DNA of 64,000 nucleotides. Origin: Candidatus Latescibacterota bacterium (lineage in GTDB: Bacteria > Latescibacterota > UBA2968 > UBA8231). The position numbers were made by a program, and so were the translations under genes. The notes under the pieces are model-generated. The model searched no databases and was not told the origin of the DNA. It saw only the letters and a program-made list of their open reading frames with translations. The stretch's first letter is position 1. Each line of letters starts with the position of its first letter. The DNA lies in the NCBI GenBank assembly GCA_965200315.1, contig OZ241362.1, forward strand, positions 4,064,001 to 4,128,000. Reading direction: 5' to 3'. Of this stretch, positions 1 through 64,000 are shown one piece after another.

Positions 1-2
1 CT

Positions 3-1796
3 GGCTCGTACCCTTATCTACTCAACGACTACGGCGCCCAGTACTTGTGGGGCATTCCCAAACAGGACCAGACCCTCGAAGAAGTCGAGGCCCTGCTCTT
101 GGAGCAGATCGACCTGATTAAGGAGGGGCAATTTGAGAACTGGATCATTCCGGCCATTGTCACCGATTTCAAGAAGAGCGTAAAGCAGGGGCAGGAAAAC
201 AACAGTTCTCGCGTCAGTTCCATGCGCGAGGCGTATCTCGGGTTTGAGGAATGGAGCCACGCGGTACGCGCCCTCGACCGCATGGCCGAGATCGACAAGC
301 AAGACGTCGTCGAAGCCGCCAATAAGTACTTCAACGGTGCATACATTGCCGGCTACCGCCGCGACGGCGAACAGGACATCCCCGAAATCGACAAGCCGCC
401 CATCGACAAAATCGACATCGACGCCTCGCGCCAATCGGCCTTTTTCGCCGAGGTCATGGCCATGCCCTTTGCCGAGGTCGAGCCAGCCTACCTCGTGCCT
501 GAGCGCGACTTCACCACCCGCGAATTGGCGAGCGGTAGCAATCTCTACTACGCCCGCAACCCGCTCAACGACCTCTTCGACTTTTCTATCGCGATCGACA
601 TCGGCTCCCTAACCGAAAAACGCCTGCCCGTCGCCCGCGAACTGCTCGACAAGTCGGGCACCCCGCGCTTTACTTCCGAAGACCTGAAAAAGGAGTGGTA
701 CAAACTGGGCACCGACTTTAGGATGAGCGTCGGCGACCAAGAGACCACGATTTCCATATCGGGCCTCGACGAAAACTTCGCCGCGTCGCTCGCCTTGTTG
801 TCCGAACTGATGCACGGCCCGACCACCGACGACGCCACGCTCGCCGAGCTTCAGTCCATCATCATCGCTCGGCGCGATGACGCCCTCAAGGATCATCGCA
901 CCATCCACGAAGCACTCTACCGCTACCATCGCTTAGGCGACATGGCGTACTACCGCCGGGTGTTGTCCAACGAGGAAGTTCGCGCCCTAGGGCGCGAGGA
1001 GTTGCTCGACTTGTTGAGCGGCTTGCTCTCCTATAGCCAGACCCTCAGCTACACCGGGTCGCAAACCATTGAGGACTTACAAGCCAGCCTCGCCCAGCAC
1101 TACCCGCTGCCTGAGTCTCCAGTCGAGCCGCCGCCCTATCAGGTCCTAGAGTTTACCCAGCCCGAAAAAACTCAGCTCTACTTCTTCGACAAGGAAATGG
1201 CCCAAGCCTTAGTGAGGATCGAATACGTAGATGTGCCCTACCAAGAGGCACTCGAGCCAGCCGTCGAGCTGTTCAACGACTACTTCTACGGCGGTATGGC
1301 CGGCATCGTATTCCAAGAAATCCGCGAAGCACGGGCCTTGGCCTACTCGGTGGGTGCCCTCTACTTCAACGGCCGCGACAAAGCCGACTACAACTACATG
1401 GTCGGCGGCATGGGCACTCAAGCCGACAAGACGCCCGAAGCGGTTGCGGCCTTCGTCGGCCTGCTCGACGACATTCCCTCCTCGCCCGAGCGCTTTGCCG
1501 CCGCCCAACTCTCAGTACTCAACAAATACCGCACCGAGCGCCTCGGGTTCCGCTCGGTGTTGGGGGCCGTGCGCGGCTGGGAGCGCAAGGGGCTGACCGG
1601 CGACCCGCGCTCCTGGCGCTTTGAGCAAATTCAAGCCAGCGGCCTCGACGAAGTACTCGAATTCTACCGCCAACACGTCCAAGGACGCCCCAAGCTGATT
1701 TCGATCACAGGCGACAAGAGCAAAATGGACCTAGAGGCTCTAGCAGAGCAGGGCGAGCTCGTCGAACTGGGCTTGAAAGATCTGTTCGCTTTCTGA
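3..1796 (+). CDS. M16 family zinc peptidase (PqqL/insulinase-like), 5'-truncated by window edge
   Basis: Frame is open from base 3. C-terminal M16 motif FQEIREARALAYSV; Peptidase_M16_C-like repeats. Confidence 0.8.
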   Translation, partial: GSYPYLLNDYGAQYLWGIPKQDQTLEEVEALLLEQIDLIKEGQFENWIIPAIVTDFKKSVKQGQENNSSRVSSMREAYLGFEEWSHAVRALDRMAEIDKQDVVEAANKYFNGAYIAGYRRDGEQDIPEIDKPPIDKIDIDASRQSAFFAEVMAMPFAEVEPAYLVPERDFTTRELASGSNLYYARNPLNDLFDFSIAIDIGSLTEKRLPVARELLDKSGTPRFTSEDLKKEWYKLGTDFRMSVGDQETTISISGLDENFAASLALLSELMHGPTTDDATLAELQSIIIARRDDALKDHRTIHEALYRYHRLGDMAYYRRVLSNEEVRALGREELLDLLSGLLSYSQTLSYTGSQTIEDLQASLAQHYPLPESPVEPPPYQVLEFTQPEKTQLYFFDKEMAQALVRIEYVDVPYQEALEPAVELFNDYFYGGMAGIVFQEIREARALAYSVGALYFNGRDKADYNYMVGGMGTQADKTPEAVAAFVGLLDDIPSSPERFAAAQLSVLNKYRTERLGFRSVLGAVRGWERKGLTGDPRSWRFEQIQASGLDEVLEFYRQHVQGRPKLISITGDKSKMDLEALAEQGELVELGLKDLFAF

Positions 1797-1802
1797 GTCC
1801 TA

Positions 1803-1831
1803 TTGACAAAGCCCCCCCCACCGTCTAGCTT
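1803..1831 (+). promoter_or_regulatory. sigma70-type promoter of tRNA-Met
   Basis: TTGACA (1803-1808), 17 bp spacer, TAGCTT (1826-1831), 14 bp before the tRNA. Confidence 0.75.
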
Positions 1832-1845
1832 TTAAACAAGTTTTT

Positions 1846-1922
1846 GGCGGCGTAGCTCAGTTGGTTAGAGCAGTGGAATCATAATCCATAGGTCGGGGGT
1901 TCGAGTCCCTTCGCCGCTACCA
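1846..1922 (+). tRNA. tRNA-Met (CAT), elongator type
   Basis: Acceptor stem GGCGGCG/CGCCGCT, D-arm AGCTCAGTTGGTTAGAGC, anticodon loop ATCATAA, T-loop GGTTCGAGTCC, encoded CCA. No initiator features (no 1:72 mismatch, no GGG/CCC anticodon stem). Confidence 0.93.
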
Positions 1923-1960
1923 CATTTTCCGTCGCTAATTTTGGCGGTTTGTCGTTTAAC

Positions 1961-1995
1961 ACAAGCCCCCGGGGATCACCTCCTCGGGGGCTTGT
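1961..1995. terminator. GC-rich hairpin between the tRNA and a convergent gene remnant
   Basis: ACAAGCCCCCGGGGA-tcacc-TCCTCGGGGGCTTGT inverted repeat. Confidence 0.6.
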
Positions 1996-2033
1996 CGCAT
2001 GGGCCACCTAGATGATGCGGGCGAGTTGCAGCC

Positions 2034-2462
2034 TCAGCCCGTTATCTCCAACAGTTCAACCTGTCGCCGTTCCTTCCTCGCCAGATCCGCCGCCGCCAGA
2101 ATCTGAACGCATTCCCTGCCGTCATACATCGTGATCGGCATCTCTTCCCCGTTGGCCAAGGCGTCGAAGAATTTGCAGAACGCGCTGTATCCCGGTGGGA
2201 CGAAGCTGCGGTGAAATTCTGACAAGGGTTGCCAGGCTTCTGTTTCCCTTGTGTAGAGCATCAGCGTGGCCGGGTCGCCGAAATCCAGCTTGGTGGAAGG
2301 ATGGTCGCCCCTGACTTGGACCAACGCGCCTTTGTGACCATAGATCTCGGTGGCTAGGGGAGCCCGAGTTTCCGTCTCGCTCGTATGGAGAGTTACGATT
2401 GGACCATTGGCGTAGCGGAAGACAGCGGCATTGTTGTCCTCAACCGGGAGTCCTTTGTTGGC
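2034..2462 (-). pseudogene. 3' fragment of Gfo/Idh/MocA oxidoreductase
   Basis: GLPVEDNN...TEIYGHKG...MPITMYDGRECVQILAAA resembles the C-terminal domain. The Rossmann N-terminus is missing; the fragment abuts a divergent truncated gene. Confidence 0.7.
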
Positions 2463-3530
2463 CGAGCACTTCCGCTTTTTGCACATTGCTCTGGCTGCCT
2501 GGCGCGTCACGGGCGAGGCGCGCTACCGCGACTGGGTGCTGCGCTATGGGCACAAGCGGGCCGAGCGGTTGCTCGCGGCGGACGAACGGATGCCCGTGTG
2601 GTGGGATATGGACGGGCGTGGATTGCAGCCGGAGGATTTGCAGACCCGCGCAGAGCGGGGGATGGCCGGCAACAACCACCACATCGCCGGCGACCCGCTC
2701 GCTGGCATCGAAAATCTGCTGACGTCGGGTGCGGTCTACGCGCTGGGCGATCTCTTTTTGCTGGAGGGCGACGAAATCTTTCGCCGCACGGCCAAGAGAA
2801 TCGTCGAGCCGCTAATCGGCCAATTGCTCGATCCCTACGCCGACCCGGCCGCGGCCGCGCTCTCCTACTATCGCCGGACCTTCGCCGATTCCTCGCTAGA
2901 CGACGCGATGTGCGCGGTGCTGGCGCGACAACCTGCCGAGTCGGAAGCACCGTGGGCGATGGTCTTTCCCCAAGAGCAGAAGCGTCGCGAGCCGGGGGTG
3001 GGCAAACGCAACGACATGATCTACTGGGGCCATCGGGCGGAAGATGGCTCGGTGCAGCTCTCGCACGAACCAAGCACGGCGGCATTGACGCTAGGGTATC
3101 AATTGACGGGCGAATGGACCATGGCCCGGCGGGCGCTGGGAGCGGCGGCGGCCAAATTCGCCATGGCCCGGCGGGTGTTGCGCGGCGGGCGCGAACACGC
3201 CGATATGGGCGGGGCGATTTGCTCGGTGGCCGCAGGGCATGGGCGCAATTGGGGCTGTGGGGCGCGGTGACGGGTTGCTACGGGCCGTTGTTGATGGGCA
3301 CGTGCGAAGTACAAGGCGCGGTGGTACCGCTGGTCGAGTGGGCCGAAGGCCATTTACCCGAACAAATCTTGACGCTTTTACAACCGCCGGTCAGTGGACC
3401 GGGAACAGCGCTGTTTTACAATGGGGGAGAGGAGCGGCAGGTGCTGGGGTGGCACTTGGCAGGAGCGGCCGATTGGCAGCGCGTTGAGCTGGTCTCGGGC
3501 GAGGCGCGAGAATACCCACTGGAGGAGTAA
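2461..3530 (+). pseudogene. 5'-truncated, frameshifted hypothetical gene (helical, possibly alpha/alpha-barrel carbohydrate-active)
   Basis: AEHFRFLHIALAAWRVTGEARYRDW...GHGRNWG continues in another frame at ~3265 as GAVTGCYGPLL...PLEE*. No credible start or RBS. Confidence 0.6.
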
Positions 3531-3532
3531 TC

Positions 3533-3673
3533 ATGCGCCTGTACACCTACCTGCTAAAGCTCCAACTGCTCAACGCGCGGGCCCACCGCTTCGAGTCGGC
3601 CCGCTACCCTGTGCGCGATGTGGCCGTCCAAGAGCCCGATTCACACGGCTACGGACGCGACGTGGGGGGCTAG
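3533..3673 (+). CDS. 46-aa small ORF or gene remnant (MRLYTYLLKLQLLN...)
   Basis: Strong RBS GGAGGAG at 3521-3527, ATG at 3533, TAG at 3671-3673. Below the ORF-track cutoff. Confidence 0.35.
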   Translation: MRLYTYLLKLQLLNARAHRFESARYPVRDVAVQEPDSHGYGRDVGG

Positions 3674-3674
3674 A

Positions 3675-4082
3675 TCAACTACTCGTGCGGAGGCGATTGA
3701 GGGCGCGTGATAGCGCCACTTGAGCGCGCCCTACGTCAATCTCCTCTTGTCCGGCGCGCGCTTGGGTGAGGCGTTCCTCAGCGCGCTGGCGCGCAGACTC
3801 GGCCCGCTCAACGTCGATTTCCTCGACGCGCTCAGCCGTCTCAGCTAGCACCGCAACCTGCTCGTGCCCTACCTCGACAAAACCACCGCTGATGGCCATT
3901 TGGACCTCGTTGCCATCCTCCTCGACAAAACGCAACCCCCCTATCTGTAACGAGGTTAAAAGCGGTACGTGTCCGGCGAGGACGCCGAAACTCCCTTCGC
4001 TACCGGGCGCTTGCAGGCTGGCTACCTGACCCGAGTAAGCCACCCGCTCTGGCGTGACGACTTCTAAGGAGAAGGCGGGCAT
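3675..4082 (-). CDS. atpC: ATP synthase F1 epsilon
   Basis: LEVVTPER, GSFGVLAGHVPL, ISGGFVEV; last gene of the atp operon. Confidence 0.97.
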   Translation of the reverse strand: MPAFSLEVVTPERVAYSGQVASLQAPGSEGSFGVLAGHVPLLTSLQIGGLRFVEEDGNEVQMAISGGFVEVGHEQVAVLAETAERVEEIDVERAESARQRAEERLTQARAGQEEIDVGRAQVALSRALNRLRTSS

Positions 4083-4085
4083 GGA

Positions 4086-6366
<2,281 letters not shown>

Positions 6367-6369
6367 CGC

Positions 6370-7902
6370 TTAGTCAGCTCCCGCAGAGGGACGGAAGCCA
6401 CCCTTGAATTCTTCGATCGCCGCGTCGAGCTTTTCCCTAGTTTCGTCACTCAAATCGCGACTCTCGTAGATCTCCCTCATAAGCTCGGACTGGCGATCCC
6501 GCATGTAGGCCAGCAACTCGGCCTCAAAGCGGCCTATGTCGGTCGTGGGCAGATCGAGTACGTGGTCGATGATCGACAGCGAGACCGTTAGTTCGGCCAG
6601 CGACTGCGGAGAGTACTGATCCTGCTTGAGGATTTCCATCAGCTTCTCGCCGCGATTGAGCAGATTGCGCGTGGATTGGTCCAAGCCCGAAGTGCCGAAC
6701 TGAGCAAACGCCTTGACTTCGTTGTAGCGCGAAATATCGCCCTTGATGGTCTTGGCCACTGCTTTCACCGCCTTGGTCTGGGCATCGCTGCCCACGCGCG
6801 ACACCGAGGCTCCCACGTCCATGGCCGGCCTGTTCCCCGAGTAGAACAACTCGGGTTTGAGCAGGATCTGGCCATCGGTAATCGAGATGACGTTGGTGGG
6901 TATAAAAGTGGATACGTCGCCTTCGAGAATCTCGATAATCGGCAGGGCAGTCAGCGATCCGCCGCCCTTCTCATCGCTCATCTTGGCGGCGCGCTCCAAT
7001 AGGCGCGAGTGCAAGTAGAACACGTCGCCCGGATAGGCTTCGCGGCCCGGGGGGCGGCGCAAGATCAGCGACATCTCGCGGTAGGCCCAAGCCTGTTTGG
7101 ACAGATCGTCGTAGATGATCAGGGCGTGCTGACCATTGTCGCGGAAGTACTCGCCCATCGAAGCACCGGCATAGGGTGCCAAAAACTGCAAAGGTGCCGG
7201 ATCGGATGCCGTGGCCGAGACCACGATAGTGTATTCCATGGCACCATTGGCCTCCAGTTCGGCCACCAATTTGGCCACGGTTGAGGCCTTCTGGCCGATG
7301 GCCACGTAGATGCACTTGACGTCTTGGTCGCGCTGATTGATGATGGTGTCAACGGCAATGGCCGTCTTGCCAGTCTGGCGGTCGCCGATGATCAACTCGC
7401 GCTGACCGCGACCAATGGGAACGGTCGAGTCGATGATTTTAATGCCCGTCTGCAGGGCCTCGCTAACCGGCTGGCGGTCGATGACGCCCGGAGCTTTGCG
7501 CTCGACCGGCACACTCTCGTCAGCTTGGATGTCGCCCTTGCCGTCAATGGGCATGCCCAAGGGATTGACGACCCGGCCTAGGAGGGCCTCGCCCACTGGC
7601 ACTTCGACGATGCGGTCGGTGCGCTTTACTTGGTCGCCTTCGTTGATCAGGGTGTCCTCGCCGAAGAGCACACAGCCGACGTTGTCTTCTTCGAGGTTGA
7701 GGGCCATGCCCATAATGCCGTGGGGGAATTCCACCAATTCGGTGGCCCGCACATTGCTCAGACCGTGGACGCGGGCCGTGCCATCGCCGACATAAAGCAC
7801 GGTACCTGCCTCGAATACGTCTATTTCTTTTTCAAAGCCCAGTAGCTGTTGCTTGAGAATTTGGGAAATCTCATCGGGCTGAACCATCGTTTCGGTGGCC
7901 AT
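6370..7902 (-). CDS. atpA: ATP synthase F1 alpha
   Basis: [30 protein letters not shown]. Start ATG 7902 with GGAGGA RBS. Confidence 0.98.
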
Positions 7903-7916
7903 AGATCCTCCTGTGC

Positions 7917-8453
7917 CTAACCGGCCAGACGCGCTTGTAGGCGCTCTAGATAGGTATTCACGCTGCCGTCGAATACGGTGTCGCCGACGCGAACGATCGC
8001 GCCGCCCCGCAAACTGGCATCGACTTGGACATCCAAGCGCACTGTGCGGCCGCTGCGGTGTCCTAAGCGCTCCCGCAGGCGCTGGCACTGCTCCTCACTC
8101 AACGCCACGGCCGAGCGCACCTCAGCACTGATTATGCCCTCGCGCTCGGCGGCCTGATCGAGAAAATTTTCGAGTGCCGCTCCGATAATAGAAGCGCGGC
8201 CCCTGACAGCCATGAGCCGGAGAAAATTCAGGGTCAGCACCTCGACCTTGCCGCTGAAGAGCTCCCGCAGGACATTGGCTTGCGCTTGGCTGTCGGCTAG
8301 AGGATTGACCAAAAACTCGGCCAACTCGCCGGATTGGCGCACGGTCTCCAAAAGCCGCTCGACGTCGCGCTGCACCGCTGCGGTCGCGCCCGTTTCATCG
8401 GCGGCCTCCAGCAGCGTAGCCGCGTAGCGTCGCACTACTTCGGGTGCGTTCAT
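7917..8453 (-). CDS. atpH: ATP synthase delta
   Basis: RRYA...L N-terminus, VDASLRGG...VGDTVFDGS; operon position. Confidence 0.95.
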
Positions 8454-8475
8454 TGTCCTACTCGCGCGATGGCGT

Positions 8476-8967
8476 TCAATTGGATTCGGGAATTCTGGCT
8501 ATAAAGTCGTCGACGAGGCCGCGGTTCTTCTCATCGTCCAAATTGGCGTCGATCAGCGCACCAGCGGCTTGAACCGCGAGATTGGCCGTCTCGCGGCGCA
8601 GCTCGGCAATGGCAGCGCGCTTCTCGCTTTCGATACTGGTCCGCGCTTGGTCGAGCATCCGCTCGGCCTCTTCCCGCGCTTGGGAGACGATTGTCTGCCG
8701 CACGTTTGCCCCAGCCTCGCGGGCCTCGGCGACGACCTGCCGCGCCTCTTCATCGGCCGCGGCGAGCTTCTGCTGGTGCTGACTCAGAAGCTCTTCGGCC
8801 TCTTGGCGCGCCTGATCGGCCGCGGCGAGCGCGTCGCTGATGCGTTTCTCTCGCTCGTCGAGAGCCGCCAAAAGCTGGGGCCAAGCGAATTTTTTGAGGA
8901 CGAACAGCACCACCAAGAAGGTGATGATCGTCCATATTATGAGCCCCGCATGGGGATCAAGTAACAT
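8476..8967 (-). CDS. atpF: ATP synthase Fo b
   Basis: N-terminal TM helix, LKKFAWP..L..LDERE, long coiled coil. Confidence 0.96.
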   Translation of the reverse strand: MLLDPHAGLIIWTIITFLVVLFVLKKFAWPQLLAALDEREKRISDALAAADQARQEAEELLSQHQQKLAAADEEARQVVAEAREAGANVRQTIVSQAREEAERMLDQARTSIESEKRAAIAELRRETANLAVQAAGALIDANLDDEKNRGLVDDFIARIPESN

Positions 8968-8977
8968 GGCGCTTGTA

Positions 8978-10068
<1,091 letters not shown>

Positions 10069-10127
10069 GTACTGCCTTGTGAAATATCCAAAAATAGGAG
10101 GGAATCTGTCGCAGTAACCAACCGATT

Positions 10128-10156
10128 AAATTAATTAGACCGTAAATTCCTGTCAA
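10128..10156 (-). promoter_or_regulatory. internal sigma70 promoter upstream of atpB
   Basis: Minus strand TTGACA (10156-10151), 17 bp spacer, TAATTT (10133-10128), in an AT-rich gap. Confidence 0.6.
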
Positions 10157-10172
10157 CACCTCACGGGCACTT

Positions 10173-10463
10173 CTAGCGCTTTGAACGGCCTTGTAACTTG
10201 AGTACGTAAAAAATTTCAACCGCGAGAAAAAGCAAGTACGCAGCCACTAGCGCGACGAAGTAACTTTCGGCATGGATCTCAGCCCATCTGAGCACCACTA
10301 CCGACAGGACAGCCACCGCGATCAACCTCGCGATCATCCCCCCGAAAAAGGCGATCATAAAGGTTTGCATGCCCTTGCCCCATCCCCAGCGAATCGCCGC
10401 CAGCGCGAGCGCACCGTTGACTCCGGCGACCACCAATCCAGCGGCGATGCTGTCCCAATTCAC
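10173..10463 (-). CDS. atpI: ATP synthase I-like membrane protein
   Basis: Small multi-TM protein, FFGGMIARL; directly upstream of atpB. Confidence 0.7.
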   Translation of the reverse strand: MNWDSIAAGLVVAGVNGALALAAIRWGWGKGMQTFMIAFFGGMIARLIAVAVLSVVVLRWAEIHAESYFVALVAAYLLFLAVEIFYVLKLQGRSKR

Positions 10464-10702
10464 GGTCCGTCCTCCCGCTTGCGCCGCTCATCTAAGTCCA
10501 TCAGCGTCCGATAGAGTTTGTAAAACCCACCCCCCGCGCCGAGCAGGGTCCCCAACACGAGAAAGAGCGGCGTAGTTGCAAATTTGCCGTCGAGCCACCA
10601 GCCAAGAAACACAAAGATCAGGATCGTCGCCGCGAATTGAATCCCCAGACTGACGTAAGGGCCAATATCGGCATACGCCCTAGTCTTTTTTTGGGCAACC
10701 AT
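10460..10702 (-). CDS. AtpZ/AtpI family (ATPase gene1) protein
   Basis: LGWWLDGKFATTPLFLVLGTLLG signature. Confidence 0.85.
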   Translation of the reverse strand: MVAQKKTRAYADIGPYVSLGIQFAATILIFVFLGWWLDGKFATTPLFLVLGTLLGAGGGFYKLYRTLMDLDERRKREDGP

Positions 10703-10768
10703 ATTTTCTACGAGCAAATAAAAACGGCGGACCACCGTCCGCCGCTATATCAAAGCTGCCGATAGTGC

Positions 10769-10972
10769 TCAGTTCGTCTTCGACTCGGCATCCCCGCACG
10801 AACCGGGAGCCTGACCGCACTCGCACATAGGCTCGCCCAACGCATCGCGCATAGTGCCCAGCCCGCCGCACGAGCCTTGGAGGCGGCGATTGCTGAAGAT
10901 CACGCCGACAGCCATGGCGGCCATGATTAGCCCAAAAACAGCGAAAGTGGCGATAAGCATGCTCGCAGTCAT
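10769..10972 (-). CDS. nqrM: Na+-NQR maturation factor NqrM (DUF539)
   Basis: MAVGVIF...GSCGG plus Cys-rich tail; follows nqrF. Confidence 0.88.
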   Translation of the reverse strand: MTASMLIATFAVFGLIMAAMAVGVIFSNRRLQGSCGGLGTMRDALGEPMCECGQAPGSCGDAESKTN

Positions 10973-10989
10973 CTTGTATTCCTCCCGAC

Positions 10990-12228
10990 TTAAAACTCGT
11001 CGAAGCGGATCATTTCCTCTTCAATGCCTAGATCATCGAGCATCCCGAGCGCGGATTGGAGCATCAGCGGCGGGCCGCACAGGTAATATTCGACGTCTTC
11101 AGGGGCGGGGTGATCCTTGAGATAATGGTCGTACACCACCTGGTGAATAAAGCCTACATAACCGTCCCAATGGTCCTCTGGCCGCGGCTCGGACATGGCA
11201 ATGTGGAAGGTGAAGTTGGGAAACGCCTCTTCGATCTTGCGGAAGTGGTCCTCGTAGAAGACCTCGTTGGGATTGCGCGCCCCGTACCAATAGGACACCT
11301 TGCGCCCGGTCTTGAGCGTGTGGAAGAGGTGGTATAGATGCGAGCGCAAAGGCGCCATGCCCGCGCCACCGCCGATATAGACCATTTCGCGGTCGGTCTC
11401 CTGAATGAAAAATTCGCCGAAAGGACCCGAGACGGTCACCTTGTCGCCCGGCTTGCGGCTGAACACGTAAGAAGAGGCGATGCCCGGCGGCATGTCTGCC
11501 CAGCCACCCTTTTCGCGGTCGGGCGGCGGGGTGGCGATGCGGATGTTGAGCATGATGATGTCGCCCTCGGCCGGATGATTGGCCATTGAATAGGCGCGGA
11601 AGACGGGCTCGGTATTGACGAGTTTGAAATCCCAGACGTTGAAGCGATCCCAATCGGGGTGGAAGCGCTCGTCAATCCCCTCAAAATCCTTGAAGTCGCA
11701 CTCGAAGGGCGGCACTTCGATCTGGATAAAACCGCCGGGCTGGAAATCGAGCGTTTCGCCCTCGGGGAGCTTGACGACAAATTCCTTGATAAAGGTAGCC
11801 ACATTGTCGTTGGAGACGACTTCGCATTCCCACTTTTTGACCGAGAACACTTCGGGCGGCACTTCGATCTTCATGTCCTGCTTGACGTTGACTTGGCAGG
11901 AAAGCCGCACGCCCTCGCGCGCCTCGCGCTTGGTAATGTGGCTGGTCTCGGTCTGCAAAATATCGCCACCACCCTCGTAGATGTTGACCTTGCACTGGGC
12001 GCAGGTACCACCGCCGCCGCAGGCCGAAGACACGAAGACCTTGTTGTCGGCCAGCACGTTGAGCAGCTTGCCTCCTGCTGGAACGGAGAGGGCCTTGCTT
12101 TCGTCGTCGTTGATGAGGATTCGCACGTTGCCGCTAGGCACCAGCTTGGAACGGGCCACCAAGATGATAGCTACCAAAGCCAATACTACGCCGGTGAACA
12201 TGCCGACGCCGGAAATAACTTCAGTCAT
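10990..12228 (-). CDS. nqrF: Na+-translocating NADH:quinone reductase F
   Basis: [12 protein letters not shown] 2Fe-2S motif, [21 protein letters not shown]. Confidence 0.98.
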
Positions 12229-12244
12229 AAGACGCTTTTCCCTT

Positions 12245-12856
12245 TTAGAGCTGAATACCGGAAAAGGACATAAAGGCCAAAGACATCAGGCCCACCGTAA
12301 TGAAGGTGATCCCGAGGCCGCGTAGCCCGGGAGGCACATCGCTGTACTTCATCTTCTCGCGGATGCCCGCCAGCGCGACGATGGCCAGTGCCCAGCCGAA
12401 GCCCGAGCCAAAGCCAAAGATCGCGCTCTCGCCGAAGTTATAGTCGCGCTCGACCATGAACAACGAACCGCCCAAAATCGCGCAATTGACGGTAATCAAG
12501 GGCAAGAAAATGCCCAGCGCATTGTAGAGGGCCGGCACGAACTTGTCGAGAAACATCTCGAGGATCTGCACCATGGCGGCGATGATGCCGATGTAGCTAA
12601 TCAGCCCCACAAAGGTCAGATCTACCCCACTCAAGCCCGCCCACGCCAGAGCATCTTCCTTGAGCAGGTACTGGTAGATTAGGTTGTTGGCTGGAACGGT
12701 AACCGTCTGCACCACGATTACGGCGATCCCAAGCCCGAACGCCGTCTGCACCTCCTTGGAGACGGCCAGAAAAGTACACATCCCCAAAAAGAAGGCCAGC
12801 GCCATGTTCTCGACGAACACGGACTTCATAAATATGCTCAGATAGGCTTCGACCAT
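12245..12856 (-). CDS. nqrE: Na+-NQR E
   Basis: [28 protein letters not shown]. Confidence 0.97.
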
Positions 12857-12862
12857 GTTCGG

Positions 12863-13486
12863 TTACTCCTTCCCGACCTGCTCGGGCTTCCAAGTCCTGA
12901 GCGCCCATATAAACAAGCCAATGATGAAAAACGCGCTCGGCGGCAAGAGCATCAGGCCGTTGGGCGCGTACCAACCTCCCTCGGCTGCCAAGGCGAACAT
13001 TGGTACTCCAAAGAGCGAACCCGATCCGAATAGCTCGCGCAATATGCCGACGACCAGCAGAATGACGCTGTAGCCCAAGGCATTGCCCAAGCCGTCGAGA
13101 AAGCTCAGCCCAAGACCGTTCTGCGAGGCGAAAGCCTCGGCCCGCCCCATGATAATGCAGTTGGTGATAATCAGGCCGACGAAGACCGAGAGCTGTTTGC
13201 TGATATCAAAGGCATAGGCGCGCAGGAATTGATCAACGATAATCACCAGCGAGGCGATGATCGTCATCTGCACGATAATGCGGATATTGGCCGGGATGAA
13301 GTTGCGAATCAAGCTGACGGCCATGTTGGAACAACAGAGTACGAAAATGACCGCCAAGCACATGGTAACGGTGGTCTCCAACTTGGTCGTCACCGCCAGT
13401 GCCGAGCATATACCAAGGCTCAGCAAGGCAATGGGATTGTAGTCAAAGAGCGGCCTGAAGAGGACGTCTCTTGGTTTGTCAGCCAT
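12863..13486 (-). CDS. nqrD: Na+-NQR D
   Basis: [27 protein letters not shown]. Confidence 0.97.
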
Positions 13487-14278
13487 TTAACTAACTCCTC
13501 GTTCTTTGAGCTTGGCCAGATACGGCCCAAAAGCTTCCGCACCCAGCCAGTAGCGCAGCATGTCCCGGACGCCGCGCGAGGTAATGGTGGCACCCGACAG
13601 CCCATCGACCTGATACTGGGTTTCGGGCCGCCCCAAGACGACCTTGCCCCTGATCACCTCGATGCGCACAGCACCGCTTTCGTCGAAGGCCTTTTTGCCG
13701 TCCCAGAGTGCCTTCCAGCTCGGGTTGTCAACCTCACCTCCCAAACCCGGAGTCTCGGCGTGCTCGTAGTACACCAGCCCGCGAATGGTATTGAGGTCCC
13801 TAGAATCGAGGGCCACAAATCCATAGAGCGTGGACCATAGCCCTAAGCCGTGAACGGGCAGGATGACCTTTTTGATCTTGCCCTTTTGCGAGACCAAGTA
13901 CACCGAGGCATGGAGCGCGCGGCGCTTGACGTTGGCGATGTCCACATCGGCCGGAACCAACTCGCTCCGCGCCGGATCCTTGGCCGCCCGCCGCTGGTCG
14001 TACTCAATCGGGTCCACGCCATCGACGTATTCTCCGGTCGCCAGATCGACGACGCGGGTATTTATACTTTGGTACAACTCCTCAATGCGCTCGCCACTGG
14101 CGACCTCGCCGGATTTTAGCAGGCCCGCGGCCATCAGAATATTGCGCTTCTTGTCGAGCGTCTTGTTGATTGCTTGGGTCGGCCGCAGCGACACCGCCGC
14201 CGCCGATACCAGCACCGAGCAGACGAGGCAAACGCCGAGTGCCACGCCGAATGTTCTACCTACTGAATCTCTAGCCAC
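13487..14278 (-). CDS. nqrC: Na+-NQR C
   Basis: GLWS, ETPGLGGEV, FMN site DGLSGATITS. Confidence 0.97.
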   Translation of the reverse strand: MARDSVGRTFGVALGVCLVCSVLVSAAAVSLRPTQAINKTLDKKRNILMAAGLLKSGEVASGERIEELYQSINTRVVDLATGEYVDGVDPIEYDQRRAAKDPARSELVPADVDIANVKRRALHASVYLVSQKGKIKKVILPVHGLGLWSTLYGFVALDSRDLNTIRGLVYYEHAETPGLGGEVDNPSWKALWDGKKAFDESGAVRIEVIRGKVVLGRPETQYQVDGLSGATITSRGVRDMLRYWLGAEAFGPYLAKLKERGVS

Positions 14279-14292
14279 TTTGTCTATCTCTC

Positions 14293-15510
14293 CTAAGAGC
14301 TGACAGCAGTGCGGGCCAGCCTGCGCTTAATGTTGGCTTGTATTACCACGTGATCGATTGCGGGCGCGAAGACATTGCCAAAGAGAATGGCCAGCATTAC
14401 GCCCTCGGGGAAGGCCGGATTGACCACGCGAATCAGCACGGTCATAAAGCCTATGAGTGCCCCGTACGCCCAACGGCCGGCCGGGGTCATGGAGGCCGAC
14501 ACTGGGTCCGTCGCCATATAAACGCAGCCAAAGGCATATCCGCCCAGCACCAAATGCCAAGCCGCGTTCATCTCGAACATCGGGTTGGTATTGCTGCCAA
14601 TCGCGTACAGCAACTCGGCGCAGACGACCGTGGCCGCCGTCATGCTGACGATAATTTGCCAAGAGCCGACCCTAGTCGCGATGAGGATGGCTGCGCCGAT
14701 CAGACAAGCTAGAGTCGATGTTTCGCCCATGGACCCGGGGATCGTGCCCAAGAAAGCCTGCGTCCAAGTCACCGAGCTGGTAAAGGCCGCCATGCCATCG
14801 GCCGCAGCAGCCCCTAGCGGGGTAGCGGACGTAAAGCCGTCGACCGCGACCCAAACCGCATCGCCGGTGATCTCGACGGGATACGCAAAATAGAGAAAAG
14901 CCCGCCCGGTCAGCGCTGGATTGAGGAAATTTTTACCGGTGCCGCCGAAGACCTCTTTGCCCAGTACTACACCGAAACTAATGCCAATGGCCACCTGCCA
15001 CAGTGGAATCGTCGGCGGTAGGGTCAAGGGAAAGAGCATGCCCGTGACCAAGAAGCCCTCGTTGATCTCGTGCTTGCGAACCATCGCGAAAAGCCCCTCC
15101 CACAAGCCGCCCACCATATTGCACACCAAAAAGACCGGAAAGAAATAGAGGAAGCCGTGGAATACATTGGCCAACGGGTTATGGGGATTGTAGCCGATGC
15201 CGAGGATGTCGATGATGATCCCGCGCCATTCGCCCGTCGTGGCGGCCCCCATCTGCTGCATGGCCAGATTGGCCTGATAGCCAGTGTTCCACATGGCCAT
15301 GAAGATGCAGGGCAAGAGCGCGACGACGACCGTAATCATGGTGCGCTTGAGGTCAATGCTGTCGCGCACGTGCGTCGGCCCCTCAGTGACGCGACCGGGC
15401 GTATATAAAAATGTATCGGCTGCCTCGTATAGAGCGTAGAATTTTTCCAGCCGTCCTCCCTTGTGGAAGAGAGGCTCGGCTTGGTCGAGCAGATCTCGCA
15501 ACACCTTCAT
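14293..15510 (-). CDS. nqrB: Na+-NQR B
   Basis: [30 protein letters not shown] site DGFTSATPL. Confidence 0.98.
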
Positions 15511-15519
15511 TGAATGCGT

Positions 15520-16866
15520 CTATCCTTCTCTTTCAATTCTGTCCAAATTTCGTCGCAGCATGGGGCCATATTCGTACTTGCCGGGACACGCAAAAGTACA
15601 AAGCCCTAAGTCTTCCTCGTCTAGCTCCAGACAGCCGAGAGCTTGGGCGCGGTCCGTATCCTCGACGATAATGGCGCGAAGGAGAAAAGTCGCGAGGATG
15701 TCCAGCGGCATCACCTGCTCGTACGAGCCGATTGGCACCATGGCCCGGTCGCTGCCCTCGATCGAAGTAGTAAAATCGAAAAGTCGGTTGGGCAGCAGCT
15801 TGGAGGCAAAGACATTCTTGATGGAAAACTTATCGACGCCCGGTTTCTGCCACCCTAAGAACTCGCGCTCGCGGCCCTCGGCGAGCACCGAAACCTGCGC
15901 GTGGTAGCGGCCGAGAAAGTCCAAGGGGCCGGACGCTACCCGACCCGCTAGCACCGACCCGGCAATGATCCGATTCTCGCCCGGCTTGAGCTGGCCCGCC
16001 GTCAGCTCGCTCAGGCAGGCCCCTTGGCGGGTGCGCACCAAGCGCGGCTGTTCCACTTGGGGACCGCCCAAGGCCACGATGCGCTCGGTCCACAACGAGC
16101 CGGTGGCAAAGAGCTTACCGCAGGCCACCACGTCTTGGTAGCCAATGTACCAGACCGTTTTGGCTGCGCCGACCGGATCGAGAAAGTGGATGTGGGTGCC
16201 GGGCAATCCCGCGGGATGCGGGCCGGCAAATTCGACGACTTGGGCACCGTTGGCCGCGATGCTCGCATCGGGTGCCGTGCACACATAGACCGGCCCATCG
16301 GTGAGCTTACCCAGTATGGTCAAACCCCGAGCAAAGTCGTCTTCGTACTCGCGGAGCACGACTTGGGGATCGGCCGCGAGGGGATTGGTGTCCATCGCGG
16401 TGACGAAAATCGAGTGCGGCGCGCTGTCGGGCACGGGCACTTTGCTGTAGGGCCGCGTGCGCAGCGTGGTCCAAAGGCCAGACGCCACCAAGGTTTTGCG
16501 CACCTGCTCGCGGCTTAGCTGATCGGGTGCCGTGCGCGCGTACTGCTCAAAGCGCTCTTCCTCGTCTCCTGCGACCTCAATGACGACCGATAGCAAAGCG
16601 CGTTTGGTCCCGCGGTGGACACCGATCACTTTGCCGCTCGCCGGCGACGTATAGCGCACGCCCGGGAGACTCTTGTTTTCGAAGAGCAACTGCCCTTTTT
16701 TAACCGAATCGCCCTCGTTTACGGCCATCGTCGGCCGCAGGTCGATAGCGTCCGGTCCCAAGACGGCCACCTGCCCAATCGCTGGGCCGTCTTCGATCAC
16801 TTGCTCCGGCGCACCAGCAATGGGCAGGTCTAATCCTTTTTTTATTACAATTTTGCTACTGGCCAT
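15520..16866 (-). CDS. nqrA: Na+-NQR A
   Basis: [37 protein letters not shown]. Confidence 0.97.
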
Positions 16867-17180
16867 TATGAGTGCCGCGCAATCCCCTTTCAAAAGTTAA
16901 ATATCACTAAACTGGCCGGTTTAAGCCAGCCAGTCCCATCCGTCAAAAAAACAGGATATTAATTCGTCGTTAAAGAGTCTTTATGTCTCATAATCGGCCA
17001 GATATTCAAAGCGCGGGCGCGCCTTCCAGCCCGTTTCCCTCCGCAAACAGCCTAAAAATAAAAGCCAAGAAGCGCGATGGAGCAAGCCATTTGCGCGACA
17101 GATGCGCTCCTACCGAACTTGCCAAACTGGGTGAAACCTCGGATTTTAGACGCTCATCCACCAAACTGATCAGAGGATTT

Positions 17181-18185
17181 ATGAGCCTGAATACGCCCAC
17201 AACGCGCGAGGAAATCGTCGCCCTCTACAAAAGTCCCATACTCGACCTCGTGTACCGCGCCGCCACCGTTCATCGCAAACACCACGATCCGCGGCAAGTA
17301 CAAGTCTGCACCCTGCTGTCGATCAAGACCGGCGGCTGTCCTGAAAATTGCAGCTATTGCTCTCAGTCGGCCCACTTTGATACGGGCCTCGAACGCCAAG
17401 ACCTGCTGTCGCTAGACGCCGTCCGCGCAGCCGCCGAGCGCGCCGCAGCCGCCGGAAGCACGCGCTTCTGCATGGGCGCGGCCTGGCGCCAAGTCCGCGA
17501 TGGCGCGGAATTCGACCGCGTGTTGGACATGGTGCGCACGGTCGCTGCCACCGGCATGGAAGTCTGCTGCACGTTGGGCATGCTCACCGCCAACCAAGCC
17601 CGCCAGTTGCGAGAAGCTGGACTCCACGCGTACAACCACAACTTGGACACCGGGGAAAACTACTACCCCGAAATCGTCTCCACCCGCACCTATCGCGACC
17701 GCCTCAAAACCCTAGGCCACGTCGGTCGCGCCGGGCTATCGGTCTGCTGCGGCGGCATCTTGGGCATGGGCGAAAGCGACGAAGACCGCATCGACCTGCT
17801 CTGCGCGCTCTTGCAGCTACCAACGCCGCCGGAATCCATACCGGTCAACTCCCTAGTACCCATCGCCGGTACGCCGCTGGGCGGCCGCGAAACGGTGACC
17901 GCATGGGAGCTCGTCCGCATGATCGCCTGCGCTCGCATCCTCTTTCCCTCGGCTATGGTGCGCCTCTCGGCCGGCCGCGATCAGCTCTCGACAGCCGAAC
18001 AAGCTCTGTGCTTTTTGGCCGGAGCTAATTCCATCTTCTCGGGCGACCGCCTGTTGACTACTCCCCACCCTGGCACCGACGCCGACCAAGCCCTCTTCGA
18101 CTTGCTCGACCTAGAAGCGCGGCCGCCGCAGGGGGCTTCAGAGCGCGTCGAGCAGCTCGCAGAAGCAGTCGTAGATCGAAGCTAA
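17181..18185 (+). CDS. bioB: biotin synthase
   Basis: CPENCSYC radical SAM motif, YNHNLDT, GANSIF. ATG 17181 follows AGAGGA. Confidence 0.97.
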   Translation: MSLNTPTTREEIVALYKSPILDLVYRAATVHRKHHDPRQVQVCTLLSIKTGGCPENCSYCSQSAHFDTGLERQDLLSLDAVRAAAERAAAAGSTRFCMGAAWRQVRDGAEFDRVLDMVRTVAATGMEVCCTLGMLTANQARQLREAGLHAYNHNLDTGENYYPEIVSTRTYRDRLKTLGHVGRAGLSVCCGGILGMGESDEDRIDLLCALLQLPTPPESIPVNSLVPIAGTPLGGRETVTAWELVRMIACARILFPSAMVRLSAGRDQLSTAEQALCFLAGANSIFSGDRLLTTPHPGTDADQALFDLLDLEARPPQGASERVEQLAEAVVDRS

Positions 18186-19409
18186 CTGCTGCCGCTCAAT
18201 GCAGTAGGGCGGCAGCACGTACACGCTGTTGCCTAGGGGCCGCAGCAGGAATCCCCGCGCCAAAAATCGCTCCTTCAGCAGCGGTCCCACCCCTTCCTCA
18301 CCTTCGACAATCACGTCCGCCGCCACAATCGTACCGCACACCCGCACCCGCTTGAGCCGCTGGTGGCCGCGCAGGCGCACCCCTTCCTCGCGCTGCCAAG
18401 CTGCTAGGCGGCGGAAAGGCTCGCTAGCGAGCAGATCCAGCGAGGCCAGCGCAGCCGCGCACCCCAAGGGATTGGCCGTATAGGAATGCCCGTGATAGAA
18501 GGTTTTAGCAGGGTCGTCGCTATAGAAGGCTGAGAAAACCCGCTCGCTGCAAACGGTGGCTGCCATAGGCAGAAAGCCGCCGGTCAGCCCCTTGGCCAAG
18601 CAGATGATGTCCGGTTGGGTCGCGGCTTTCTCACAGGCAAAGAGCACCCCGGTGCGGCCAAATCCGGTCAGCACCTCGTCGTAGATGGCCAACACGTCGC
18701 GTTGGCGCAAAAGCGCCTGCACGGCCGCGAGAAAATGCGGGCGGCACATCCGCATACCCCCAGCACCCTGCACCAGCGGCTCGAGTATCATGGCCGCGTA
18801 CTGGCTAGGCCGGTATGCCAACAGCTCCTCCAACCGCACAAGTGCCTGCGCTTCTTTAGCCTCTACCTCCCCATCGCCTTCCCAAGTGGCCGGAAAGGGC
18901 ACGGCGTCCGTCGGAAAGAGCAAGTCGGCAAAAGGGCGCGTAAAAAGCGAGCGTTCCCCCACCGACATCGCCCCAAGTGTGTCGCCGTGATAGGCACCCT
19001 CAAAACGCAGAAAGCGCCTGCGATCTCGCTCGCCTTGGTTGCGCCAAAACTGATAGGCCAGCTTGAGCGCGACCTCCACGGCCGTCGAGCCATCGTCCGA
19101 GTAGAAGACCCACTTTAGTGGCGCCGGCAAGGCATCCACCAGCCGCCGGGCCAACTCTTCGGCCGGGCGATGGGTAAATCCAGCCGCTATTACCTGTTCC
19201 AACTCTTTGGCCTGCTCGGCCACCGCGGCGGCGATTTCGGGCTGACCGTGGCCGTGCAAGGTCACCCACCAGCTCGAAATGCAGTCGAGGAGCTGCCGAC
19301 CATCCTCCAACTCTAGCACGGCCCCGCGACCAGTCCGCACTTGCTGCACCGGCAGCGCCGCCTTCATCTGGGTGAAAGGCGACCACACGTGGGAAGTACG
19401 CTCAGTCAT
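18138..19409 (-). CDS. bioA: DAPA aminotransferase
   Basis: WSPFTQM, SSWWVTLHGH, YHGDT, DEVLTGFGRTG, AKGLTGG. Confidence 0.96.
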   Translation of the reverse strand: MTERTSHVWSPFTQMKAALPVQQVRTGRGAVLELEDGRQLLDCISSWWVTLHGHGQPEIAAAVAEQAKELEQVIAAGFTHRPAEELARRLVDALPAPLKWVFYSDDGSTAVEVALKLAYQFWRNQGERDRRRFLRFEGAYHGDTLGAMSVGERSLFTRPFADLLFPTDAVPFPATWEGDGEVEAKEAQALVRLEELLAYRPSQYAAMILEPLVQGAGGMRMCRPHFLAAVQALLRQRDVLAIYDEVLTGFGRTGVLFACEKAATQPDIICLAKGLTGGFLPMAATVCSERVFSAFYSDDPAKTFYHGHSYTANPLGCAAALASLDLLASEPFRRLAAWQREEGVRLRGHQRLKRVRVCGTIVAADVIVEGEEGVGPLLKERFLARGFLLRPLGNSVYVLPPYCIERQQLASIYDCFCELLDAL

Positions 19410-20025
19410 GGCGACCAAAATAGCGAACAAAAAGCGCCCGGACCTTGGCGGGAGACAGCTCCATCCGACGGTCAATTGCAGCCAGCACAGGTACCTCTCC
19501 GTAGTGCGCGATAGCTTGGCAGTTGGCTGGATTGGAAGGACCGTTGACCACCACGCCCAAGAGCGGGCAACCTCGGCGGCGCAATTGGTCTAGAGTCAAT
19601 AGCGTATGATTGATGGTGCCCAATTCGCTACGCGCTACTACCAGCACCGGCAGTCCCAGATCGACCATCAAATCGACCATCAGGTGCCGGTCGTCGAGCG
19701 GCACCATAACCCCGCCAGCCCCTTCGACGATCAAGCGCTTCTGCTTGGGCAGTGCAAAGCAACTCATATCGATCCGCACGCCCTCGCGCCGGGCCGCCTC
19801 GTGCGGCGACAGAGGAGCGTGCAAGCGATAAGTCTCCGGCAGAACGCGCTCGGCTGGTAGGCCAGTGACGCGCCGTACCCAATCGGCGTCCGCATCGGCT
19901 CCGCTTTGCACGGGCTTCCAATAGGCGGCCTCCAACCCCACGGCCAGCAAAGCCGCGACATAGGACTTGCCAACGCCCGTATCCGTGCCGGTGACGAACA
20001 AGCGCGTGGGCAGTTCAGCCGCCAC
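19402..20025 (-). CDS. bioD: dethiobiotin synthase
   Basis: FVTGTDTGVGKS, KPVQSG, VEGAGG, LGTINHT. Confidence 0.96.
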   Translation of the reverse strand: MAAELPTRLFVTGTDTGVGKSYVAALLAVGLEAAYWKPVQSGADADADWVRRVTGLPAERVLPETYRLHAPLSPHEAARREGVRIDMSCFALPKQKRLIVEGAGGVMVPLDDRHLMVDLMVDLGLPVLVVARSELGTINHTLLTLDQLRRRGCPLLGVVVNGPSNPANCQAIAHYGEVPVLAAIDRRMELSPAKVRALFVRYFGRHD

Positions 20026-20821
20026 AGCCCCTCGTTTTCTCTACGGATAAATAATGAATAACGCACGTGATCTCCACGCCGTTGGGGCAGTCGCTATCCC
20101 AGCCGCGCAAGAGCTGGCGCAATTGCGCTGGATCAAGGGCACTCAGCCGCATCGGCGTGTGGGCACCCGTGCGCTTGAGGTGGCGCAAAAAGGCGCACGC
20201 GGTTGGAAAGCGCAGCACGATCACTTGCTGCCATTGGCGCACTGCGACCGGCTCGGCCGCGAATGCGCGGGCGACAGAGGCTAAGTCGGGCAAGTCATTG
20301 GCACTACAGGGGACGCCTTGGCGCACACATTGGCGGTGCCATTCGGCGTATGAACCTGCCCCCGGATAGGAGCAGAGCAATCGCCCGCCGGGTTTGAGCG
20401 CGGCCAATAGCTGATGCAGCCCAGCTCGCAAATCGGCAAACCAGTGGACCACAAAGCTGGCGCAGATCAAGGCGTAGCGTCCCTCGCTTCCTAGCTGCTC
20501 CCCATCCAAGACTCGGTAGCAGATGTCTGGATGGGCGGCCTCGGCGGCCATTTTTTGCCGACAATACGCGACCATGGTTGGCGCAAGGTCGGTCAACTCC
20601 AAGCGACGCCCGGGGAAGAGCGCGGCCAGGGGTGCGCTCAAAAATCCCGTGCCGCATCCAATTTCGAGCACTGGGCCTTCCACTAGATCTTCGGCGCACT
20701 CGGCAGCACATTTGGCCAAAGTAGCAGCCCCAGCGCGCTGCTCCTCGGCGTGGCAGTCGTACGTCGAGGCGCTGCGAGAGAAATTCTCCACGACGCGCGC
20801 TTTGAAACTCGCTTCCGTCAT
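20015..20821 (-). CDS. bioC: malonyl-ACP O-methyltransferase
   Basis: FSRSA.TYD..A..Q, LEIGCGTG SAM motif; bio operon context. Confidence 0.88.
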   Translation of the reverse strand: MTEASFKARVVENFSRSASTYDCHAEEQRAGAATLAKCAAECAEDLVEGPVLEIGCGTGFLSAPLAALFPGRRLELTDLAPTMVAYCRQKMAAEAAHPDICYRVLDGEQLGSEGRYALICASFVVHWFADLRAGLHQLLAALKPGGRLLCSYPGAGSYAEWHRQCVRQGVPCSANDLPDLASVARAFAAEPVAVRQWQQVIVLRFPTACAFLRHLKRTGAHTPMRLSALDPAQLRQLLRGWDSDCPNGVEITCVIHYLSVEKTRGCGG

Positions 20822-21477
20822 ACAGGATGTATCCCGCGCCAAGCCCGTTCAACTCGTTCCCAACACGCACAGGGATGCGTCAGGGGCAGCGCGTGACCCG
20901 CCTCCGCGACGATCTCAAGTGCGCTGTTGGGCAGTAGCTCGCGCAACTCCTCGGCCCGCTCCACAGGCACCACGCGGTCGCGACTGCCGTGCAAAATGAG
21001 CACCTGTGCTGCAGCCGGTATCGCGGCTAGTTCAAGCACGCTCTCCTGCAACAGTTGCAAATCGCGGCGCAAACCGTCGGCATCAATAGCCCCAGTCCAG
21101 TGCCTATCTGCTGGTGCGCCACAACGGGCGTAAAAATCGGCCAACAAGGCCGCTGGCTCGCGCTCCAAGCGCGCCAGCATCTGCTCCACTGTGCGGCGCG
21201 AGCGCCGGGCTTGGCGGGCACACGACGAGTGAAAGCTGCCAAAGCCGCTGATGACCACGATCAACTCCGCCGCACCCATCTGCGGCAACAACAGGTGCAA
21301 GCCGAGGGAGTGCGCCAAAACGATGCGCGGCTGGGCCGCAACCGCCACGGCTGAGCCAAAGTACCCTCGGTCCGGGCAGTGCAGCGCAAAGTTAGCAGGT
21401 AAGACATCCCGCCAGCGATCCCAGCACCAAGCGCCAAAGCCCCACCCGTGTTGGGCCACCACGTCAACGACGGCCAT
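20818..21477 (-). CDS. bioH: pimeloyl-ACP methyl ester esterase (BioH-like alpha/beta hydrolase)
   Basis: HGWG, AHSLG nucleophile motif, HGSRDRVVP, GHALP; lies between bioF and bioC. Confidence 0.75.
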   Translation of the reverse strand: MAVVDVVAQHGWGFGAWCWDRWRDVLPANFALHCPDRGYFGSAVAVAAQPRIVLAHSLGLHLLLPQMGAAELIVVISGFGSFHSSCARQARRSRRTVEQMLARLEREPAALLADFYARCGAPADRHWTGAIDADGLRRDLQLLQESVLELAAIPAAAQVLILHGSRDRVVPVERAEELRELLPNSALEIVAEAGHALPLTHPCACWERVERAWRGIHPV

Positions 21478-22630
21478 TGCGCCACCTCTGTAGCAATTCA
21501 ATTAGCATATCGAGGTCGCTCCGCTGGTGCAGAACACTGAGCGCCAAGCGAATCCTCGCCCGGCCCGGCTCGACCGTCGGAGGACGAACGGCTACCGCTA
21601 GGACGCCGTTTTCTTCTAGATAGACATTCAGAGCCAGCGCCTCGCCCTCCGCACCCACCATCAGCGGCACGATCTGCGCGGTCGCCGCGCCCGTGTCCCA
21701 GCCTTGCGCCCTGAGCGCGTCGCGCAAATAGTCGGCATGGGCGAGCAATGTTCGGCGCGCTGCATCCATCTGCGGCACCAACTCTAGCGCTGCATCCACC
21801 GCGCCCAAGACAGCGGGTGGCAGCGCGGTCGTGTAGATAAACCCCGGGCAGCAGTTGACCAAGTACTCCCACAGCTTCTCGCCGCAAGCCACGTACGCCC
21901 CAAAAGACCCAAGCGCCTTGCCAAACGTGCCAACGCATACGTCCACGTCCTTGCCGCACGTCAGCCCCATTCCCCGCTCGCCCAAAACGCCCGTGGCGTG
22001 CGCTTCGTCGATGACCAGCAGCGCGTCGAATTCCCCAGCCAACTCGACGAGCGCGTCGATGTCGCTGACGTCGCCGTCCATGCTAAACACCGATTCGGTG
22101 ACAATCACCCGGCGCGAGTGCGCCGCTCCCGCGCTTTCTGCCAGCAGGGTGCGCAGGTGCTCCAAGTCGCCGTGGTGGTAGCGCCGCGTCCGACAGCGCC
22201 CCAAGACCGCTCCTTGCACCAAGCTATTGTGGCAGAGCCGGTCGAGCAGGATGAGCGCGCGCCGGTCGACCAGCGTCGGCAGCAGCGAAACGTTGGCCTG
22301 ATATCCAGAATTGAGCACCAGCGCCCGCTCGGTCTGCTTGAGTTTGGCCAAGGTCTGCTCCACCTGTGCAAAGCCCGGCTGAGAGCCACAAATCAAGCGC
22401 GCGGCCGTGGCACCGGCCCCGTAGCGCTCGGCGCACTCAATGGCCCGCGCCTGCAACAGCGGGTGCGACGCCAAGCCGAGATAGTCGTTGGAACTAAAAT
22501 TGACCAACTCGCGGCCATGGGCGCGAACGCGCACACCGCCGCACGGCTCCCAAGTTCGCAACGACCGCATCTGCCCGGCTTGTTGTCGCCGCGCCAATTC
22601 GGCGTGAATAAAATCGAATTTCGCCTGCAT
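21464..22630 (-). CDS. bioF: 8-amino-7-oxononanoate synthase
   Basis: FSSNDYLGL, ESVFSMDGD, DEAHA, TFGKALG. Confidence 0.96.
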   Translation of the reverse strand: MQAKFDFIHAELARRQQAGQMRSLRTWEPCGGVRVRAHGRELVNFSSNDYLGLASHPLLQARAIECAERYGAGATAARLICGSQPGFAQVEQTLAKLKQTERALVLNSGYQANVSLLPTLVDRRALILLDRLCHNSLVQGAVLGRCRTRRYHHGDLEHLRTLLAESAGAAHSRRVIVTESVFSMDGDVSDIDALVELAGEFDALLVIDEAHATGVLGERGMGLTCGKDVDVCVGTFGKALGSFGAYVACGEKLWEYLVNCCPGFIYTTALPPAVLGAVDAALELVPQMDAARRTLLAHADYLRDALRAQGWDTGAATAQIVPLMVGAEGEALALNVYLEENGVLAVAVRPPTVEPGRARIRLALSVLHQRSDLDMLIELLQRWRNGRR

Positions 22631-22737
22631 AAGGGTGAAGCTGTGCCAAATGGTCCGCCTAGGCAAGCTGCCTATAGACTTGCCGCACAAGGTCCGCCGC
22701 TCTATACTATCGCCTGTAAACTTGCTCCTTGGCTGCC

Positions 22738-23622
22738 ATGGCGACGACCAATAAAATTACCATTTCTTCGCTCCAGTCCAAAAAGGAGCGGGGCCAGAAG
22801 ATCTGCATGTTGACGGCCTACGACTACCCCACGGCCGCGCTGCAAGACGAAGCCGGCCTCGACGTGATCTTGGTCGGCGACTCTGTGGGCACCAACGTCT
22901 TGGGCTATCGCGGCCCGCAACAGGTGACCATGGACGACATCCTACATCACCTGCGGGCGGTGCGCCGGGCAGTGCGCCGGGCCTTTCTCCTCGCCGATCT
23001 ACCCTTCATGTCCTTTCAGCCGTCGGTCGAGACCGCGGTCAAAAACGCCGGGTGCTTGGTGCAAGAGGGCGGGGCCGAAGGCGTCAAATTAGAGGGCGGC
23101 CTGCCGGTCTTGCCCCAGCTAAAAGCCATCGTTGACGCCGGCATTCCGGTCGTCGGCCACCTCGGATTTACCCCGCAGTCCCAAGCCCGCGAATTCTACC
23201 TGTTCAGCGACCGGCGCGGCACGGTCCCCAAGTTTCACGGCAAGGGGCCAAAGGGGGCCAAAGCCCTCGTCGAGCAGGCCCTGCATTTGGAGGACGCCGG
23301 CGTGTTCTCCTTGGTTTTGGAGATGGTTACTGAAGAGGCCGCCCAAGCCGTCGCCGAGCGGCTCAAAATTCCGGTCATCGGCATCGGCGCTGGCCGCTAT
23401 TGCGACGGCCAAGTGCTTATTGTCCACGACCTCGTCGGCCTCAACAAAGAAGCCCTAATCCTGACCAAAGCCTACGGCCAAACGCGCCAAGATTGGCTCG
23501 AAATGTTCAAAACGTACTGCCGAGAAGTCGCCGAAGGCCGCTTCCCAACGGCCGAAAACACAGCGCACATGGCCCCGGAAAAACGCGCTCAACTAGACCC
23601 ATTGCTCAGCGATAACGGATAG
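22738..23622 (+). CDS. panB: 3-methyl-2-oxobutanoate hydroxymethyltransferase
   Basis: MLTAYD, LVGDS, VKLEGG, GHLGFTPQS, IGIGAG. Confidence 0.97.
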   Translation: MATTNKITISSLQSKKERGQKICMLTAYDYPTAALQDEAGLDVILVGDSVGTNVLGYRGPQQVTMDDILHHLRAVRRAVRRAFLLADLPFMSFQPSVETAVKNAGCLVQEGGAEGVKLEGGLPVLPQLKAIVDAGIPVVGHLGFTPQSQAREFYLFSDRRGTVPKFHGKGPKGAKALVEQALHLEDAGVFSLVLEMVTEEAAQAVAERLKIPVIGIGAGRYCDGQVLIVHDLVGLNKEALILTKAYGQTRQDWLEMFKTYCREVAEGRFPTAENTAHMAPEKRAQLDPLLSDNG

Positions 23623-23653
23623 GATCGCTAATCCTTCGAGAGGAAAATTTCCC

Positions 23654-25156
23654 ATGCGCTTACTCTACGCTGCCGCTCTGATTTTGTTGACCACCGCCCC
23701 CACTCTAGCCCAAGATGCCGAACAAAACTGGATTCAAACAATAGACGGTCTTTTCGCCGATACCGTGTCTCTGATGGGAGGCGTTCTCTTCGCCGACCTA
23801 GGCACAAAAATTCCCCTCATCATCTGGGTGCTCGTCCTAGGCGGTATCTACTATTCGTTCTATTTCGGCTGGATCTCCCTGCGCGGGTTCCGCCACTCCA
23901 TCGATGTCATCCGCGGCCGCTACGACGACCCCAACGATCCGGGCGAAATTTCCCATTTCCAAGCCCTCACCAGCGCCCTGTCGGCTACCATCGGCCTCGG
24001 TAACATCGCCGGCGTCGCCATTGCTGTCAGCTTGGGCGGGCCGGGTGCGGTCTTCTGGATGCTCCTGACCGCCTTGTTCGGCATGTCATCCAAGCTCGCT
24101 TCCTGTACCCTAGCCGTCATGTACCGCAAAATTCACCCCGACGGCCGCATCGCCGGCGGGCCGATGTACTACCTAGAGAACGGGCTTGCTAGCAAAGGAC
24201 TCAAGTCGTTGGGCCGCGTCTTCGCCATTTTGTTCGCCATTTTTGCCATCGGTGGCGCCCTCGGCGGCGGCAACATGTTCCAAGTCAACCAGACGATCGA
24301 GATCCTCTCCACCGTATCCCCGGCTGTAGGAGACTACAACTGGGCCTTCGGCATCCTCTTCGCCTTGCTGGTTTCCTTGGTCATCATCGGCGGCATCAAA
24401 CGGATCGGCCGCGTCACCTCGCGGATCGTGCCCTTCATGTGCTTGCTCTACGTGGCCTTCTCGCTTCTCATCATCCTGTCGAACATCACCCAAGTGCCCG
24501 CCATGATCGCGACTATTTTCCGCGAAGCATTCTCGCCGCAAGCTATGTACGGAGGCTTTTTGGGCGTCCTTATCATGGGCGTCAGGCGAGCAGCCTTCTC
24601 CAATGAGGCCGGCCTTGGCTCTGCGGCCTTTGCCCACGCTGCGGCCCGCACCAACGAGCCGGCCCGCGAGGGTATGGTCGCCATGATCGGCCCGTTCATA
24701 GACACGATCGTGATATGCTTGATGACCGCTTTGGTCTGCATGATCACCGGGGTGTATACCGACCCCCAGTTCCAATCAAGCGATAGTATCGTGGGGGCCA
24801 AAATGACCGCTGCGGCCTTTGATTCATTCCTGCCTGGTGCCCGCTACGTCCTCGCCATTGGCGTCATGCTCTTTGCGTACTCGACCATGATATCGTGGTC
24901 GTACTATGGGGAGCGGGCGTGGGAGTACCTCTTTGGCAACCGCGTCGTCCTCATCTACCGGATCATCTTCGTCGGCTTCGTCTTCCTAGGCTCAATTATC
25001 ACGCTTAGGAACGTACTCAACTTTACCGATATGCTCATTTTGAGCATGGCCTTTCCCAACATCATCGGCGGCATCATCCTCAGCCCGCAGATCAAGGCGT
25101 GCCTGCAAGAGTACTGGGGCCGGCTGAAAAGCGGCCAGATGAAGCGCTACAAGTAG
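23654..25156 (+). CDS. alanine/glycine:cation symporter (AGCS)
   Basis: IGLGNIAGVA, GGPGAVFW, GGPMYY, FSNEAGLGS, SWSYYG. Confidence 0.93.
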   Translation: MRLLYAAALILLTTAPTLAQDAEQNWIQTIDGLFADTVSLMGGVLFADLGTKIPLIIWVLVLGGIYYSFYFGWISLRGFRHSIDVIRGRYDDPNDPGEISHFQALTSALSATIGLGNIAGVAIAVSLGGPGAVFWMLLTALFGMSSKLASCTLAVMYRKIHPDGRIAGGPMYYLENGLASKGLKSLGRVFAILFAIFAIGGALGGGNMFQVNQTIEILSTVSPAVGDYNWAFGILFALLVSLVIIGGIKRIGRVTSRIVPFMCLLYVAFSLLIILSNITQVPAMIATIFREAFSPQAMYGGFLGVLIMGVRRAAFSNEAGLGSAAFAHAAARTNEPAREGMVAMIGPFIDTIVICLMTALVCMITGVYTDPQFQSSDSIVGAKMTAAAFDSFLPGARYVLAIGVMLFAYSTMISWSYYGERAWEYLFGNRVVLIYRIIFVGFVFLGSIITLRNVLNFTDMLILSMAFPNIIGGIILSPQIKACLQEYWGRLKSGQMKRYK

Positions 25157-25159
25157 AGT

Positions 25160-26953
25160 TCAGGGAGCGTCTCCACCTTCCAACCACTCGCGGTCTGCGG
25201 CCAAGTAAATCTCCTCGACCTCCAAGTCGGCAAAGGCCGCAGACCAGCGCTGCCAATCCGCCCGCTCCTCCTGTTCCTGCACCCGCAGCCGAGCCACAAA
25301 GGCAAAGCGATTGAGCGCGAACGTCAGGGTGGTGACCTTGCCCCCCCTCAGATCGACCTCCACCTGTTGGGTCTGCCCGCCATAGCTCAACTCGACCCAG
25401 TGCCGACCAGACGGCAGATTGTGGAAAAGCAATCCCTGATAGCCGCGCTTGAGCAATTCGAGCGAGTAGCGGCCGTCCAAGCGCACGGTGATATCCTCTG
25501 TGATCTCGTTGCCGATGGGGGCCAACACCAAGGCCAACCAAGCGTCTAGATCGTCGAATAGCAACTCGTCGGCGGCGGCGGTGGTGATGGCCAGCGGAGC
25601 CTCTTGCACCATGGCCACGGGCCTTTGGCCCGGCATCCAAGCCGGCGGTGGCAATTGGGGTGTGATGCCGCTTTTGCGCGTCAGCGCATAGACCAAGATA
25701 TTGGTCCCCGCCATCAGTGCGTAGGTCGTCGGCTGCGTGCTTTCTCCTTCTGTGTTGAAGCTGGCCTGCCAATAATTCCCCAACCATAAGTCGCTCAGCA
25801 CAGCCACCAATTCGCCGTCCAACTCGACTCCCCACAGTCCTTCTGGCGGTGGCAACCCTTCACCCACAGCACTGGGCCCGGAGCCGGTGGCCGCTTGTGC
25901 TTCCTGCAAGGCCAAAGTCTCATAGCGATTGTTGACTGGATAAGACCAAGAGGGATTGTCTCCGGCGTCCTCAATGCGCGATTTGTCCTCTCCGGGAAAG
26001 CCGCCGCCGAACTCGTAAAAGGAGTGATATATCGGATGTGAGGTCGGAATGGGTGCCAAGCGCGCCTCAGGCCCCAAAATTTCGCGCATCTGGTCCTTCA
26101 TTTCGCGCAAATAGAGGTTGGTCCGGCGGCTGGTACCCTCGATAAACAGGAACCCTCCCCCGCGCAGATAGCGGCCCAAAAGCGCCTTTTCCTCCGGGCT
26201 GAACTTGGTCAGGACATTCTCGTCGTACGCAGACAAGGAGTCTTCAAAGAAGAAGTGGATGGGATCCTTGAGCAGTTGCTCCGACAGGAAGTACTCGTAG
26301 GTCTTGTCCCTCACCTGCGCCAGTAAGTGGGTATGGTCGCGCACGTAGCGGCTCAGGGCGTCCAGCACCCCCCGACCCGAACCAGCCCCATAGACTCGTA
26401 ACTGGGTAAAGTTCACGTAGCCAGACAAGTCGCGCCGAGTCGCCCGACTGGGGATGATGGCGGCGTGATCTTTGTTGGCCCGTGCCATGTCCTCTATCCG
26501 CAACAGATCCATCGAGGCAACGCCCATGCTATCGGCCAAACCCAACGACGAAGGCGAGATCATCTTTTCGCGCTCCAAAATTGGTTCATCTTCCTTCGCA
26601 CCGATGGCCGTCTCGCCCAACGCCAAAGGGGCCATCGGTGTATCTATCTCGGGCGGAGTCGTCTCGCTTTCTAGATTGGGGTCGCGGACAGCCACGGGCG
26701 GCTGGTCGGCCCGCAGATACTCCATCTCCACTTTCAACGCCTCTACGTCCAAGCGAGGCAGGGGAGTCAGGCGGCGGGGCTTAAACTGCGGCGGGATGCG
26801 GGCGAGGCGCACGCGAAAGGCCTCTGCGTCCAATTCGTCGCGCCACAGGTGATCTCCTAGGTAAAGCGCGGTGAGATGCAGCAGCAGCGACGCTAGCAAA
26901 CAAATATAGGCGGTTCTATGTCTATGCACTGAGAGCCTCTCTTTCTGCGCCAA
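25160..26953 (-). CDS. membrane-anchored DUF4159-domain protein
   Basis: N-terminal SLLLH TM anchor, Pro-rich linker, YLRGGGFLFIE / HPIYHSFYEF / GTNILVYALT DUF4159-like core, extra C-terminal beta domain. Start codon uncertain. Confidence 0.65.
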   Translation of the reverse strand: MAQKERLSVHRHRTAYICLLASLLLHLTALYLGDHLWRDELDAEAFRVRLARIPPQFKPRRLTPLPRLDVEALKVEMEYLRADQPPVAVRDPNLESETTPPEIDTPMAPLALGETAIGAKEDEPILEREKMISPSSLGLADSMGVASMDLLRIEDMARANKDHAAIIPSRATRRDLSGYVNFTQLRVYGAGSGRGVLDALSRYVRDHTHLLAQVRDKTYEYFLSEQLLKDPIHFFFEDSLSAYDENVLTKFSPEEKALLGRYLRGGGFLFIEGTSRRTNLYLREMKDQMREILGPEARLAPIPTSHPIYHSFYEFGGGFPGEDKSRIEDAGDNPSWSYPVNNRYETLALQEAQAATGSGPSAVGEGLPPPEGLWGVELDGELVAVLSDLWLGNYWQASFNTEGESTQPTTYALMAGTNILVYALTRKSGITPQLPPPAWMPGQRPVAMVQEAPLAITTAAADELLFDDLDAWLALVLAPIGNEITEDITVRLDGRYSLELLKRGYQGLLFHNLPSGRHWVELSYGGQTQQVEVDLRGGKVTTLTFALNRFAFVARLRVQEQEERADWQRWSAAFADLEVEEIYLAADREWLEGGDAP

Positions 26954-27156
26954 TCAGTGCGTACGAGTGGCAGTATGGCAGTATTATAATATAACTGATT
27001 GTAACAAAACGGTTTTTTGCCAAGAAAACACGTGCTTGTTATCTTTTTCGACTTGAAACGGGTGGCTTAGGATTGTCAGTACTCCCTCCGCGGCGGCCTC
27101 CCCTTGCTACTGCAAGAGGAGCGGATTGACAACTACGCAAAGGAATTGTTTCAGCC

Positions 27157-29817
27157 ATGAGCAACGCCCAAGAAATACAAGCCGAAATAAGCGAGTGGCT
27201 CGAATCCCTCGATTACGTGTTAGCCCATAGGGCGCCTGCGCAGGTCCTCAAGCTCCTGCAACAGCTCCAAGCCCACGCCGCAGAAGCCGGCGTCGGCACG
27301 CCTTTCAGCGTCAATACGCCCTACATCAACACCATTTCCCGCGATCAGCAACCCCCCTATCCGGGTAGCCGCGAGATCGAGCGGCGGATCAAAAGCATCG
27401 TGCGCTGGAACGCCATGGCCATGGTCGTGCGCGCCAATCGCGACCACTCCAACCTCGGCGGCCACATCTCGACCTACGCCTCTTCAGCCACCCTCTACGA
27501 GGTCGGCTACAACCACTTTTTCCGCGCCCCCAGCAACGGCCATTCCGGCGACCAAATATACTTTCAAGGGCACGCTGCTCCCGGCATGTACGCCCGCGCC
27601 TTTCTCGAAGGGCGTCTCAACGAACACCAGCTCGAAAACTTCCGCCGCGAGTTGCAAGAAGGCGGTGGTCTCGCCTCCTATCCGCATCCTTGGCTGATGC
27701 CGGACTTTTGGCAGTTCCCAACCGTGTCTATGGGCCTAGGGCCAATCCTTTCGATCTATCAGGCGCGCTTCAACCGCTATCTCGAAAACCGAGGCCTCAA
27801 GCCCGTTGACGACAGCAAAGTGTGGGCCTTTTTAGGCGATGGCGAGTGCGACGAGCCTGAGAGCTTGGGGGCGCTCACCCTTGCTGCACGCGAACAGCTC
27901 AACAACCTCATCTGGGTCGTCAACTGCAACCTACAGCGCCTCGACGGCCCGGTGCGCGGCAATGGCAAGATAATACAAGAACTCGAAGCGGTCTTCCGCG
28001 GCGCTGGCTGGAACGTCATCAAGGTGATCTGGGGCGACGACTGGGATCCGCTCTTGGAACAGGACACCGACGGCAGCTTGGCCCAGCGCATGAACGAGGT
28101 CGTCGATGGCCAGTACCAGAAATACTCGGTCTCCGACGGCAGCTACATCCGCCACGACTTCTTCGGCACCGACCCAAAACTAGCTGCCATGGTCGAGGCC
28201 TACTCGGACGAACAACTCCAGAAAATGCGGCGCGGCGGCCACGATCCAGAAAAGGTCTATGCCGCCTACCAGCAAGCCATCGCCGACAAAAGCGCACCCA
28301 CCGTCATCCTCGCCAAGACCATCAAGGGCTACGGCATGGGCGAAGCCGGCGAGGGCAAGAACATCACCCATCAGCAAAAAAAGCTCAACGAGGACGAGAT
28401 CCGCCTTTTCCGCACCCGCTTCGGCATCCCCATCTCGGACGACGAGGTCGCGGAGACGCCGTTTTACCGCCCCCCAGACGACAGCCCAGAAATCCAGTAC
28501 ATCCGTCAGCGGCGAGAAAGCCTCGGCGGTTACGTACCCCAGCGGCAGATCACGGCCCCGCCACTGACCATGCCGCCGGAAACGCTGTGGGACGAATTCA
28601 AAAAGAGCTCGGTCAAGCGCGCGTTTGCCACGACCATGGCCTTTGTCGCGGTCATGCGCAAACTCATGCAAGACAAGCAAATCGGCAAATTAGTCGTCCC
28701 TATCGTCCCCGACGAATCGCGCACCTTCGGCATGGAGCCGCTCTTCCGCCAGTTCGGAATCTATTCGAGCCTAGGCCAGCTATACGAGCCGGTTGACAAA
28801 GACGTCATCACCTACTACAAAGAGGCCAAAGACGGCCAGATACTCGAAGAGGGCATCACCGAGGCCGGCTCTATGTCCTCCTTTATCGCGGCCGGCTCGG
28901 CCTATGCTACCCACGGCATCAACACCATCCCCTTCTTCATCTACTACTCAATGTTCGGGATGCAGCGGATCGGCGATTTGGTTTGGCTAGCCGGCGACAT
29001 GCGGGTCAAGGGCTTCATGGTCGGCGGCACGGCCGGGCGCACCACGCTCAACGGCGAGGGGCTGCAACACGAGGACGGGCACAGCCACCTCTTGGCCTAT
29101 CCCGTACCCAATCTCGAAGCCTACGATCCGGCCTTCGGCTACGAAATCGCCGTCATCATCCGCGAGGGTATCCGCCGCATGTATGTCGAGCAGGAGGACG
29201 TGTTCTACTACCTGACGGTCGAAAACGACATCTATCCCATGCCGGAGATGCCCGACGGCGTCGAAGAAGGCATTCTCAAGGGCCTGTACAAGTTCAAGCC
29301 CTCGGCCAAGAAACGCACCCGTCTCAAGGCCCACCTCTTCGGCAGCGGCGCGATCATCAATAGCGCCCTCAAAGCTCAGGCCCTCCTCGAAGAAAAATAC
29401 CGAGTCAGCGCGGATGTCTGGAGCATCACTAGCTACAAGGCCCTGCACCGCGACGCCCTCGACGCCGAGCGTTGGAACCGTATGCACCCCGGCGAAAAGC
29501 CCCGTCTCAGCTACATCGAACAATGCCTCGCCAAGGAGCGCGGCGTATACATCATGGCCTCGGATTACGTCAAGGCCCTCCCGGAATCCATTGCCCGCTG
29601 GTTTCCCAACCCGCCCGTCTCCCTCGGCACCGATGGCTTCGGCCGTAGCGAAACCCGCGAGGCCCTGCGCGATCACTTTGAGGTTGATTATCGCTTTATC
29701 GCCCTAGGTGCCTTGAGCGCGCTGGCGCGCGAGGGGCAGATCGAATGCGACGTAGTCGTCCAAGCCATGCAAGACCTAAAGATCGATCCAGCAAGACCCA
29801 ATCCCATTTACCTGTGA
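27157..29817 (+). CDS. aceE: pyruvate dehydrogenase E1, homodimeric
   Basis: LGGHIS, FLGDGECDEPES, NCNLQRLDGPVRGN, GRTTLNGEGLQHEDG. Confidence 0.98.
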   Translation: MSNAQEIQAEISEWLESLDYVLAHRAPAQVLKLLQQLQAHAAEAGVGTPFSVNTPYINTISRDQQPPYPGSREIERRIKSIVRWNAMAMVVRANRDHSNLGGHISTYASSATLYEVGYNHFFRAPSNGHSGDQIYFQGHAAPGMYARAFLEGRLNEHQLENFRRELQEGGGLASYPHPWLMPDFWQFPTVSMGLGPILSIYQARFNRYLENRGLKPVDDSKVWAFLGDGECDEPESLGALTLAAREQLNNLIWVVNCNLQRLDGPVRGNGKIIQELEAVFRGAGWNVIKVIWGDDWDPLLEQDTDGSLAQRMNEVVDGQYQKYSVSDGSYIRHDFFGTDPKLAAMVEAYSDEQLQKMRRGGHDPEKVYAAYQQAIADKSAPTVILAKTIKGYGMGEAGEGKNITHQQKKLNEDEIRLFRTRFGIPISDDEVAETPFYRPPDDSPEIQYIRQRRESLGGYVPQRQITAPPLTMPPETLWDEFKKSSVKRAFATTMAFVAVMRKLMQDKQIGKLVVPIVPDESRTFGMEPLFRQFGIYSSLGQLYEPVDKDVITYYKEAKDGQILEEGITEAGSMSSFIAAGSAYATHGINTIPFFIYYSMFGMQRIGDLVWLAGDMRVKGFMVGGTAGRTTLNGEGLQHEDGHSHLLAYPVPNLEAYDPAFGYEIAVIIREGIRRMYVEQEDVFYYLTVENDIYPMPEMPDGVEEGILKGLYKFKPSAKKRTRLKAHLFGSGAIINSALKAQALLEEKYRVSADVWSITSYKALHRDALDAERWNRMHPGEKPRLSYIEQCLAKERGVYIMASDYVKALPESIARWFPNPPVSLGTDGFGRSETREALRDHFEVDYRFIALGALSALAREGQIECDVVVQAMQDLKIDPARPNPIYL

Positions 29818-29831
29818 GTTTAGAGCACCCC

Positions 29832-31109
29832 ATGCCCTTACAATTTGCTTTGCCCGACTTGGGAGAAAACATCGAAAGTGGCGATGTAATCCGCATCCTC
29901 GTCGCCGTCGGCGACCACCTCGCCGAAGACCAGACCGTCATCGAGCTTGAAACCGATAAGGCCGTCATTGAGGTGCCCTCCTCCATAGACGGCACCGTTA
30001 CCGAAATTCTCGTCCAACAAGGCGACACTATCGCTGTCGGACAGCCCATCCTCGAAGTCGAGGCGGCCGCAGCCGAGGCTCTAACTGTCGAGGAGACATC
30101 CCCCGCGCCTGAACCGGCGACAGCGGAACCGGCCTCTACCCCGCCCCCACAAGAACAAGCGATCGCCCCGGTTGTCGAAGAAGATCCTCCCGCGCCTACG
30201 CCTACTTCTCCAGACGGCCCCGTCCCAGCCGCGCCATCGACCCGCCGCCTAGCCCGCGAGATCGGTGTCGATATCGCGCAGGTCCAAGGCACGGGGCCGG
30301 GCGGCAGGATCTCAATCGACGACGTCAAGGCGCACTCAAAAAAGCTGCACGCAACGCGAGCGGCTACCCCAGCCGCAGCCGCCTCGCTGCCCGACTTCAG
30401 CCAGTGGGGTGCTGTCGAGCGCCAGCCCATGACCAAAGTGCGCGAGATAACCGCCGAGCGCCTTGCGCAGGCTTGGGCCACCATCCCGCAGGTCACCCAG
30501 TTCGATAAAGCCGACATCACCAGCTTGGAAAAGTGGCGCGCAGCATACGGCAAGAAAGCCGAGGCAGCCGGCGGCAAGCTGACGCCAACCGCGATCCTCA
30601 TCAAAGTACTCGGCATCGCCCTCAAGGTCTTCCCGCAGTTTAACGCCAGCATCGACGTGGCCCAGCGGGAAGTCGTGTACAAACGCTACTTCCACATCGG
30701 CATTGCCGTCGATACCCCTCACGGCCTGCTCGTGCCGGTGGTGCGCGACGTGGATCAAAAGAACATCATCGATCTAGCGGTAGAGCTGAGCGAACTGGCG
30801 CAAAAGACGCGCGAGCGCAAGATCGGGCCGGCCGACATGCAGGGCGGCTCCATGACCATCAGCAATGTCGGCACCATGGGCGGCACGGCCTTCACGCCCA
30901 TCGTCAATCCGCCCGAAGTGGCCATCCTCGGCGTGGCGCGCTCGCAAGTCGAACCCACGTATATCGACGGCCAGCTTGAGCCGCGCACCCACCTCCCCCT
31001 GTCGCTGTCCTACGATCACCGCCTGATCGACGGGGCCGATGGCGCGCGCTTCCTCCGCTGGGTCTGCACAGCATTGGAAGATCCCTTTATCGCGCTCTTG
31101 GAAGGCTGA
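29832..31109 (+). CDS. aceF: dihydrolipoamide acetyltransferase E2
   Basis: One lipoyl domain (ETDKA), PSBD GTGPGGRI, DHRLIDG. Confidence 0.96.
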   Translation: MPLQFALPDLGENIESGDVIRILVAVGDHLAEDQTVIELETDKAVIEVPSSIDGTVTEILVQQGDTIAVGQPILEVEAAAAEALTVEETSPAPEPATAEPASTPPPQEQAIAPVVEEDPPAPTPTSPDGPVPAAPSTRRLAREIGVDIAQVQGTGPGGRISIDDVKAHSKKLHATRAATPAAAASLPDFSQWGAVERQPMTKVREITAERLAQAWATIPQVTQFDKADITSLEKWRAAYGKKAEAAGGKLTPTAILIKVLGIALKVFPQFNASIDVAQREVVYKRYFHIGIAVDTPHGLLVPVVRDVDQKNIIDLAVELSELAQKTRERKIGPADMQGGSMTISNVGTMGGTAFTPIVNPPEVAILGVARSQVEPTYIDGQLEPRTHLPLSLSYDHRLIDGADGARFLRWVCTALEDPFIALLEG

Positions 31110-31116
31110 GGCAGCT

Positions 31117-32532
31117 ATGGACAAGGCCCAGCTAGCGGTCATCGGCGGTGGCCCGGGCGGCTACGTCGCTGCCTTTAAGGCTGCGGACTCGGGGTTGGAT
31201 GTCGCATTAATCGACCCAGAAGCCCATCCCGGCGGCGTTTGCCTCTACCGAGGCTGCATCCCCTCCAAGGCTCTCCTGCACATTTCCAAGCTGCTCTACG
31301 AAGCCAAGGAAGCCGAGCATTGGGGCATCCAATTCGCCGCGCCCGAGATCGACCTCGACAAGTTGCGCAGTTGGAAGGATGAGGTCGTCGCCAAGATGAC
31401 TCAGGGCTTGGGTCAACTCGTCAGGGCGCGCAAGCTGACCTACGTGCAGGGACGCGCCCGCTTTGTCGACTCCCACACGCTGCAAATCGACAAAGCCGAC
31501 GGCAGTCAAGGCACCTTGCAGTTTGAGCACACCATCCTCGCCACTGGGTCGCGCCCAGCCGTGCCGGCGCTCTTCGACCAGCCAAACGACCGCGTCATGG
31601 ATTCGACCGCCGCTGTCGCACTCTCCGATATACCCGCCTCCATGCTCGTCGTCGGCGGCGGCATCATCGGCATGGAACTAGGGCAGGTGTACTCAGCCCT
31701 GGGGACCCAAGTTTCGGTCGTCGAAATGCTTCCCGGGCTGATCCCCCCGGCCGACCGCGACTTGGTCAAACCGCTGCACAACAAGGCCGCCGAGCACTTC
31801 TACGAGATCATGCTCAGCACCCAAGTGACTGCGCTCGCCGAGAGCGACGATGGCTTAGAGGTACAATTGCAGAACAGCGACGGCCAGTGCTTTTCCAAGA
31901 CCTACGCCAAAATCCTGCTCGCCGTGGGCCGGGTTCCCAATAGCCGAGACTTGGGTTTGGAACACACCGCCGTCGGCCTCGACGAGCGCGGCTATGTCCA
32001 AGTCGATGACCAGCTACGCACGGCTGAGCCGTCGATTTTCGCCATTGGCGACCTCATAGGTGCGGCCCTCGCCCACACGGCCGCTCATCAAGGAAGCCTA
32101 GCCGCCGAAGTCGCAGCTGGCCACGAAAAACAGGTCTTCGCGCCCCACGCCATCCCAAACGTCGTCTATACCGACCCGGAAATCGCTTGGTGCGGACTCA
32201 CCGAGGAAGAGGCCAAACAGCAGGGCCGCTCGGTCGCGGTCACGCGCTTTCCTTGGTCGGCTTCCGGCCGCGCCGCGACCCAAGGCGCAAATGACGGCCT
32301 CACCAAGCTGCTCATCGATCCCCAGACCGACCGAATCCTAGGCGTGGGCATTGCCGGCAGCGGCGCAGGTGAACTGATCGCCGAGGGCGTCCTAGCCGTG
32401 GAAATGGCCGCGCTCGCAGCGGATGTCCAGCATTCGATCCACCCCCATCCCACGCTCTCCGAGACCCTCATGGAAGCGGCCGAAAGCCACTACGGCCAGA
32501 GCGCACACCTCTACGCGCCCAAACGCCGCTGA
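31117..32532 (+). CDS. lpdA: dihydrolipoamide dehydrogenase E3
   Basis: GGGPGGY, GGVCLYRGCIPSK, HPHPTLSE. Confidence 0.97.
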   Translation: MDKAQLAVIGGGPGGYVAAFKAADSGLDVALIDPEAHPGGVCLYRGCIPSKALLHISKLLYEAKEAEHWGIQFAAPEIDLDKLRSWKDEVVAKMTQGLGQLVRARKLTYVQGRARFVDSHTLQIDKADGSQGTLQFEHTILATGSRPAVPALFDQPNDRVMDSTAAVALSDIPASMLVVGGGIIGMELGQVYSALGTQVSVVEMLPGLIPPADRDLVKPLHNKAAEHFYEIMLSTQVTALAESDDGLEVQLQNSDGQCFSKTYAKILLAVGRVPNSRDLGLEHTAVGLDERGYVQVDDQLRTAEPSIFAIGDLIGAALAHTAAHQGSLAAEVAAGHEKQVFAPHAIPNVVYTDPEIAWCGLTEEEAKQQGRSVAVTRFPWSASGRAATQGANDGLTKLLIDPQTDRILGVGIAGSGAGELIAEGVLAVEMAALAADVQHSIHPHPTLSETLMEAAESHYGQSAHLYAPKRR

Positions 32533-33224
32533 AGCACGACCTCCAGAGCCCTAAGATGCGCCTCCGCTCGCACCGCTAGTGGCCATTCGCTGGGCGTCTC
32601 GCTGATCAGCGCATGTTCGGTGTGGTGTGCATACAAGTAGGGCGCCAACCCGGCTTCGCCCCATTCTGGGTCGATGAGGAAGACGCCTTCAGAAAGCACT
32701 TTGTCGTTTTCGCCGGCCTCGCCGTCAATGGGCATCACCGCGCGCACTTGCTCGACAATGGCTGGCCCGAGCCACTGTTCGTCGCGTTTGGCCTCATAGC
32801 AGTAAAACCCCGCCGCTTCCCAGTCCTCGTGCAAGTCCAACGCGCAATCAAAGCGCCGACCGCTTAGAAACGCCTTGACCTGCGCCACGAGCGGGACCGC
32901 AGCACCGCCAAACTCCCGATTGCAATCCAAGCCGGATTCGTTCTCGCGGGTATTGTGGACATAGCCGTGCGGATTGAGACAGGGCAAGATCAGGAACTGA
33001 CAACGCTGGGCGAGGCGTAGACTCAGCCCCTCGGCAAAGCGCAGCGCAGCTTCTGGCCCAGCCGGCTCGTCCCCGTGCAACCCGGCCGTCAGCAGGATTC
33101 GCGCCTCAGTACCGCTCCCTAGCTCTAGGGCGTAAATTGGATACCCACCGCGTTCAGCCACTAGCTGTGCTGGCCCCACCGCCTGCAGGCGGTGCAACAA
33201 ACTCGTATAATCGCGTTTCTTCAT
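32511..33224 (-). CDS. M14 metallocarboxypeptidase / AstE-AspA family
   Basis: GLHGDEPAG, NPHG...REN...DCNR, DLHED. Confidence 0.85.
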   Translation of the reverse strand: MKKRDYTSLLHRLQAVGPAQLVAERGGYPIYALELGSGTEARILLTAGLHGDEPAGPEAALRFAEGLSLRLAQRCQFLILPCLNPHGYVHNTRENESGLDCNREFGGAAVPLVAQVKAFLSGRRFDCALDLHEDWEAAGFYCYEAKRDEQWLGPAIVEQVRAVMPIDGEAGENDKVLSEGVFLIDPEWGEAGLAPYLYAHHTEHALISETPSEWPLAVRAEAHLRALEVVLQRRLGA

Positions 33225-33353
33225 TTTACATGGCCCTCCTTGGCCCTGTTCGATTTTCCACTTGGCCCCCTGCGATACTATTGTATTTTTAAAGGAAGGA
33301 TGCGTGGCTAACGCGCTCGAATAACTACCCACCTCAAACCTTACATAAGACTA

Positions 33354-35507
33354 ATGACTGACAAAGCCAAATGGGCTTGGACAACACTATTCTTGAGCCT
33401 ACTGGTCCTACTGCCAGCAGTCTATTTCTATTTTTCGGAATCCCCCGCACCTTCCCCCGAGGCCCCCGTACCTCCCCCCAAGGCCCCCACGCCCGAGCCG
33501 CCTAGCCCAATTGGCGTACTAATCGCCGAGGACCGCTGCGACCTAGCCTATCCCCAACTCACTGCGCCAGACACGAGCCAACATCACGAGCTGGCCGACC
33601 AAGCGCACCTCGAGTTCCAGCGGGCGTTTTGCGAGCGCATGCTCAAAAAGCCAACTCGCGCCTATAATCGCTTGCGCGAGCTCGACCTACCGGCCTTAGA
33701 CGACTACCGCCGCTTCTGGATAGCCCGCTCCTTAGAGGACATGGGCCAGACGAACGACGCCATCGCCGAGTACGAAAACTTTCTGGCAACCCCGGCCAAT
33801 CCGATCCTCCTCAACCCAGCCCGCCTGCGCTTGGCCTCCCTCTACCGGACCACCGGCCAACCGGCCAAAGCCCTTGCCCTGTACAAGGAGCAACTCTCGA
33901 AGGGCACTGATCCTGCGCGGGTCCTCTACTTGCTCGCAACCACCAGCCAAAAGCACGATCCTGCGCGGGCGCAAAAGTGGCGTTTAGAGCTTTTGGAAAA
34001 TCACCCTAGTTCTAAGCACGCCCGCAATAGCCTGTCGCACTTGCCCAAGAAGCTCGACGCCCGCACGGCTTATGCCAAGGCCCGCATCTATTACAGCCAC
34101 AAGCGGTACAACCAAGCGATCAAGAGCTTTCGGAACTTCATCCGCGAACACAGCGGCGACCAGCGCATTGCCCAAGCTCACTACCTACTCGGCCGGGCCT
34201 ACCAGTCTGCGGGGCACTACACCAAGGCCGATCAGGTTTTTCGCACCGCTCACGAGCGCTACGGCAGCCCAGCGGCCCTGTATCACATCGCTAGTCTCTC
34301 GGTCCGCAGAAACCGCGAAGACAAGGCCATTGCAGCCTATGCGAGCTTTGCCAAGCGCTACCCCCAGCACGACTTGGCCGACGATGCCCTGTGGCAAGCC
34401 GCCAAAGCCGCCGAGCGCAAAAGCAAATTCGCCCGCGCCGCAACGCTCTATGGCCGCCTAGCTGAGAACTACCCGCAAACCGATTACGGCGATGAAGCGC
34501 GTTGGAGCGTCGGCTTTGCGCTCTACTGCCAAGAGCAATACTCAGAAGCCCTCGCCGCTTTTGAGCGCGCCAGTCAGCAAGCGCACCAGCCCCACATCAT
34601 CGACCAATCCCTGTACTGGGCTGGAAAAATCGCAGATCGGCTGGGCCAGACAAAAGAGGCCACCGCGTTCTACCGCCGCGCTGCCGCCGGATTTCCCCGC
34701 TCTTACTACTCAACCCGCGCCGTCGAATTGGGCCATAAAGAACAGGTTAAGCTCAAAGGACGATCCGCCGACAGCCTCCGCCAAGAAGTCCCCCTGCTGA
34801 CGCACAGGGCACACCTCGAGCGCGCTGGTTTGCTGAACCAATTGGGACTGAGGGACTGGTCGATAGCCGAGATGAAGCAAGCCGTCCGCGACTACAAGGG
34901 CCACAAGACGGCGCTAAAGGCCATCCGCGACTACTACGAGGCCCTCGGCTATCGCGACCAAGCCATGCGGCTGTCGATGCGGCTGTTCGACGGGCAAGAC
35001 CCGGGGGAATTGTCGCGCATCTACCCGACCTACTACTGGGAGGAGATTGCGGCAGCCGCGGCCGAGGCCCAAATCGACCCCTATCTGGTCCTATCGGTAA
35101 TTCGCCAAGAGAGCACGTTTAACGAAAAAGCGGTATCGCGGGCGGGTGCTAGAGGCCTGATGCAAATCATGCCCCACACCGGCCTCAATCTCGCACGGAG
35201 GTTGAAGGTGAAACCCTTTGAGTTGGACGCACTCTTCGACCCGGCCGTCTCCATCCGCTTCGGCAGTTACTTTCTCAGCAACCAAATGCGCCAATTCACG
35301 ACCGATGCGGGCGCGGACTTGGGCTTTGAACTGAGCTTGGCCGCGTACAACGCCGGTCCGCACAACGCCCGCCGATGGCTCAAGACCTTTCCCTTCGAGG
35401 ACCCGGACGCCTTCGTCGAGCGCATCCCCTTCAAGGAGACCCGCCTCTACGTCAAGCTAGTCCTCAGAAACTACGCCATTTACAAGGCCCTATCCGATGA
35501 CGCCTGA
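33354..35507 (+). CDS. soluble lytic murein transglycosylase (Slt70-like) with TPR repeats
   Basis: N-terminal TM, TPRs, IRQES / GLMQIMP / AYNAG / ETRLYV SLT motifs. Confidence 0.92.
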   Translation: MTDKAKWAWTTLFLSLLVLLPAVYFYFSESPAPSPEAPVPPPKAPTPEPPSPIGVLIAEDRCDLAYPQLTAPDTSQHHELADQAHLEFQRAFCERMLKKPTRAYNRLRELDLPALDDYRRFWIARSLEDMGQTNDAIAEYENFLATPANPILLNPARLRLASLYRTTGQPAKALALYKEQLSKGTDPARVLYLLATTSQKHDPARAQKWRLELLENHPSSKHARNSLSHLPKKLDARTAYAKARIYYSHKRYNQAIKSFRNFIREHSGDQRIAQAHYLLGRAYQSAGHYTKADQVFRTAHERYGSPAALYHIASLSVRRNREDKAIAAYASFAKRYPQHDLADDALWQAAKAAERKSKFARAATLYGRLAENYPQTDYGDEARWSVGFALYCQEQYSEALAAFERASQQAHQPHIIDQSLYWAGKIADRLGQTKEATAFYRRAAAGFPRSYYSTRAVELGHKEQVKLKGRSADSLRQEVPLLTHRAHLERAGLLNQLGLRDWSIAEMKQAVRDYKGHKTALKAIRDYYEALGYRDQAMRLSMRLFDGQDPGELSRIYPTYYWEEIAAAAAEAQIDPYLVLSVIRQESTFNEKAVSRAGARGLMQIMPHTGLNLARRLKVKPFELDALFDPAVSIRFGSYFLSNQMRQFTTDAGADLGFELSLAAYNAGPHNARRWLKTFPFEDPDAFVERIPFKETRLYVKLVLRNYAIYKALSDDA

Positions 35508-35775
35508 ACCAGAAGAGCCACGGGAAAAAAGGCACAAGCTAATCGAAGATATTTTCATCTTGCTCTGCATCGTCAGCCTCTGGCCCGTGGTGCTAGGTTG
35601 GACCGAGCCGATTTATCAGTATTTGCTCTATGTAGCACTGGCGGGTCTGATCTTCATTTTCGTGCGGCGCATCCGCCGCTTCCACGACGCTCGCAACGCC
35701 CTCCGCGATGACGAGACCGGCCCTCAGATAGGCCCCGCTCCCAAGCACACCGATACTGATCATTCGCCAAATTGA
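35497..35775 (+). CDS. small 2-TM hypothetical protein
   Basis: Overlaps the slt stop codon; two hydrophobic segments. Confidence 0.6.
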   Translation: MTPEPEEPREKRHKLIEDIFILLCIVSLWPVVLGWTEPIYQYLLYVALAGLIFIFVRRIRRFHDARNALRDDETGPQIGPAPKHTDTDHSPN

Positions 35776-35793
35776 GCTTGGGACGACCTCTCG

Positions 35794-35945
35794 CTAGAAA
35801 ACAGCAGAGGCGACACGCTTGCTGGGGTAAAAAGACAGATTGATGCTTTCGACCTCACATCGCTGATGGGCACATGAACGGAAACGACCTTCCCAATGAT
35901 GCCCATGTCGTCCGCCATTCATCCGGCGATAATTGATGACTAGAC
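35794..35945 (-). pseudogene. REP-associated tyrosine transposase (Y1_Tnp/RAYT) remnant
   Basis: YRRMNGGRHGHHWEGRFRS resembles the RAYT N..Y.R.GHLWEGRF.S motif; the rest is absent. Confidence 0.5.
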
Positions 35946-35954
35946 ACAAGAATT

Positions 35955-36854
35955 TCACCGCCTTCTGCCCAGCCGCTCCAACGCCAAGACCAGCACAACG
36001 CCCGCCGCAATCAGCCCCAAGCTCAGCCAAGCCTCGCCGTTGAATTCCTGCGGCCACGCGCATTCGTAGCGCCCATCCTCCAGCGCGTTGCGGAACGGCC
36101 ACACCTTGCGCAGGGAACCCAACATCAACCCCACCAAAAAGGCCATGGTGCCGGCGCGAAAGCGGGTCAGCAGGTGCTTGAGCAGCCGCGAGAAGCCCAG
36201 CAGACCAATGACCGCTCCAACGCCGAAGAGGGCCAAGATCGCCCAATCGAACTCGTGTACCGCGGTCAAGACCTGCTGGTATTTGCCCATGACCACTAAC
36301 AGGAACGAGCCGCTAATTCCCGGCAGGATCATCGCGCAGATGGCCACCATGCCGGCCAGCGCGAACTTGTAGCCCTCAACCCCGGTCTCTACCGGCACCA
36401 ACGTGGTGACGGCATAACCAACCACTGCGCCGAGAGCTGTCAGCCCCCACTGCGCCGTCTCCCATCCGGCGACCTGCCGAGCAATCACGAGCGCACTGGC
36501 CAAGATCAACCCGGTGAAAAAGCCCCACACGGGCTGGGGGTGCGTTGCCAGCAGCCAAGTTATGAACTTGGCCAGCGAGGCAATAGCCAAGCCCACGCCG
36601 CACAACAGCGGCACCAGAAAGGGAGCATTGACGCGGTGCAGTACCTCGATCCAGTGCCCCCGCACCAAGGCACTCACGACCCGTCGATCAATCGCGGCAA
36701 TAGTCCCGACCAGCTCGTCGTAAATGCCCGTGACCAAGGCGATGGTCCCCCCAGAAACCCCGGGAATCACATCGGCCGCGCCCATGCACAGCCCGCGCAA
36801 GACCAGCTTAGGGGCGCGGCGGCCTTCGGCCAGCAACTCACTTGCTTTCACCAA
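35955..36854 (-). CDS. DUF368 membrane protein (undecaprenyl-phosphate translocase family)
   Basis: MGAADVIPGVSGGTIA, AMILPGISGS. Confidence 0.92.
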   Translation of the reverse strand: MVKASELLAEGRRAPKLVLRGLCMGAADVIPGVSGGTIALVTGIYDELVGTIAAIDRRVVSALVRGHWIEVLHRVNAPFLVPLLCGVGLAIASLAKFITWLLATHPQPVWGFFTGLILASALVIARQVAGWETAQWGLTALGAVVGYAVTTLVPVETGVEGYKFALAGMVAICAMILPGISGSFLLVVMGKYQQVLTAVHEFDWAILALFGVGAVIGLLGFSRLLKHLLTRFRAGTMAFLVGLMLGSLRKVWPFRNALEDGRYECAWPQEFNGEAWLSLGLIAAGVVLVLALERLGRRR

Positions 36855-37965
36855 ACAGCTCCATCTGCTGAGTGTGCTCGCGCATGAACTCCACGATTAG
36901 GCGATCGGCCCGCGGCAAGGCGAAGTCGTCCAAAGCCTCCGGCCTAATCCAGCGCCAAGCAGCGCAACCCAGCGCCTCGGGGGTGCCGCACACATAGCGG
37001 GCGGCAAACGCGTGTAAGGTGATACTAAAATGCGAATAGGCGTGATCCACGCTCGTCAGACGCGCACCCACCTCGATCTCAACGCCCAATTCCTCGCGGA
37101 TCTCGCGCACCAAGCATTCGGGCAGGGATTCGCCGGGCTCCTGCTTGCCCCCGGGAAACTCCCACAGGCCACCGAGCATCCCCTCGGCCGGTCGCTGGGC
37201 AATTAACAACTCGTCGCCTTTGCGAATCAGGCCAGCCGCCACGTGATAATGCGGCCTCTGTTTCCTAGGGGCCTTACGCGGCAGGGAGGCTGGATCGTCC
37301 AGCTCGGCCTTGGCCCGGCACCAGTCGCCGACCGGACACGTCGGGCAAGGAGGGCTTTGCGGCGTGCAGACCCGCGACCCTAACTCCATCATCGCCTGAT
37401 TGAAGTCGCCGGCCTCACCCCGGGCCAGCAGGCTCTCTCCAGCGGCGATGAGCTGCGCCTTGACTCGGGCGCGGGCCGGCTCTTCCTCAATCAGCAACAA
37501 GCGACACAACACGCGGGTCACATTGCCGTCGAGCACCGGGTGATCGCGGTCAAAGGCAATGCTGCTGACGGCCGCGGCCGTGTATTGGCCAACCCCAGGC
37601 AGCTTGATCAGCTCTTGGTACGTATCCGGTATGCGGCCTCCCAAATCAAAGGCCATGCGCTTGGCCGCCTTGTGCATGTTGCGCGCCCGCGCATAGTAGC
37701 CCAAGCCCTCCCAGACCTTGAGCACTTGATCCTCGGAAGCAGCGGCCAGCGCTTGAAGCGTGGGAAATGCGCGGATAAAACGCTCGAAATAAGGGGCCAT
37801 CTGATCCACCCGGGTCTGTTGCAACATGACCTCGGATATCCAGACGTGATAGGGATTGCCGCTGTCGCGCCAACTCGTCTGCCGCTTGTTCTGGCGATAC
37901 CAAGCCAAGAGCCGAGCGCGGAAGGTGCTGAGCGCGTCCTGATCATCGAGCAAGCTGCGGCTCAA
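36838..37965 (-). CDS. mutY: A/G-specific adenine glycosylase with C-terminal Nudix domain
   Basis: WISEVMLQQT, GLGYYARARN, LPGVGQYTA, CX6CX2CX5C. TTG start coupled to the upstream stop. Confidence 0.95.
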   Translation of the reverse strand: MSRSLLDDQDALSTFRARLLAWYRQNKRQTSWRDSGNPYHVWISEVMLQQTRVDQMAPYFERFIRAFPTLQALAAASEDQVLKVWEGLGYYARARNMHKAAKRMAFDLGGRIPDTYQELIKLPGVGQYTAAAVSSIAFDRDHPVLDGNVTRVLCRLLLIEEEPARARVKAQLIAAGESLLARGEAGDFNQAMMELGSRVCTPQSPPCPTCPVGDWCRAKAELDDPASLPRKAPRKQRPHYHVAAGLIRKGDELLIAQRPAEGMLGGLWEFPGGKQEPGESLPECLVREIREELGVEIEVGARLTSVDHAYSHFSITLHAFAARYVCGTPEALGCAAWRWIRPEALDDFALPRADRLIVEFMREHTQQMELFGESK

Positions 37966-38933
37966 CCGTCCCCCTCTTCCAGCCAGCCAGTTTGCGGCAT
38001 GGCCTTGATCTCCCCGACGGTCTCGGCGGCCAAGAGGGCATTGACGACCGCAGCCTCGGCGGCCGCAGCTCCAGCGGCAAAGAGCGAATAGAGCTTTTCT
38101 GCGCCCACCATCCTCACCGATGCGGCCGCCTGTTGGGCCAAGCCCGTGGTGGAAAAGGCGAGGACGAGGCCCTCGCGCGTGTATGGGTTCCACAAGCCCG
38201 TCCGCGCCAACCCCAGCGCGGCGCGACCAGCCAACCTCTCTAGCTGACGCGGGATCAGGGGCGCGTCCGTAGCCACAACCGCGGCAAAGGTCTGCGGCCC
38301 CTCAGTCCGCTCGCCCACTGGCAGGACCCGTCCAGCCCAACGCAACTCGCGCCCTCCATTGACCGCAGCCAGCACGCCCAGCGCGTATTCGCCAACCTGG
38401 CGCGAGGCCGTACCGATGCCGCCCTTGTAGCCAAAGGCCTGCAACCCGCCGCCGACTCCGGCATTACCCGTGGGGACCGCGCTGCCAGCACTGACCAACG
38501 CCTCGTCTGTGTGGGCGTGTGTCAGGACCTTGCGGACGAGCGCGGGGTCGTTGACAGCCGCGTCGTCGATCCCCACCACCACCGGCGGCCAGCCGGCTAC
38601 GGTCGATAGCCCGGGGTCGCGGCCCAAGCTGTGGCGAATTAGGGATTCGTACACCCGGCCGACAACCGGCGTCGGGGCAAGGACAATGGGCGAGGAAAAG
38701 GTGCCGAAGTCTTCGGCGACCCCAAGGCCGCTCATGGCGTCGCCGCCGTCTATGGAGAAGCGACCGATAAACAGCTTGCGCTCTTCTACCGAGGCTGGAT
38801 ACGGAACGATAGCCGTGAGGCCGGTGTGCAGATCGGGCGTACGGATATCCGCGTGGCCCACGCTGACGCCGACCACATCGACAATAGCGTTGTGCGGCCC
38901 GGCCGCATCGCCTGCTGGGCGCGAGCGATTCAT
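37962..38933 (-). CDS. DmpA/P1 (S58) peptidase paralog, degenerate active site
   Basis: NAIVDVVGVSVGH, YKGGIGTASR, ATDAPL; the GSGD cleavage site is replaced by TREG. Confidence 0.8.
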   Translation of the reverse strand: MNRSRPAGDAAGPHNAIVDVVGVSVGHADIRTPDLHTGLTAIVPYPASVEERKLFIGRFSIDGGDAMSGLGVAEDFGTFSSPIVLAPTPVVGRVYESLIRHSLGRDPGLSTVAGWPPVVVGIDDAAVNDPALVRKVLTHAHTDEALVSAGSAVPTGNAGVGGGLQAFGYKGGIGTASRQVGEYALGVLAAVNGGRELRWAGRVLPVGERTEGPQTFAAVVATDAPLIPRQLERLAGRAALGLARTGLWNPYTREGLVLAFSTTGLAQQAAASVRMVGAEKLYSLFAAGAAAAEAAVVNALLAAETVGEIKAMPQTGWLEEGDG

Positions 38934-40072
38934 TTGAGCCGGCCGTGGGCGCGCATGATTTCGAGCAAGCGGTCCAGCGGCAGGGCGTGGATGGTATTGC
39001 CGGCGCGGCCAGTCATGGTATAGGCCGTAGTCAGCGCGTTGAGAATGGCTTCCTCCGTGGCCTCGACCACCCCTTGGAACAGGCCCGAAATCCAGCGGTC
39101 GGCCAGCATGGCCAGCGCGTCCGGCGGCTCGGGGGAGGCCGTAGAAAAGGCCAGTACCAAGTCGCCGCTGCCGTGCGTGGAGATTGCGCCCGTGCGCGCC
39201 ATGCCCAAAGCCACCCGCTTGCACACGCGCTGGAGCTGGATTGGGATCAGCGGCGCGTCCGTGGCCACCGCCGCGAGCATGGACTTGCTCTTGCCGCCGC
39301 GCACAGGCATCAGGTCGGTGAGCTCCCGGCCCACCGGGACGCCGTCGACGCGCAGTTGGGGCCGTCGGCCAAAATTCGCCTGCACCAGTACGCCCACCGT
39401 GTAGAGCTGATCACCGCTGGGGATTTTGCGCGATGCCGTGCCAATGCCGGCCTTAAAGCTATAGGCCCGCATCCCGGTGCCGCCGCCGACGCAGCCTTCG
39501 GCCACCGGCCCGCTGTGCGCCGCGTCGAGGGCCGCTGCCGCGTGTGCGGGCTGCACGTGTCGCCCAGCCTCGTCGTGGAGGAACGCAGCCCACGTCTCGC
39601 CGACTAGGGGCGCGGGCTGCAAATCGCTTCTGAACAGGTCGGGATCGCGCGCCAGCATCCACTCCACGGCCCCATCGTACACCGCGCCGACGCTGGACGT
39701 GTTGGTAAACAGGACGGGGCCAGCCAACAGGCCCGTGCGGCGCATAGAGCCTACCCCCATCAGCTCGCCGTTGCCGTTGAGCGTAAAGTCGGCGGCAAAT
39801 GCGGGTGTGCGCGGCACAATCGCCGTCACGCCGGTGCGCACGACTCGACTGCGCTCGCCGAAGTCCGGCCCCCCATCCTCAATCAGCGTCAGATGGCCGA
39901 CCCGGACGCCCTCGACATCGGTGATGGCGTTGTGGGGGCCGGTCGCCAACTCGCCAATGACAATGCCCAACTCGCGCAGGCGCACCCGCTCCGGCTGCGC
40001 GGGCGCGGCCCGGCCCAATGCCGGCCACGCAGCCGCACCTAGGCTCAAGCCGAGAAAGGCCCGGCGATCCAT
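38930..40072 (-). CDS. DmpA/P1 (S58) L-aminopeptidase/D-amidase with Tat signal
   Basis: DRRAFL twin-arginine signal, NAITDVEGVRVGH, NGNGE, GGGTGM, HGSGD. Alternative TTG start at 40090. Confidence 0.9.
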   Translation of the reverse strand: MDRRAFLGLSLGAAAWPALGRAAPAQPERVRLRELGIVIGELATGPHNAITDVEGVRVGHLTLIEDGGPDFGERSRVVRTGVTAIVPRTPAFAADFTLNGNGELMGVGSMRRTGLLAGPVLFTNTSSVGAVYDGAVEWMLARDPDLFRSDLQPAPLVGETWAAFLHDEAGRHVQPAHAAAALDAAHSGPVAEGCVGGGTGMRAYSFKAGIGTASRKIPSGDQLYTVGVLVQANFGRRPQLRVDGVPVGRELTDLMPVRGGKSKSMLAAVATDAPLIPIQLQRVCKRVALGMARTGAISTHGSGDLVLAFSTASPEPPDALAMLADRWISGLFQGVVEATEEAILNALTTAYTMTGRAGNTIHALPLDRLLEIMRAHGRLK

Positions 40073-40073
40073 G

Positions 40074-41132
40074 TCAGAGTGCTTGGACAATCCGCTCCCC
40101 TAGCTCGCGGCAACTCAACCCACCCCCTAAATCGGGCGTCCCCACGCCCGGCTCGCCGATTACAGCACGCACCGCTTCCTCGATTCGGTCCGCCCCGCTT
40201 GTGGCCTCCAAGTCGCCGCGCCGCTGGCCCAACCAACGCAGCATCAAGGCCGCCGACAAGATCATTGCCACCGGATTGGCCTTTCCCTGCCCGGCAATGT
40301 CGGGCGCAGTACCGTGCGAGGGTTGGAAAACAGCCGCCTCCTCGCCGAGGTCCCCCGAAGGGGCCAGCCCCAAACCGCCGACCAAGCCGGCGGCCAAGTC
40401 CGAGATAATGTCTCCGTACATATTCTCGGTGACCAGCACATCGTATCCTGTCGGTTGCTGCACCAAGTACATGCTCAGGGCGTCGATATACGCGTAGTCG
40501 CGCTCGACCTCTGGGTAGTCGGCGGCCACCTCGTCGTACACGCGGCGAAAAAAGGCCATCGAGCGGAAGACGTTGGCCTTGTCAACGCACGTTACCTTCA
40601 TCGGCGTCCGACCGCGCTGCCGCGCCAGCTCAAAGGCGTAGCGCACCACGCGCTCCGTGCCCGTGCGCGTAATGACCATAGAGTCCACGGCCACTTCGCC
40701 GCGCAACTGAATGCCGCCGTTCATGGAGGCAAAAAGCCCCTCGACGTTCTCGCGCAAGATGACGAAGTCAATATCGCCCGCCTCTAAGCCTTTGAGCGGG
40801 GTATGCGCGGCCGCATAGAGGTAGATCGGCCGCACCCCTGCGTATAGGTCCAGTTGGAACCGCAAGTCCACTTGTGGCCGCATCTCCGTCCCGTCCGGCC
40901 AGCGGACGTGCGGCAACCCCATCGCTCCCAACAGCACCGCATCCGCTTGGCGACACCCTTCCACCGTCGCCTCCGGCAGCGGATCCCCTTGCTCCAAGTA
41001 GCACCCCGCGCCACAGGGGTACTCGGCGAAGGCAAGGCAAGGAGCCTCCAATGCCTTGAGCACCTTCAGGGCCTCGTCCATGACCTCCGGTCCGATGCCG
41101 TCGCCTTTGAGGACGGCGATGTCGTAGGCCAT
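40074..41132 (-). CDS. isocitrate/isopropylmalate (beta-hydroxyacid) dehydrogenase family
   Basis: GDGIGPEV, VDKANV, NMYGDIISD, HGTAPDIAG. Confidence 0.92.
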   Translation of the reverse strand: MAYDIAVLKGDGIGPEVMDEALKVLKALEAPCLAFAEYPCGAGCYLEQGDPLPEATVEGCRQADAVLLGAMGLPHVRWPDGTEMRPQVDLRFQLDLYAGVRPIYLYAAAHTPLKGLEAGDIDFVILRENVEGLFASMNGGIQLRGEVAVDSMVITRTGTERVVRYAFELARQRGRTPMKVTCVDKANVFRSMAFFRRVYDEVAADYPEVERDYAYIDALSMYLVQQPTGYDVLVTENMYGDIISDLAAGLVGGLGLAPSGDLGEEAAVFQPSHGTAPDIAGQGKANPVAMILSAALMLRWLGQRRGDLEATSGADRIEEAVRAVIGEPGVGTPDLGGGLSCRELGERIVQAL

Positions 41133-41134
41133 TT

Positions 41135-42394
41135 TTAGCTCCACAAGCGGTCGTGGGGCCGCTCGTCGTTCCACTCCTCGGTGGGGCCGAACAGCTCCGG
41201 CTGCTCTGGCTCGGCAAACGACCTCAGCACTTCTTCGTTGAGGCCGCTAAAGCCCAGCCCCGGCCCCTCCGGCACTGCAATATGCCCGTCTTCAATCAGG
41301 GGCACCGGCAAGCCCTCGACCAAGCTGCTCCACTGCTCTAGCTGATCGACCGAGTGGTTTTCGAGCACCATGAAGTTTTCGGTCGCGGCGGCGCAATGCA
41401 CCGAAGCTAGTGCCGCCACTGGCGACATGGCCATGTGCAGCGCGAGGGCAATACCGTGCTCCTGCGCTAGATCGCCGATCTTTTTGGTCTCGAGAATCCC
41501 GCCGGAAGAGGCCAAGTCCGGGTGGGCGACGGCAATGGCGCGCCGTTCAAAGAGGGGCCGGAAGTTTTCCTTGAGATAGATGTCCTCGCCCGTGCATACG
41601 GGCGTATCCACGGCCTCGGCGAGCCGCTGCCACTGGTCGGCCAACTGCCAGGGGATCATGTCCTCGTACCAAGCTAGGCTGAACTGATCTAGGGCCTTGC
41701 CCAAGCGGATGCAGGACTCGACGCCAAGGTGGCCAAAGTGATCGACGGCGAGGGGGATTTCATAGCCGATCACCTCGCGCACTTGCGCCACGTATTTGCA
41801 GAGGATATCAATGCCCTTGTTGGTAATCTGGATCCCCGTAAATGGGTGCATAATGTCGCGGCTTTCCAACATACCCGGCGGGGCGACCAGCGCGTCTGCG
41901 ACCCCCCCCAGCAACCCAATGCCGACGTCCATTTTGAGGAATTTGAAACCCTGCTCCATCCGCTCCTTGAGCAACTGCCCCATCTCGCGGCCGTCGCGCC
42001 GCGTGGGGGTATCGCAGTAACAGAGAATGCGGTCGCGGAACTTGCCGCCGGCCAGTTGGTAGGCCGGCACATTATAGGCTTTGCCTGCTAGGTCCATCAG
42101 TGCCATCTCGACGCCGCAGACGCCGCCGGCTTGGCGCGCGTGGTGGCCAAATTGTTTGATCTTGCGGAAGAGCTTATCGACGTTGCAGGGGTTTTCGCCG
42201 AGCAAGCGGCTTTTGAGCATTAGCGCGTAGGTCGGGCTGCCGCCATCGCGCACCTCGCCGTAGCCAGAAAGGCCCTGATTGGTGTCGATGCGGATAATCG
42301 TCGCCCGGAACGGCGCACCGCGCACATTGGCGACGCGCATATCCGTGATCTTCAGTTCCGCAGGTCGGGAGTGCGTATTCACGTTTTCTTCCAT
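41135..42394 (-). CDS. mandelate racemase/muconate lactonizing enzyme (acid-sugar dehydratase-like)
   Basis: EMALMDLAGK, KxD, WYED, TGED, GGILE enolase-superfamily motifs. Confidence 0.9.
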   Translation of the reverse strand: MEENVNTHSRPAELKITDMRVANVRGAPFRATIIRIDTNQGLSGYGEVRDGGSPTYALMLKSRLLGENPCNVDKLFRKIKQFGHHARQAGGVCGVEMALMDLAGKAYNVPAYQLAGGKFRDRILCYCDTPTRRDGREMGQLLKERMEQGFKFLKMDVGIGLLGGVADALVAPPGMLESRDIMHPFTGIQITNKGIDILCKYVAQVREVIGYEIPLAVDHFGHLGVESCIRLGKALDQFSLAWYEDMIPWQLADQWQRLAEAVDTPVCTGEDIYLKENFRPLFERRAIAVAHPDLASSGGILETKKIGDLAQEHGIALALHMAMSPVAALASVHCAAATENFMVLENHSVDQLEQWSSLVEGLPVPLIEDGHIAVPEGPGLGFSGLNEEVLRSFAEPEQPELFGPTEEWNDERPHDRLWS

Positions 42395-42478
42395 TCTTGT
42401 CTCCGTTTTCGTTGGATGTATTTTAGGAGCTTTCAATGATATCCCGCCCGCATTTTTCCGTCAACTTAGGAGACCGAT

Positions 42479-43261
42479 ATGAAGCTGAAGGACAGAGTGG
42501 CCCTCATCACCGGTGGCAGCAGCGGCATTGGCCGGGCTGCGGCCGTGGCCATGGCCCGCGAAGGAGCCAACATCGCGCTGACGGCCCGCCGCTCCGAGCG
42601 CTGCGAGGAAGCTGTCGCCGAAATCGAAGGACTAGGCGGCCAAGCGCTGGCTCTGCCCGGCGATGTGGCTAACGCCGAGCACGTCGCCGGGCTGGTGGCC
42701 GCCACCGTTGAGCGTTGGGGCCGCCTCGACATCGCGGTGCCCAACGCCGGCATCAACGGAGTTTTCGCCCCCATCGAGGACATCACGCCCGAGGAATGGG
42801 ACCAGACCCACAACATCAACGTGCGCGGCACCTTCCTCACCGTTAAATACGCCATCCCCCACCTGCGCGCGGCCGGCCGCGGCAGCATAGTCATCGTCTC
42901 CTCGGTCAACGGCAACCGCATCTTCTCCAACTTTGGCTTCACCTCGTATTCCTGCTCCAAGGCCGCTCAAGTTACCTTCGCCAAAATGGCCGCGGTCGAA
43001 CTGGCGCAGTGGGACATCCGCATCAACGTCGTCTGCCCTGGCGCCACCCGAACCAGCATCGGCGAGAACACTTTTCCGCGCAACATCGCCCAGATTCGCA
43101 TCCCCCGCGAGTTCCCCCAAGGCATGATCCCCCTACAACAACGCGCCGCCAGTGCCGAGGAGGTGGCCAACGCCATCGTCTTTTTGGCGTCGGACGAGGC
43201 TAGCTACATCACGGGAACTGAGATGTACGTAGATGGGGCGCTGTCGCTGTTTCAAGGGTGA
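42479..43261 (+). CDS. SDR oxidoreductase
   Basis: TGGSSGIG, NAG, YSCSK. Confidence 0.95.
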   Translation: MKLKDRVALITGGSSGIGRAAAVAMAREGANIALTARRSERCEEAVAEIEGLGGQALALPGDVANAEHVAGLVAATVERWGRLDIAVPNAGINGVFAPIEDITPEEWDQTHNINVRGTFLTVKYAIPHLRAAGRGSIVIVSSVNGNRIFSNFGFTSYSCSKAAQVTFAKMAAVELAQWDIRINVVCPGATRTSIGENTFPRNIAQIRIPREFPQGMIPLQQRAASAEEVANAIVFLASDEASYITGTEMYVDGALSLFQG

Positions 43262-43307
43262 GGGCGGCCACTGCACAGAACCGGAACACAACTTAGGGAT
43301 CGACTAA

Positions 43308-44215
43308 ATGTGCAACACAAACGTTGGCATCTTGGCGACCCTACTCGTGCTATCAAGTGCCTGTCTGGCCGCAGCAAGAGTCGCGCCCCGCACAGACGAG
43401 AGCCCAGCTTCGCACCCTCCGCTTTGCAGTAGAGCCGCAATCACGCCGCCTTGGATTTCCCAACCGCTGGAACAGAATTTACCAAGACGCGGTTTTGTCC
43501 TTCAACGAAGAAACGGTCCGCGCACAGAGTCGCCGCGTCGAAAGCCTTTGCTGCCAGCGACCATTTTTATGACTTCAACGACGAGGCTGCGCACATCTTG
43601 GACGACTGGTTCACAGTCGCCGACCAAGATGGGATACGCCAGCATCACTTGGTAGAAGTTAAACGCGTTCTGTCGGGATTAACGCCCGAACGGGCGGCCA
43701 GCTATGCCCAGTTGAGGGCCTATAACCGCGTCTTCTTCCTCATCTTTCGCGGTATCGTGAACCGCGATCAGGGCTTTATGGACGCCCTCGGTCGGGACCC
43801 GGACATCGTCGACATCCTGTTGCAAGCTACTGGCTACGATTTTCTCTATCCAGACAATGAGTACCTGCTGGAAAACGCCATCCGAGAGCTCGGGAGGTTG
43901 GCCACAGTAGATGCTCTCGAAGACGCCGTCATCGCCGCTCTGCTCTCTATACTCCCCAAGCACGAGCGTCTCAGTGGGCCCTTCATGATTGTGGTAGAAA
44001 ACCTAGAAAATCGGATCAATTGCGAGACTTGGAACATCTGTCGGGACGTGCTGGAAAGTGAAATCATCGCCCGGGCCTTCCCTCATACATACGTACCGTT
44101 TCGACGATGGGGCCGTAGTGTTTGAAACGTCCCTCGGCTTGGAGACGGTGCAACCCTTGTACTACGCGGCTAAGGAGGTCAAGGCGCAGTTTCACCGATT
44201 GTTGGAAACATACAA
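43308..44215 (+). pseudogene. M9 microbial collagenase, frameshifted and 3'-truncated
   Basis: Signal-peptide-like start. HTYRFDDG...LYYAAKEVKAQFHR resembles the clostridial collagenase TYTFDDG...LYWASKEVK.QF.R segment. Frameshifts near 43500 and 44090; no HExxH. Confidence 0.7.
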
Positions 44216-44574
44216 ATATGCATATTTTAGCGTCCGTTGCGAAATGTCTTGGGGCCGCTTCTGCGGTCTGGCGGTTCCATGCGATTCGCCCGGCCTCTGC
44301 GGTGTGTTTGCTTTTGACGGGGTTGCAAGTGCCCTCGCCGTGAGATGTTCGTCTTGAGCGCGTCAGCCCTGGCGTCATTATAGCCCACTCCAGCAGATCG
44401 CGTCTAGTGGGCTGCGCCGACCAGCGGTGATTGCTCCGTATGATCTTGGCCCGGTCCTCGCTGCGGCTGCGCGGCCACTCCCCCCGCTTGCCTGTCCCGC
44501 AGGAGACGCCGGGACCTCTGCTGAGGACGGAAGAGGCCGCCCGTGTAGCGGGAGTGCCACCAAAAACAATCAGA

Positions 44575-44690
44575 TTGCTATAACGGCCACATGCCCCAAC
44601 CGACGGCAGCCCGTTTCAGGGCTTCGGAGGTGCCGCCCTTCTCGCCTTCCACATACGGTGTCTCCTGCTCCATCCGCACACCATACTCAG
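44575..44690 (-). pseudogene. Rad52/Rad22 (Sak-like) single-strand annealing protein remnant
   Basis: DGAGDT / VEGEKGGTSEALKRAAVGWG / GRY recovered across two 1-nt frameshifts. Confidence 0.6.
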
Positions 44691-44788
44691 CCGTCTGCGG
44701 TGCGTATCTCGACGCGGCAGATGATGCGGCTAAAAATGCGAAAACCGGCAGTCTTGCCGTCGGTGCCCAATATCCGTTTTCTTTTTTT

Positions 44789-45337
44789 ATGATCTTAACT
44801 ATCCTCGCGTCCCTGCTGTTGACGGGCTGCCGCGCCGATCCCCCCCAAGCCCTCGATTTGGCTGGCAATCCAGTTGATCCCTTTGTCAACCGCGCTCCCG
44901 TTGCGGTTTTGCTCTTCGTCCAGACCGATTGCCCCATCTCCAACCGCTACGCCCCGACCATAGCGCGTCTCCACGCCCGCTTCGAGCCGCAAGGCGTTGC
45001 ATTCTACTTGGTGTATCCCGACCGCCGCGAAGATGTGGACGCCATCCGCCGCCACGGTCGGGAATACGGCTTACCGGGCCAAGCCCTACGGGACGTGCAG
45101 CACACCCTCGTCAAAAGAGTCGGCGCGACCGCAACCCCAGAAGCCGTGGTGTTAGGTGAGCGCGGCAACATCGTCTATCGGGGCCGCATTGACGACCGCT
45201 ACACGGCCTTGGACCAAGTGCGCCCGCAGCCGACCCGCAGCGACCTCGCAAACGCCTTGGAGGCCGCCCTCGCTGGTCGCCCTCCAGACCCGAGCGCCAC
45301 CGAGGCGATTGGCTGCTTTATCGCCGATCTGCAATGA
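44789..45337 (+). CDS. redoxin (AhpC/TSA-like thioredoxin fold) lipoprotein
   Basis: Lipobox LTGC, QTDCPISNRY, ATPEAVV, YRGRIDD, C-terminal AIGC. Confidence 0.85.
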   Translation: MILTILASLLLTGCRADPPQALDLAGNPVDPFVNRAPVAVLLFVQTDCPISNRYAPTIARLHARFEPQGVAFYLVYPDRREDVDAIRRHGREYGLPGQALRDVQHTLVKRVGATATPEAVVLGERGNIVYRGRIDDRYTALDQVRPQPTRSDLANALEAALAGRPPDPSATEAIGCFIADLQ

Positions 45338-47001
45338 CTCGCTGTTGGATATTCTTGGTCGCGGCCTGCTTTGGATGCAGTGGAGGAGAAGTTCCGACCT
45401 TCAACCGCGACATTGCGCCAATCGTCTTTCACAACTGCGCCCCCTGCCACCGGCCCGCCGGCCCGGCCCCTTTTGACTTGCTCAGCTATGCGGATGTGAG
45501 GGCGCGCGCCGAACAAATCGCCTTTGTTACGGAGACCCGCTACATGCCGCCGTGGAAGCCCAAGCGCGGCTACGGTAGCTTTGCCGGCGAGCGCGGATTG
45601 AGCGCGGCACAGGTCGCCGCGATCCGCCGCTGGGTTGACCACGGCAAACAGGAGGGCCATTCCGCCGACCGGCCTCCGTTGCCCCAGTGGAGGGGCGAGT
45701 GGGAGCTGGGCCAGCCCGATTTAATCGCCTCCATGACATCGCCCTACACCCTGCGGGCTGACGGCCCCGATGTCTTCCGCAACTTCGCCATCCCGCTGCC
45801 CGTTGATTCAACGCGCTACATCAAGGCTCTAGAGTTCAGGCCGGGCAACGCGCGCATCGTCCACCACGCCACCATGATGATCGACCGCAGCGGCGCGGCG
45901 CGGCAGCGCGATGGACGCGACGGGGCCCCAGGCTTTGAGGGCATGAGCTTTGGCGAGGCCGAGGACGCCGATGGGCACTTTCTCGGCTGGACCCAAGGCA
46001 AGACCCCATACCCCGGCAACGACAGCTTGGCTTGGCGGCTCAATCCGGGCACGGACTTGCTGCTGCAGTTGCATCTGTTGCCGACCGGCAAAGAGGAATC
46101 CATTGAGGCCCGCGTCGGCCTGTTCTTTGCCGATGCGCCGCCTAAAAGACGCCCGGCCATGCTGCGCTTGGGTCGCAAGGACCTAGACATACCGGCTGGG
46201 GCGAGCGACTATTGGATCCGCGATACGTATCTGCTGCCTGTGGATGTCGAAATCCTGACCATCTACCCACACGCGCATTACCTCGGCCGGGAAATTCGGG
46301 CGTACGCCGAGTTGCCCAACCAAGAGCGGGAGTGGCTTATATGGATTGAGGACTGGGATTTTAGCTGGCAGGACGACTACCGATTCGCCTCGCCCGTTTT
46401 CTTGCCGGCTGGCTCGACGCTGGTCATGGAATACGCGTACGACAATTCCGCGCAAAACCCGCGCAACCCCCACGACCCACCCGTGCGGGTGCGCTATGGG
46501 CTGCACTCGACCGACGAGATGGGCGATCTGACGCTACAGATTTTGCCGCGCCGCCCCGAGGACTTAGCGCGACTCCGCCGCGACTTTTACCGCAAGTGGC
46601 TGGGGCAGGAAATCGACGGGTACAAGAAGCTGCTCGAAGCCGACCTTCGAGACTGGGACACCCACCACACCTTGGCCATGTTCTACATGCGCTCCGGCCA
46701 GCGTCCGTTGGCGCTGGAGCACTTTGAGTTGGCACTGGAATACAACCCGGACTACCCGGAGGCTCATGTGAACTTTGGGATTGCCCTAGCCCAAGGCCGC
46801 CAATGGGAGCGGGCCGTCGCCCATTTTGAACGGGCCTTGCAGCGCAGCCCCGATTTTGCCGCGGCCCATTTCAACCTAGGATTGGTATTGGAGATGATGG
46901 GCCGCTCGGCCGAGGCCAAACCCCACTTCGACGCCGTCATCCGCCAGCGGCCCGACGTGGCTGCGGCCATCCAACAGCGCTTGGCCAAGCTGCGTCGCTA
47001 G
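45334..47001 (+). CDS. cytochrome c - copper type II (PHM/DBH-like) monooxygenase - TPR lipoprotein
   Basis: Lipobox-like CFGC, CAPCH heme motif, HH / LQLH / HAH / DEM copper ligands, C-terminal TPRs. ATGA-coupled to the redoxin. Confidence 0.78.
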   Translation: MTRCWIFLVAACFGCSGGEVPTFNRDIAPIVFHNCAPCHRPAGPAPFDLLSYADVRARAEQIAFVTETRYMPPWKPKRGYGSFAGERGLSAAQVAAIRRWVDHGKQEGHSADRPPLPQWRGEWELGQPDLIASMTSPYTLRADGPDVFRNFAIPLPVDSTRYIKALEFRPGNARIVHHATMMIDRSGAARQRDGRDGAPGFEGMSFGEAEDADGHFLGWTQGKTPYPGNDSLAWRLNPGTDLLLQLHLLPTGKEESIEARVGLFFADAPPKRRPAMLRLGRKDLDIPAGASDYWIRDTYLLPVDVEILTIYPHAHYLGREIRAYAELPNQEREWLIWIEDWDFSWQDDYRFASPVFLPAGSTLVMEYAYDNSAQNPRNPHDPPVRVRYGLHSTDEMGDLTLQILPRRPEDLARLRRDFYRKWLGQEIDGYKKLLEADLRDWDTHHTLAMFYMRSGQRPLALEHFELALEYNPDYPEAHVNFGIALAQGRQWERAVAHFERALQRSPDFAAAHFNLGLVLEMMGRSAEAKPHFDAVIRQRPDVAAAIQQRLAKLRR

Positions 47002-47861
47002 CCCCCGTCTTTTCCCAACGTCGTTGCGAATCCCAAGACGAGCTGCCGCCCGGCCGGAAAATTGCGCCCGTTGAGCGAGACGCGCACGGCCGCCTCAACC
47101 GTTGTGCGCTGGCCGATGGCGTAGAGCAGGGCTGGCGTCAGGTAGGTGATGCGTTTGATCTCGGCCTCAATACCGCCAAAGACGATCGCCGGACGGCTGC
47201 GGAGCACCTCGCATTTGCCCAGCAGCACGAGCTGGCGCACGAGCCGGTAGCCTATCTCGGCGTTGAGGAACCACTCGTCGCCGGGGTCGCGGTCGATCTG
47301 TTCGTTGCGGGTGCGGACGCGATAGCCGAGGTCGATGTTGCCGTACAGGGGCCGCGGCCAAAAGGAGCGCCCGACCTGCCCGACGAAGTCGAAATCCCAC
47401 TGCCCCTCGCCCACCGGAATCAGCCCATCTTCGTTTTTGAACTCTCCGGTTGGCACCTTAACGCCGGCCTTGAGCGCGAGGACCAAGGGCTGGGCCAAGA
47501 GGCGCAATTTGGCCAAGGCGCGGATGTCGCTCAGGCCGGTGTCCGTGCGGGGTTCGGCAAACGCGACGTTGGCAAAAGACTGGTCGAAATAGGGAACCTG
47601 CAAGCCAAGGTCTAGGCGGTCGGTGACGCCGTATAGGCCCTCGAAAAAGACGGCCCGCGATTCGTATTGCCCGTCAAAGTCGTAGCGGGCGCGGGTGCCG
47701 GGCGCACCAAAGCGACCCTTGCCGACGTACCACTCTTGGGTGCGCTGCTGGAAATAGGTGAGCTTGCTCCAGACTTGGCCTCGCGGCAAAGTCCAAGCGC
47801 CGGCACCCACATCGGCTGCCGCACCTAGGAGTATCAAGCCGACCAACAGGTATTTGACCAT
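46998..47861 (-). CDS. putative outer-membrane beta-barrel (phenol MetA-degradation/transporter-like family)
   Basis: Signal peptide (AGAW), YGVTDRLDL, GLSDI, VKVPTG, alternating beta strands. Confidence 0.7.
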   Translation of the reverse strand: MVKYLLVGLILLGAAADVGAGAWTLPRGQVWSKLTYFQQRTQEWYVGKGRFGAPGTRARYDFDGQYESRAVFFEGLYGVTDRLDLGLQVPYFDQSFANVAFAEPRTDTGLSDIRALAKLRLLAQPLVLALKAGVKVPTGEFKNEDGLIPVGEGQWDFDFVGQVGRSFWPRPLYGNIDLGYRVRTRNEQIDRDPGDEWFLNAEIGYRLVRQLVLLGKCEVLRSRPAIVFGGIEAEIKRITYLTPALLYAIGQRTTVEAAVRVSLNGRNFPAGRQLVLGFATTLGKDGG

Positions 47862-48052
47862 AGCCGCATTCCTTTCGCGTGTTAGGTTCGCGGTTTCCTC
47901 AGAAGCGGTCTAAATGGTTGGTGCCCTCTGCCGAGGGGCGCGGTAAAGCCCGATTGCGCGGTTTACCGGAAGGCCGCGAATAGCTATTTTCAAGTGGAGT
48001 GCAACGTTCCTTTTCACGTCGCTAGACGACAATACCTTGGGAGAGATTTTCT

Positions 48053-49105
48053 ATGAATACCGTTCCTTTTGAAAAGCTAGGGCCGGGGCAATCGGGGCGG
48101 CTGGCCTATCAGGTGATGGGCCAAGACGGGCCGATTTTCAACCCGCAGAACATTCGCTATCTGTCGCCAGAGGCTGCCGGTATGCAGGTTGGCTCTACGG
48201 CAGGGACCGCGGGCTTACAGACGGGCTTGGCCGGGGCTAACCTCGTGTGTTCCGTGCTGAATCTAGCCGTTTCTGCGTACATCGCACGTCGAGTGAATGC
48301 CTTACACAAAAAGATGGACGTGATGCAAGAAACCCTGGATCGCATTGAAAGTAAGGTTGATTACATCGTACAGAAGGTGGACCGAATAGACATACAAGTG
48401 GCCGAAAACAACTTGCGACACGCTTTAGAATATACACTTCAACAGGCAGTATATGGCGAAGAGGTGGACTTGACCATTCTCGCAGGGCTATGCGGTGATT
48501 TCCGTAAGTTTAAAGCCTCATTGCCCGCGGAATGGCTCTTACTCAACTTTGGTCTTTACCTTTCTAGCGACATCCGGGACCGGCTCCGACAAATCTACGA
48601 CCTCGCTTATGGGCTTCGGAAAGTGGTTGCTCAGCGGTACAATGCTGCTGTTGATGGTGATCCAGAACGCATTGTCATCGTGGATCCGCCTAGGGATTAC
48701 CTTTGTTGTCTTGGTCCCGGGCCGCATAGCGGTCTTGCTAACGGTACCAAAATGGCAATGCATCTTGTTACTTCCTCTCGAGTCCCTCGTAAGCGATCCG
48801 AAGAGATACAAGAGTTTCTTACGTCCGATGGATTGAGCTTTCTTTATTCTCAGCGTTATCTTCCGGCGCAGCCTTTTATGATATTCGGGAATGTAGAAGA
48901 AGATATAGCAGAAGGACTGTACGACCTCTGTCGTGCTTGGCTCTATCGCTCCGACGCGGGACTGCTCTGGCGGACGTGGTCGGAGTTGGGTGCAATGAAG
49001 GACGGCTATCATTCGTGGTGCTGGCCCCAATTGCAAGAAGCTGATCTATGCGGCTTCGACCAGATCGACGTTACCTGCGACCTCGCGCTCATTGAAAATG
49101 CCTGA
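48053..49105 (+). CDS. hypothetical protein, hydrophobic helix plus coiled coil, lower GC
   Basis: 350-aa ORF with GGGAGA RBS; no recognisable family motif. Confidence 0.7.
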   Translation: MNTVPFEKLGPGQSGRLAYQVMGQDGPIFNPQNIRYLSPEAAGMQVGSTAGTAGLQTGLAGANLVCSVLNLAVSAYIARRVNALHKKMDVMQETLDRIESKVDYIVQKVDRIDIQVAENNLRHALEYTLQQAVYGEEVDLTILAGLCGDFRKFKASLPAEWLLLNFGLYLSSDIRDRLRQIYDLAYGLRKVVAQRYNAAVDGDPERIVIVDPPRDYLCCLGPGPHSGLANGTKMAMHLVTSSRVPRKRSEEIQEFLTSDGLSFLYSQRYLPAQPFMIFGNVEEDIAEGLYDLCRAWLYRSDAGLLWRTWSELGAMKDGYHSWCWPQLQEADLCGFDQIDVTCDLALIENA

Positions 49106-49117
49106 GCGCGTCAATAC

Positions 49118-50401
49118 GTGCATATCCTCACTTTAGGCATCAACCACCGCACCGCGCCGGTGGAAATCCGCGAGCGGCTGGCCTTCCCCGAAAGCGACCA
49201 GCCCTCGGCCCTAGCCCGGCTCGTCGGCGACTATGGGCTGCACGAAGCGGCCATTCTCTCCACCTGCAACCGGTCCGAGCTGTACTTAGCGGCCGATGGC
49301 GACAGCGGATTGGCCCAAGTGCGCCGCTTTCTCGCCGAATGCCAAGGCGTAGATGTCGCAACGCTCGAATCCCACTTCTACCAGCTCAACGACTCAGACG
49401 CGGCCGTTCATCTTTTTCGCGTGGCCAGCGGCATTGACTCCCTCGTCGTCGGCGAGTCCCAGATCCTCGGGCAGGTGCGCCGCGCATTGGAATTGGCCCA
49501 GCAAAACGGCTCGGCGCGCCTGTTGCTCAACGAGCTTTTCCAACGCTCACTGCGCGTGGGCAAGCGCGCGCGCGCCGAAACGGATATTGGCCGCGGCCGG
49601 CTGTCGATTGGCACGGCTGCGGTCGAGCTGGCCGGCCAAGTCTTTGAAAATCTGACGGGCTGCGGCGTGCTCTTGGTCGGTGCTGGCGAGATGGGTGCGC
49701 TCACGGCCCAGTACTTGATTGACTCCGGCGTCGAGCGGCTGTTGGTAAGCAGCCGCACCTTTGCCCGCTCCCAGTCGCTGGCCAGCCAGTTGGGCGGCGA
49801 GGCCGTGCCCTTTGAGGAACTAGCCGCTCAGCTTGCCACTGTTGACATCGTCATCTCGGCGACTGCGGCCGCGGATTACGTCATCCGCCCCGCTGATTTG
49901 CGCCGGGCTATGGAGCAACGCCGAGGACGCCCGCTGTTCCTCATCGACATTGCCGTGCCGCGCGACATTGACCCGGCCGTACGCGACATCGACAACGTAT
50001 TCCTGTTCGACATGGACAATCTCGAACAAGTGGTTGCTGCCAACCGCCAAGAGCGCGAGGGAGAGATCCGCTGCGTACAAGCCATTATTGACCACGAGCT
50101 AAAGGAGTTTTTGCACTGGTTCAATGCCTTGGGCACTGGTCCGTTAATCCGCTCTTTGCGCGCGCGCGCCGCTCGTCTCCAAGAACAAGAGCTCGCGCGC
50201 TGGGCCGCCCAACTCGGTCCGCTCTCCGCGGCTGAGCGTCAGCTCGTCGAGGGCATCTTGCGCGGTTACGCCAACAAGCTCCTGCACGATCCGCTCGTGC
50301 AGATCCGCGAATTCGCCAACGACGACGAAGGCTATGTCCGCCTCGATACGGTGCGTCGCCTCTTCCGGCTCGACGACGAGGCCGGGGAGAAAGAATCGTG
50401 A
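49118..50401 (+). CDS. hemA: glutamyl-tRNA reductase
   Basis: GINHRTAPVEIRE, STCNR, GESQILGQ, GAGEMG, DIAVPRD. Confidence 0.97.
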   Translation: MHILTLGINHRTAPVEIRERLAFPESDQPSALARLVGDYGLHEAAILSTCNRSELYLAADGDSGLAQVRRFLAECQGVDVATLESHFYQLNDSDAAVHLFRVASGIDSLVVGESQILGQVRRALELAQQNGSARLLLNELFQRSLRVGKRARAETDIGRGRLSIGTAAVELAGQVFENLTGCGVLLVGAGEMGALTAQYLIDSGVERLLVSSRTFARSQSLASQLGGEAVPFEELAAQLATVDIVISATAAADYVIRPADLRRAMEQRRGRPLFLIDIAVPRDIDPAVRDIDNVFLFDMDNLEQVVAANRQEREGEIRCVQAIIDHELKEFLHWFNALGTGPLIRSLRARAARLQEQELARWAAQLGPLSAAERQLVEGILRGYANKLLHDPLVQIREFANDDEGYVRLDTVRRLFRLDDEAGEKES

Positions 50402-51210
50402 CGACGTTCTGCATTGTCTCTCTCGCCATCGCCTTGGCGTTCTACTTGGCTGCCGCGCTGCTGTTTCAAGGGCACTTCCTCTGGCACAAAAGCGGCTGGG
50501 ACGCGCTGGGGCGCAAGAGCCTAAAGTTGGGTCTGGCCGTACACGCGATCAGCATAGTGCTGCACTTCGCGCTTTCCGGCCAAGCCCTCTTCGCCAATAT
50601 GTTGGTGGTCATCGCCTCGCTGGTCATGGCCTTGGTGGTTGCGGGCCTGCTCGGCGAGCGCTATGTGCGCATTCGCCACCTCGGCCTGCTGACCGCGCCC
50701 CTCGCCTTTCTCGGCCTGCTCTATCCGCTGCTGATGCCCATCCGCTTTGAGGAGGCCGAGTCGATCCTCGTGGAATATCCCTTCCTCGGCATCCACGTGG
50801 TCCTAACGCTGCTCGGGCACGTGGGTTTTGCCTTGGCGTTCTGCTCGGCGGTCGGCTACCTCGTCCAACACCAAGCCCTAAAAAAGGGCCGGCTCAACAG
50901 CTATCTGCCCGCACTCGACACGGCTGCCGCGGCGACCTTTCGCTTTGCTGGCGGCGGCTTTTCGCTCTTTACCTTGGGTTTGGGCATGGGCGCGATTTGG
51001 TTCTTTGGCGCGCCGGGCGAACACCTCGCGGGCGGAGATACCAAAATCTGGCTGGCCCTGCCGACGTGGTTCGTTTTTGGCATCTATCTCTATTTGCGCG
51101 GCATTGGCCGGCGGCACGGCCGCCGTCTCAAGTGGTTGGTGATTGCGGGGTTTGTGCTGGGGCTGATCAACCTGCTGTGGGTGCGCCACGATTTCGTCAA
51201 TTTTGTGTAG
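50398..51210 (+). CDS. cytochrome c assembly (CcsA/HemX-like) membrane protein
   Basis: Multi-TM, conserved His (GIHV), LPALD, D.K motif; coupled to hemA. Confidence 0.8.
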   Translation: MTTFCIVSLAIALAFYLAAALLFQGHFLWHKSGWDALGRKSLKLGLAVHAISIVLHFALSGQALFANMLVVIASLVMALVVAGLLGERYVRIRHLGLLTAPLAFLGLLYPLLMPIRFEEAESILVEYPFLGIHVVLTLLGHVGFALAFCSAVGYLVQHQALKKGRLNSYLPALDTAAAATFRFAGGGFSLFTLGLGMGAIWFFGAPGEHLAGGDTKIWLALPTWFVFGIYLYLRGIGRRHGRRLKWLVIAGFVLGLINLLWVRHDFVNFV

Positions 51211-51338
51211 GTGCGCTGCCGAAAAAGCCGGAACCGATACGCTCTATTTGGTTGTAGGTTTGCAATTTATGTTTTTTTCTTCTATAAGTACACCGAACAA
51301 CCCCTTACTCTATTTTACTTTGATAAAGGAGCTACGTT

Positions 51339-52265
51339 ATGAGCTATCGATTCCTATTGCTCGCCTGCTTGGCAACGCTGGGGTTAGCCGCCGCTGGCTG
51401 GGGGCAGGCCGACGGTAAAATAGCGTTTACCTCCCTCCGCGAAGGGTACTTTGACGTGTGGATTATGAATGCGGACGGGAGCGACCCTGTAAACCTGACT
51501 CAAGGACGGCATTGCGCTAGCCCGGCTTGGTCCCCGGATGGCACGAAGATCGCCTATATCGGCGACATTTTTTACTACGATCAGGAGACTGGGGAGGTTC
51601 AGTTCGATGGGGAGATTTGGTTGATGGATGCCGATGGCGGCAATCCACAGCAGCTAACAGACGATTCCGTCAATAAAACATCGCTCTGGTGGTCTGAAGA
51701 CGGGCGTAGCATTTACTACACAGTGCCGGATAGAGACGATCAGTGGATTAGCTATGATGTGTTCGTTATGGCACTGGACGGCAGCGACTCCTCGCCCGTG
51801 GACTGGAGAGAGCCACTCCTCGACCAAGTCTTCACTCGTTCCCCAGACGGAACTAAATTAGCAAACGTCGTGTTGGCGGACGAAGAGGGCAATGCTCATC
51901 TCTATGTCCGCGATACTAGTGAGTACCAGCGCCTGTATCTTTCCCAGATTCAAGTTGATCTGTGGGGTACTCCCCTTCCTGATCTACCCCAGCAAGGTAA
52001 ATCTGAATTCGGCATTATGACAACAAGCCATCTTACTTGGTCGCCCGACAGCATGAGAATAGCCTTCGAAGCCTTTACTGGTCCGATTGTTGACGACCGA
52101 CATAGTGAGATTTGGGTCGTTGATATAGACGGGAGTAGCTTGGTTAATTTGACTAACGGCTTGGGTGGATATTCTCCCGCTTGGCAACCTGTCTCCCCTG
52201 CTGCTACTGCCACGAGCGTCGAGTCCCAGTCGTGGGGCCAGATCAAATCGCTGCTTTCTCATTAA
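51339..52265 (+). CDS. secreted TolB-like/PD40 beta-propeller protein with C-terminal SVESQSWGQIK tail
   Basis: Signal peptide, repeated PAWSPDG/WSPDS, MNADGS..NLT. Confidence 0.85.
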   Translation: MSYRFLLLACLATLGLAAAGWGQADGKIAFTSLREGYFDVWIMNADGSDPVNLTQGRHCASPAWSPDGTKIAYIGDIFYYDQETGEVQFDGEIWLMDADGGNPQQLTDDSVNKTSLWWSEDGRSIYYTVPDRDDQWISYDVFVMALDGSDSSPVDWREPLLDQVFTRSPDGTKLANVVLADEEGNAHLYVRDTSEYQRLYLSQIQVDLWGTPLPDLPQQGKSEFGIMTTSHLTWSPDSMRIAFEAFTGPIVDDRHSEIWVVDIDGSSLVNLTNGLGGYSPAWQPVSPAATATSVESQSWGQIKSLLSH

Positions 52266-52329
52266 TCGCGCCTCGTGTTTAGGGGCGGTGCGGAGCGCAA
52301 GCCCTCTATGCACCATTAATCCCCGCCTT

Positions 52330-52623
52330 TTAAAGCTTCAGTGTCTCGTCAATGGGGGATTTTGGTGGAGCGACGTGCGCGACGTGGCGAATGCCATAGC
52401 GAATGCGGTGGGGGCGAACGAGTACGGAGACGAGGTTCATTTTACTGCGGGGCGATACGCCAAAGTCATTGGGCTAGCGAGTCTGTGTTCCGAGGTCTTG
52501 GGGCATAGCGTGACGCGCCCTGTCATACCCTATTTTCTGGCTCGGGTAGGTTTGCCCTTGATTAAATTACACGCCGCACGGCACAACCAACCGCTGCTTT
52601 ACTCCCGAAATTCGGCAACATAG
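52330..52623 (+). pseudogene. NAD-dependent epimerase/3-beta-HSD-like fragment
   Basis: GGFWWSDVRDVANA motif; no N-terminus. Confidence 0.55.
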
Positions 52624-52820
52624 TGGTCGCCATGTGGATTGCGCACTACGTCCATCGCACACTTATATGGCCGTGGATTGTTCCAAGACGCGATAGTGCG
52701 ATGTGTATGATGCTGTGTGTGTCCGGCATATTTTTTAACGTACTCAATGGCGTTTTATGGGGATGGTTCATGGGATACATCGCCGATTATGCCAGCGATT
52801 GGGCGACCGATTCGCGATTT
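52624..52820 (+). pseudogene. steroid 5-alpha-reductase (3-oxo-5-alpha-steroid 4-dehydrogenase) fragment
   Basis: HYVHRTLIWP...FNVLNG...W..D.RF matches the SRD5A central region. Confidence 0.6.
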
Positions 52821-52859
52821 GAAAGCGCGATTCTATATCGTCTCGTTTGTCGCTCGACA

Positions 52860-52945
52860 ATGGGTAGAGCAGATTCAACTCGCCGCCCGTGTTCGGATTC
52901 GCGTCAAAGCGCGGCGAGTTGCTGCTGGAAACTTGACGTAGCGAA
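52860..52945 (-). pseudogene. CocE/NonD (S15) hydrolase C-terminal remnant
   Basis: Minus frame QVSSSNSPRFDANPNTGG versus the family motif VSSSNFPRFD.NPNTG. Confidence 0.5.
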
Positions 52946-53055
52946 CCATTGTAGCTCTGGTCGTTTCGGCGACAACCAATAAACCTGACGAGGAGCTACA
53001 CGGCAAAGTAGAAGTGGTGTCGTCCACATAAATCAAGGAGTCATAGATACCCGGT

Positions 53056-54303
53056 ATGCCCCGCGACCAGATGCTCACCCCGGAAGAAGCCCGCGCCATC
53101 GTCCTTGAGCGCGTGAAAGTCCTCGGACCCGAACGCGTCTCTCTGCTCGATGCTGCCGGCCGCGTACTCGCCCAAGATGTGTTGGCGCGGCGCGACAACC
53201 CGCCCTGCGACAATTCGGCCATGGACGGCTATGCCGTGCGCCATGCGGATGTAGCCGCAACGAGCGACGATGCGCCCGTAGCTTTGGAGATCATTGAAGA
53301 CATACCGGCCGGCAAGGTGCCGCAAAAAGCGGTTGGCCCCGGTCAAGCCAGTCGCATTATGACGGGCGCGGCCGTGCCCGCCGGCGCCGACACCATCGCC
53401 CCGGTAGAGGACACCCGCCCCGCCGCTCAGAGAGTCGAAATCCTCGCTGTTGAAGAGTGCGGCGCACACATTCGCCGACGCGGCGAGGACATGCGCTACG
53501 GCGAGCCGATCATCAAGGCCGGTACAGAGTGTGGCCCGGGCGAACTGGCCGTGCTCGCCGCCGTGCAGCAGAGCTTTGTCTCGGTGTATCGCCGACCGCG
53601 CGTAGCCATCCTCTCCACTGGCGACGAGCTAGTCGAGATCGAGGAGACGCCCGGAGAAGGTCAGATCGTCAACAGCAATACGTGCGCCCTAGCTGCCTTT
53701 TGCCGCGCCCACGGAGCCGAGCCGGTGATGCTGCCCACAGTAGCGGACGACGAAGCCGCGATCCGCGCCACCATTGAGGCCGCCATCCGCGCTGATTTCG
53801 CCGTCTCCTCGGGCGGCGTCTCGGTCGGCGAATACGACTTCGTCAAAAAGGTCCTCGACGACTTGGGGGCCGAGACGATCTTCTGGCGCGTGGCCATGAA
53901 ACCAGGTAAGCCGCTGGTCTTTTGCACGGTCGGCGGCGTGCCCTACTTCGGCCTGCCCGGCAACCCGGTATCGAGCATGATGTCCTTTCTCCAGTTCGTG
54001 CGCCCGGCCATCCGCAAGGCCGCAGGCTATCCGCAATCGGCGTGGTTTTTGCCCGAGGCACACGCTCGGGTAGAAAGCCCCTGCGACAACGACGGCGACC
54101 GCCGCCAGTACATGCGCGCCACCTTGCGCTACCAAGATGGCCAGTTCTGGGTGCGCCCCGCCCGCAGTCAAGGCTCGCACATCATCAGCTCCATGCTCAA
54201 CGCCAATAGCTTCGTCGTCTTAGAACCTCGCCAGCGCGCTGAGATCGGCGACCAAGTACTGGTGCAACTTGTTGGAGAACCGGAAGTTATCTCACAACTC
54301 TGA
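53056..54303 (+). CDS. moeA: molybdopterin molybdotransferase
   Basis: NSAMDGYA, IMTGA, STGDEL, SGGVSVG, MKPGKP, LPGNP. Confidence 0.97.
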   Translation: MPRDQMLTPEEARAIVLERVKVLGPERVSLLDAAGRVLAQDVLARRDNPPCDNSAMDGYAVRHADVAATSDDAPVALEIIEDIPAGKVPQKAVGPGQASRIMTGAAVPAGADTIAPVEDTRPAAQRVEILAVEECGAHIRRRGEDMRYGEPIIKAGTECGPGELAVLAAVQQSFVSVYRRPRVAILSTGDELVEIEETPGEGQIVNSNTCALAAFCRAHGAEPVMLPTVADDEAAIRATIEAAIRADFAVSSGGVSVGEYDFVKKVLDDLGAETIFWRVAMKPGKPLVFCTVGGVPYFGLPGNPVSSMMSFLQFVRPAIRKAAGYPQSAWFLPEAHARVESPCDNDGDRRQYMRATLRYQDGQFWVRPARSQGSHIISSMLNANSFVVLEPRQRAEIGDQVLVQLVGEPEVISQL

Positions 54304-54419
54304 ATGCGTCATTTCACGTAGGGACGCCCCGTTGTTTGGGGATTGGTGGCATGTATGAGGTAGCGGCAAAAAATCGCGACCCTTAGTGCCACCCGGTCGC
54401 TTCACCCTTAGGATCCGTT

Positions 54420-55484
54420 ATGGCCTCCAAAATACTCGACAATCGCACCCTAAAGCCACTGCAACCGGCGACCTCGCTGTGGAAACAGTACAACCCGGCG
54501 GCCGCGTCCCGCGCCTTTAAAGCCGAAAATCCAGCTCAAGCGCACCGCTGGCAAAAGACGACGCGACGCGCCCTCGCCAAGCATCTGAACCTAGCCGCCG
54601 GCAACGAGACGGACTTGTCCCCGCGCAAAGTAGAAGAAATCGACAAAGGCGATTATACGCGGCAAAAAATAATCCTGCGCACCGGCCCCCACGCGCAGAT
54701 GCCGGTGTACATTCTGCTGCCCAAAGGTGCCACCGGCCCCCTACCTACGGTAGTGGCTTTCCACGGCCACGGGTACGGCGTCAAGGACATCGTCGGTTTG
54801 TGGGAAGATGGCGGCGAGCGCGACGAGCCCGACGGGTACCACAAGGACTTCGGCGTGGCCCTGTGCCGCGCTGGCTTTGCCGTAGCCGCTCCAGAAATTT
54901 CGGGCTTTGGCGAGCGCCAGACCGATTTCTCCTATCTGGAACGCGGCCAAGGAGCGCCTTCGACCTGTACCCATATGGCCATGCTCGCCTTCCACTTGGG
55001 CTCCTCAGTGGTCGGCATCCGCGTACGCGATGGCCTGCGCTTGGTCGATTACTTGGAAACTCGCGCCGAGTTCGACACCAGTCGCCTCGGTGCCATGGGC
55101 ATTTCGGGCGGTGGCATGCACACCTTCTTCTCCACCTGCATGGACGAGCGCATCCGCGCCTGCGTGATCAGCGGCTACTACTCGACCTTCCAACACAGCA
55201 TCCTCGCCATGTCGCACTGCCCCTGCAATTACGTGCCGGGCTTGGCCGAATTCGGCGAAATGTACGATCTAGTCGGCCTCATCGCCCCGCGCCCATTGCT
55301 GGTGGAAGCCGGCACTCACGACCCCATCTTCCCCATTGCCGCCGTGCGCTCCAGCCTGACCAAGGCGCGTCGGGTATATGGTGTTTTCTCAGCGCGCCGA
55401 CGAGTGGAAGCCGACATCTTTTCGGGCCGCCACCAGATCAGCGGTGCCCGCGCCTACGATTTTTTGTCGGAGGCCCTTGGGTAA
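54420..55484 (+). CDS. alpha/beta hydrolase (dienelactone hydrolase/acetylxylan esterase-like)
   Basis: HGHG, GISGGG nucleophile motif, HDPIFP, catalytic His in GRHQ. Confidence 0.85.
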   Translation: MASKILDNRTLKPLQPATSLWKQYNPAAASRAFKAENPAQAHRWQKTTRRALAKHLNLAAGNETDLSPRKVEEIDKGDYTRQKIILRTGPHAQMPVYILLPKGATGPLPTVVAFHGHGYGVKDIVGLWEDGGERDEPDGYHKDFGVALCRAGFAVAAPEISGFGERQTDFSYLERGQGAPSTCTHMAMLAFHLGSSVVGIRVRDGLRLVDYLETRAEFDTSRLGAMGISGGGMHTFFSTCMDERIRACVISGYYSTFQHSILAMSHCPCNYVPGLAEFGEMYDLVGLIAPRPLLVEAGTHDPIFPIAAVRSSLTKARRVYGVFSARRRVEADIFSGRHQISGARAYDFLSEALG

Positions 55485-55557
55485 GAAGTGTCATTCCGCT
55501 TTTGTAGTCTTTCACAAAGTCCACCGGAGCCCCCGGGAGTGGTGCAGGGTCTGGCCC

Positions 55558-55747
55558 TTACAAAGCACCAAGCGGCACGGCATCTACCGACGACGTCAGG
55601 GGAAAGCGCTCGCGGCAAAGGCACACCAGAAGGCCGTGCGCTGCACGGGTGCCAAAAAGGGCTTGGAAGCGCTCGATTGCTTGGGCGTGTGCCGGCTTGG
55701 GCGTGGCGGTGAGCGAGCGGACGCTCGGTGTACGGAAGTTCCACCAT
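55558..55747 (-). pseudogene. AAA+ ATPase-DUF4143 gene reduced to its first and last codons
   Basis: ATG 55747 (MVELPYTERPL) is fused out of frame to LTATPKPAHAQAIERF...VDAVPLGAL*, which resembles a DUF4143 nuclease tail. Confidence 0.55.
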
Positions 55748-55765
55748 AATAGGCCGTAAGTGCAA

Positions 55766-55794
55766 GCAAATTTGGAGTCCAATTCCAAATTTGC
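55766..55794. promoter_or_regulatory. palindromic operator candidate
   Basis: Perfect GCAAATTTGGA-N7-TCCAAATTTGC. Confidence 0.6.
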
Positions 55795-56024
55795 ACATTA
55801 AATAGAACCGCTCAACTTCCATCGCTTGCGGATTAACTAGCTATCGCTTGACAAAAGGATTATTAGCGTACTCCGTACACGACACTGCGGTCTTAGCTGG
55901 GAGCACGGGCATCTCGCCCGCGGAGAAAACGCGTACGCAGAGTACTGGTCAGCGTATAATAACGTAGCCTCGAATGTTCTGGTATCAATTGACACCAGAT
56001 GTGCCCTAACCCCAAGGAACCCTT

Positions 56025-57032
56025 ATGAACCGTCCCCCCGCAGAATTCAAACGCGTACCCGTCGCCCTGCTACGTTCCTTTACAGCCGACTGCCTCAAGG
56101 CCGCCGGGCTGCGCTCCGACCACGCCGATCAGCTAGCCGAGTTGTTGTCCAACTCCGACCTGCGCGGCGTGCGCTCGCACGGCACTCGCGCTATGGTTGG
56201 CTATTGCGGCAGCCTCCGCGACGGCACCGTCAACCCCAACCCCGACTTGCGAGTACTCCAAGATACCGAGACCACGGTCCTCATCGACGGCGATGGCGGC
56301 TTGGGCTACGCGCCGATGATGCTGGCGACCGAAAAGGCCATTGAGAAAGCCAAGCAATACAAGGTGGCCCTCGGCGCGGCCTGCCACCTCGGGCACTACG
56401 GCTCGGCCGGGCACTATGTGCGCCGCGCCATGCAGGAGAGTTGCTGTGCCTTTTCGGTGCAGGGGCACCATCCCAACTACTTCGGCGAGGGCGGCGGCAA
56501 CAAGGGCCAGCAATCGGCCTACTGGGGCAATCCGCCGATCTGCTTTGGCTTCCCGTCAGAAGAAGAGCCGCCGTTGGTCCTCGACGCAGCCACCTGCATC
56601 TTGGCCGACTATCATCGCGGCCCGGAATACGACGCCTTACAGGAGTTGATTCCGCCGGCTTTCTTCAAATCGATGGGCTATACCGGCTCGGCGCTGACGC
56701 TGGGCGGAGCTTTCGTCGGCCAAAACAGCGACCGCGCCCGGGTCGTTACCCAGCGGTGGCCCCGCGCGGGCAATGGCGGCCTAATCATCGTCATGGATAT
56801 TGGCGCGTTTGCCCCACCCGACTCCTTCCGCGCTGGCGTTGACAATCTCGTGCGCGGCGTCCGCGAGACCATGGAACCCATGCGCGGCTACGACGAGACG
56901 ACCCTGCCGGGGACCATTGAGCACCGCAAGAGCGAGGAATACGCCCGCGAAGGGGTGCCGATGGGATTGGACGATTTGGAAAGGCTAGCGGCGTGTGGGC
57001 GCGCGTTGGGGGTTGAGGCGGGGTGGGATTAA
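56025..57032 (+). CDS. Ldh2/malate-L-lactate dehydrogenase family oxidoreductase
   Basis: DLRGVRSHG, IDGDGGLG, HYG, GNPP, LDAAT. Confidence 0.9.
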   Translation: MNRPPAEFKRVPVALLRSFTADCLKAAGLRSDHADQLAELLSNSDLRGVRSHGTRAMVGYCGSLRDGTVNPNPDLRVLQDTETTVLIDGDGGLGYAPMMLATEKAIEKAKQYKVALGAACHLGHYGSAGHYVRRAMQESCCAFSVQGHHPNYFGEGGGNKGQQSAYWGNPPICFGFPSEEEPPLVLDAATCILADYHRGPEYDALQELIPPAFFKSMGYTGSALTLGGAFVGQNSDRARVVTQRWPRAGNGGLIIVMDIGAFAPPDSFRAGVDNLVRGVRETMEPMRGYDETTLPGTIEHRKSEEYAREGVPMGLDDLERLAACGRALGVEAGWD

Positions 57033-57100
57033 ATATGCGCTGAGCGTTTTATCGGATTTGGCGTAAAATTTTAAGCCTCACTGCAAAATGTGCGCCATTC

Positions 57101-58165
57101 TTACTCGATCCGCACTTCCCGCCCCTGCTCTGCCGACTCGTATATCCCGTCGATCATCTTCTGCACCATCAGCCCGTGCTCGCCGGGCGCTAGGGTTTCC
57201 GCGTCGTAGAGTACGTGATCGACGAAGTTGCGCATCTTCTGGCCGAAGGCGTCGGCTGCCGGGCCGCTGGGCAGCCAGTCGGGCCGGGCGTTGACCATGT
57301 AGTCGTTGGCGTCGTGGAAAAAACCCGGCGGATCCCAGCTAGCCCCGCCCTTCTCGCCCATCAGCGTGAAGTTCCCCTCACCCTTCTCGATATGGGCGGC
57401 GAAGCTGGTCTCGATACTAAGCATCGCGCCGTTGGCAAAGCGGATATGCCCCACCGCTAGGTCTTCGACCGTATAGGTCTTGTAGTCCCAGTTGGGCCAG
57501 TGCGAGACCACGTTGGACGGCTTGTCGCCGATGTACGTATAGGTGCTGCCGCTAGCGGCCACCGGTTTGGGCGCACCCATTGCATAGTGCGTGGTCTCTA
57601 TCATGTGGACGCCGATGTCAATCAGCGGTCCGCCGCCTTGTAGGTCCTTGCGGCCAAAGACTCCCCAGTTGGGAATGCCGCGCCGTCGCAGGGCCTGCAC
57701 CCGGGCGTACAGGACTGTGCCCAGTTCGCCATCGTCAACGAGCTTTTTGATAAACTGCGTCTTTGGCTCATAGCGGTTCTGGAAGCCAATAATCAGCCTT
57801 TTGTCGTTTTCCGCCGCGGCGTCGAGCATCTTTTGGCCCTCGCGTACGTTCATGGCCAAAGGCTTCTCGACGAGGACGTGGGCCCCCGCTTCGAGCGCGG
57901 CTATGGAGCAGGGAGCGTGTAGGCCGTTGGGCGTACAGACGCTTACCGCGTCGGGTGCGACCTGCCGGAGCATCTCCTCGTAGTCGGCGTAGGCCGCGGG
58001 GATTTCGTATTCCTCGCAGTTTTTTTGCGCTCTTTCGATTACCACGTCCGCCGCGGCCACCATCTCCACATCGTCCATGTCTTGGTAATAGCGCATGTGC
58101 GCCCCAGCGATCCCACCAGCGCCGATCAGGGCGACGCGCAGCTTGTCTTGCTTGCTCTTAGTCAT
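57101..58165 (-). CDS. Gfo/Idh/MocA oxidoreductase
   Basis: IGAGGIA, CTPN, VEKP, GGGPLIDIGVH. Confidence 0.95.
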   Translation of the reverse strand: MTKSKQDKLRVALIGAGGIAGAHMRYYQDMDDVEMVAAADVVIERAQKNCEEYEIPAAYADYEEMLRQVAPDAVSVCTPNGLHAPCSIAALEAGAHVLVEKPLAMNVREGQKMLDAAAENDKRLIIGFQNRYEPKTQFIKKLVDDGELGTVLYARVQALRRRGIPNWGVFGRKDLQGGGPLIDIGVHMIETTHYAMGAPKPVAASGSTYTYIGDKPSNVVSHWPNWDYKTYTVEDLAVGHIRFANGAMLSIETSFAAHIEKGEGNFTLMGEKGGASWDPPGFFHDANDYMVNARPDWLPSGPAADAFGQKMRNFVDHVLYDAETLAPGEHGLMVQKMIDGIYESAEQGREVRIE

Positions 58166-58198
58166 GGCTCTCCGCCTGTTTGAGATTGTGGCAAGGCA

Positions 58199-58227
58199 TA
58201 AAAAAACCGGCCCGCAGACCGGTTTTT
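58199..58227 (-). terminator. intrinsic terminator after the DUF6807 gene
   Basis: Minus strand AAAAACCGG-tctgcggg-CCGGTTTTTTT. Confidence 0.7.
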
Positions 58228-58245
58228 CCTCCTACAGATACCATC

Positions 58246-59148
58246 CTAGCCCGCTTGGAACTGCTCGATAAGCCGGCGCACGTCTGGATGTCCGTCAACG
58301 CTACGGTCGGGGTGGATGATCAGCCGGTAGCGGAAGACGGCCTTGTCGCCGCCGGGGATGGTCAGGCTCGCGTCTAGACTTGCGTCGCCCTTAAAATCGT
58401 GTACCCCAAAGGGATTGGCGGTAAACAGCCCGTAGCCTCGCACGTGCCAGTAGGTCGGGTGGCGGGGATTGTCGCGGTGATCGACGACGGTGTGCCCCCA
58501 CTCCGCGCCATCGGCGACCGGCCCGGAATAATCCACCCAAGCCGCCTGCTGGCCCCAAGTGGCCTCCTCGCCTTGGCCATTTTCAAAGACTTGGCCGGCC
58601 GAGTTTTCAATCCGCCCCGCGCCCTTGGCATCCATAGAGGTCGGCACCCGGATCGCAAACAGCCCGCCCTCTTTGGTGTCGCCGAAGGTCACGTCTCCGT
58701 AGCGGGCGCGGAACTCGCTGCGTTGGTCCAAGATGCGCAACGAACCTTCGGCGCGGATGGCGATGGTGCGCCGCTCCTCTAACAGCTTCTCACCCTCCGG
58801 TCCGAACCAATCGACGATCCCGTCGATCTGGGCTGCGCCGTCGGCTGCGCCGACTACTGGCTCGCCTCGCTGGAGCATGGCCCCGTGGCCCGTGCCTTCG
58901 TCCCAGAGGTTGTGGCCGTTGACGAGGCCGTGGGCCGTGTAGATGCCGCGATGGTGGTAGTGGTCCTGCGTTTCGCCCGCGACATCTTCCATCGGATAGG
59001 CGCGCGTGAGCCCGGTGCCGTTGGGCGTCAGCACTGGATAGAGGTACGGTCGGCACACGTAGTGGCCGTAGCGGTATTCGGTAAAAAGCTGGCCGTCGAT
59101 AGTGACGACGGCCTTGCAGTCTGCGGGAATTAGCTCGATAGCGATCAT
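58246..59148 (-). CDS. DUF6807 ('PmoA'-named) hypothetical protein
   Basis: PYLYPV, DHYHHRG, FGDTKEG, WHVRGYGLF..NPFG. Confidence 0.8.
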   Translation of the reverse strand: MIAIELIPADCKAVVTIDGQLFTEYRYGHYVCRPYLYPVLTPNGTGLTRAYPMEDVAGETQDHYHHRGIYTAHGLVNGHNLWDEGTGHGAMLQRGEPVVGAADGAAQIDGIVDWFGPEGEKLLEERRTIAIRAEGSLRILDQRSEFRARYGDVTFGDTKEGGLFAIRVPTSMDAKGAGRIENSAGQVFENGQGEEATWGQQAAWVDYSGPVADGAEWGHTVVDHRDNPRHPTYWHVRGYGLFTANPFGVHDFKGDASLDASLTIPGGDKAVFRYRLIIHPDRSVDGHPDVRRLIEQFQAG

Positions 59149-59161
59149 TGCTTCCTTTCCG

Positions 59162-60502
59162 TTATGCGGCTCGGCCACAGCAGCGCTTGTACTTCTTGCC
59201 GCTGCCACAGGAGCACGGGTCGTTGCGCCCGGGGGACTTTTGGTGCAGGGCCGCCTTGACTGCGTCCCGTTTGCGAGCCCATTCCATCACGCCGGTAGCC
59301 GGTCGGCCATGCCGCAGCTCGTTGGCCATAAAGCGCATGTAGGGATCGGCGTGCCCAAAGTACATCTTGTACCCCTTGCACAGGTAGTTGAGGCCGTCTT
59401 CGCCGCGTGGGGTTTTGGTAAAGCGGTGCTTGGGGCAGCCGCCGTTGCAGGCGAAGCGGTATTCGCATTCAATGCAGTACTGGGGCAGCGTGTCCTTTTT
59501 GTCCTGCCCGAACTTGGTCTGCTGAGGGCTGGCGACCATGTCGCGGATGCTCTCCGTGTGGACGTTGCCGAGGCGATAATCCGAATAGACAAAGTGGTCG
59601 CAAGAATACAGGTCACCGTTGTGCTCGATGATCAGGGCCTTGCCGCAGGTCTCGGCGAAGATGCACAGGCTCGCATCTTGGCCCAGCCACGAGCCGAGCG
59701 TCACGTCAAAGAGCTGTACGAAGACTTGGCCGACGTCGTTGCGTACCCATTCGTCAAAGATCGCGCAGAGGAACTTGCCGTACTGCCCTGGGCCTACCGA
59801 CCATTTGGAGACCGGCGCACGGCCCTCGTATTCGGGATCGACTAACTCCAGTCCGTCCTCGTCTGGCTGGTGTGCGATGCGCTCGACGATGGGAATAAAC
59901 TGCATAAACCCCGAGCCCTCTTCGCGCAGGAAGCGGTAGATTTCGAGCGGATGATCGGCGTTGTGGTTTTGCAGCACGGTCAGGGTATTGAATTCCACCG
60001 CGTGCTTTTTGAGCATTTGCAGGCCGGTGTACACTCGGTCGTAGGTCGGCTTCTGGCCCTTGTCAACCCGATAGCGGTCGTGGTAGGGTCGCGGCCCGTC
60101 GATCGACAGCCCGATTAGGAATTTGTTTTCCGCGAGGAACTCGCCCCACTCGTCGTCGAGGAGGATGCCGTTGGTCTGGAAGGCGTTGGTGACGAGCTTG
60201 CCGTCGGCGTATTGTTGCTGTAGCTCGACTGCGCGGCGAAAGAAGTCCACGCCCATCAGGGTCGGCTCGCCGCCCTGCCAGGCAAAGTCCACCTGCGGCA
60301 CGTCTTGGGCCTCAATGTACTGCTTGACGTATAGTTCGAGCGTCTCGTCGGACATGCGCCAGTTTTTGCGCGCGTCCGGGTAGAGCTTCTCCTTTTCGAG
60401 GTAGAAGCAGTACTTGCAGTCGATGTTGCAGACCGAGCCCGAGGGCTTGGCCATTATGTGGCTAGACGCCGGAGCAGGGTTGAGTGTGGTCGCAGTTTCC
60501 AT
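59162..60502 (-). CDS. anaerobic sulfatase maturase (radical SAM/SPASM) with C-terminal SEC-C motif
   Basis: AKPSGSVCNIDCKYCFY, WQGGEP, SCDHFV, CNGGCPK, GRNDPCSCGSGKKYKRCC. Confidence 0.95.
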   Translation of the reverse strand: METATTLNPAPASSHIMAKPSGSVCNIDCKYCFYLEKEKLYPDARKNWRMSDETLELYVKQYIEAQDVPQVDFAWQGGEPTLMGVDFFRRAVELQQQYADGKLVTNAFQTNGILLDDEWGEFLAENKFLIGLSIDGPRPYHDRYRVDKGQKPTYDRVYTGLQMLKKHAVEFNTLTVLQNHNADHPLEIYRFLREEGSGFMQFIPIVERIAHQPDEDGLELVDPEYEGRAPVSKWSVGPGQYGKFLCAIFDEWVRNDVGQVFVQLFDVTLGSWLGQDASLCIFAETCGKALIIEHNGDLYSCDHFVYSDYRLGNVHTESIRDMVASPQQTKFGQDKKDTLPQYCIECEYRFACNGGCPKHRFTKTPRGEDGLNYLCKGYKMYFGHADPYMRFMANELRHGRPATGVMEWARKRDAVKAALHQKSPGRNDPCSCGSGKKYKRCCGRAA

Positions 60503-60571
60503 CAGGGCCTATCTTGAGGTGGTGAGTATGATAGGGTTTGCCCTTTCGCAATGCAAATATAGGACACTCTA

Positions 60572-61255
60572 ATGAGTACCATTTTCGTCGGCGATGTCCA
60601 CGGCTGCGCCGCTGAGTTCGCAGCCTTCCTCGCAAAAGCAGACTACGACCCTGCCCAAGATCGCCTGTTGCTGACCGGCGATGCTTTTTCTCGCGGCCCG
60701 GACCCGCTGGCGGTGTGGCAGTTGATTTGCGATACCGACGCCGAGATGGTCTTGGGCAATCACGACGCCCGCCTCTTGAAGCAGCTAACCGCGCTGGCGA
60801 AAGGCCGCAAGCCCAAAATAAAGTTCCCCGACCAGCGCTATACCCTCGCCCAGCTTCATCCCGCCCACGACGAAATCCTCGCTTGGCTCCGGCAGTGCCC
60901 GCTCTACATCGCCGAAGACGCTTTCCTCCTAGTCCACGCCGGCATCCACCCGAAAAAGGGCCTACAAGGCACCCGCCGCAGAGAATTCCTAAAGATCCGC
61001 ACTTGGCCGCCCACCGACGATCTCGCCAGTCCGCGCTGGCACGATTTCTACAAGCCGGAGCATCCCCTGCTCATCTTTGGCCACGACGCGCCCGGCGGTT
61101 TGGTGGTCAAAAAGCGCGCTGGCCGCCCCTATCTTCTCGGCCTCGACTCGGGCTGCATCTATGGCGGCGAGCTCAGTGGTTATGTGCTTGAAGAGGCGCG
61201 GCTCTTGCAGGTGGAGAGTCAGCAAGTAGCGGATGTGTGGAAGCGGCAGGCTTAG
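60572..61255 (+). CDS. metallophosphoesterase (ApaH/PrpE-like)
   Basis: GDVHG, GD...RGP, GNHD, VHAG, FGH, LDSGC. Confidence 0.9.
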   Translation: MSTIFVGDVHGCAAEFAAFLAKADYDPAQDRLLLTGDAFSRGPDPLAVWQLICDTDAEMVLGNHDARLLKQLTALAKGRKPKIKFPDQRYTLAQLHPAHDEILAWLRQCPLYIAEDAFLLVHAGIHPKKGLQGTRRREFLKIRTWPPTDDLASPRWHDFYKPEHPLLIFGHDAPGGLVVKKRAGRPYLLGLDSGCIYGGELSGYVLEEARLLQVESQQVADVWKRQA

Positions 61256-61257
61256 GC

Positions 61258-61824
61258 TTAGGCGAGGTCGCCGCTCCAGAGCATTTGGATGAAGGTGGCT
61301 GCGGGCAGGATGTCGATACCGTCGTCCGTGCGTCGGTCGAGCAACCGCACGGGACGGGCGTTGTCGTACATTCGGGGCAGGTAGCCGTGGTTGAGGAGGC
61401 GAGTGAGGTCAAAGTCTGCGCCGAGTTCCTGCGCCGTCAGCCCATGCAGTTGGTAGCGCACGGCCCGTCCGCCGAGCAGGTTGGCTCCTCCGCGCCGCAC
61501 CTTGCGGGCACTGGAGCCGCAAAGGGCGAAACTCAACCCTCGGTTTTCGAGCAGCCAATGTACCTCGTCGAGCAGCGCAGGCACCTTCTGAATCTCATCA
61601 ATGACGATCTGTTGATTGGGATCAAACCCTGTCGCCTCGATTTCTTGACGCAAAAACTCTGGGTTGGCCACGTACCGCCTGAACTCGTCTGCCTTTAGGA
61701 GATCAATCCACAGGCCGTCGGCGTACCGGTGTTTTAGCAGGGTGCTTTTGCCCGCCTGTCGCGGCGCCCAGAGGAAAAACGTCTCGGTGCCGGGCGCGGG
61801 TAGGTCCAGATTTCGTTTGTACAT
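61258..61824 (-). pseudogene. AAA_14-DUF4143 ATPase, internally deleted
   Basis: Walker A APRQAGKS, IDEIQK, GSS, L.GR, then a direct jump to the terminal GIDILP...F...LW segment. Only 188 aa. Confidence 0.8.
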
Positions 61825-61840
61825 GGACTTAAAATTAACG

Positions 61841-61871
61841 TGTAAATTTGAAGTAGTGGTTCAAAATTACA
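61841..61871. promoter_or_regulatory. palindromic operator candidate
   Basis: TGTAAATTTGAA-N7-TTCAAAATTACA (one mismatch). Confidence 0.6.
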
Positions 61872-61907
61872 GCAAGAACTTCCCTCAGATGCCTTCAGGA
61901 AGTCGCC

Positions 61908-62110
61908 TCAAACGGGTTGCGGCTCGTAGCGCTCGACCTCAATCTCATCCTCGCACGCTTGCGCCTGAGCGACGGCGTAGGCCGCTTGCAGCCGTATCCA
62001 AGTCTCCGTTGTAGAGCCGCTTTTGCGAGGCGGATGGCCATGTCGGCCGAAATGCGAGCGCGACAATTCACCAGATTCGCGAGGGCTTGGCGACTGACGC
62101 CGAGTGTCAA
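61908..62110 (-). pseudogene. higA: HigA-family antitoxin remnant
   Basis: LGVSRQAL..LVN....ISADMAIRLAKA / GSTTETWIRLQAAY split by a frameshift; N-terminus and higB absent. Confidence 0.8.
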
Positions 62111-62218
62111 TTGACACTTGTCAAGAACGAGAACAAATGATCGAAAGCCTGCGGCGGCGTCCTTTCTGAGCGCTGGTTATCAATAGAGAGGAGTGAACAC
62201 TAGGGAGCGAGCCAGACA

Positions 62219-62252
62219 TTGATCTTGACCTGTTTATGGTCTATATTTGGTC
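62219..62252 (+). promoter_or_regulatory. TA promoter/operator
   Basis: TTGATC, 17 bp spacer, TATATT, overlapped by GACC-N7-GGTC and a second GGTC 11 bp on. Confidence 0.55.
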
Positions 62253-62268
62253 CGAAAAGGAGATGCCC

Positions 62269-62544
62269 ATGAAACTGTCCAGTCAGATTAAGCCGATCAG
62301 TTACCTCAAGGCCCACGCCGCTGAGATCGTGCGCACACTTGGAGATCAACCGGAACCCTTGATCATCACCCAGAATGGCGAAGCCAAGGCGGTCATGCAG
62401 GATATCGACAGCTACGAGCAGATGCAGGAAACGGTTGCGCTGCTCAAGATTCTCGCGTTGGGTAGCCGTCAGATCGAAGCAGATCAGGTGCAATCCGCTG
62501 CCGATGTCGTCGCACAGCTTCGGGAGCGGCGACGGGATCGCTGA
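62269..62544 (+). CDS. Phd/YefM antitoxin
   Basis: IKPISYLK, PLIITQNGEAKAV. Confidence 0.92.
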   Translation: MKLSSQIKPISYLKAHAAEIVRTLGDQPEPLIITQNGEAKAVMQDIDSYEQMQETVALLKILALGSRQIEADQVQSAADVVAQLRERRRDR

Positions 62545-62870
62545 TGGCTTTCTTGGTTCAGTTGACCGATGACGCGACGCACGACTTGGAGGAAATTTGC
62601 GATTACATCGATCGGCATGATGGGCCGGGTCGGGCGGATTGTGTGCTGGAGCAGATTGAGAAGGCTTTCAGCAGCCTCTCCGAGTACCCCGAGCGCGGGA
62701 ACTACCCGGCGGAACTGCTGGACATTGGGATTCGGGAATATCGCGAGATTTTCTCTAGGCCCTACCGCATCATCTATCGGGTGATGGGAAATAACGTCTA
62801 TGTGCTCTTGATCGCCGATGGGCGGAGGGATATGCAGACGTTGCTACAGCGGCACTTGCTGCGGGCATAG
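62544..62870 (+). CDS. RelE/ParE toxin
   Basis: A..DLEEI..YI, YPERG, PYRIIY, DGRRD; TGATG-coupled to the antitoxin. Confidence 0.92.
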   Translation: MAFLVQLTDDATHDLEEICDYIDRHDGPGRADCVLEQIEKAFSSLSEYPERGNYPAELLDIGIREYREIFSRPYRIIYRVMGNNVYVLLIADGRRDMQTLLQRHLLRA

Positions 62871-63375
62871 TCGTATCAACAGTAATGTCTTGTGCCATGA
62901 TCTGATTCTCCTCTTTGAACTTTCGTTGGATATATTCCAGTAAGTCCTTCAGGAACCAGCGTACCCGTTCGGCTTCGCATTCCCTCCAACACTGCTCAAT
63001 CCAACTTTCGAGGGAACTCCTAGTGTCGTTCTTTCGATAGGACACCGTCCAACAGAAGTCCTTTAATTCGGTTGGTAAGGTCTTCGGATCGCTGCCGTTG
63101 CCGCTCAAATATAGTATCCTCGCGGTTCTGCTCCTCTTTACCCTGCTTTGCAGGTACTCCAGATATGCCTTGACCTGATCTTTCTGCTCCGCCGCCCATG
63201 GCTTGTTCTCGATCCCGATCCAGCGGTTGCCGGGCATCTCCAGAACGATATCGATCTTTCGCTCTTCGTGCGTCGCATATTTAGTATGGACCTTCGTTGC
63301 ACTTGTGAAGGTTCGAGGAGACCGGCGAATATGCACGACATATTGGTTTCCCATACGCGGAAGTAATCGAAAAGT
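62871..63375 (-). pseudogene. PD-(D/E)XK nuclease (PDDEXK_4-like), fragmented
   Basis: FDYFRVWETNMSCIFAGLLEP in one frame, then KIDIV...IGIENK..A.EQ..Q...Y in another; both ends lost. Confidence 0.7.
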
Positions 63376-63508
63376 TGGCGAAAATGCTCCCTGTCGAATA
63401 CACGATGATACCACCTTTGTCCAGCCACTTGCGGACCGGCACAGAATCCTCGTTTGGTGGATCGGCGAGAAACGAACCGAGCTTGTTAGCATCTACGATG
63501 ATGCACAT
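63376..63508 (-). pseudogene. 5' fragment of a PIN-like partner gene of the ATPase
   Basis: MCIIVDAN start 9 bp after the ATPase stop; truncated after ~44 codons by fusion to the nuclease fragment. Confidence 0.5.
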
Positions 63509-63517
63509 GGGTCCAGT

Positions 63518-64000
63518 TCAATCCGCGAAACCAATCAGTCGGTCGGTTTCCTTGGAGAAAAAGTCCCGGTATCCTGCTGGCGCGTCCTGTAGGTTGCCGT
63601 GTTCGTCCAAGGTCATGTTGTGAATCGCAACGGCGTTTCCTTTCGGCGTCGGCTCGAAGTACAGGATGGACACGTCCTCATGCTTCAAAATCCGTTTTCT
63701 GACGGAGATGCGAACGCGATCGACAATGTAGTCGCTGTGGGTCTCGATTAAGAATCGGTTACCGCGTTTTTTGAACGACTCAACTAGCAGACTGGCTAGT
63801 TCTGCCTGCCCCCGAGGGTGAAGGTGGACCTCTGGTTGCTGAAGCAAAAACGTCCGCTCCGAAGGGCGGCCTCGGCCTGCGGCCAGCACGTCGACCAAAA
63901 TTGGCAGGCTCTGGCTGACACCGTAGCCCACGTCCATGATGTTCGCCTGCGGTCCTGATCGAACTTTTACCTGCAACTGGAACGGGTCGCTCATCTGTTT
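63518..64000 (-). CDS. AAA_21/ABC-type defence-associated ATPase with DUF3696-like tail (partial)
   Basis: DVGYGVSQSLP signature, QQPEVHLHP Walker B/D-loop, IETHS H-loop; runs off the window end. Confidence 0.85.
   Translation of the reverse strand, partial: KQMSDPFQLQVKVRSGPQANIMDVGYGVSQSLPILVDVLAAGRGRPSERTFLLQQPEVHLHPRGQAELASLLVESFKKRGNRFLIETHSDYIVDRVRISVRKRILKHEDVSILYFEPTPKGNAVAIHNMTLDEHGNLQDAPAGYRDFFSKETDRLIGFAD

Follow-up and report, generated by a model that had tools for sequence, protein, structure and literature searches.

A candidate heme-copper monooxygenase of the PHM/DBH type encoded beside a redoxin gene in a Latescibacterota bacterium

Gene layout of the locus

The window analysed here is a 64,000-nucleotide stretch of contig OZ241362.1 from a Candidatus Latescibacterota bacterium, and the two adjacent genes described below both lie on its + strand. 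The upstream gene, ORF A (44789..45337), encodes a lipobox-bearing, predicted periplasmic redoxin of 182 amino acids with a thioredoxin fold, an assignment based on its translation, Pfam, profile comparison with the PDB and a structural model. The downstream gene, ORF B (45334..47001), encodes a lipoprotein-type precursor of 555 amino acids in which a heme c domain, a PHM/DBH-like dicopper core and TPRs are predicted to follow one another. The stop codon of ORF A and the start codon of ORF B share the sequence ATGA at 45334..45337, an overlap read as translational coupling; related loci, among them L009, L011, L015, L024 and L079, also have overlaps of −1 to −4 nt. Within ORF B the putative heme c domain occupies approximately residues 22–105 (45397..45648) and includes the heme-attachment motif CAPCH (C35-A-P-C38-H39), P46-F47 and the M71-P-P-W74 motif whose methionine is the distal one. 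It is followed by an N-terminal jelly-roll at approximately residues 125–265 (45706..46128; CuH-type ligands H177, H178 and H247), a C-terminal jelly-roll at approximately residues 270–408 (46141..46557; CuM-type ligands H313, H315 and M396) and, over residues 410–555 and the stop codon (46561..47001), a long linker helix with three to four TPRs.

The start of ORF A is taken as the ATG at 44789, while the mechanically defined open reading frame begins further 5′, at 44591. Translation from this ATG gives MILTILASLLLTGC, which reads as a signal peptide whose lipobox is canonical. Lipoprotein signals were called in both proteins by the lipobox pattern, and the candidates are LLTG-C14 in ORF A and LVAA-C12 or CFG-C15 in ORF B. 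A cysteine is present at the aligned ORF B lipobox position in 21 of 26 relatives (alignment read by eye), and the lipobox-position cysteine is poorly kept across the redoxin family (48 aligned sequences). A preliminary description of this locus had proposed two translationally coupled genes with lipoprotein-type signals, and this is borne out by the translations, the ATGA overlap and the lipobox residues; all of the motifs that it quoted from the two proteins are found in their translations. ORF A and ORF B are best explained as the subunits of a two-subunit periplasmic enzyme, which is probably anchored to the membrane.

The copper core of ORF B and its relation to PHM and DBH

Ten putative cofactor residues of ORF B, C35, C38, H39, M71, H177, H178, H247, H313, H315 and M396, are invariant in all 26 aligned database relatives (47–92% identity), and 78 of 79 proteins encoded at homologous loci retain them; the single exception is L073, a badly called ORF, and H178 is present in 79 of 79. 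Because of this invariance in both sets, the motifs in which these residues lie are non-random. The copper-ligand motifs are IVHHA (H177, H178) and LQLH (H247) in the first jelly-roll domain, which thus has the HH plus third histidine of a CuH site, and YPHAH (H313, H315) and DEM (M396) in the second, which has the HxH plus methionine of a CuM site. The HH pair is followed by 69 residues to the third histidine, and HxH by 81 residues to the methionine. The six PHM/DBH copper ligands that had been noticed in the order HH, H, HxH, M are therefore present and invariant, and their order, spacing and invariance fit copper sites of the PHM type. The CuM histidines of PHM are H242 and H244, and its M314 is named in the titles of PDB entries. 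The PHM CuH ligands are H107, H108 and H172, and the two copper sites are ~11 Å apart (PMC6123673).

The AlphaFold (AF2) model of ORF B has a pLDDT of 89.2 and a pTM of 0.84, and its jelly-roll strands lie at residues 130–265 (first domain) and 275–405 (second domain), so that it has the two consecutive jelly-rolls of the PHM/DBH superfamily. When this model was compared with the PDB by Foldseek, ranks 1–31 of the matches listed were all PHM except for human DBH (4zel_B) at rank 8 with E 2e-10. The PHM matches, of which rat PHM was first, had E values from 1.3e-11 to 3.4e-8 over 286–318 aligned columns and TM values of 0.57–0.64 normalised on the target, and TPR proteins ranked after PHM and DBH. 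The identity of the aligned core to PHM/DBH is merely 15–16%. The Pfam family Cu2_monoox_C matches ORF B weakly (13.2 bits, E 0.061, below the cut-off of 23) and is weakly matched by 34 of 37 family members (best E 2.7e-6); the N-terminal Cu2_monoox family is absent at E ≤ 1 from ORF B, the 37 members and seven fusion candidates, and ORF B thus lacks the pair of Pfam matches, Cu2_monoox and Cu2_monoox_C at curated cut-offs, that would mark a PHM/DBH protein. A profile of the ORF B catalytic region (residues 20–412) found zero PHM chains in the PDB at E ≤ 10, and a phmmer search of the PDB with the whole of ORF B returned TPR proteins only. Since sequence and profile searches miss PHM, it is fold comparison alone that bridges ORF B and PHM.

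The Foldseek ranking of PHM and DBH upholds the double jelly-roll that had been proposed for ORF B, and from its model and its ligand pattern we assign ORF B to the PHM/DBH copper monooxygenase superfamily as a predicted member, which would bind copper and react with O2. ORF B shares with PHM and DBH the two-jelly-roll core, with HH…H in the first domain and HxH…M in the second in the same order and at similar spacing, and (by prediction) export from the cytoplasm. It differs from them in that it is bacterial, is below the Pfam cut-offs, carries a lipoprotein-type signal, has a heme c domain at its N-terminus (where DBH has a DOMON domain) and a TPR arm at its C-terminus, and is paired with a redoxin partner that carries a cysteine pair.

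The heme c domain and TPR arm of ORF B

In the predicted heme domain, P46-F47, P72, P73 and W74 join C35, C38, H39 and M71 in being invariant in 26/26 aligned relatives. The model places helices there at residues 23–34, 52–68 and 91–102, and ORF B thus has the CxxCH motif and distal methionine of a c-type cytochrome within a helical domain (23–102). The Pfam family Cytochrome_CBB3 is weakly matched by 35 of 37 family members (best E 2.7e-4), the cytochrome c Pfam match of the window's own ORF B is weak (E 0.081), and the PccH cytochrome 4rlr is the top PDB sequence match of the residue 20–412 profile at E 0.5. These sequence features support a class I-like His/Met heme c domain, which would carry a covalently attached heme at the N-terminal end of ORF B; the built-in heme c of the preliminary description is supported in particular by the invariant CxxCH and the invariant MPPW methionine.

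The TPRs, also part of that description, are real: Pfam TPR_2 matches at approximately residues 430–550 with E 8e-19 in three stretches, many further TPR families match, and the model has helices over residues 410–554 with TPR-like helix pairs over 441–554. The number of TPRs varies widely among ORF B relatives, whose lengths range from 549 to 1117 aa.

The redoxin encoded by ORF A

ORF A has, as had been noticed, a single N-terminal motif cysteine and a distal one: C48 is in TDCPIS (a CxxS motif) and C176 is in AIGC, the two are 128 residues apart, and both are invariant in 48/48 aligned redoxins. ORF A scores 36.5 bits (E 5.5e-9) with Pfam AhpC-TSA, for which the cut-off is 26. An ORF A profile matches, over nearly their full lengths, the PDB entries 2ywi from Geobacillus kaustophilus (6e-20), 3u5r from Sinorhizobium meliloti (7e-17) and 2cvb/2ywo from Thermus thermophilus (6e-16), and the best Foldseek matches of the ORF A model (pLDDT 92.3) are 2ywi, 2cvb and 3u5r, with E ~1e-12 and TM ~0.7. 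The thioredoxin fold, the N-terminal CP cysteine and the C-terminal (I/V)GC cysteine all align, and by sequence and model ORF A belongs to the uncharacterised thioredoxin-like family of these three structures, which we take to be the CDD family ‘PRX_like1’. ORF A is only 22–25% identical to these proteins, from which it also differs in carrying an export/lipoprotein signal and in being genetically coupled or fused to a heme-copper enzyme. The depositors' titles of 2ywi, 2cvb/2ywo and 3u5r assign no function; a literature search found no study of the redoxin's solved relatives, nor any of the enzyme family, and in this search TTHA0593 turned up solely in a crystallography-methods paper. The nearest solved relative of the redoxin was also deposited in a reduced form (2ywo, beside 2cvb), which agrees with redox activity of the cysteine pair.

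The next structural neighbours of ORF A among the matches listed are thiol-disulfide oxidoreductases (ResA, DsbE/DsbF-type and StoA) and Bcp peroxiredoxins, with Bcp1 and Bcp4 ranking well below the thioredoxin-like matches in Foldseek. Proteins of the ResA/CcmG/TlpA/DsbE kind are exported thioredoxin-fold proteins like ORF A and give its next-best structural and profile matches, but their motif is CxxC, whereas ORF A has CPIS and a distal cysteine; a second cysteine after CPxx is found in none of the 48 aligned redoxins.

Predicted complex of the two proteins

Prediction of the ORF A–ORF B complex gave a score of 0.85 (0.85, 0.86 and 0.85 in separate runs), while the best of three controls scored 0.00. 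Of 157 solved complexes 116 attain this mark, as do 2 of 215 mismatched pairs; these counts are only a rough calibration here because custom alignments were used and heme was included. At least 92% of contacts are common to the runs, and partner pLDDT is at least 91. The predicted interface is formed by D47-C48-P49, N52-T57, R145 and C176-F177 of the redoxin and by P46-F47, R58-V65, P250-K253 and Y316 of the enzyme, and the model places both redoxin cysteines where the heme domain adjoins the CuH domain, by the loop that follows copper ligand H247. The prediction supports binding of ORF A to ORF B. Several enzyme positions of this interface are retained more often in proteins with a linked redoxin gene than in those without one: Q61 is kept in 44/47 linked and 14/31 unlinked proteins, G252 in 47/47 and 25/31, and K/R253 in 47/47 and 19/31, respectively, a comparison that is confounded by phylogeny.

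Family size and redoxin linkage

The enzyme family has 2,863 representatives at E ≤ 1e-30, and the source annotation names its members only “tetratricopeptide repeat protein”; the expectation that homologues would be in databases merely as uncharacterised proteins was right. A redoxin homologue adjoins the enzyme gene on the same strand in 48 of 80 loci, 39 times upstream, six times downstream and three times adjacent by coordinates. The linked loci are from five phyla (Acidobacteriota, Gemmatimonadota, Planctomycetota, Latescibacterota and Sumerlaeota), with one Terriglobia clade supplying 31 of the 48, and the redoxin–enzyme gene pair is widespread in soil bacteria. Three proteins, P0229, P0251 and L051:7988-10396, are N-terminal fusions of the redoxin to the enzyme. 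The redoxin is absent within the flanks in the remaining 32 loci, five of which have <1.3 kb upstream, and across the tree the linkage state changes five or more times. Conservation of the redoxin next to homologues, on which the preliminary description had made its proposal depend, holds for the 48 linked loci and the three fusions and is not seen within the flanks of the other 32.

Proposed mechanism and alternatives

We hold with moderate confidence that the two genes encode a heme-copper monooxygenase of the PHM/DBH type with a bound redoxin subunit, and we infer its electron flow, O2 chemistry, substrate and TPR role as follows. Cys48 and Cys176 of the redoxin would be a redox-active pair, docked where the heme domain meets the loop after H247. 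In PHM the two electrons come from ascorbate, which is not an expected reductant in the bacterial periplasm; here they would be supplied within the complex, either by the redoxin dithiol or by periplasmic electron carriers. They would pass to the heme (axial M71) and on to the histidine-only copper (H177, H178, H247), O2 would be activated at the His-His-Met copper (H313, H315, M396) with C–H hydroxylation of a substrate, and the TPR arm could be a dock for a protein partner or substrate. The preliminary description, whose fold, heme c domain, TPRs and redoxin partner are borne out, is in this way supported in part: its relay in place of ascorbate, its recruitment of a peptide or protein by the TPRs and its hydroxylation or amidation activity would still be proposals. 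Transfer from a two-electron dithiol to a one-electron heme would be unusual chemistry, which counts against the thiol-to-heme route. The window contains no gene for a DsbD/CcdA-type reductant that could serve the redoxin, and the surroundings of the 80 homologue loci yielded no conserved gene that could encode the substrate. An analogy, for which no homology is claimed, is the cytochrome of cellobiose dehydrogenase, which feeds lytic polysaccharide monooxygenase; cytochrome-linked DOMON proteins are comparable. There too a heme domain gives single electrons to a copper monooxygenase, but the folds and heme types are different and the heme is carried by a protein of its own.

A more far-reaching version of this mechanism is put forward tentatively, as a possibility that we ourselves regard as doubtful. 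The family might be the first recognised bacterial branch of PHM/DBH, an ascorbate-independent holoenzyme in which redoxin and heme c feed the coppers and the TPRs present an envelope protein or peptide for C–H hydroxylation; this would be a periplasmic modification not yet described, with thousands of variants in Acidobacteriota, Gemmatimonadota, Planctomycetota and allied phyla.

The redoxin of a PHM-like enzyme could instead be a maturation or protection factor, either a ResA/CcmG/TlpA-like reductase that keeps CxxCH reduced or a peroxiredoxin-like scavenger of peroxide from uncoupled turnover, with the heme reduced by ordinary periplasmic cytochromes. The structural neighbours of ORF A include several cytochrome c maturation factors (among ResA, the DsbE/DsbF-type proteins and StoA) as well as Bcp peroxiredoxins, its AhpC-TSA match is above the cut-off, and loss of linkage in 32/80 loci fits an accessory role. 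We nevertheless think this unlikely, given CPIS in place of the CxxC of ResA/CcmG/TlpA, and given the predicted docking of ORF A on the folded enzyme by way of conserved surface positions, which together with the fusions suggests a stable subunit and not a transient maturation factor.

Alternatively, the complex could be an oxidase in which electrons go from the redoxin dithiol through heme and copper to O2 and disulfides are made. It would then serve in the periplasm as a sulfhydryl oxidase or would re-oxidise a thiol carrier, with the TPR arm docking client proteins. We consider this quite improbable, since the full PHM-type ligand set is strictly kept, down to the methionine at the copper that activates O2, and PHM couples O2 reduction entirely to substrate hydroxylation (PMC9064607). 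The anatomy and predicted interface are nonetheless the same as those on which the monooxygenase reading is built, no conserved substrate gene lies nearby, and electron flow from thiol through heme and copper to O2 would be thermodynamically downhill by established redox chemistry. Finally, a Sco-like role for the redoxin, as a copper chaperone that would load copper into the enzyme by way of C48, C176 and a histidine, is highly improbable in spite of its thioredoxin fold, a T-x-C-P that resembles the Sco motif, histidines H105 and H151 that are common in redoxins (38/48 and 37/48) and its predicted docking beside the loop after copper ligand H247, because Pfam gives no SCO1-SenC match to ORF A at E ≤ 1, Sco chains are missing from its PDB profile matches and from its Foldseek matches listed to rank 49, its motif has a single cysteine and so lacks the second one of the CxxxC that Sco proteins have together with a distal histidine, and the candidate histidines are not invariant.

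If the preferred reading of a PHM/DBH-type monooxygenase with a bound redoxin is correct, it bears on two textbook animal enzymes, PHM and DBH, whose products are amidated peptide hormones and noradrenaline, and in which electron entry and transfer between the distant coppers are still debated. A bacterial relative of PHM whose electron entry is built in, as heme c plus a docked protein with a cysteine pair, would offer a natural experiment on this question, and it may also give a tractable expression system. Because this large family is labelled only “TPR protein”, finding its function would annotate thousands of genes. Its members come from phyla abundant in soil and sediment, and their function could reveal a step of oxidative modification or degradation in the cell envelope that is new to science.

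Other genes and sites near the pair

From the 80 loci, all six-frame ORFs of ≥100 aa were clustered, and representatives were scanned against Pfam. The MetA-type (MetA-pathway) outer-membrane barrel of the window adjoins none of the 80 homologues, its 350-aa hypothetical protein and its M9_N-like ORF are each beside none of them, and all three were rejected as partners. Rfam gave no match at E ≤ 1 over 43000–49200 of the window, and promoter-like and terminator-like sites in the upstream gap and flanks are no more numerous than expected from shuffles. FG-GAP/ASPIC proteins (12/80 loci), trehalase (9/80) and sulfatase (5/80) were judged to be outside the system. A TonB-dependent-receptor-like outer-membrane protein, likewise rejected as a component, is encoded within 6 kb in 31 of the 80 loci at varying positions and on varying strands; Acidobacteria have very many proteins of this kind.

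Gene Pair and Layout

The redoxin gene (ORF A, 44789–45337, 182 aa) and the enzyme gene (ORF B, 45334–47001, 555 aa) lie on the same strand, where the preliminary description had placed them, and the motifs that it read there (TDCP and AIGC in ORF A; CAPCH, IVHHA, LQLH, YPHAH and DEM, then TPRs, in ORF B) are all present. Mechanical calling puts the start of ORF A at 44591. Translation from the ATG at 44789, from which the relatives of ORF A align onward, gives MILTILASLLLTGC, a signal peptide that includes a canonical lipobox. The TGA of ORF A overlaps the ATG of ORF B in the sequence ATGA (45334–45337), and overlaps of 1–4 nt between redoxin and enzyme genes are seen repeatedly in related loci.

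Predicted Fold and Cofactor-Ligand Motifs of ORF B

Only the TPRs were significant in the Pfam scan of ORF B (TPR_2, E 8e-19); there were hints of Cu2_monoox_C (E 0.061; 13.2 bits, cut-off 23) and of a cytochrome c family (E 0.081). When 37 family members were scanned one by one, weak matches to Cu2_monoox_C were found in 34 (best E 2.7e-6) and to cytochrome c in 35, and the N-terminal Cu2_monoox family was never matched among the scanned proteins. Since in addition a sequence profile of residues 20–412 matched none of the peptidylglycine alpha-hydroxylating monooxygenase (PHM) chains in the PDB, the relationship to PHM is at the superfamily and fold level.

An alignment of 26 relatives (47–92% identity) shows C35, C38, H39 and M71-P-P-W74, as well as H177, H178, H247, H313, H315 and M396, to be invariant. 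These cofactor residues are kept in 78/79 locus proteins from the genome collection (H178 in 79/79), the sole exception being a badly called ORF (L073). The AlphaFold2 model built from the same alignment is confident (pLDDT 89.2, pTM 0.84) and has a helical domain (residues 23–102), two beta-sandwich domains (130–405) and a TPR arm (410–554). In a Foldseek search of the PDB, listed ranks 1–31 are PHM, save human dopamine beta-hydroxylase (DBH; 4zel_B) at rank 8; the PHM matches have E values of 1.3e-11 to 3.4e-8, TM scores of 0.57–0.64 on the target and 286–318 aligned columns at 14–17% identity, and TPR proteins rank after PHM/DBH. The PHM-like double jelly-roll that the preliminary description made a test of its reading is present in the model. 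The order and spacing of the putative ORF B ligands parallel those of PHM, which include H242/H244 and M314, the last named in the titles of PDB entries. The histidine-only copper site (CuH) of PHM is given as H107, H108 and H172, and its coppers as ~11 Å apart, in PMC6123673.

The Redoxin

ORF A scores above the Pfam AhpC-TSA cut-off (36.5 vs 26 bits), and a profile made from 31 relatives matched, near full length, the structural-genomics proteins 2ywi (6e-20), 3u5r (7e-17) and 2cvb/2ywo (6e-16), in which both the CP motif and the C-terminal IGC align with ORF A. The same entries came first (E ~1e-12, TM ~0.7) in a fold search with the ORF A model (pLDDT 92.3), followed by ResA/DsbE/StoA-type oxidoreductases and Bcp peroxiredoxins. 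All of the 48 sequences compared (48/48) have both C48 and C176; with CPIS as its active-site motif, ORF A is a redoxin of the CxxS kind whose second cysteine is distal. A redox-active cysteine pair fits with 2ywo, the deposited reduced form of the Thermus protein.

Linkage and Predicted Complex

An ORF A homologue was found among the six-frame ORFs of 48 of the 80 kept loci, always on the enzyme's strand (E 3e-53 to 7e-30), directly upstream in 39, directly downstream in 6 and adjoining the enzyme by coordinates in the remaining three (L025, L028, L033). In P0229, P0251 and L051:7988-10396 (a tandem paralogue) the redoxin forms the N-terminal part of a fusion with the enzyme. Conservation of the redoxin beside homologues, as the preliminary description expected, is seen in these loci and fusions; the flanks of the other 32/80 contain no redoxin homologue (5 of them have <1.3 kb upstream). 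Linkage spans five phyla and requires 9 changes on a FastTree of catalytic regions, at least 5 of them forced by well-supported branches; as one Terriglobia clade holds 31/48 linked loci, independent observations are modest in number. No other neighbour is consistently conserved across the 80 loci. In L051 (6001–10396) an unfused heme c/PHM/TPR gene is followed 160 nt later by the redoxin-fused paralogue, so several copies are possible in a single genome.

Prediction of the complex from alignments of both proteins plus heme gave a score of 0.85 (runs 0.85, 0.86, 0.85; best of three controls 0.00). The score mark is met by 116/157 solved complexes and 2/215 mismatched pairs, a calibration that is only rough here because the input included custom alignments and a small molecule. 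Contacts agree between runs to 92% or more, and partner pLDDT does not drop below 91. The model supports binding and falls short of proof. The predicted interface, in full-length numbering, comprises D47-C48-P49, N52-T57, Y93, T139-Q147 (including the invariant R145) and C176-F177 of the redoxin, and, on the enzyme, P46-F47 right after the heme motif, helix R58-V65 leading to axial M71, loop P250-T251-G252-K253 three residues past copper ligand H247, and Y316 beside H313/H315. C48 and C176 would thus both sit where the heme domain meets the histidine-only copper domain. Several of the enzyme's interface residues are kept more often in redoxin-linked than in unlinked enzymes (Q61 44/47 vs 14/31, G144 47/47 vs 24/31, G252 47/47 vs 25/31, K/R253 47/47 vs 19/31), a comparison confounded by relatedness.

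Interpretation

The evidence best supports reading ORF A and ORF B as a two-subunit heme c/dicopper monooxygenase of the PHM/DBH superfamily that is exported, probably lipid-anchored, and equipped with a dedicated redoxin carrying the cysteine pair. A dithiol supplies two electrons, exactly what a PHM-type cycle needs, and Cu(II) is readily reduced by thiols, so the heme, the copper itself or both might be the entry point for electrons from the redoxin. In another reading, ordinary periplasmic cytochromes would feed the heme and the redoxin would serve maturation or protection; a pure thiol oxidase, which makes no hydroxylated product, is also possible. A Sco-like copper chaperone finds little support: no Sco protein is among the matches listed in the ORF A fold search. 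The preliminary description proposed a thiol-to-heme-to-copper relay and TPRs that recruit the substrate; its interpretation is partly supported, by the fold, ligand motifs, linkage and predicted binding, and we infer the electron flow, O2 chemistry, substrate and TPR-arm role. On the monooxygenase reading, the chemistry and the fold would be known ones, and the combination of domains, the partner and the kingdom would be new.

Family Size and Range

The closest ORF B relatives (89–93% identity, Gemmatimonadetes MAGs) are named only "tetratricopeptide repeat protein". Residues 1–420, with the TPRs left off, matched 14,713 representatives in a 50%-identity library at E<=1e-3 (8,863 at E<=1e-10; 2,863 at E<=1e-30), and the best 150 are 549–1117 aa long, so the C-terminal extensions vary in length. 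TPR-free forms probably exist, since ESM Atlas clusters automatically named after Cu2_monoox_C are only ~410–450 aa. In the species-representative genome collection 601 homologous stretches were confirmed, and the 80 kept come from Acidobacteriota, Gemmatimonadota, Planctomycetota, Latescibacterota, Sumerlaeia and Aminicenantes MAGs. Literature searches on these proteins found no paper; the family occurs widely and, as far as the searched library goes, is unstudied. One 1064-aa relative (P0123) apparently has a tandem pair of heme c/PHM-like modules (one of them matched at 577–973; cytochrome and Cu2_monoox_C hints at 35–81 and 317–409) and EF-hand calcium motifs in place of TPRs.

Neighbourhood

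A minus-strand gene for a 287-aa outer-membrane barrel of the 'MetA-pathway of phenol degradation' family (46998–47861, Pfam E 1.6e-12) converges on ORF B with a 4-nt overlap of 3′ ends; it is probably unconnected with the system, since such a barrel adjoins 0/80 homologues. Upstream, a gap of ~660 nt (44126–44788), with no Rfam match or convincing promoter, separates ORF A from a plus-strand 224-aa ORF (43451–44125) that matches the peptidase M9 N-terminal domain alone (E 1.3e-6). A plus-strand 350-aa ORF (48053–49105), where GC drops to ~0.575, matches no Pfam family at E<=1e-3, and none of the 80 loci has a homologue of it. Next to it, hemA (glutamyl-tRNA reductase) overlaps by 4 nt a gene for a 270-aa CcsA-like cytochrome c assembly membrane protein (49118–51210, plus strand), a pair that resembles hemA-hemX; that a heme c enzyme gene is just 2 kb away may be coincidence. 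Among the related loci, large TonB-dependent-receptor-like genes (CarboxypepD_reg/OMP_b-brl_4) occur within 6 kb in 31/80 (e.g., L043 1212–5144, L056 294–4097) and FG-GAP/ASPIC-UnbV proteins in 12/80, both at varying positions and on varying strands.

Elsewhere the window has ordinary chromosomal genes (ATP synthase, Na+-NQR, biotin synthesis, pyruvate dehydrogenase, hemA); the genes for the F-type ATP synthase lie back to back with a complete operon for a Na+-translocating NADH:quinone reductase (nqrA-F-like) at 3675–16893 (minus strand). In a stretch with GC down to 0.537, minus-strand ORFs for AAA_14, PD-(D/E)XK (PDDEXK_4) and AAA_21/AbiEii-type ATPase proteins (61258–63994) may form a small island, defensive or mobile, that extends past the window end. 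A radical SAM/SPASM protein with a C-terminal SEC-C zinc motif (59162–60502, minus strand) forms an unusual trio with the adjacent DUF6807 protein and GFO/IDH/MocA oxidoreductase (57101–59208, minus strand).
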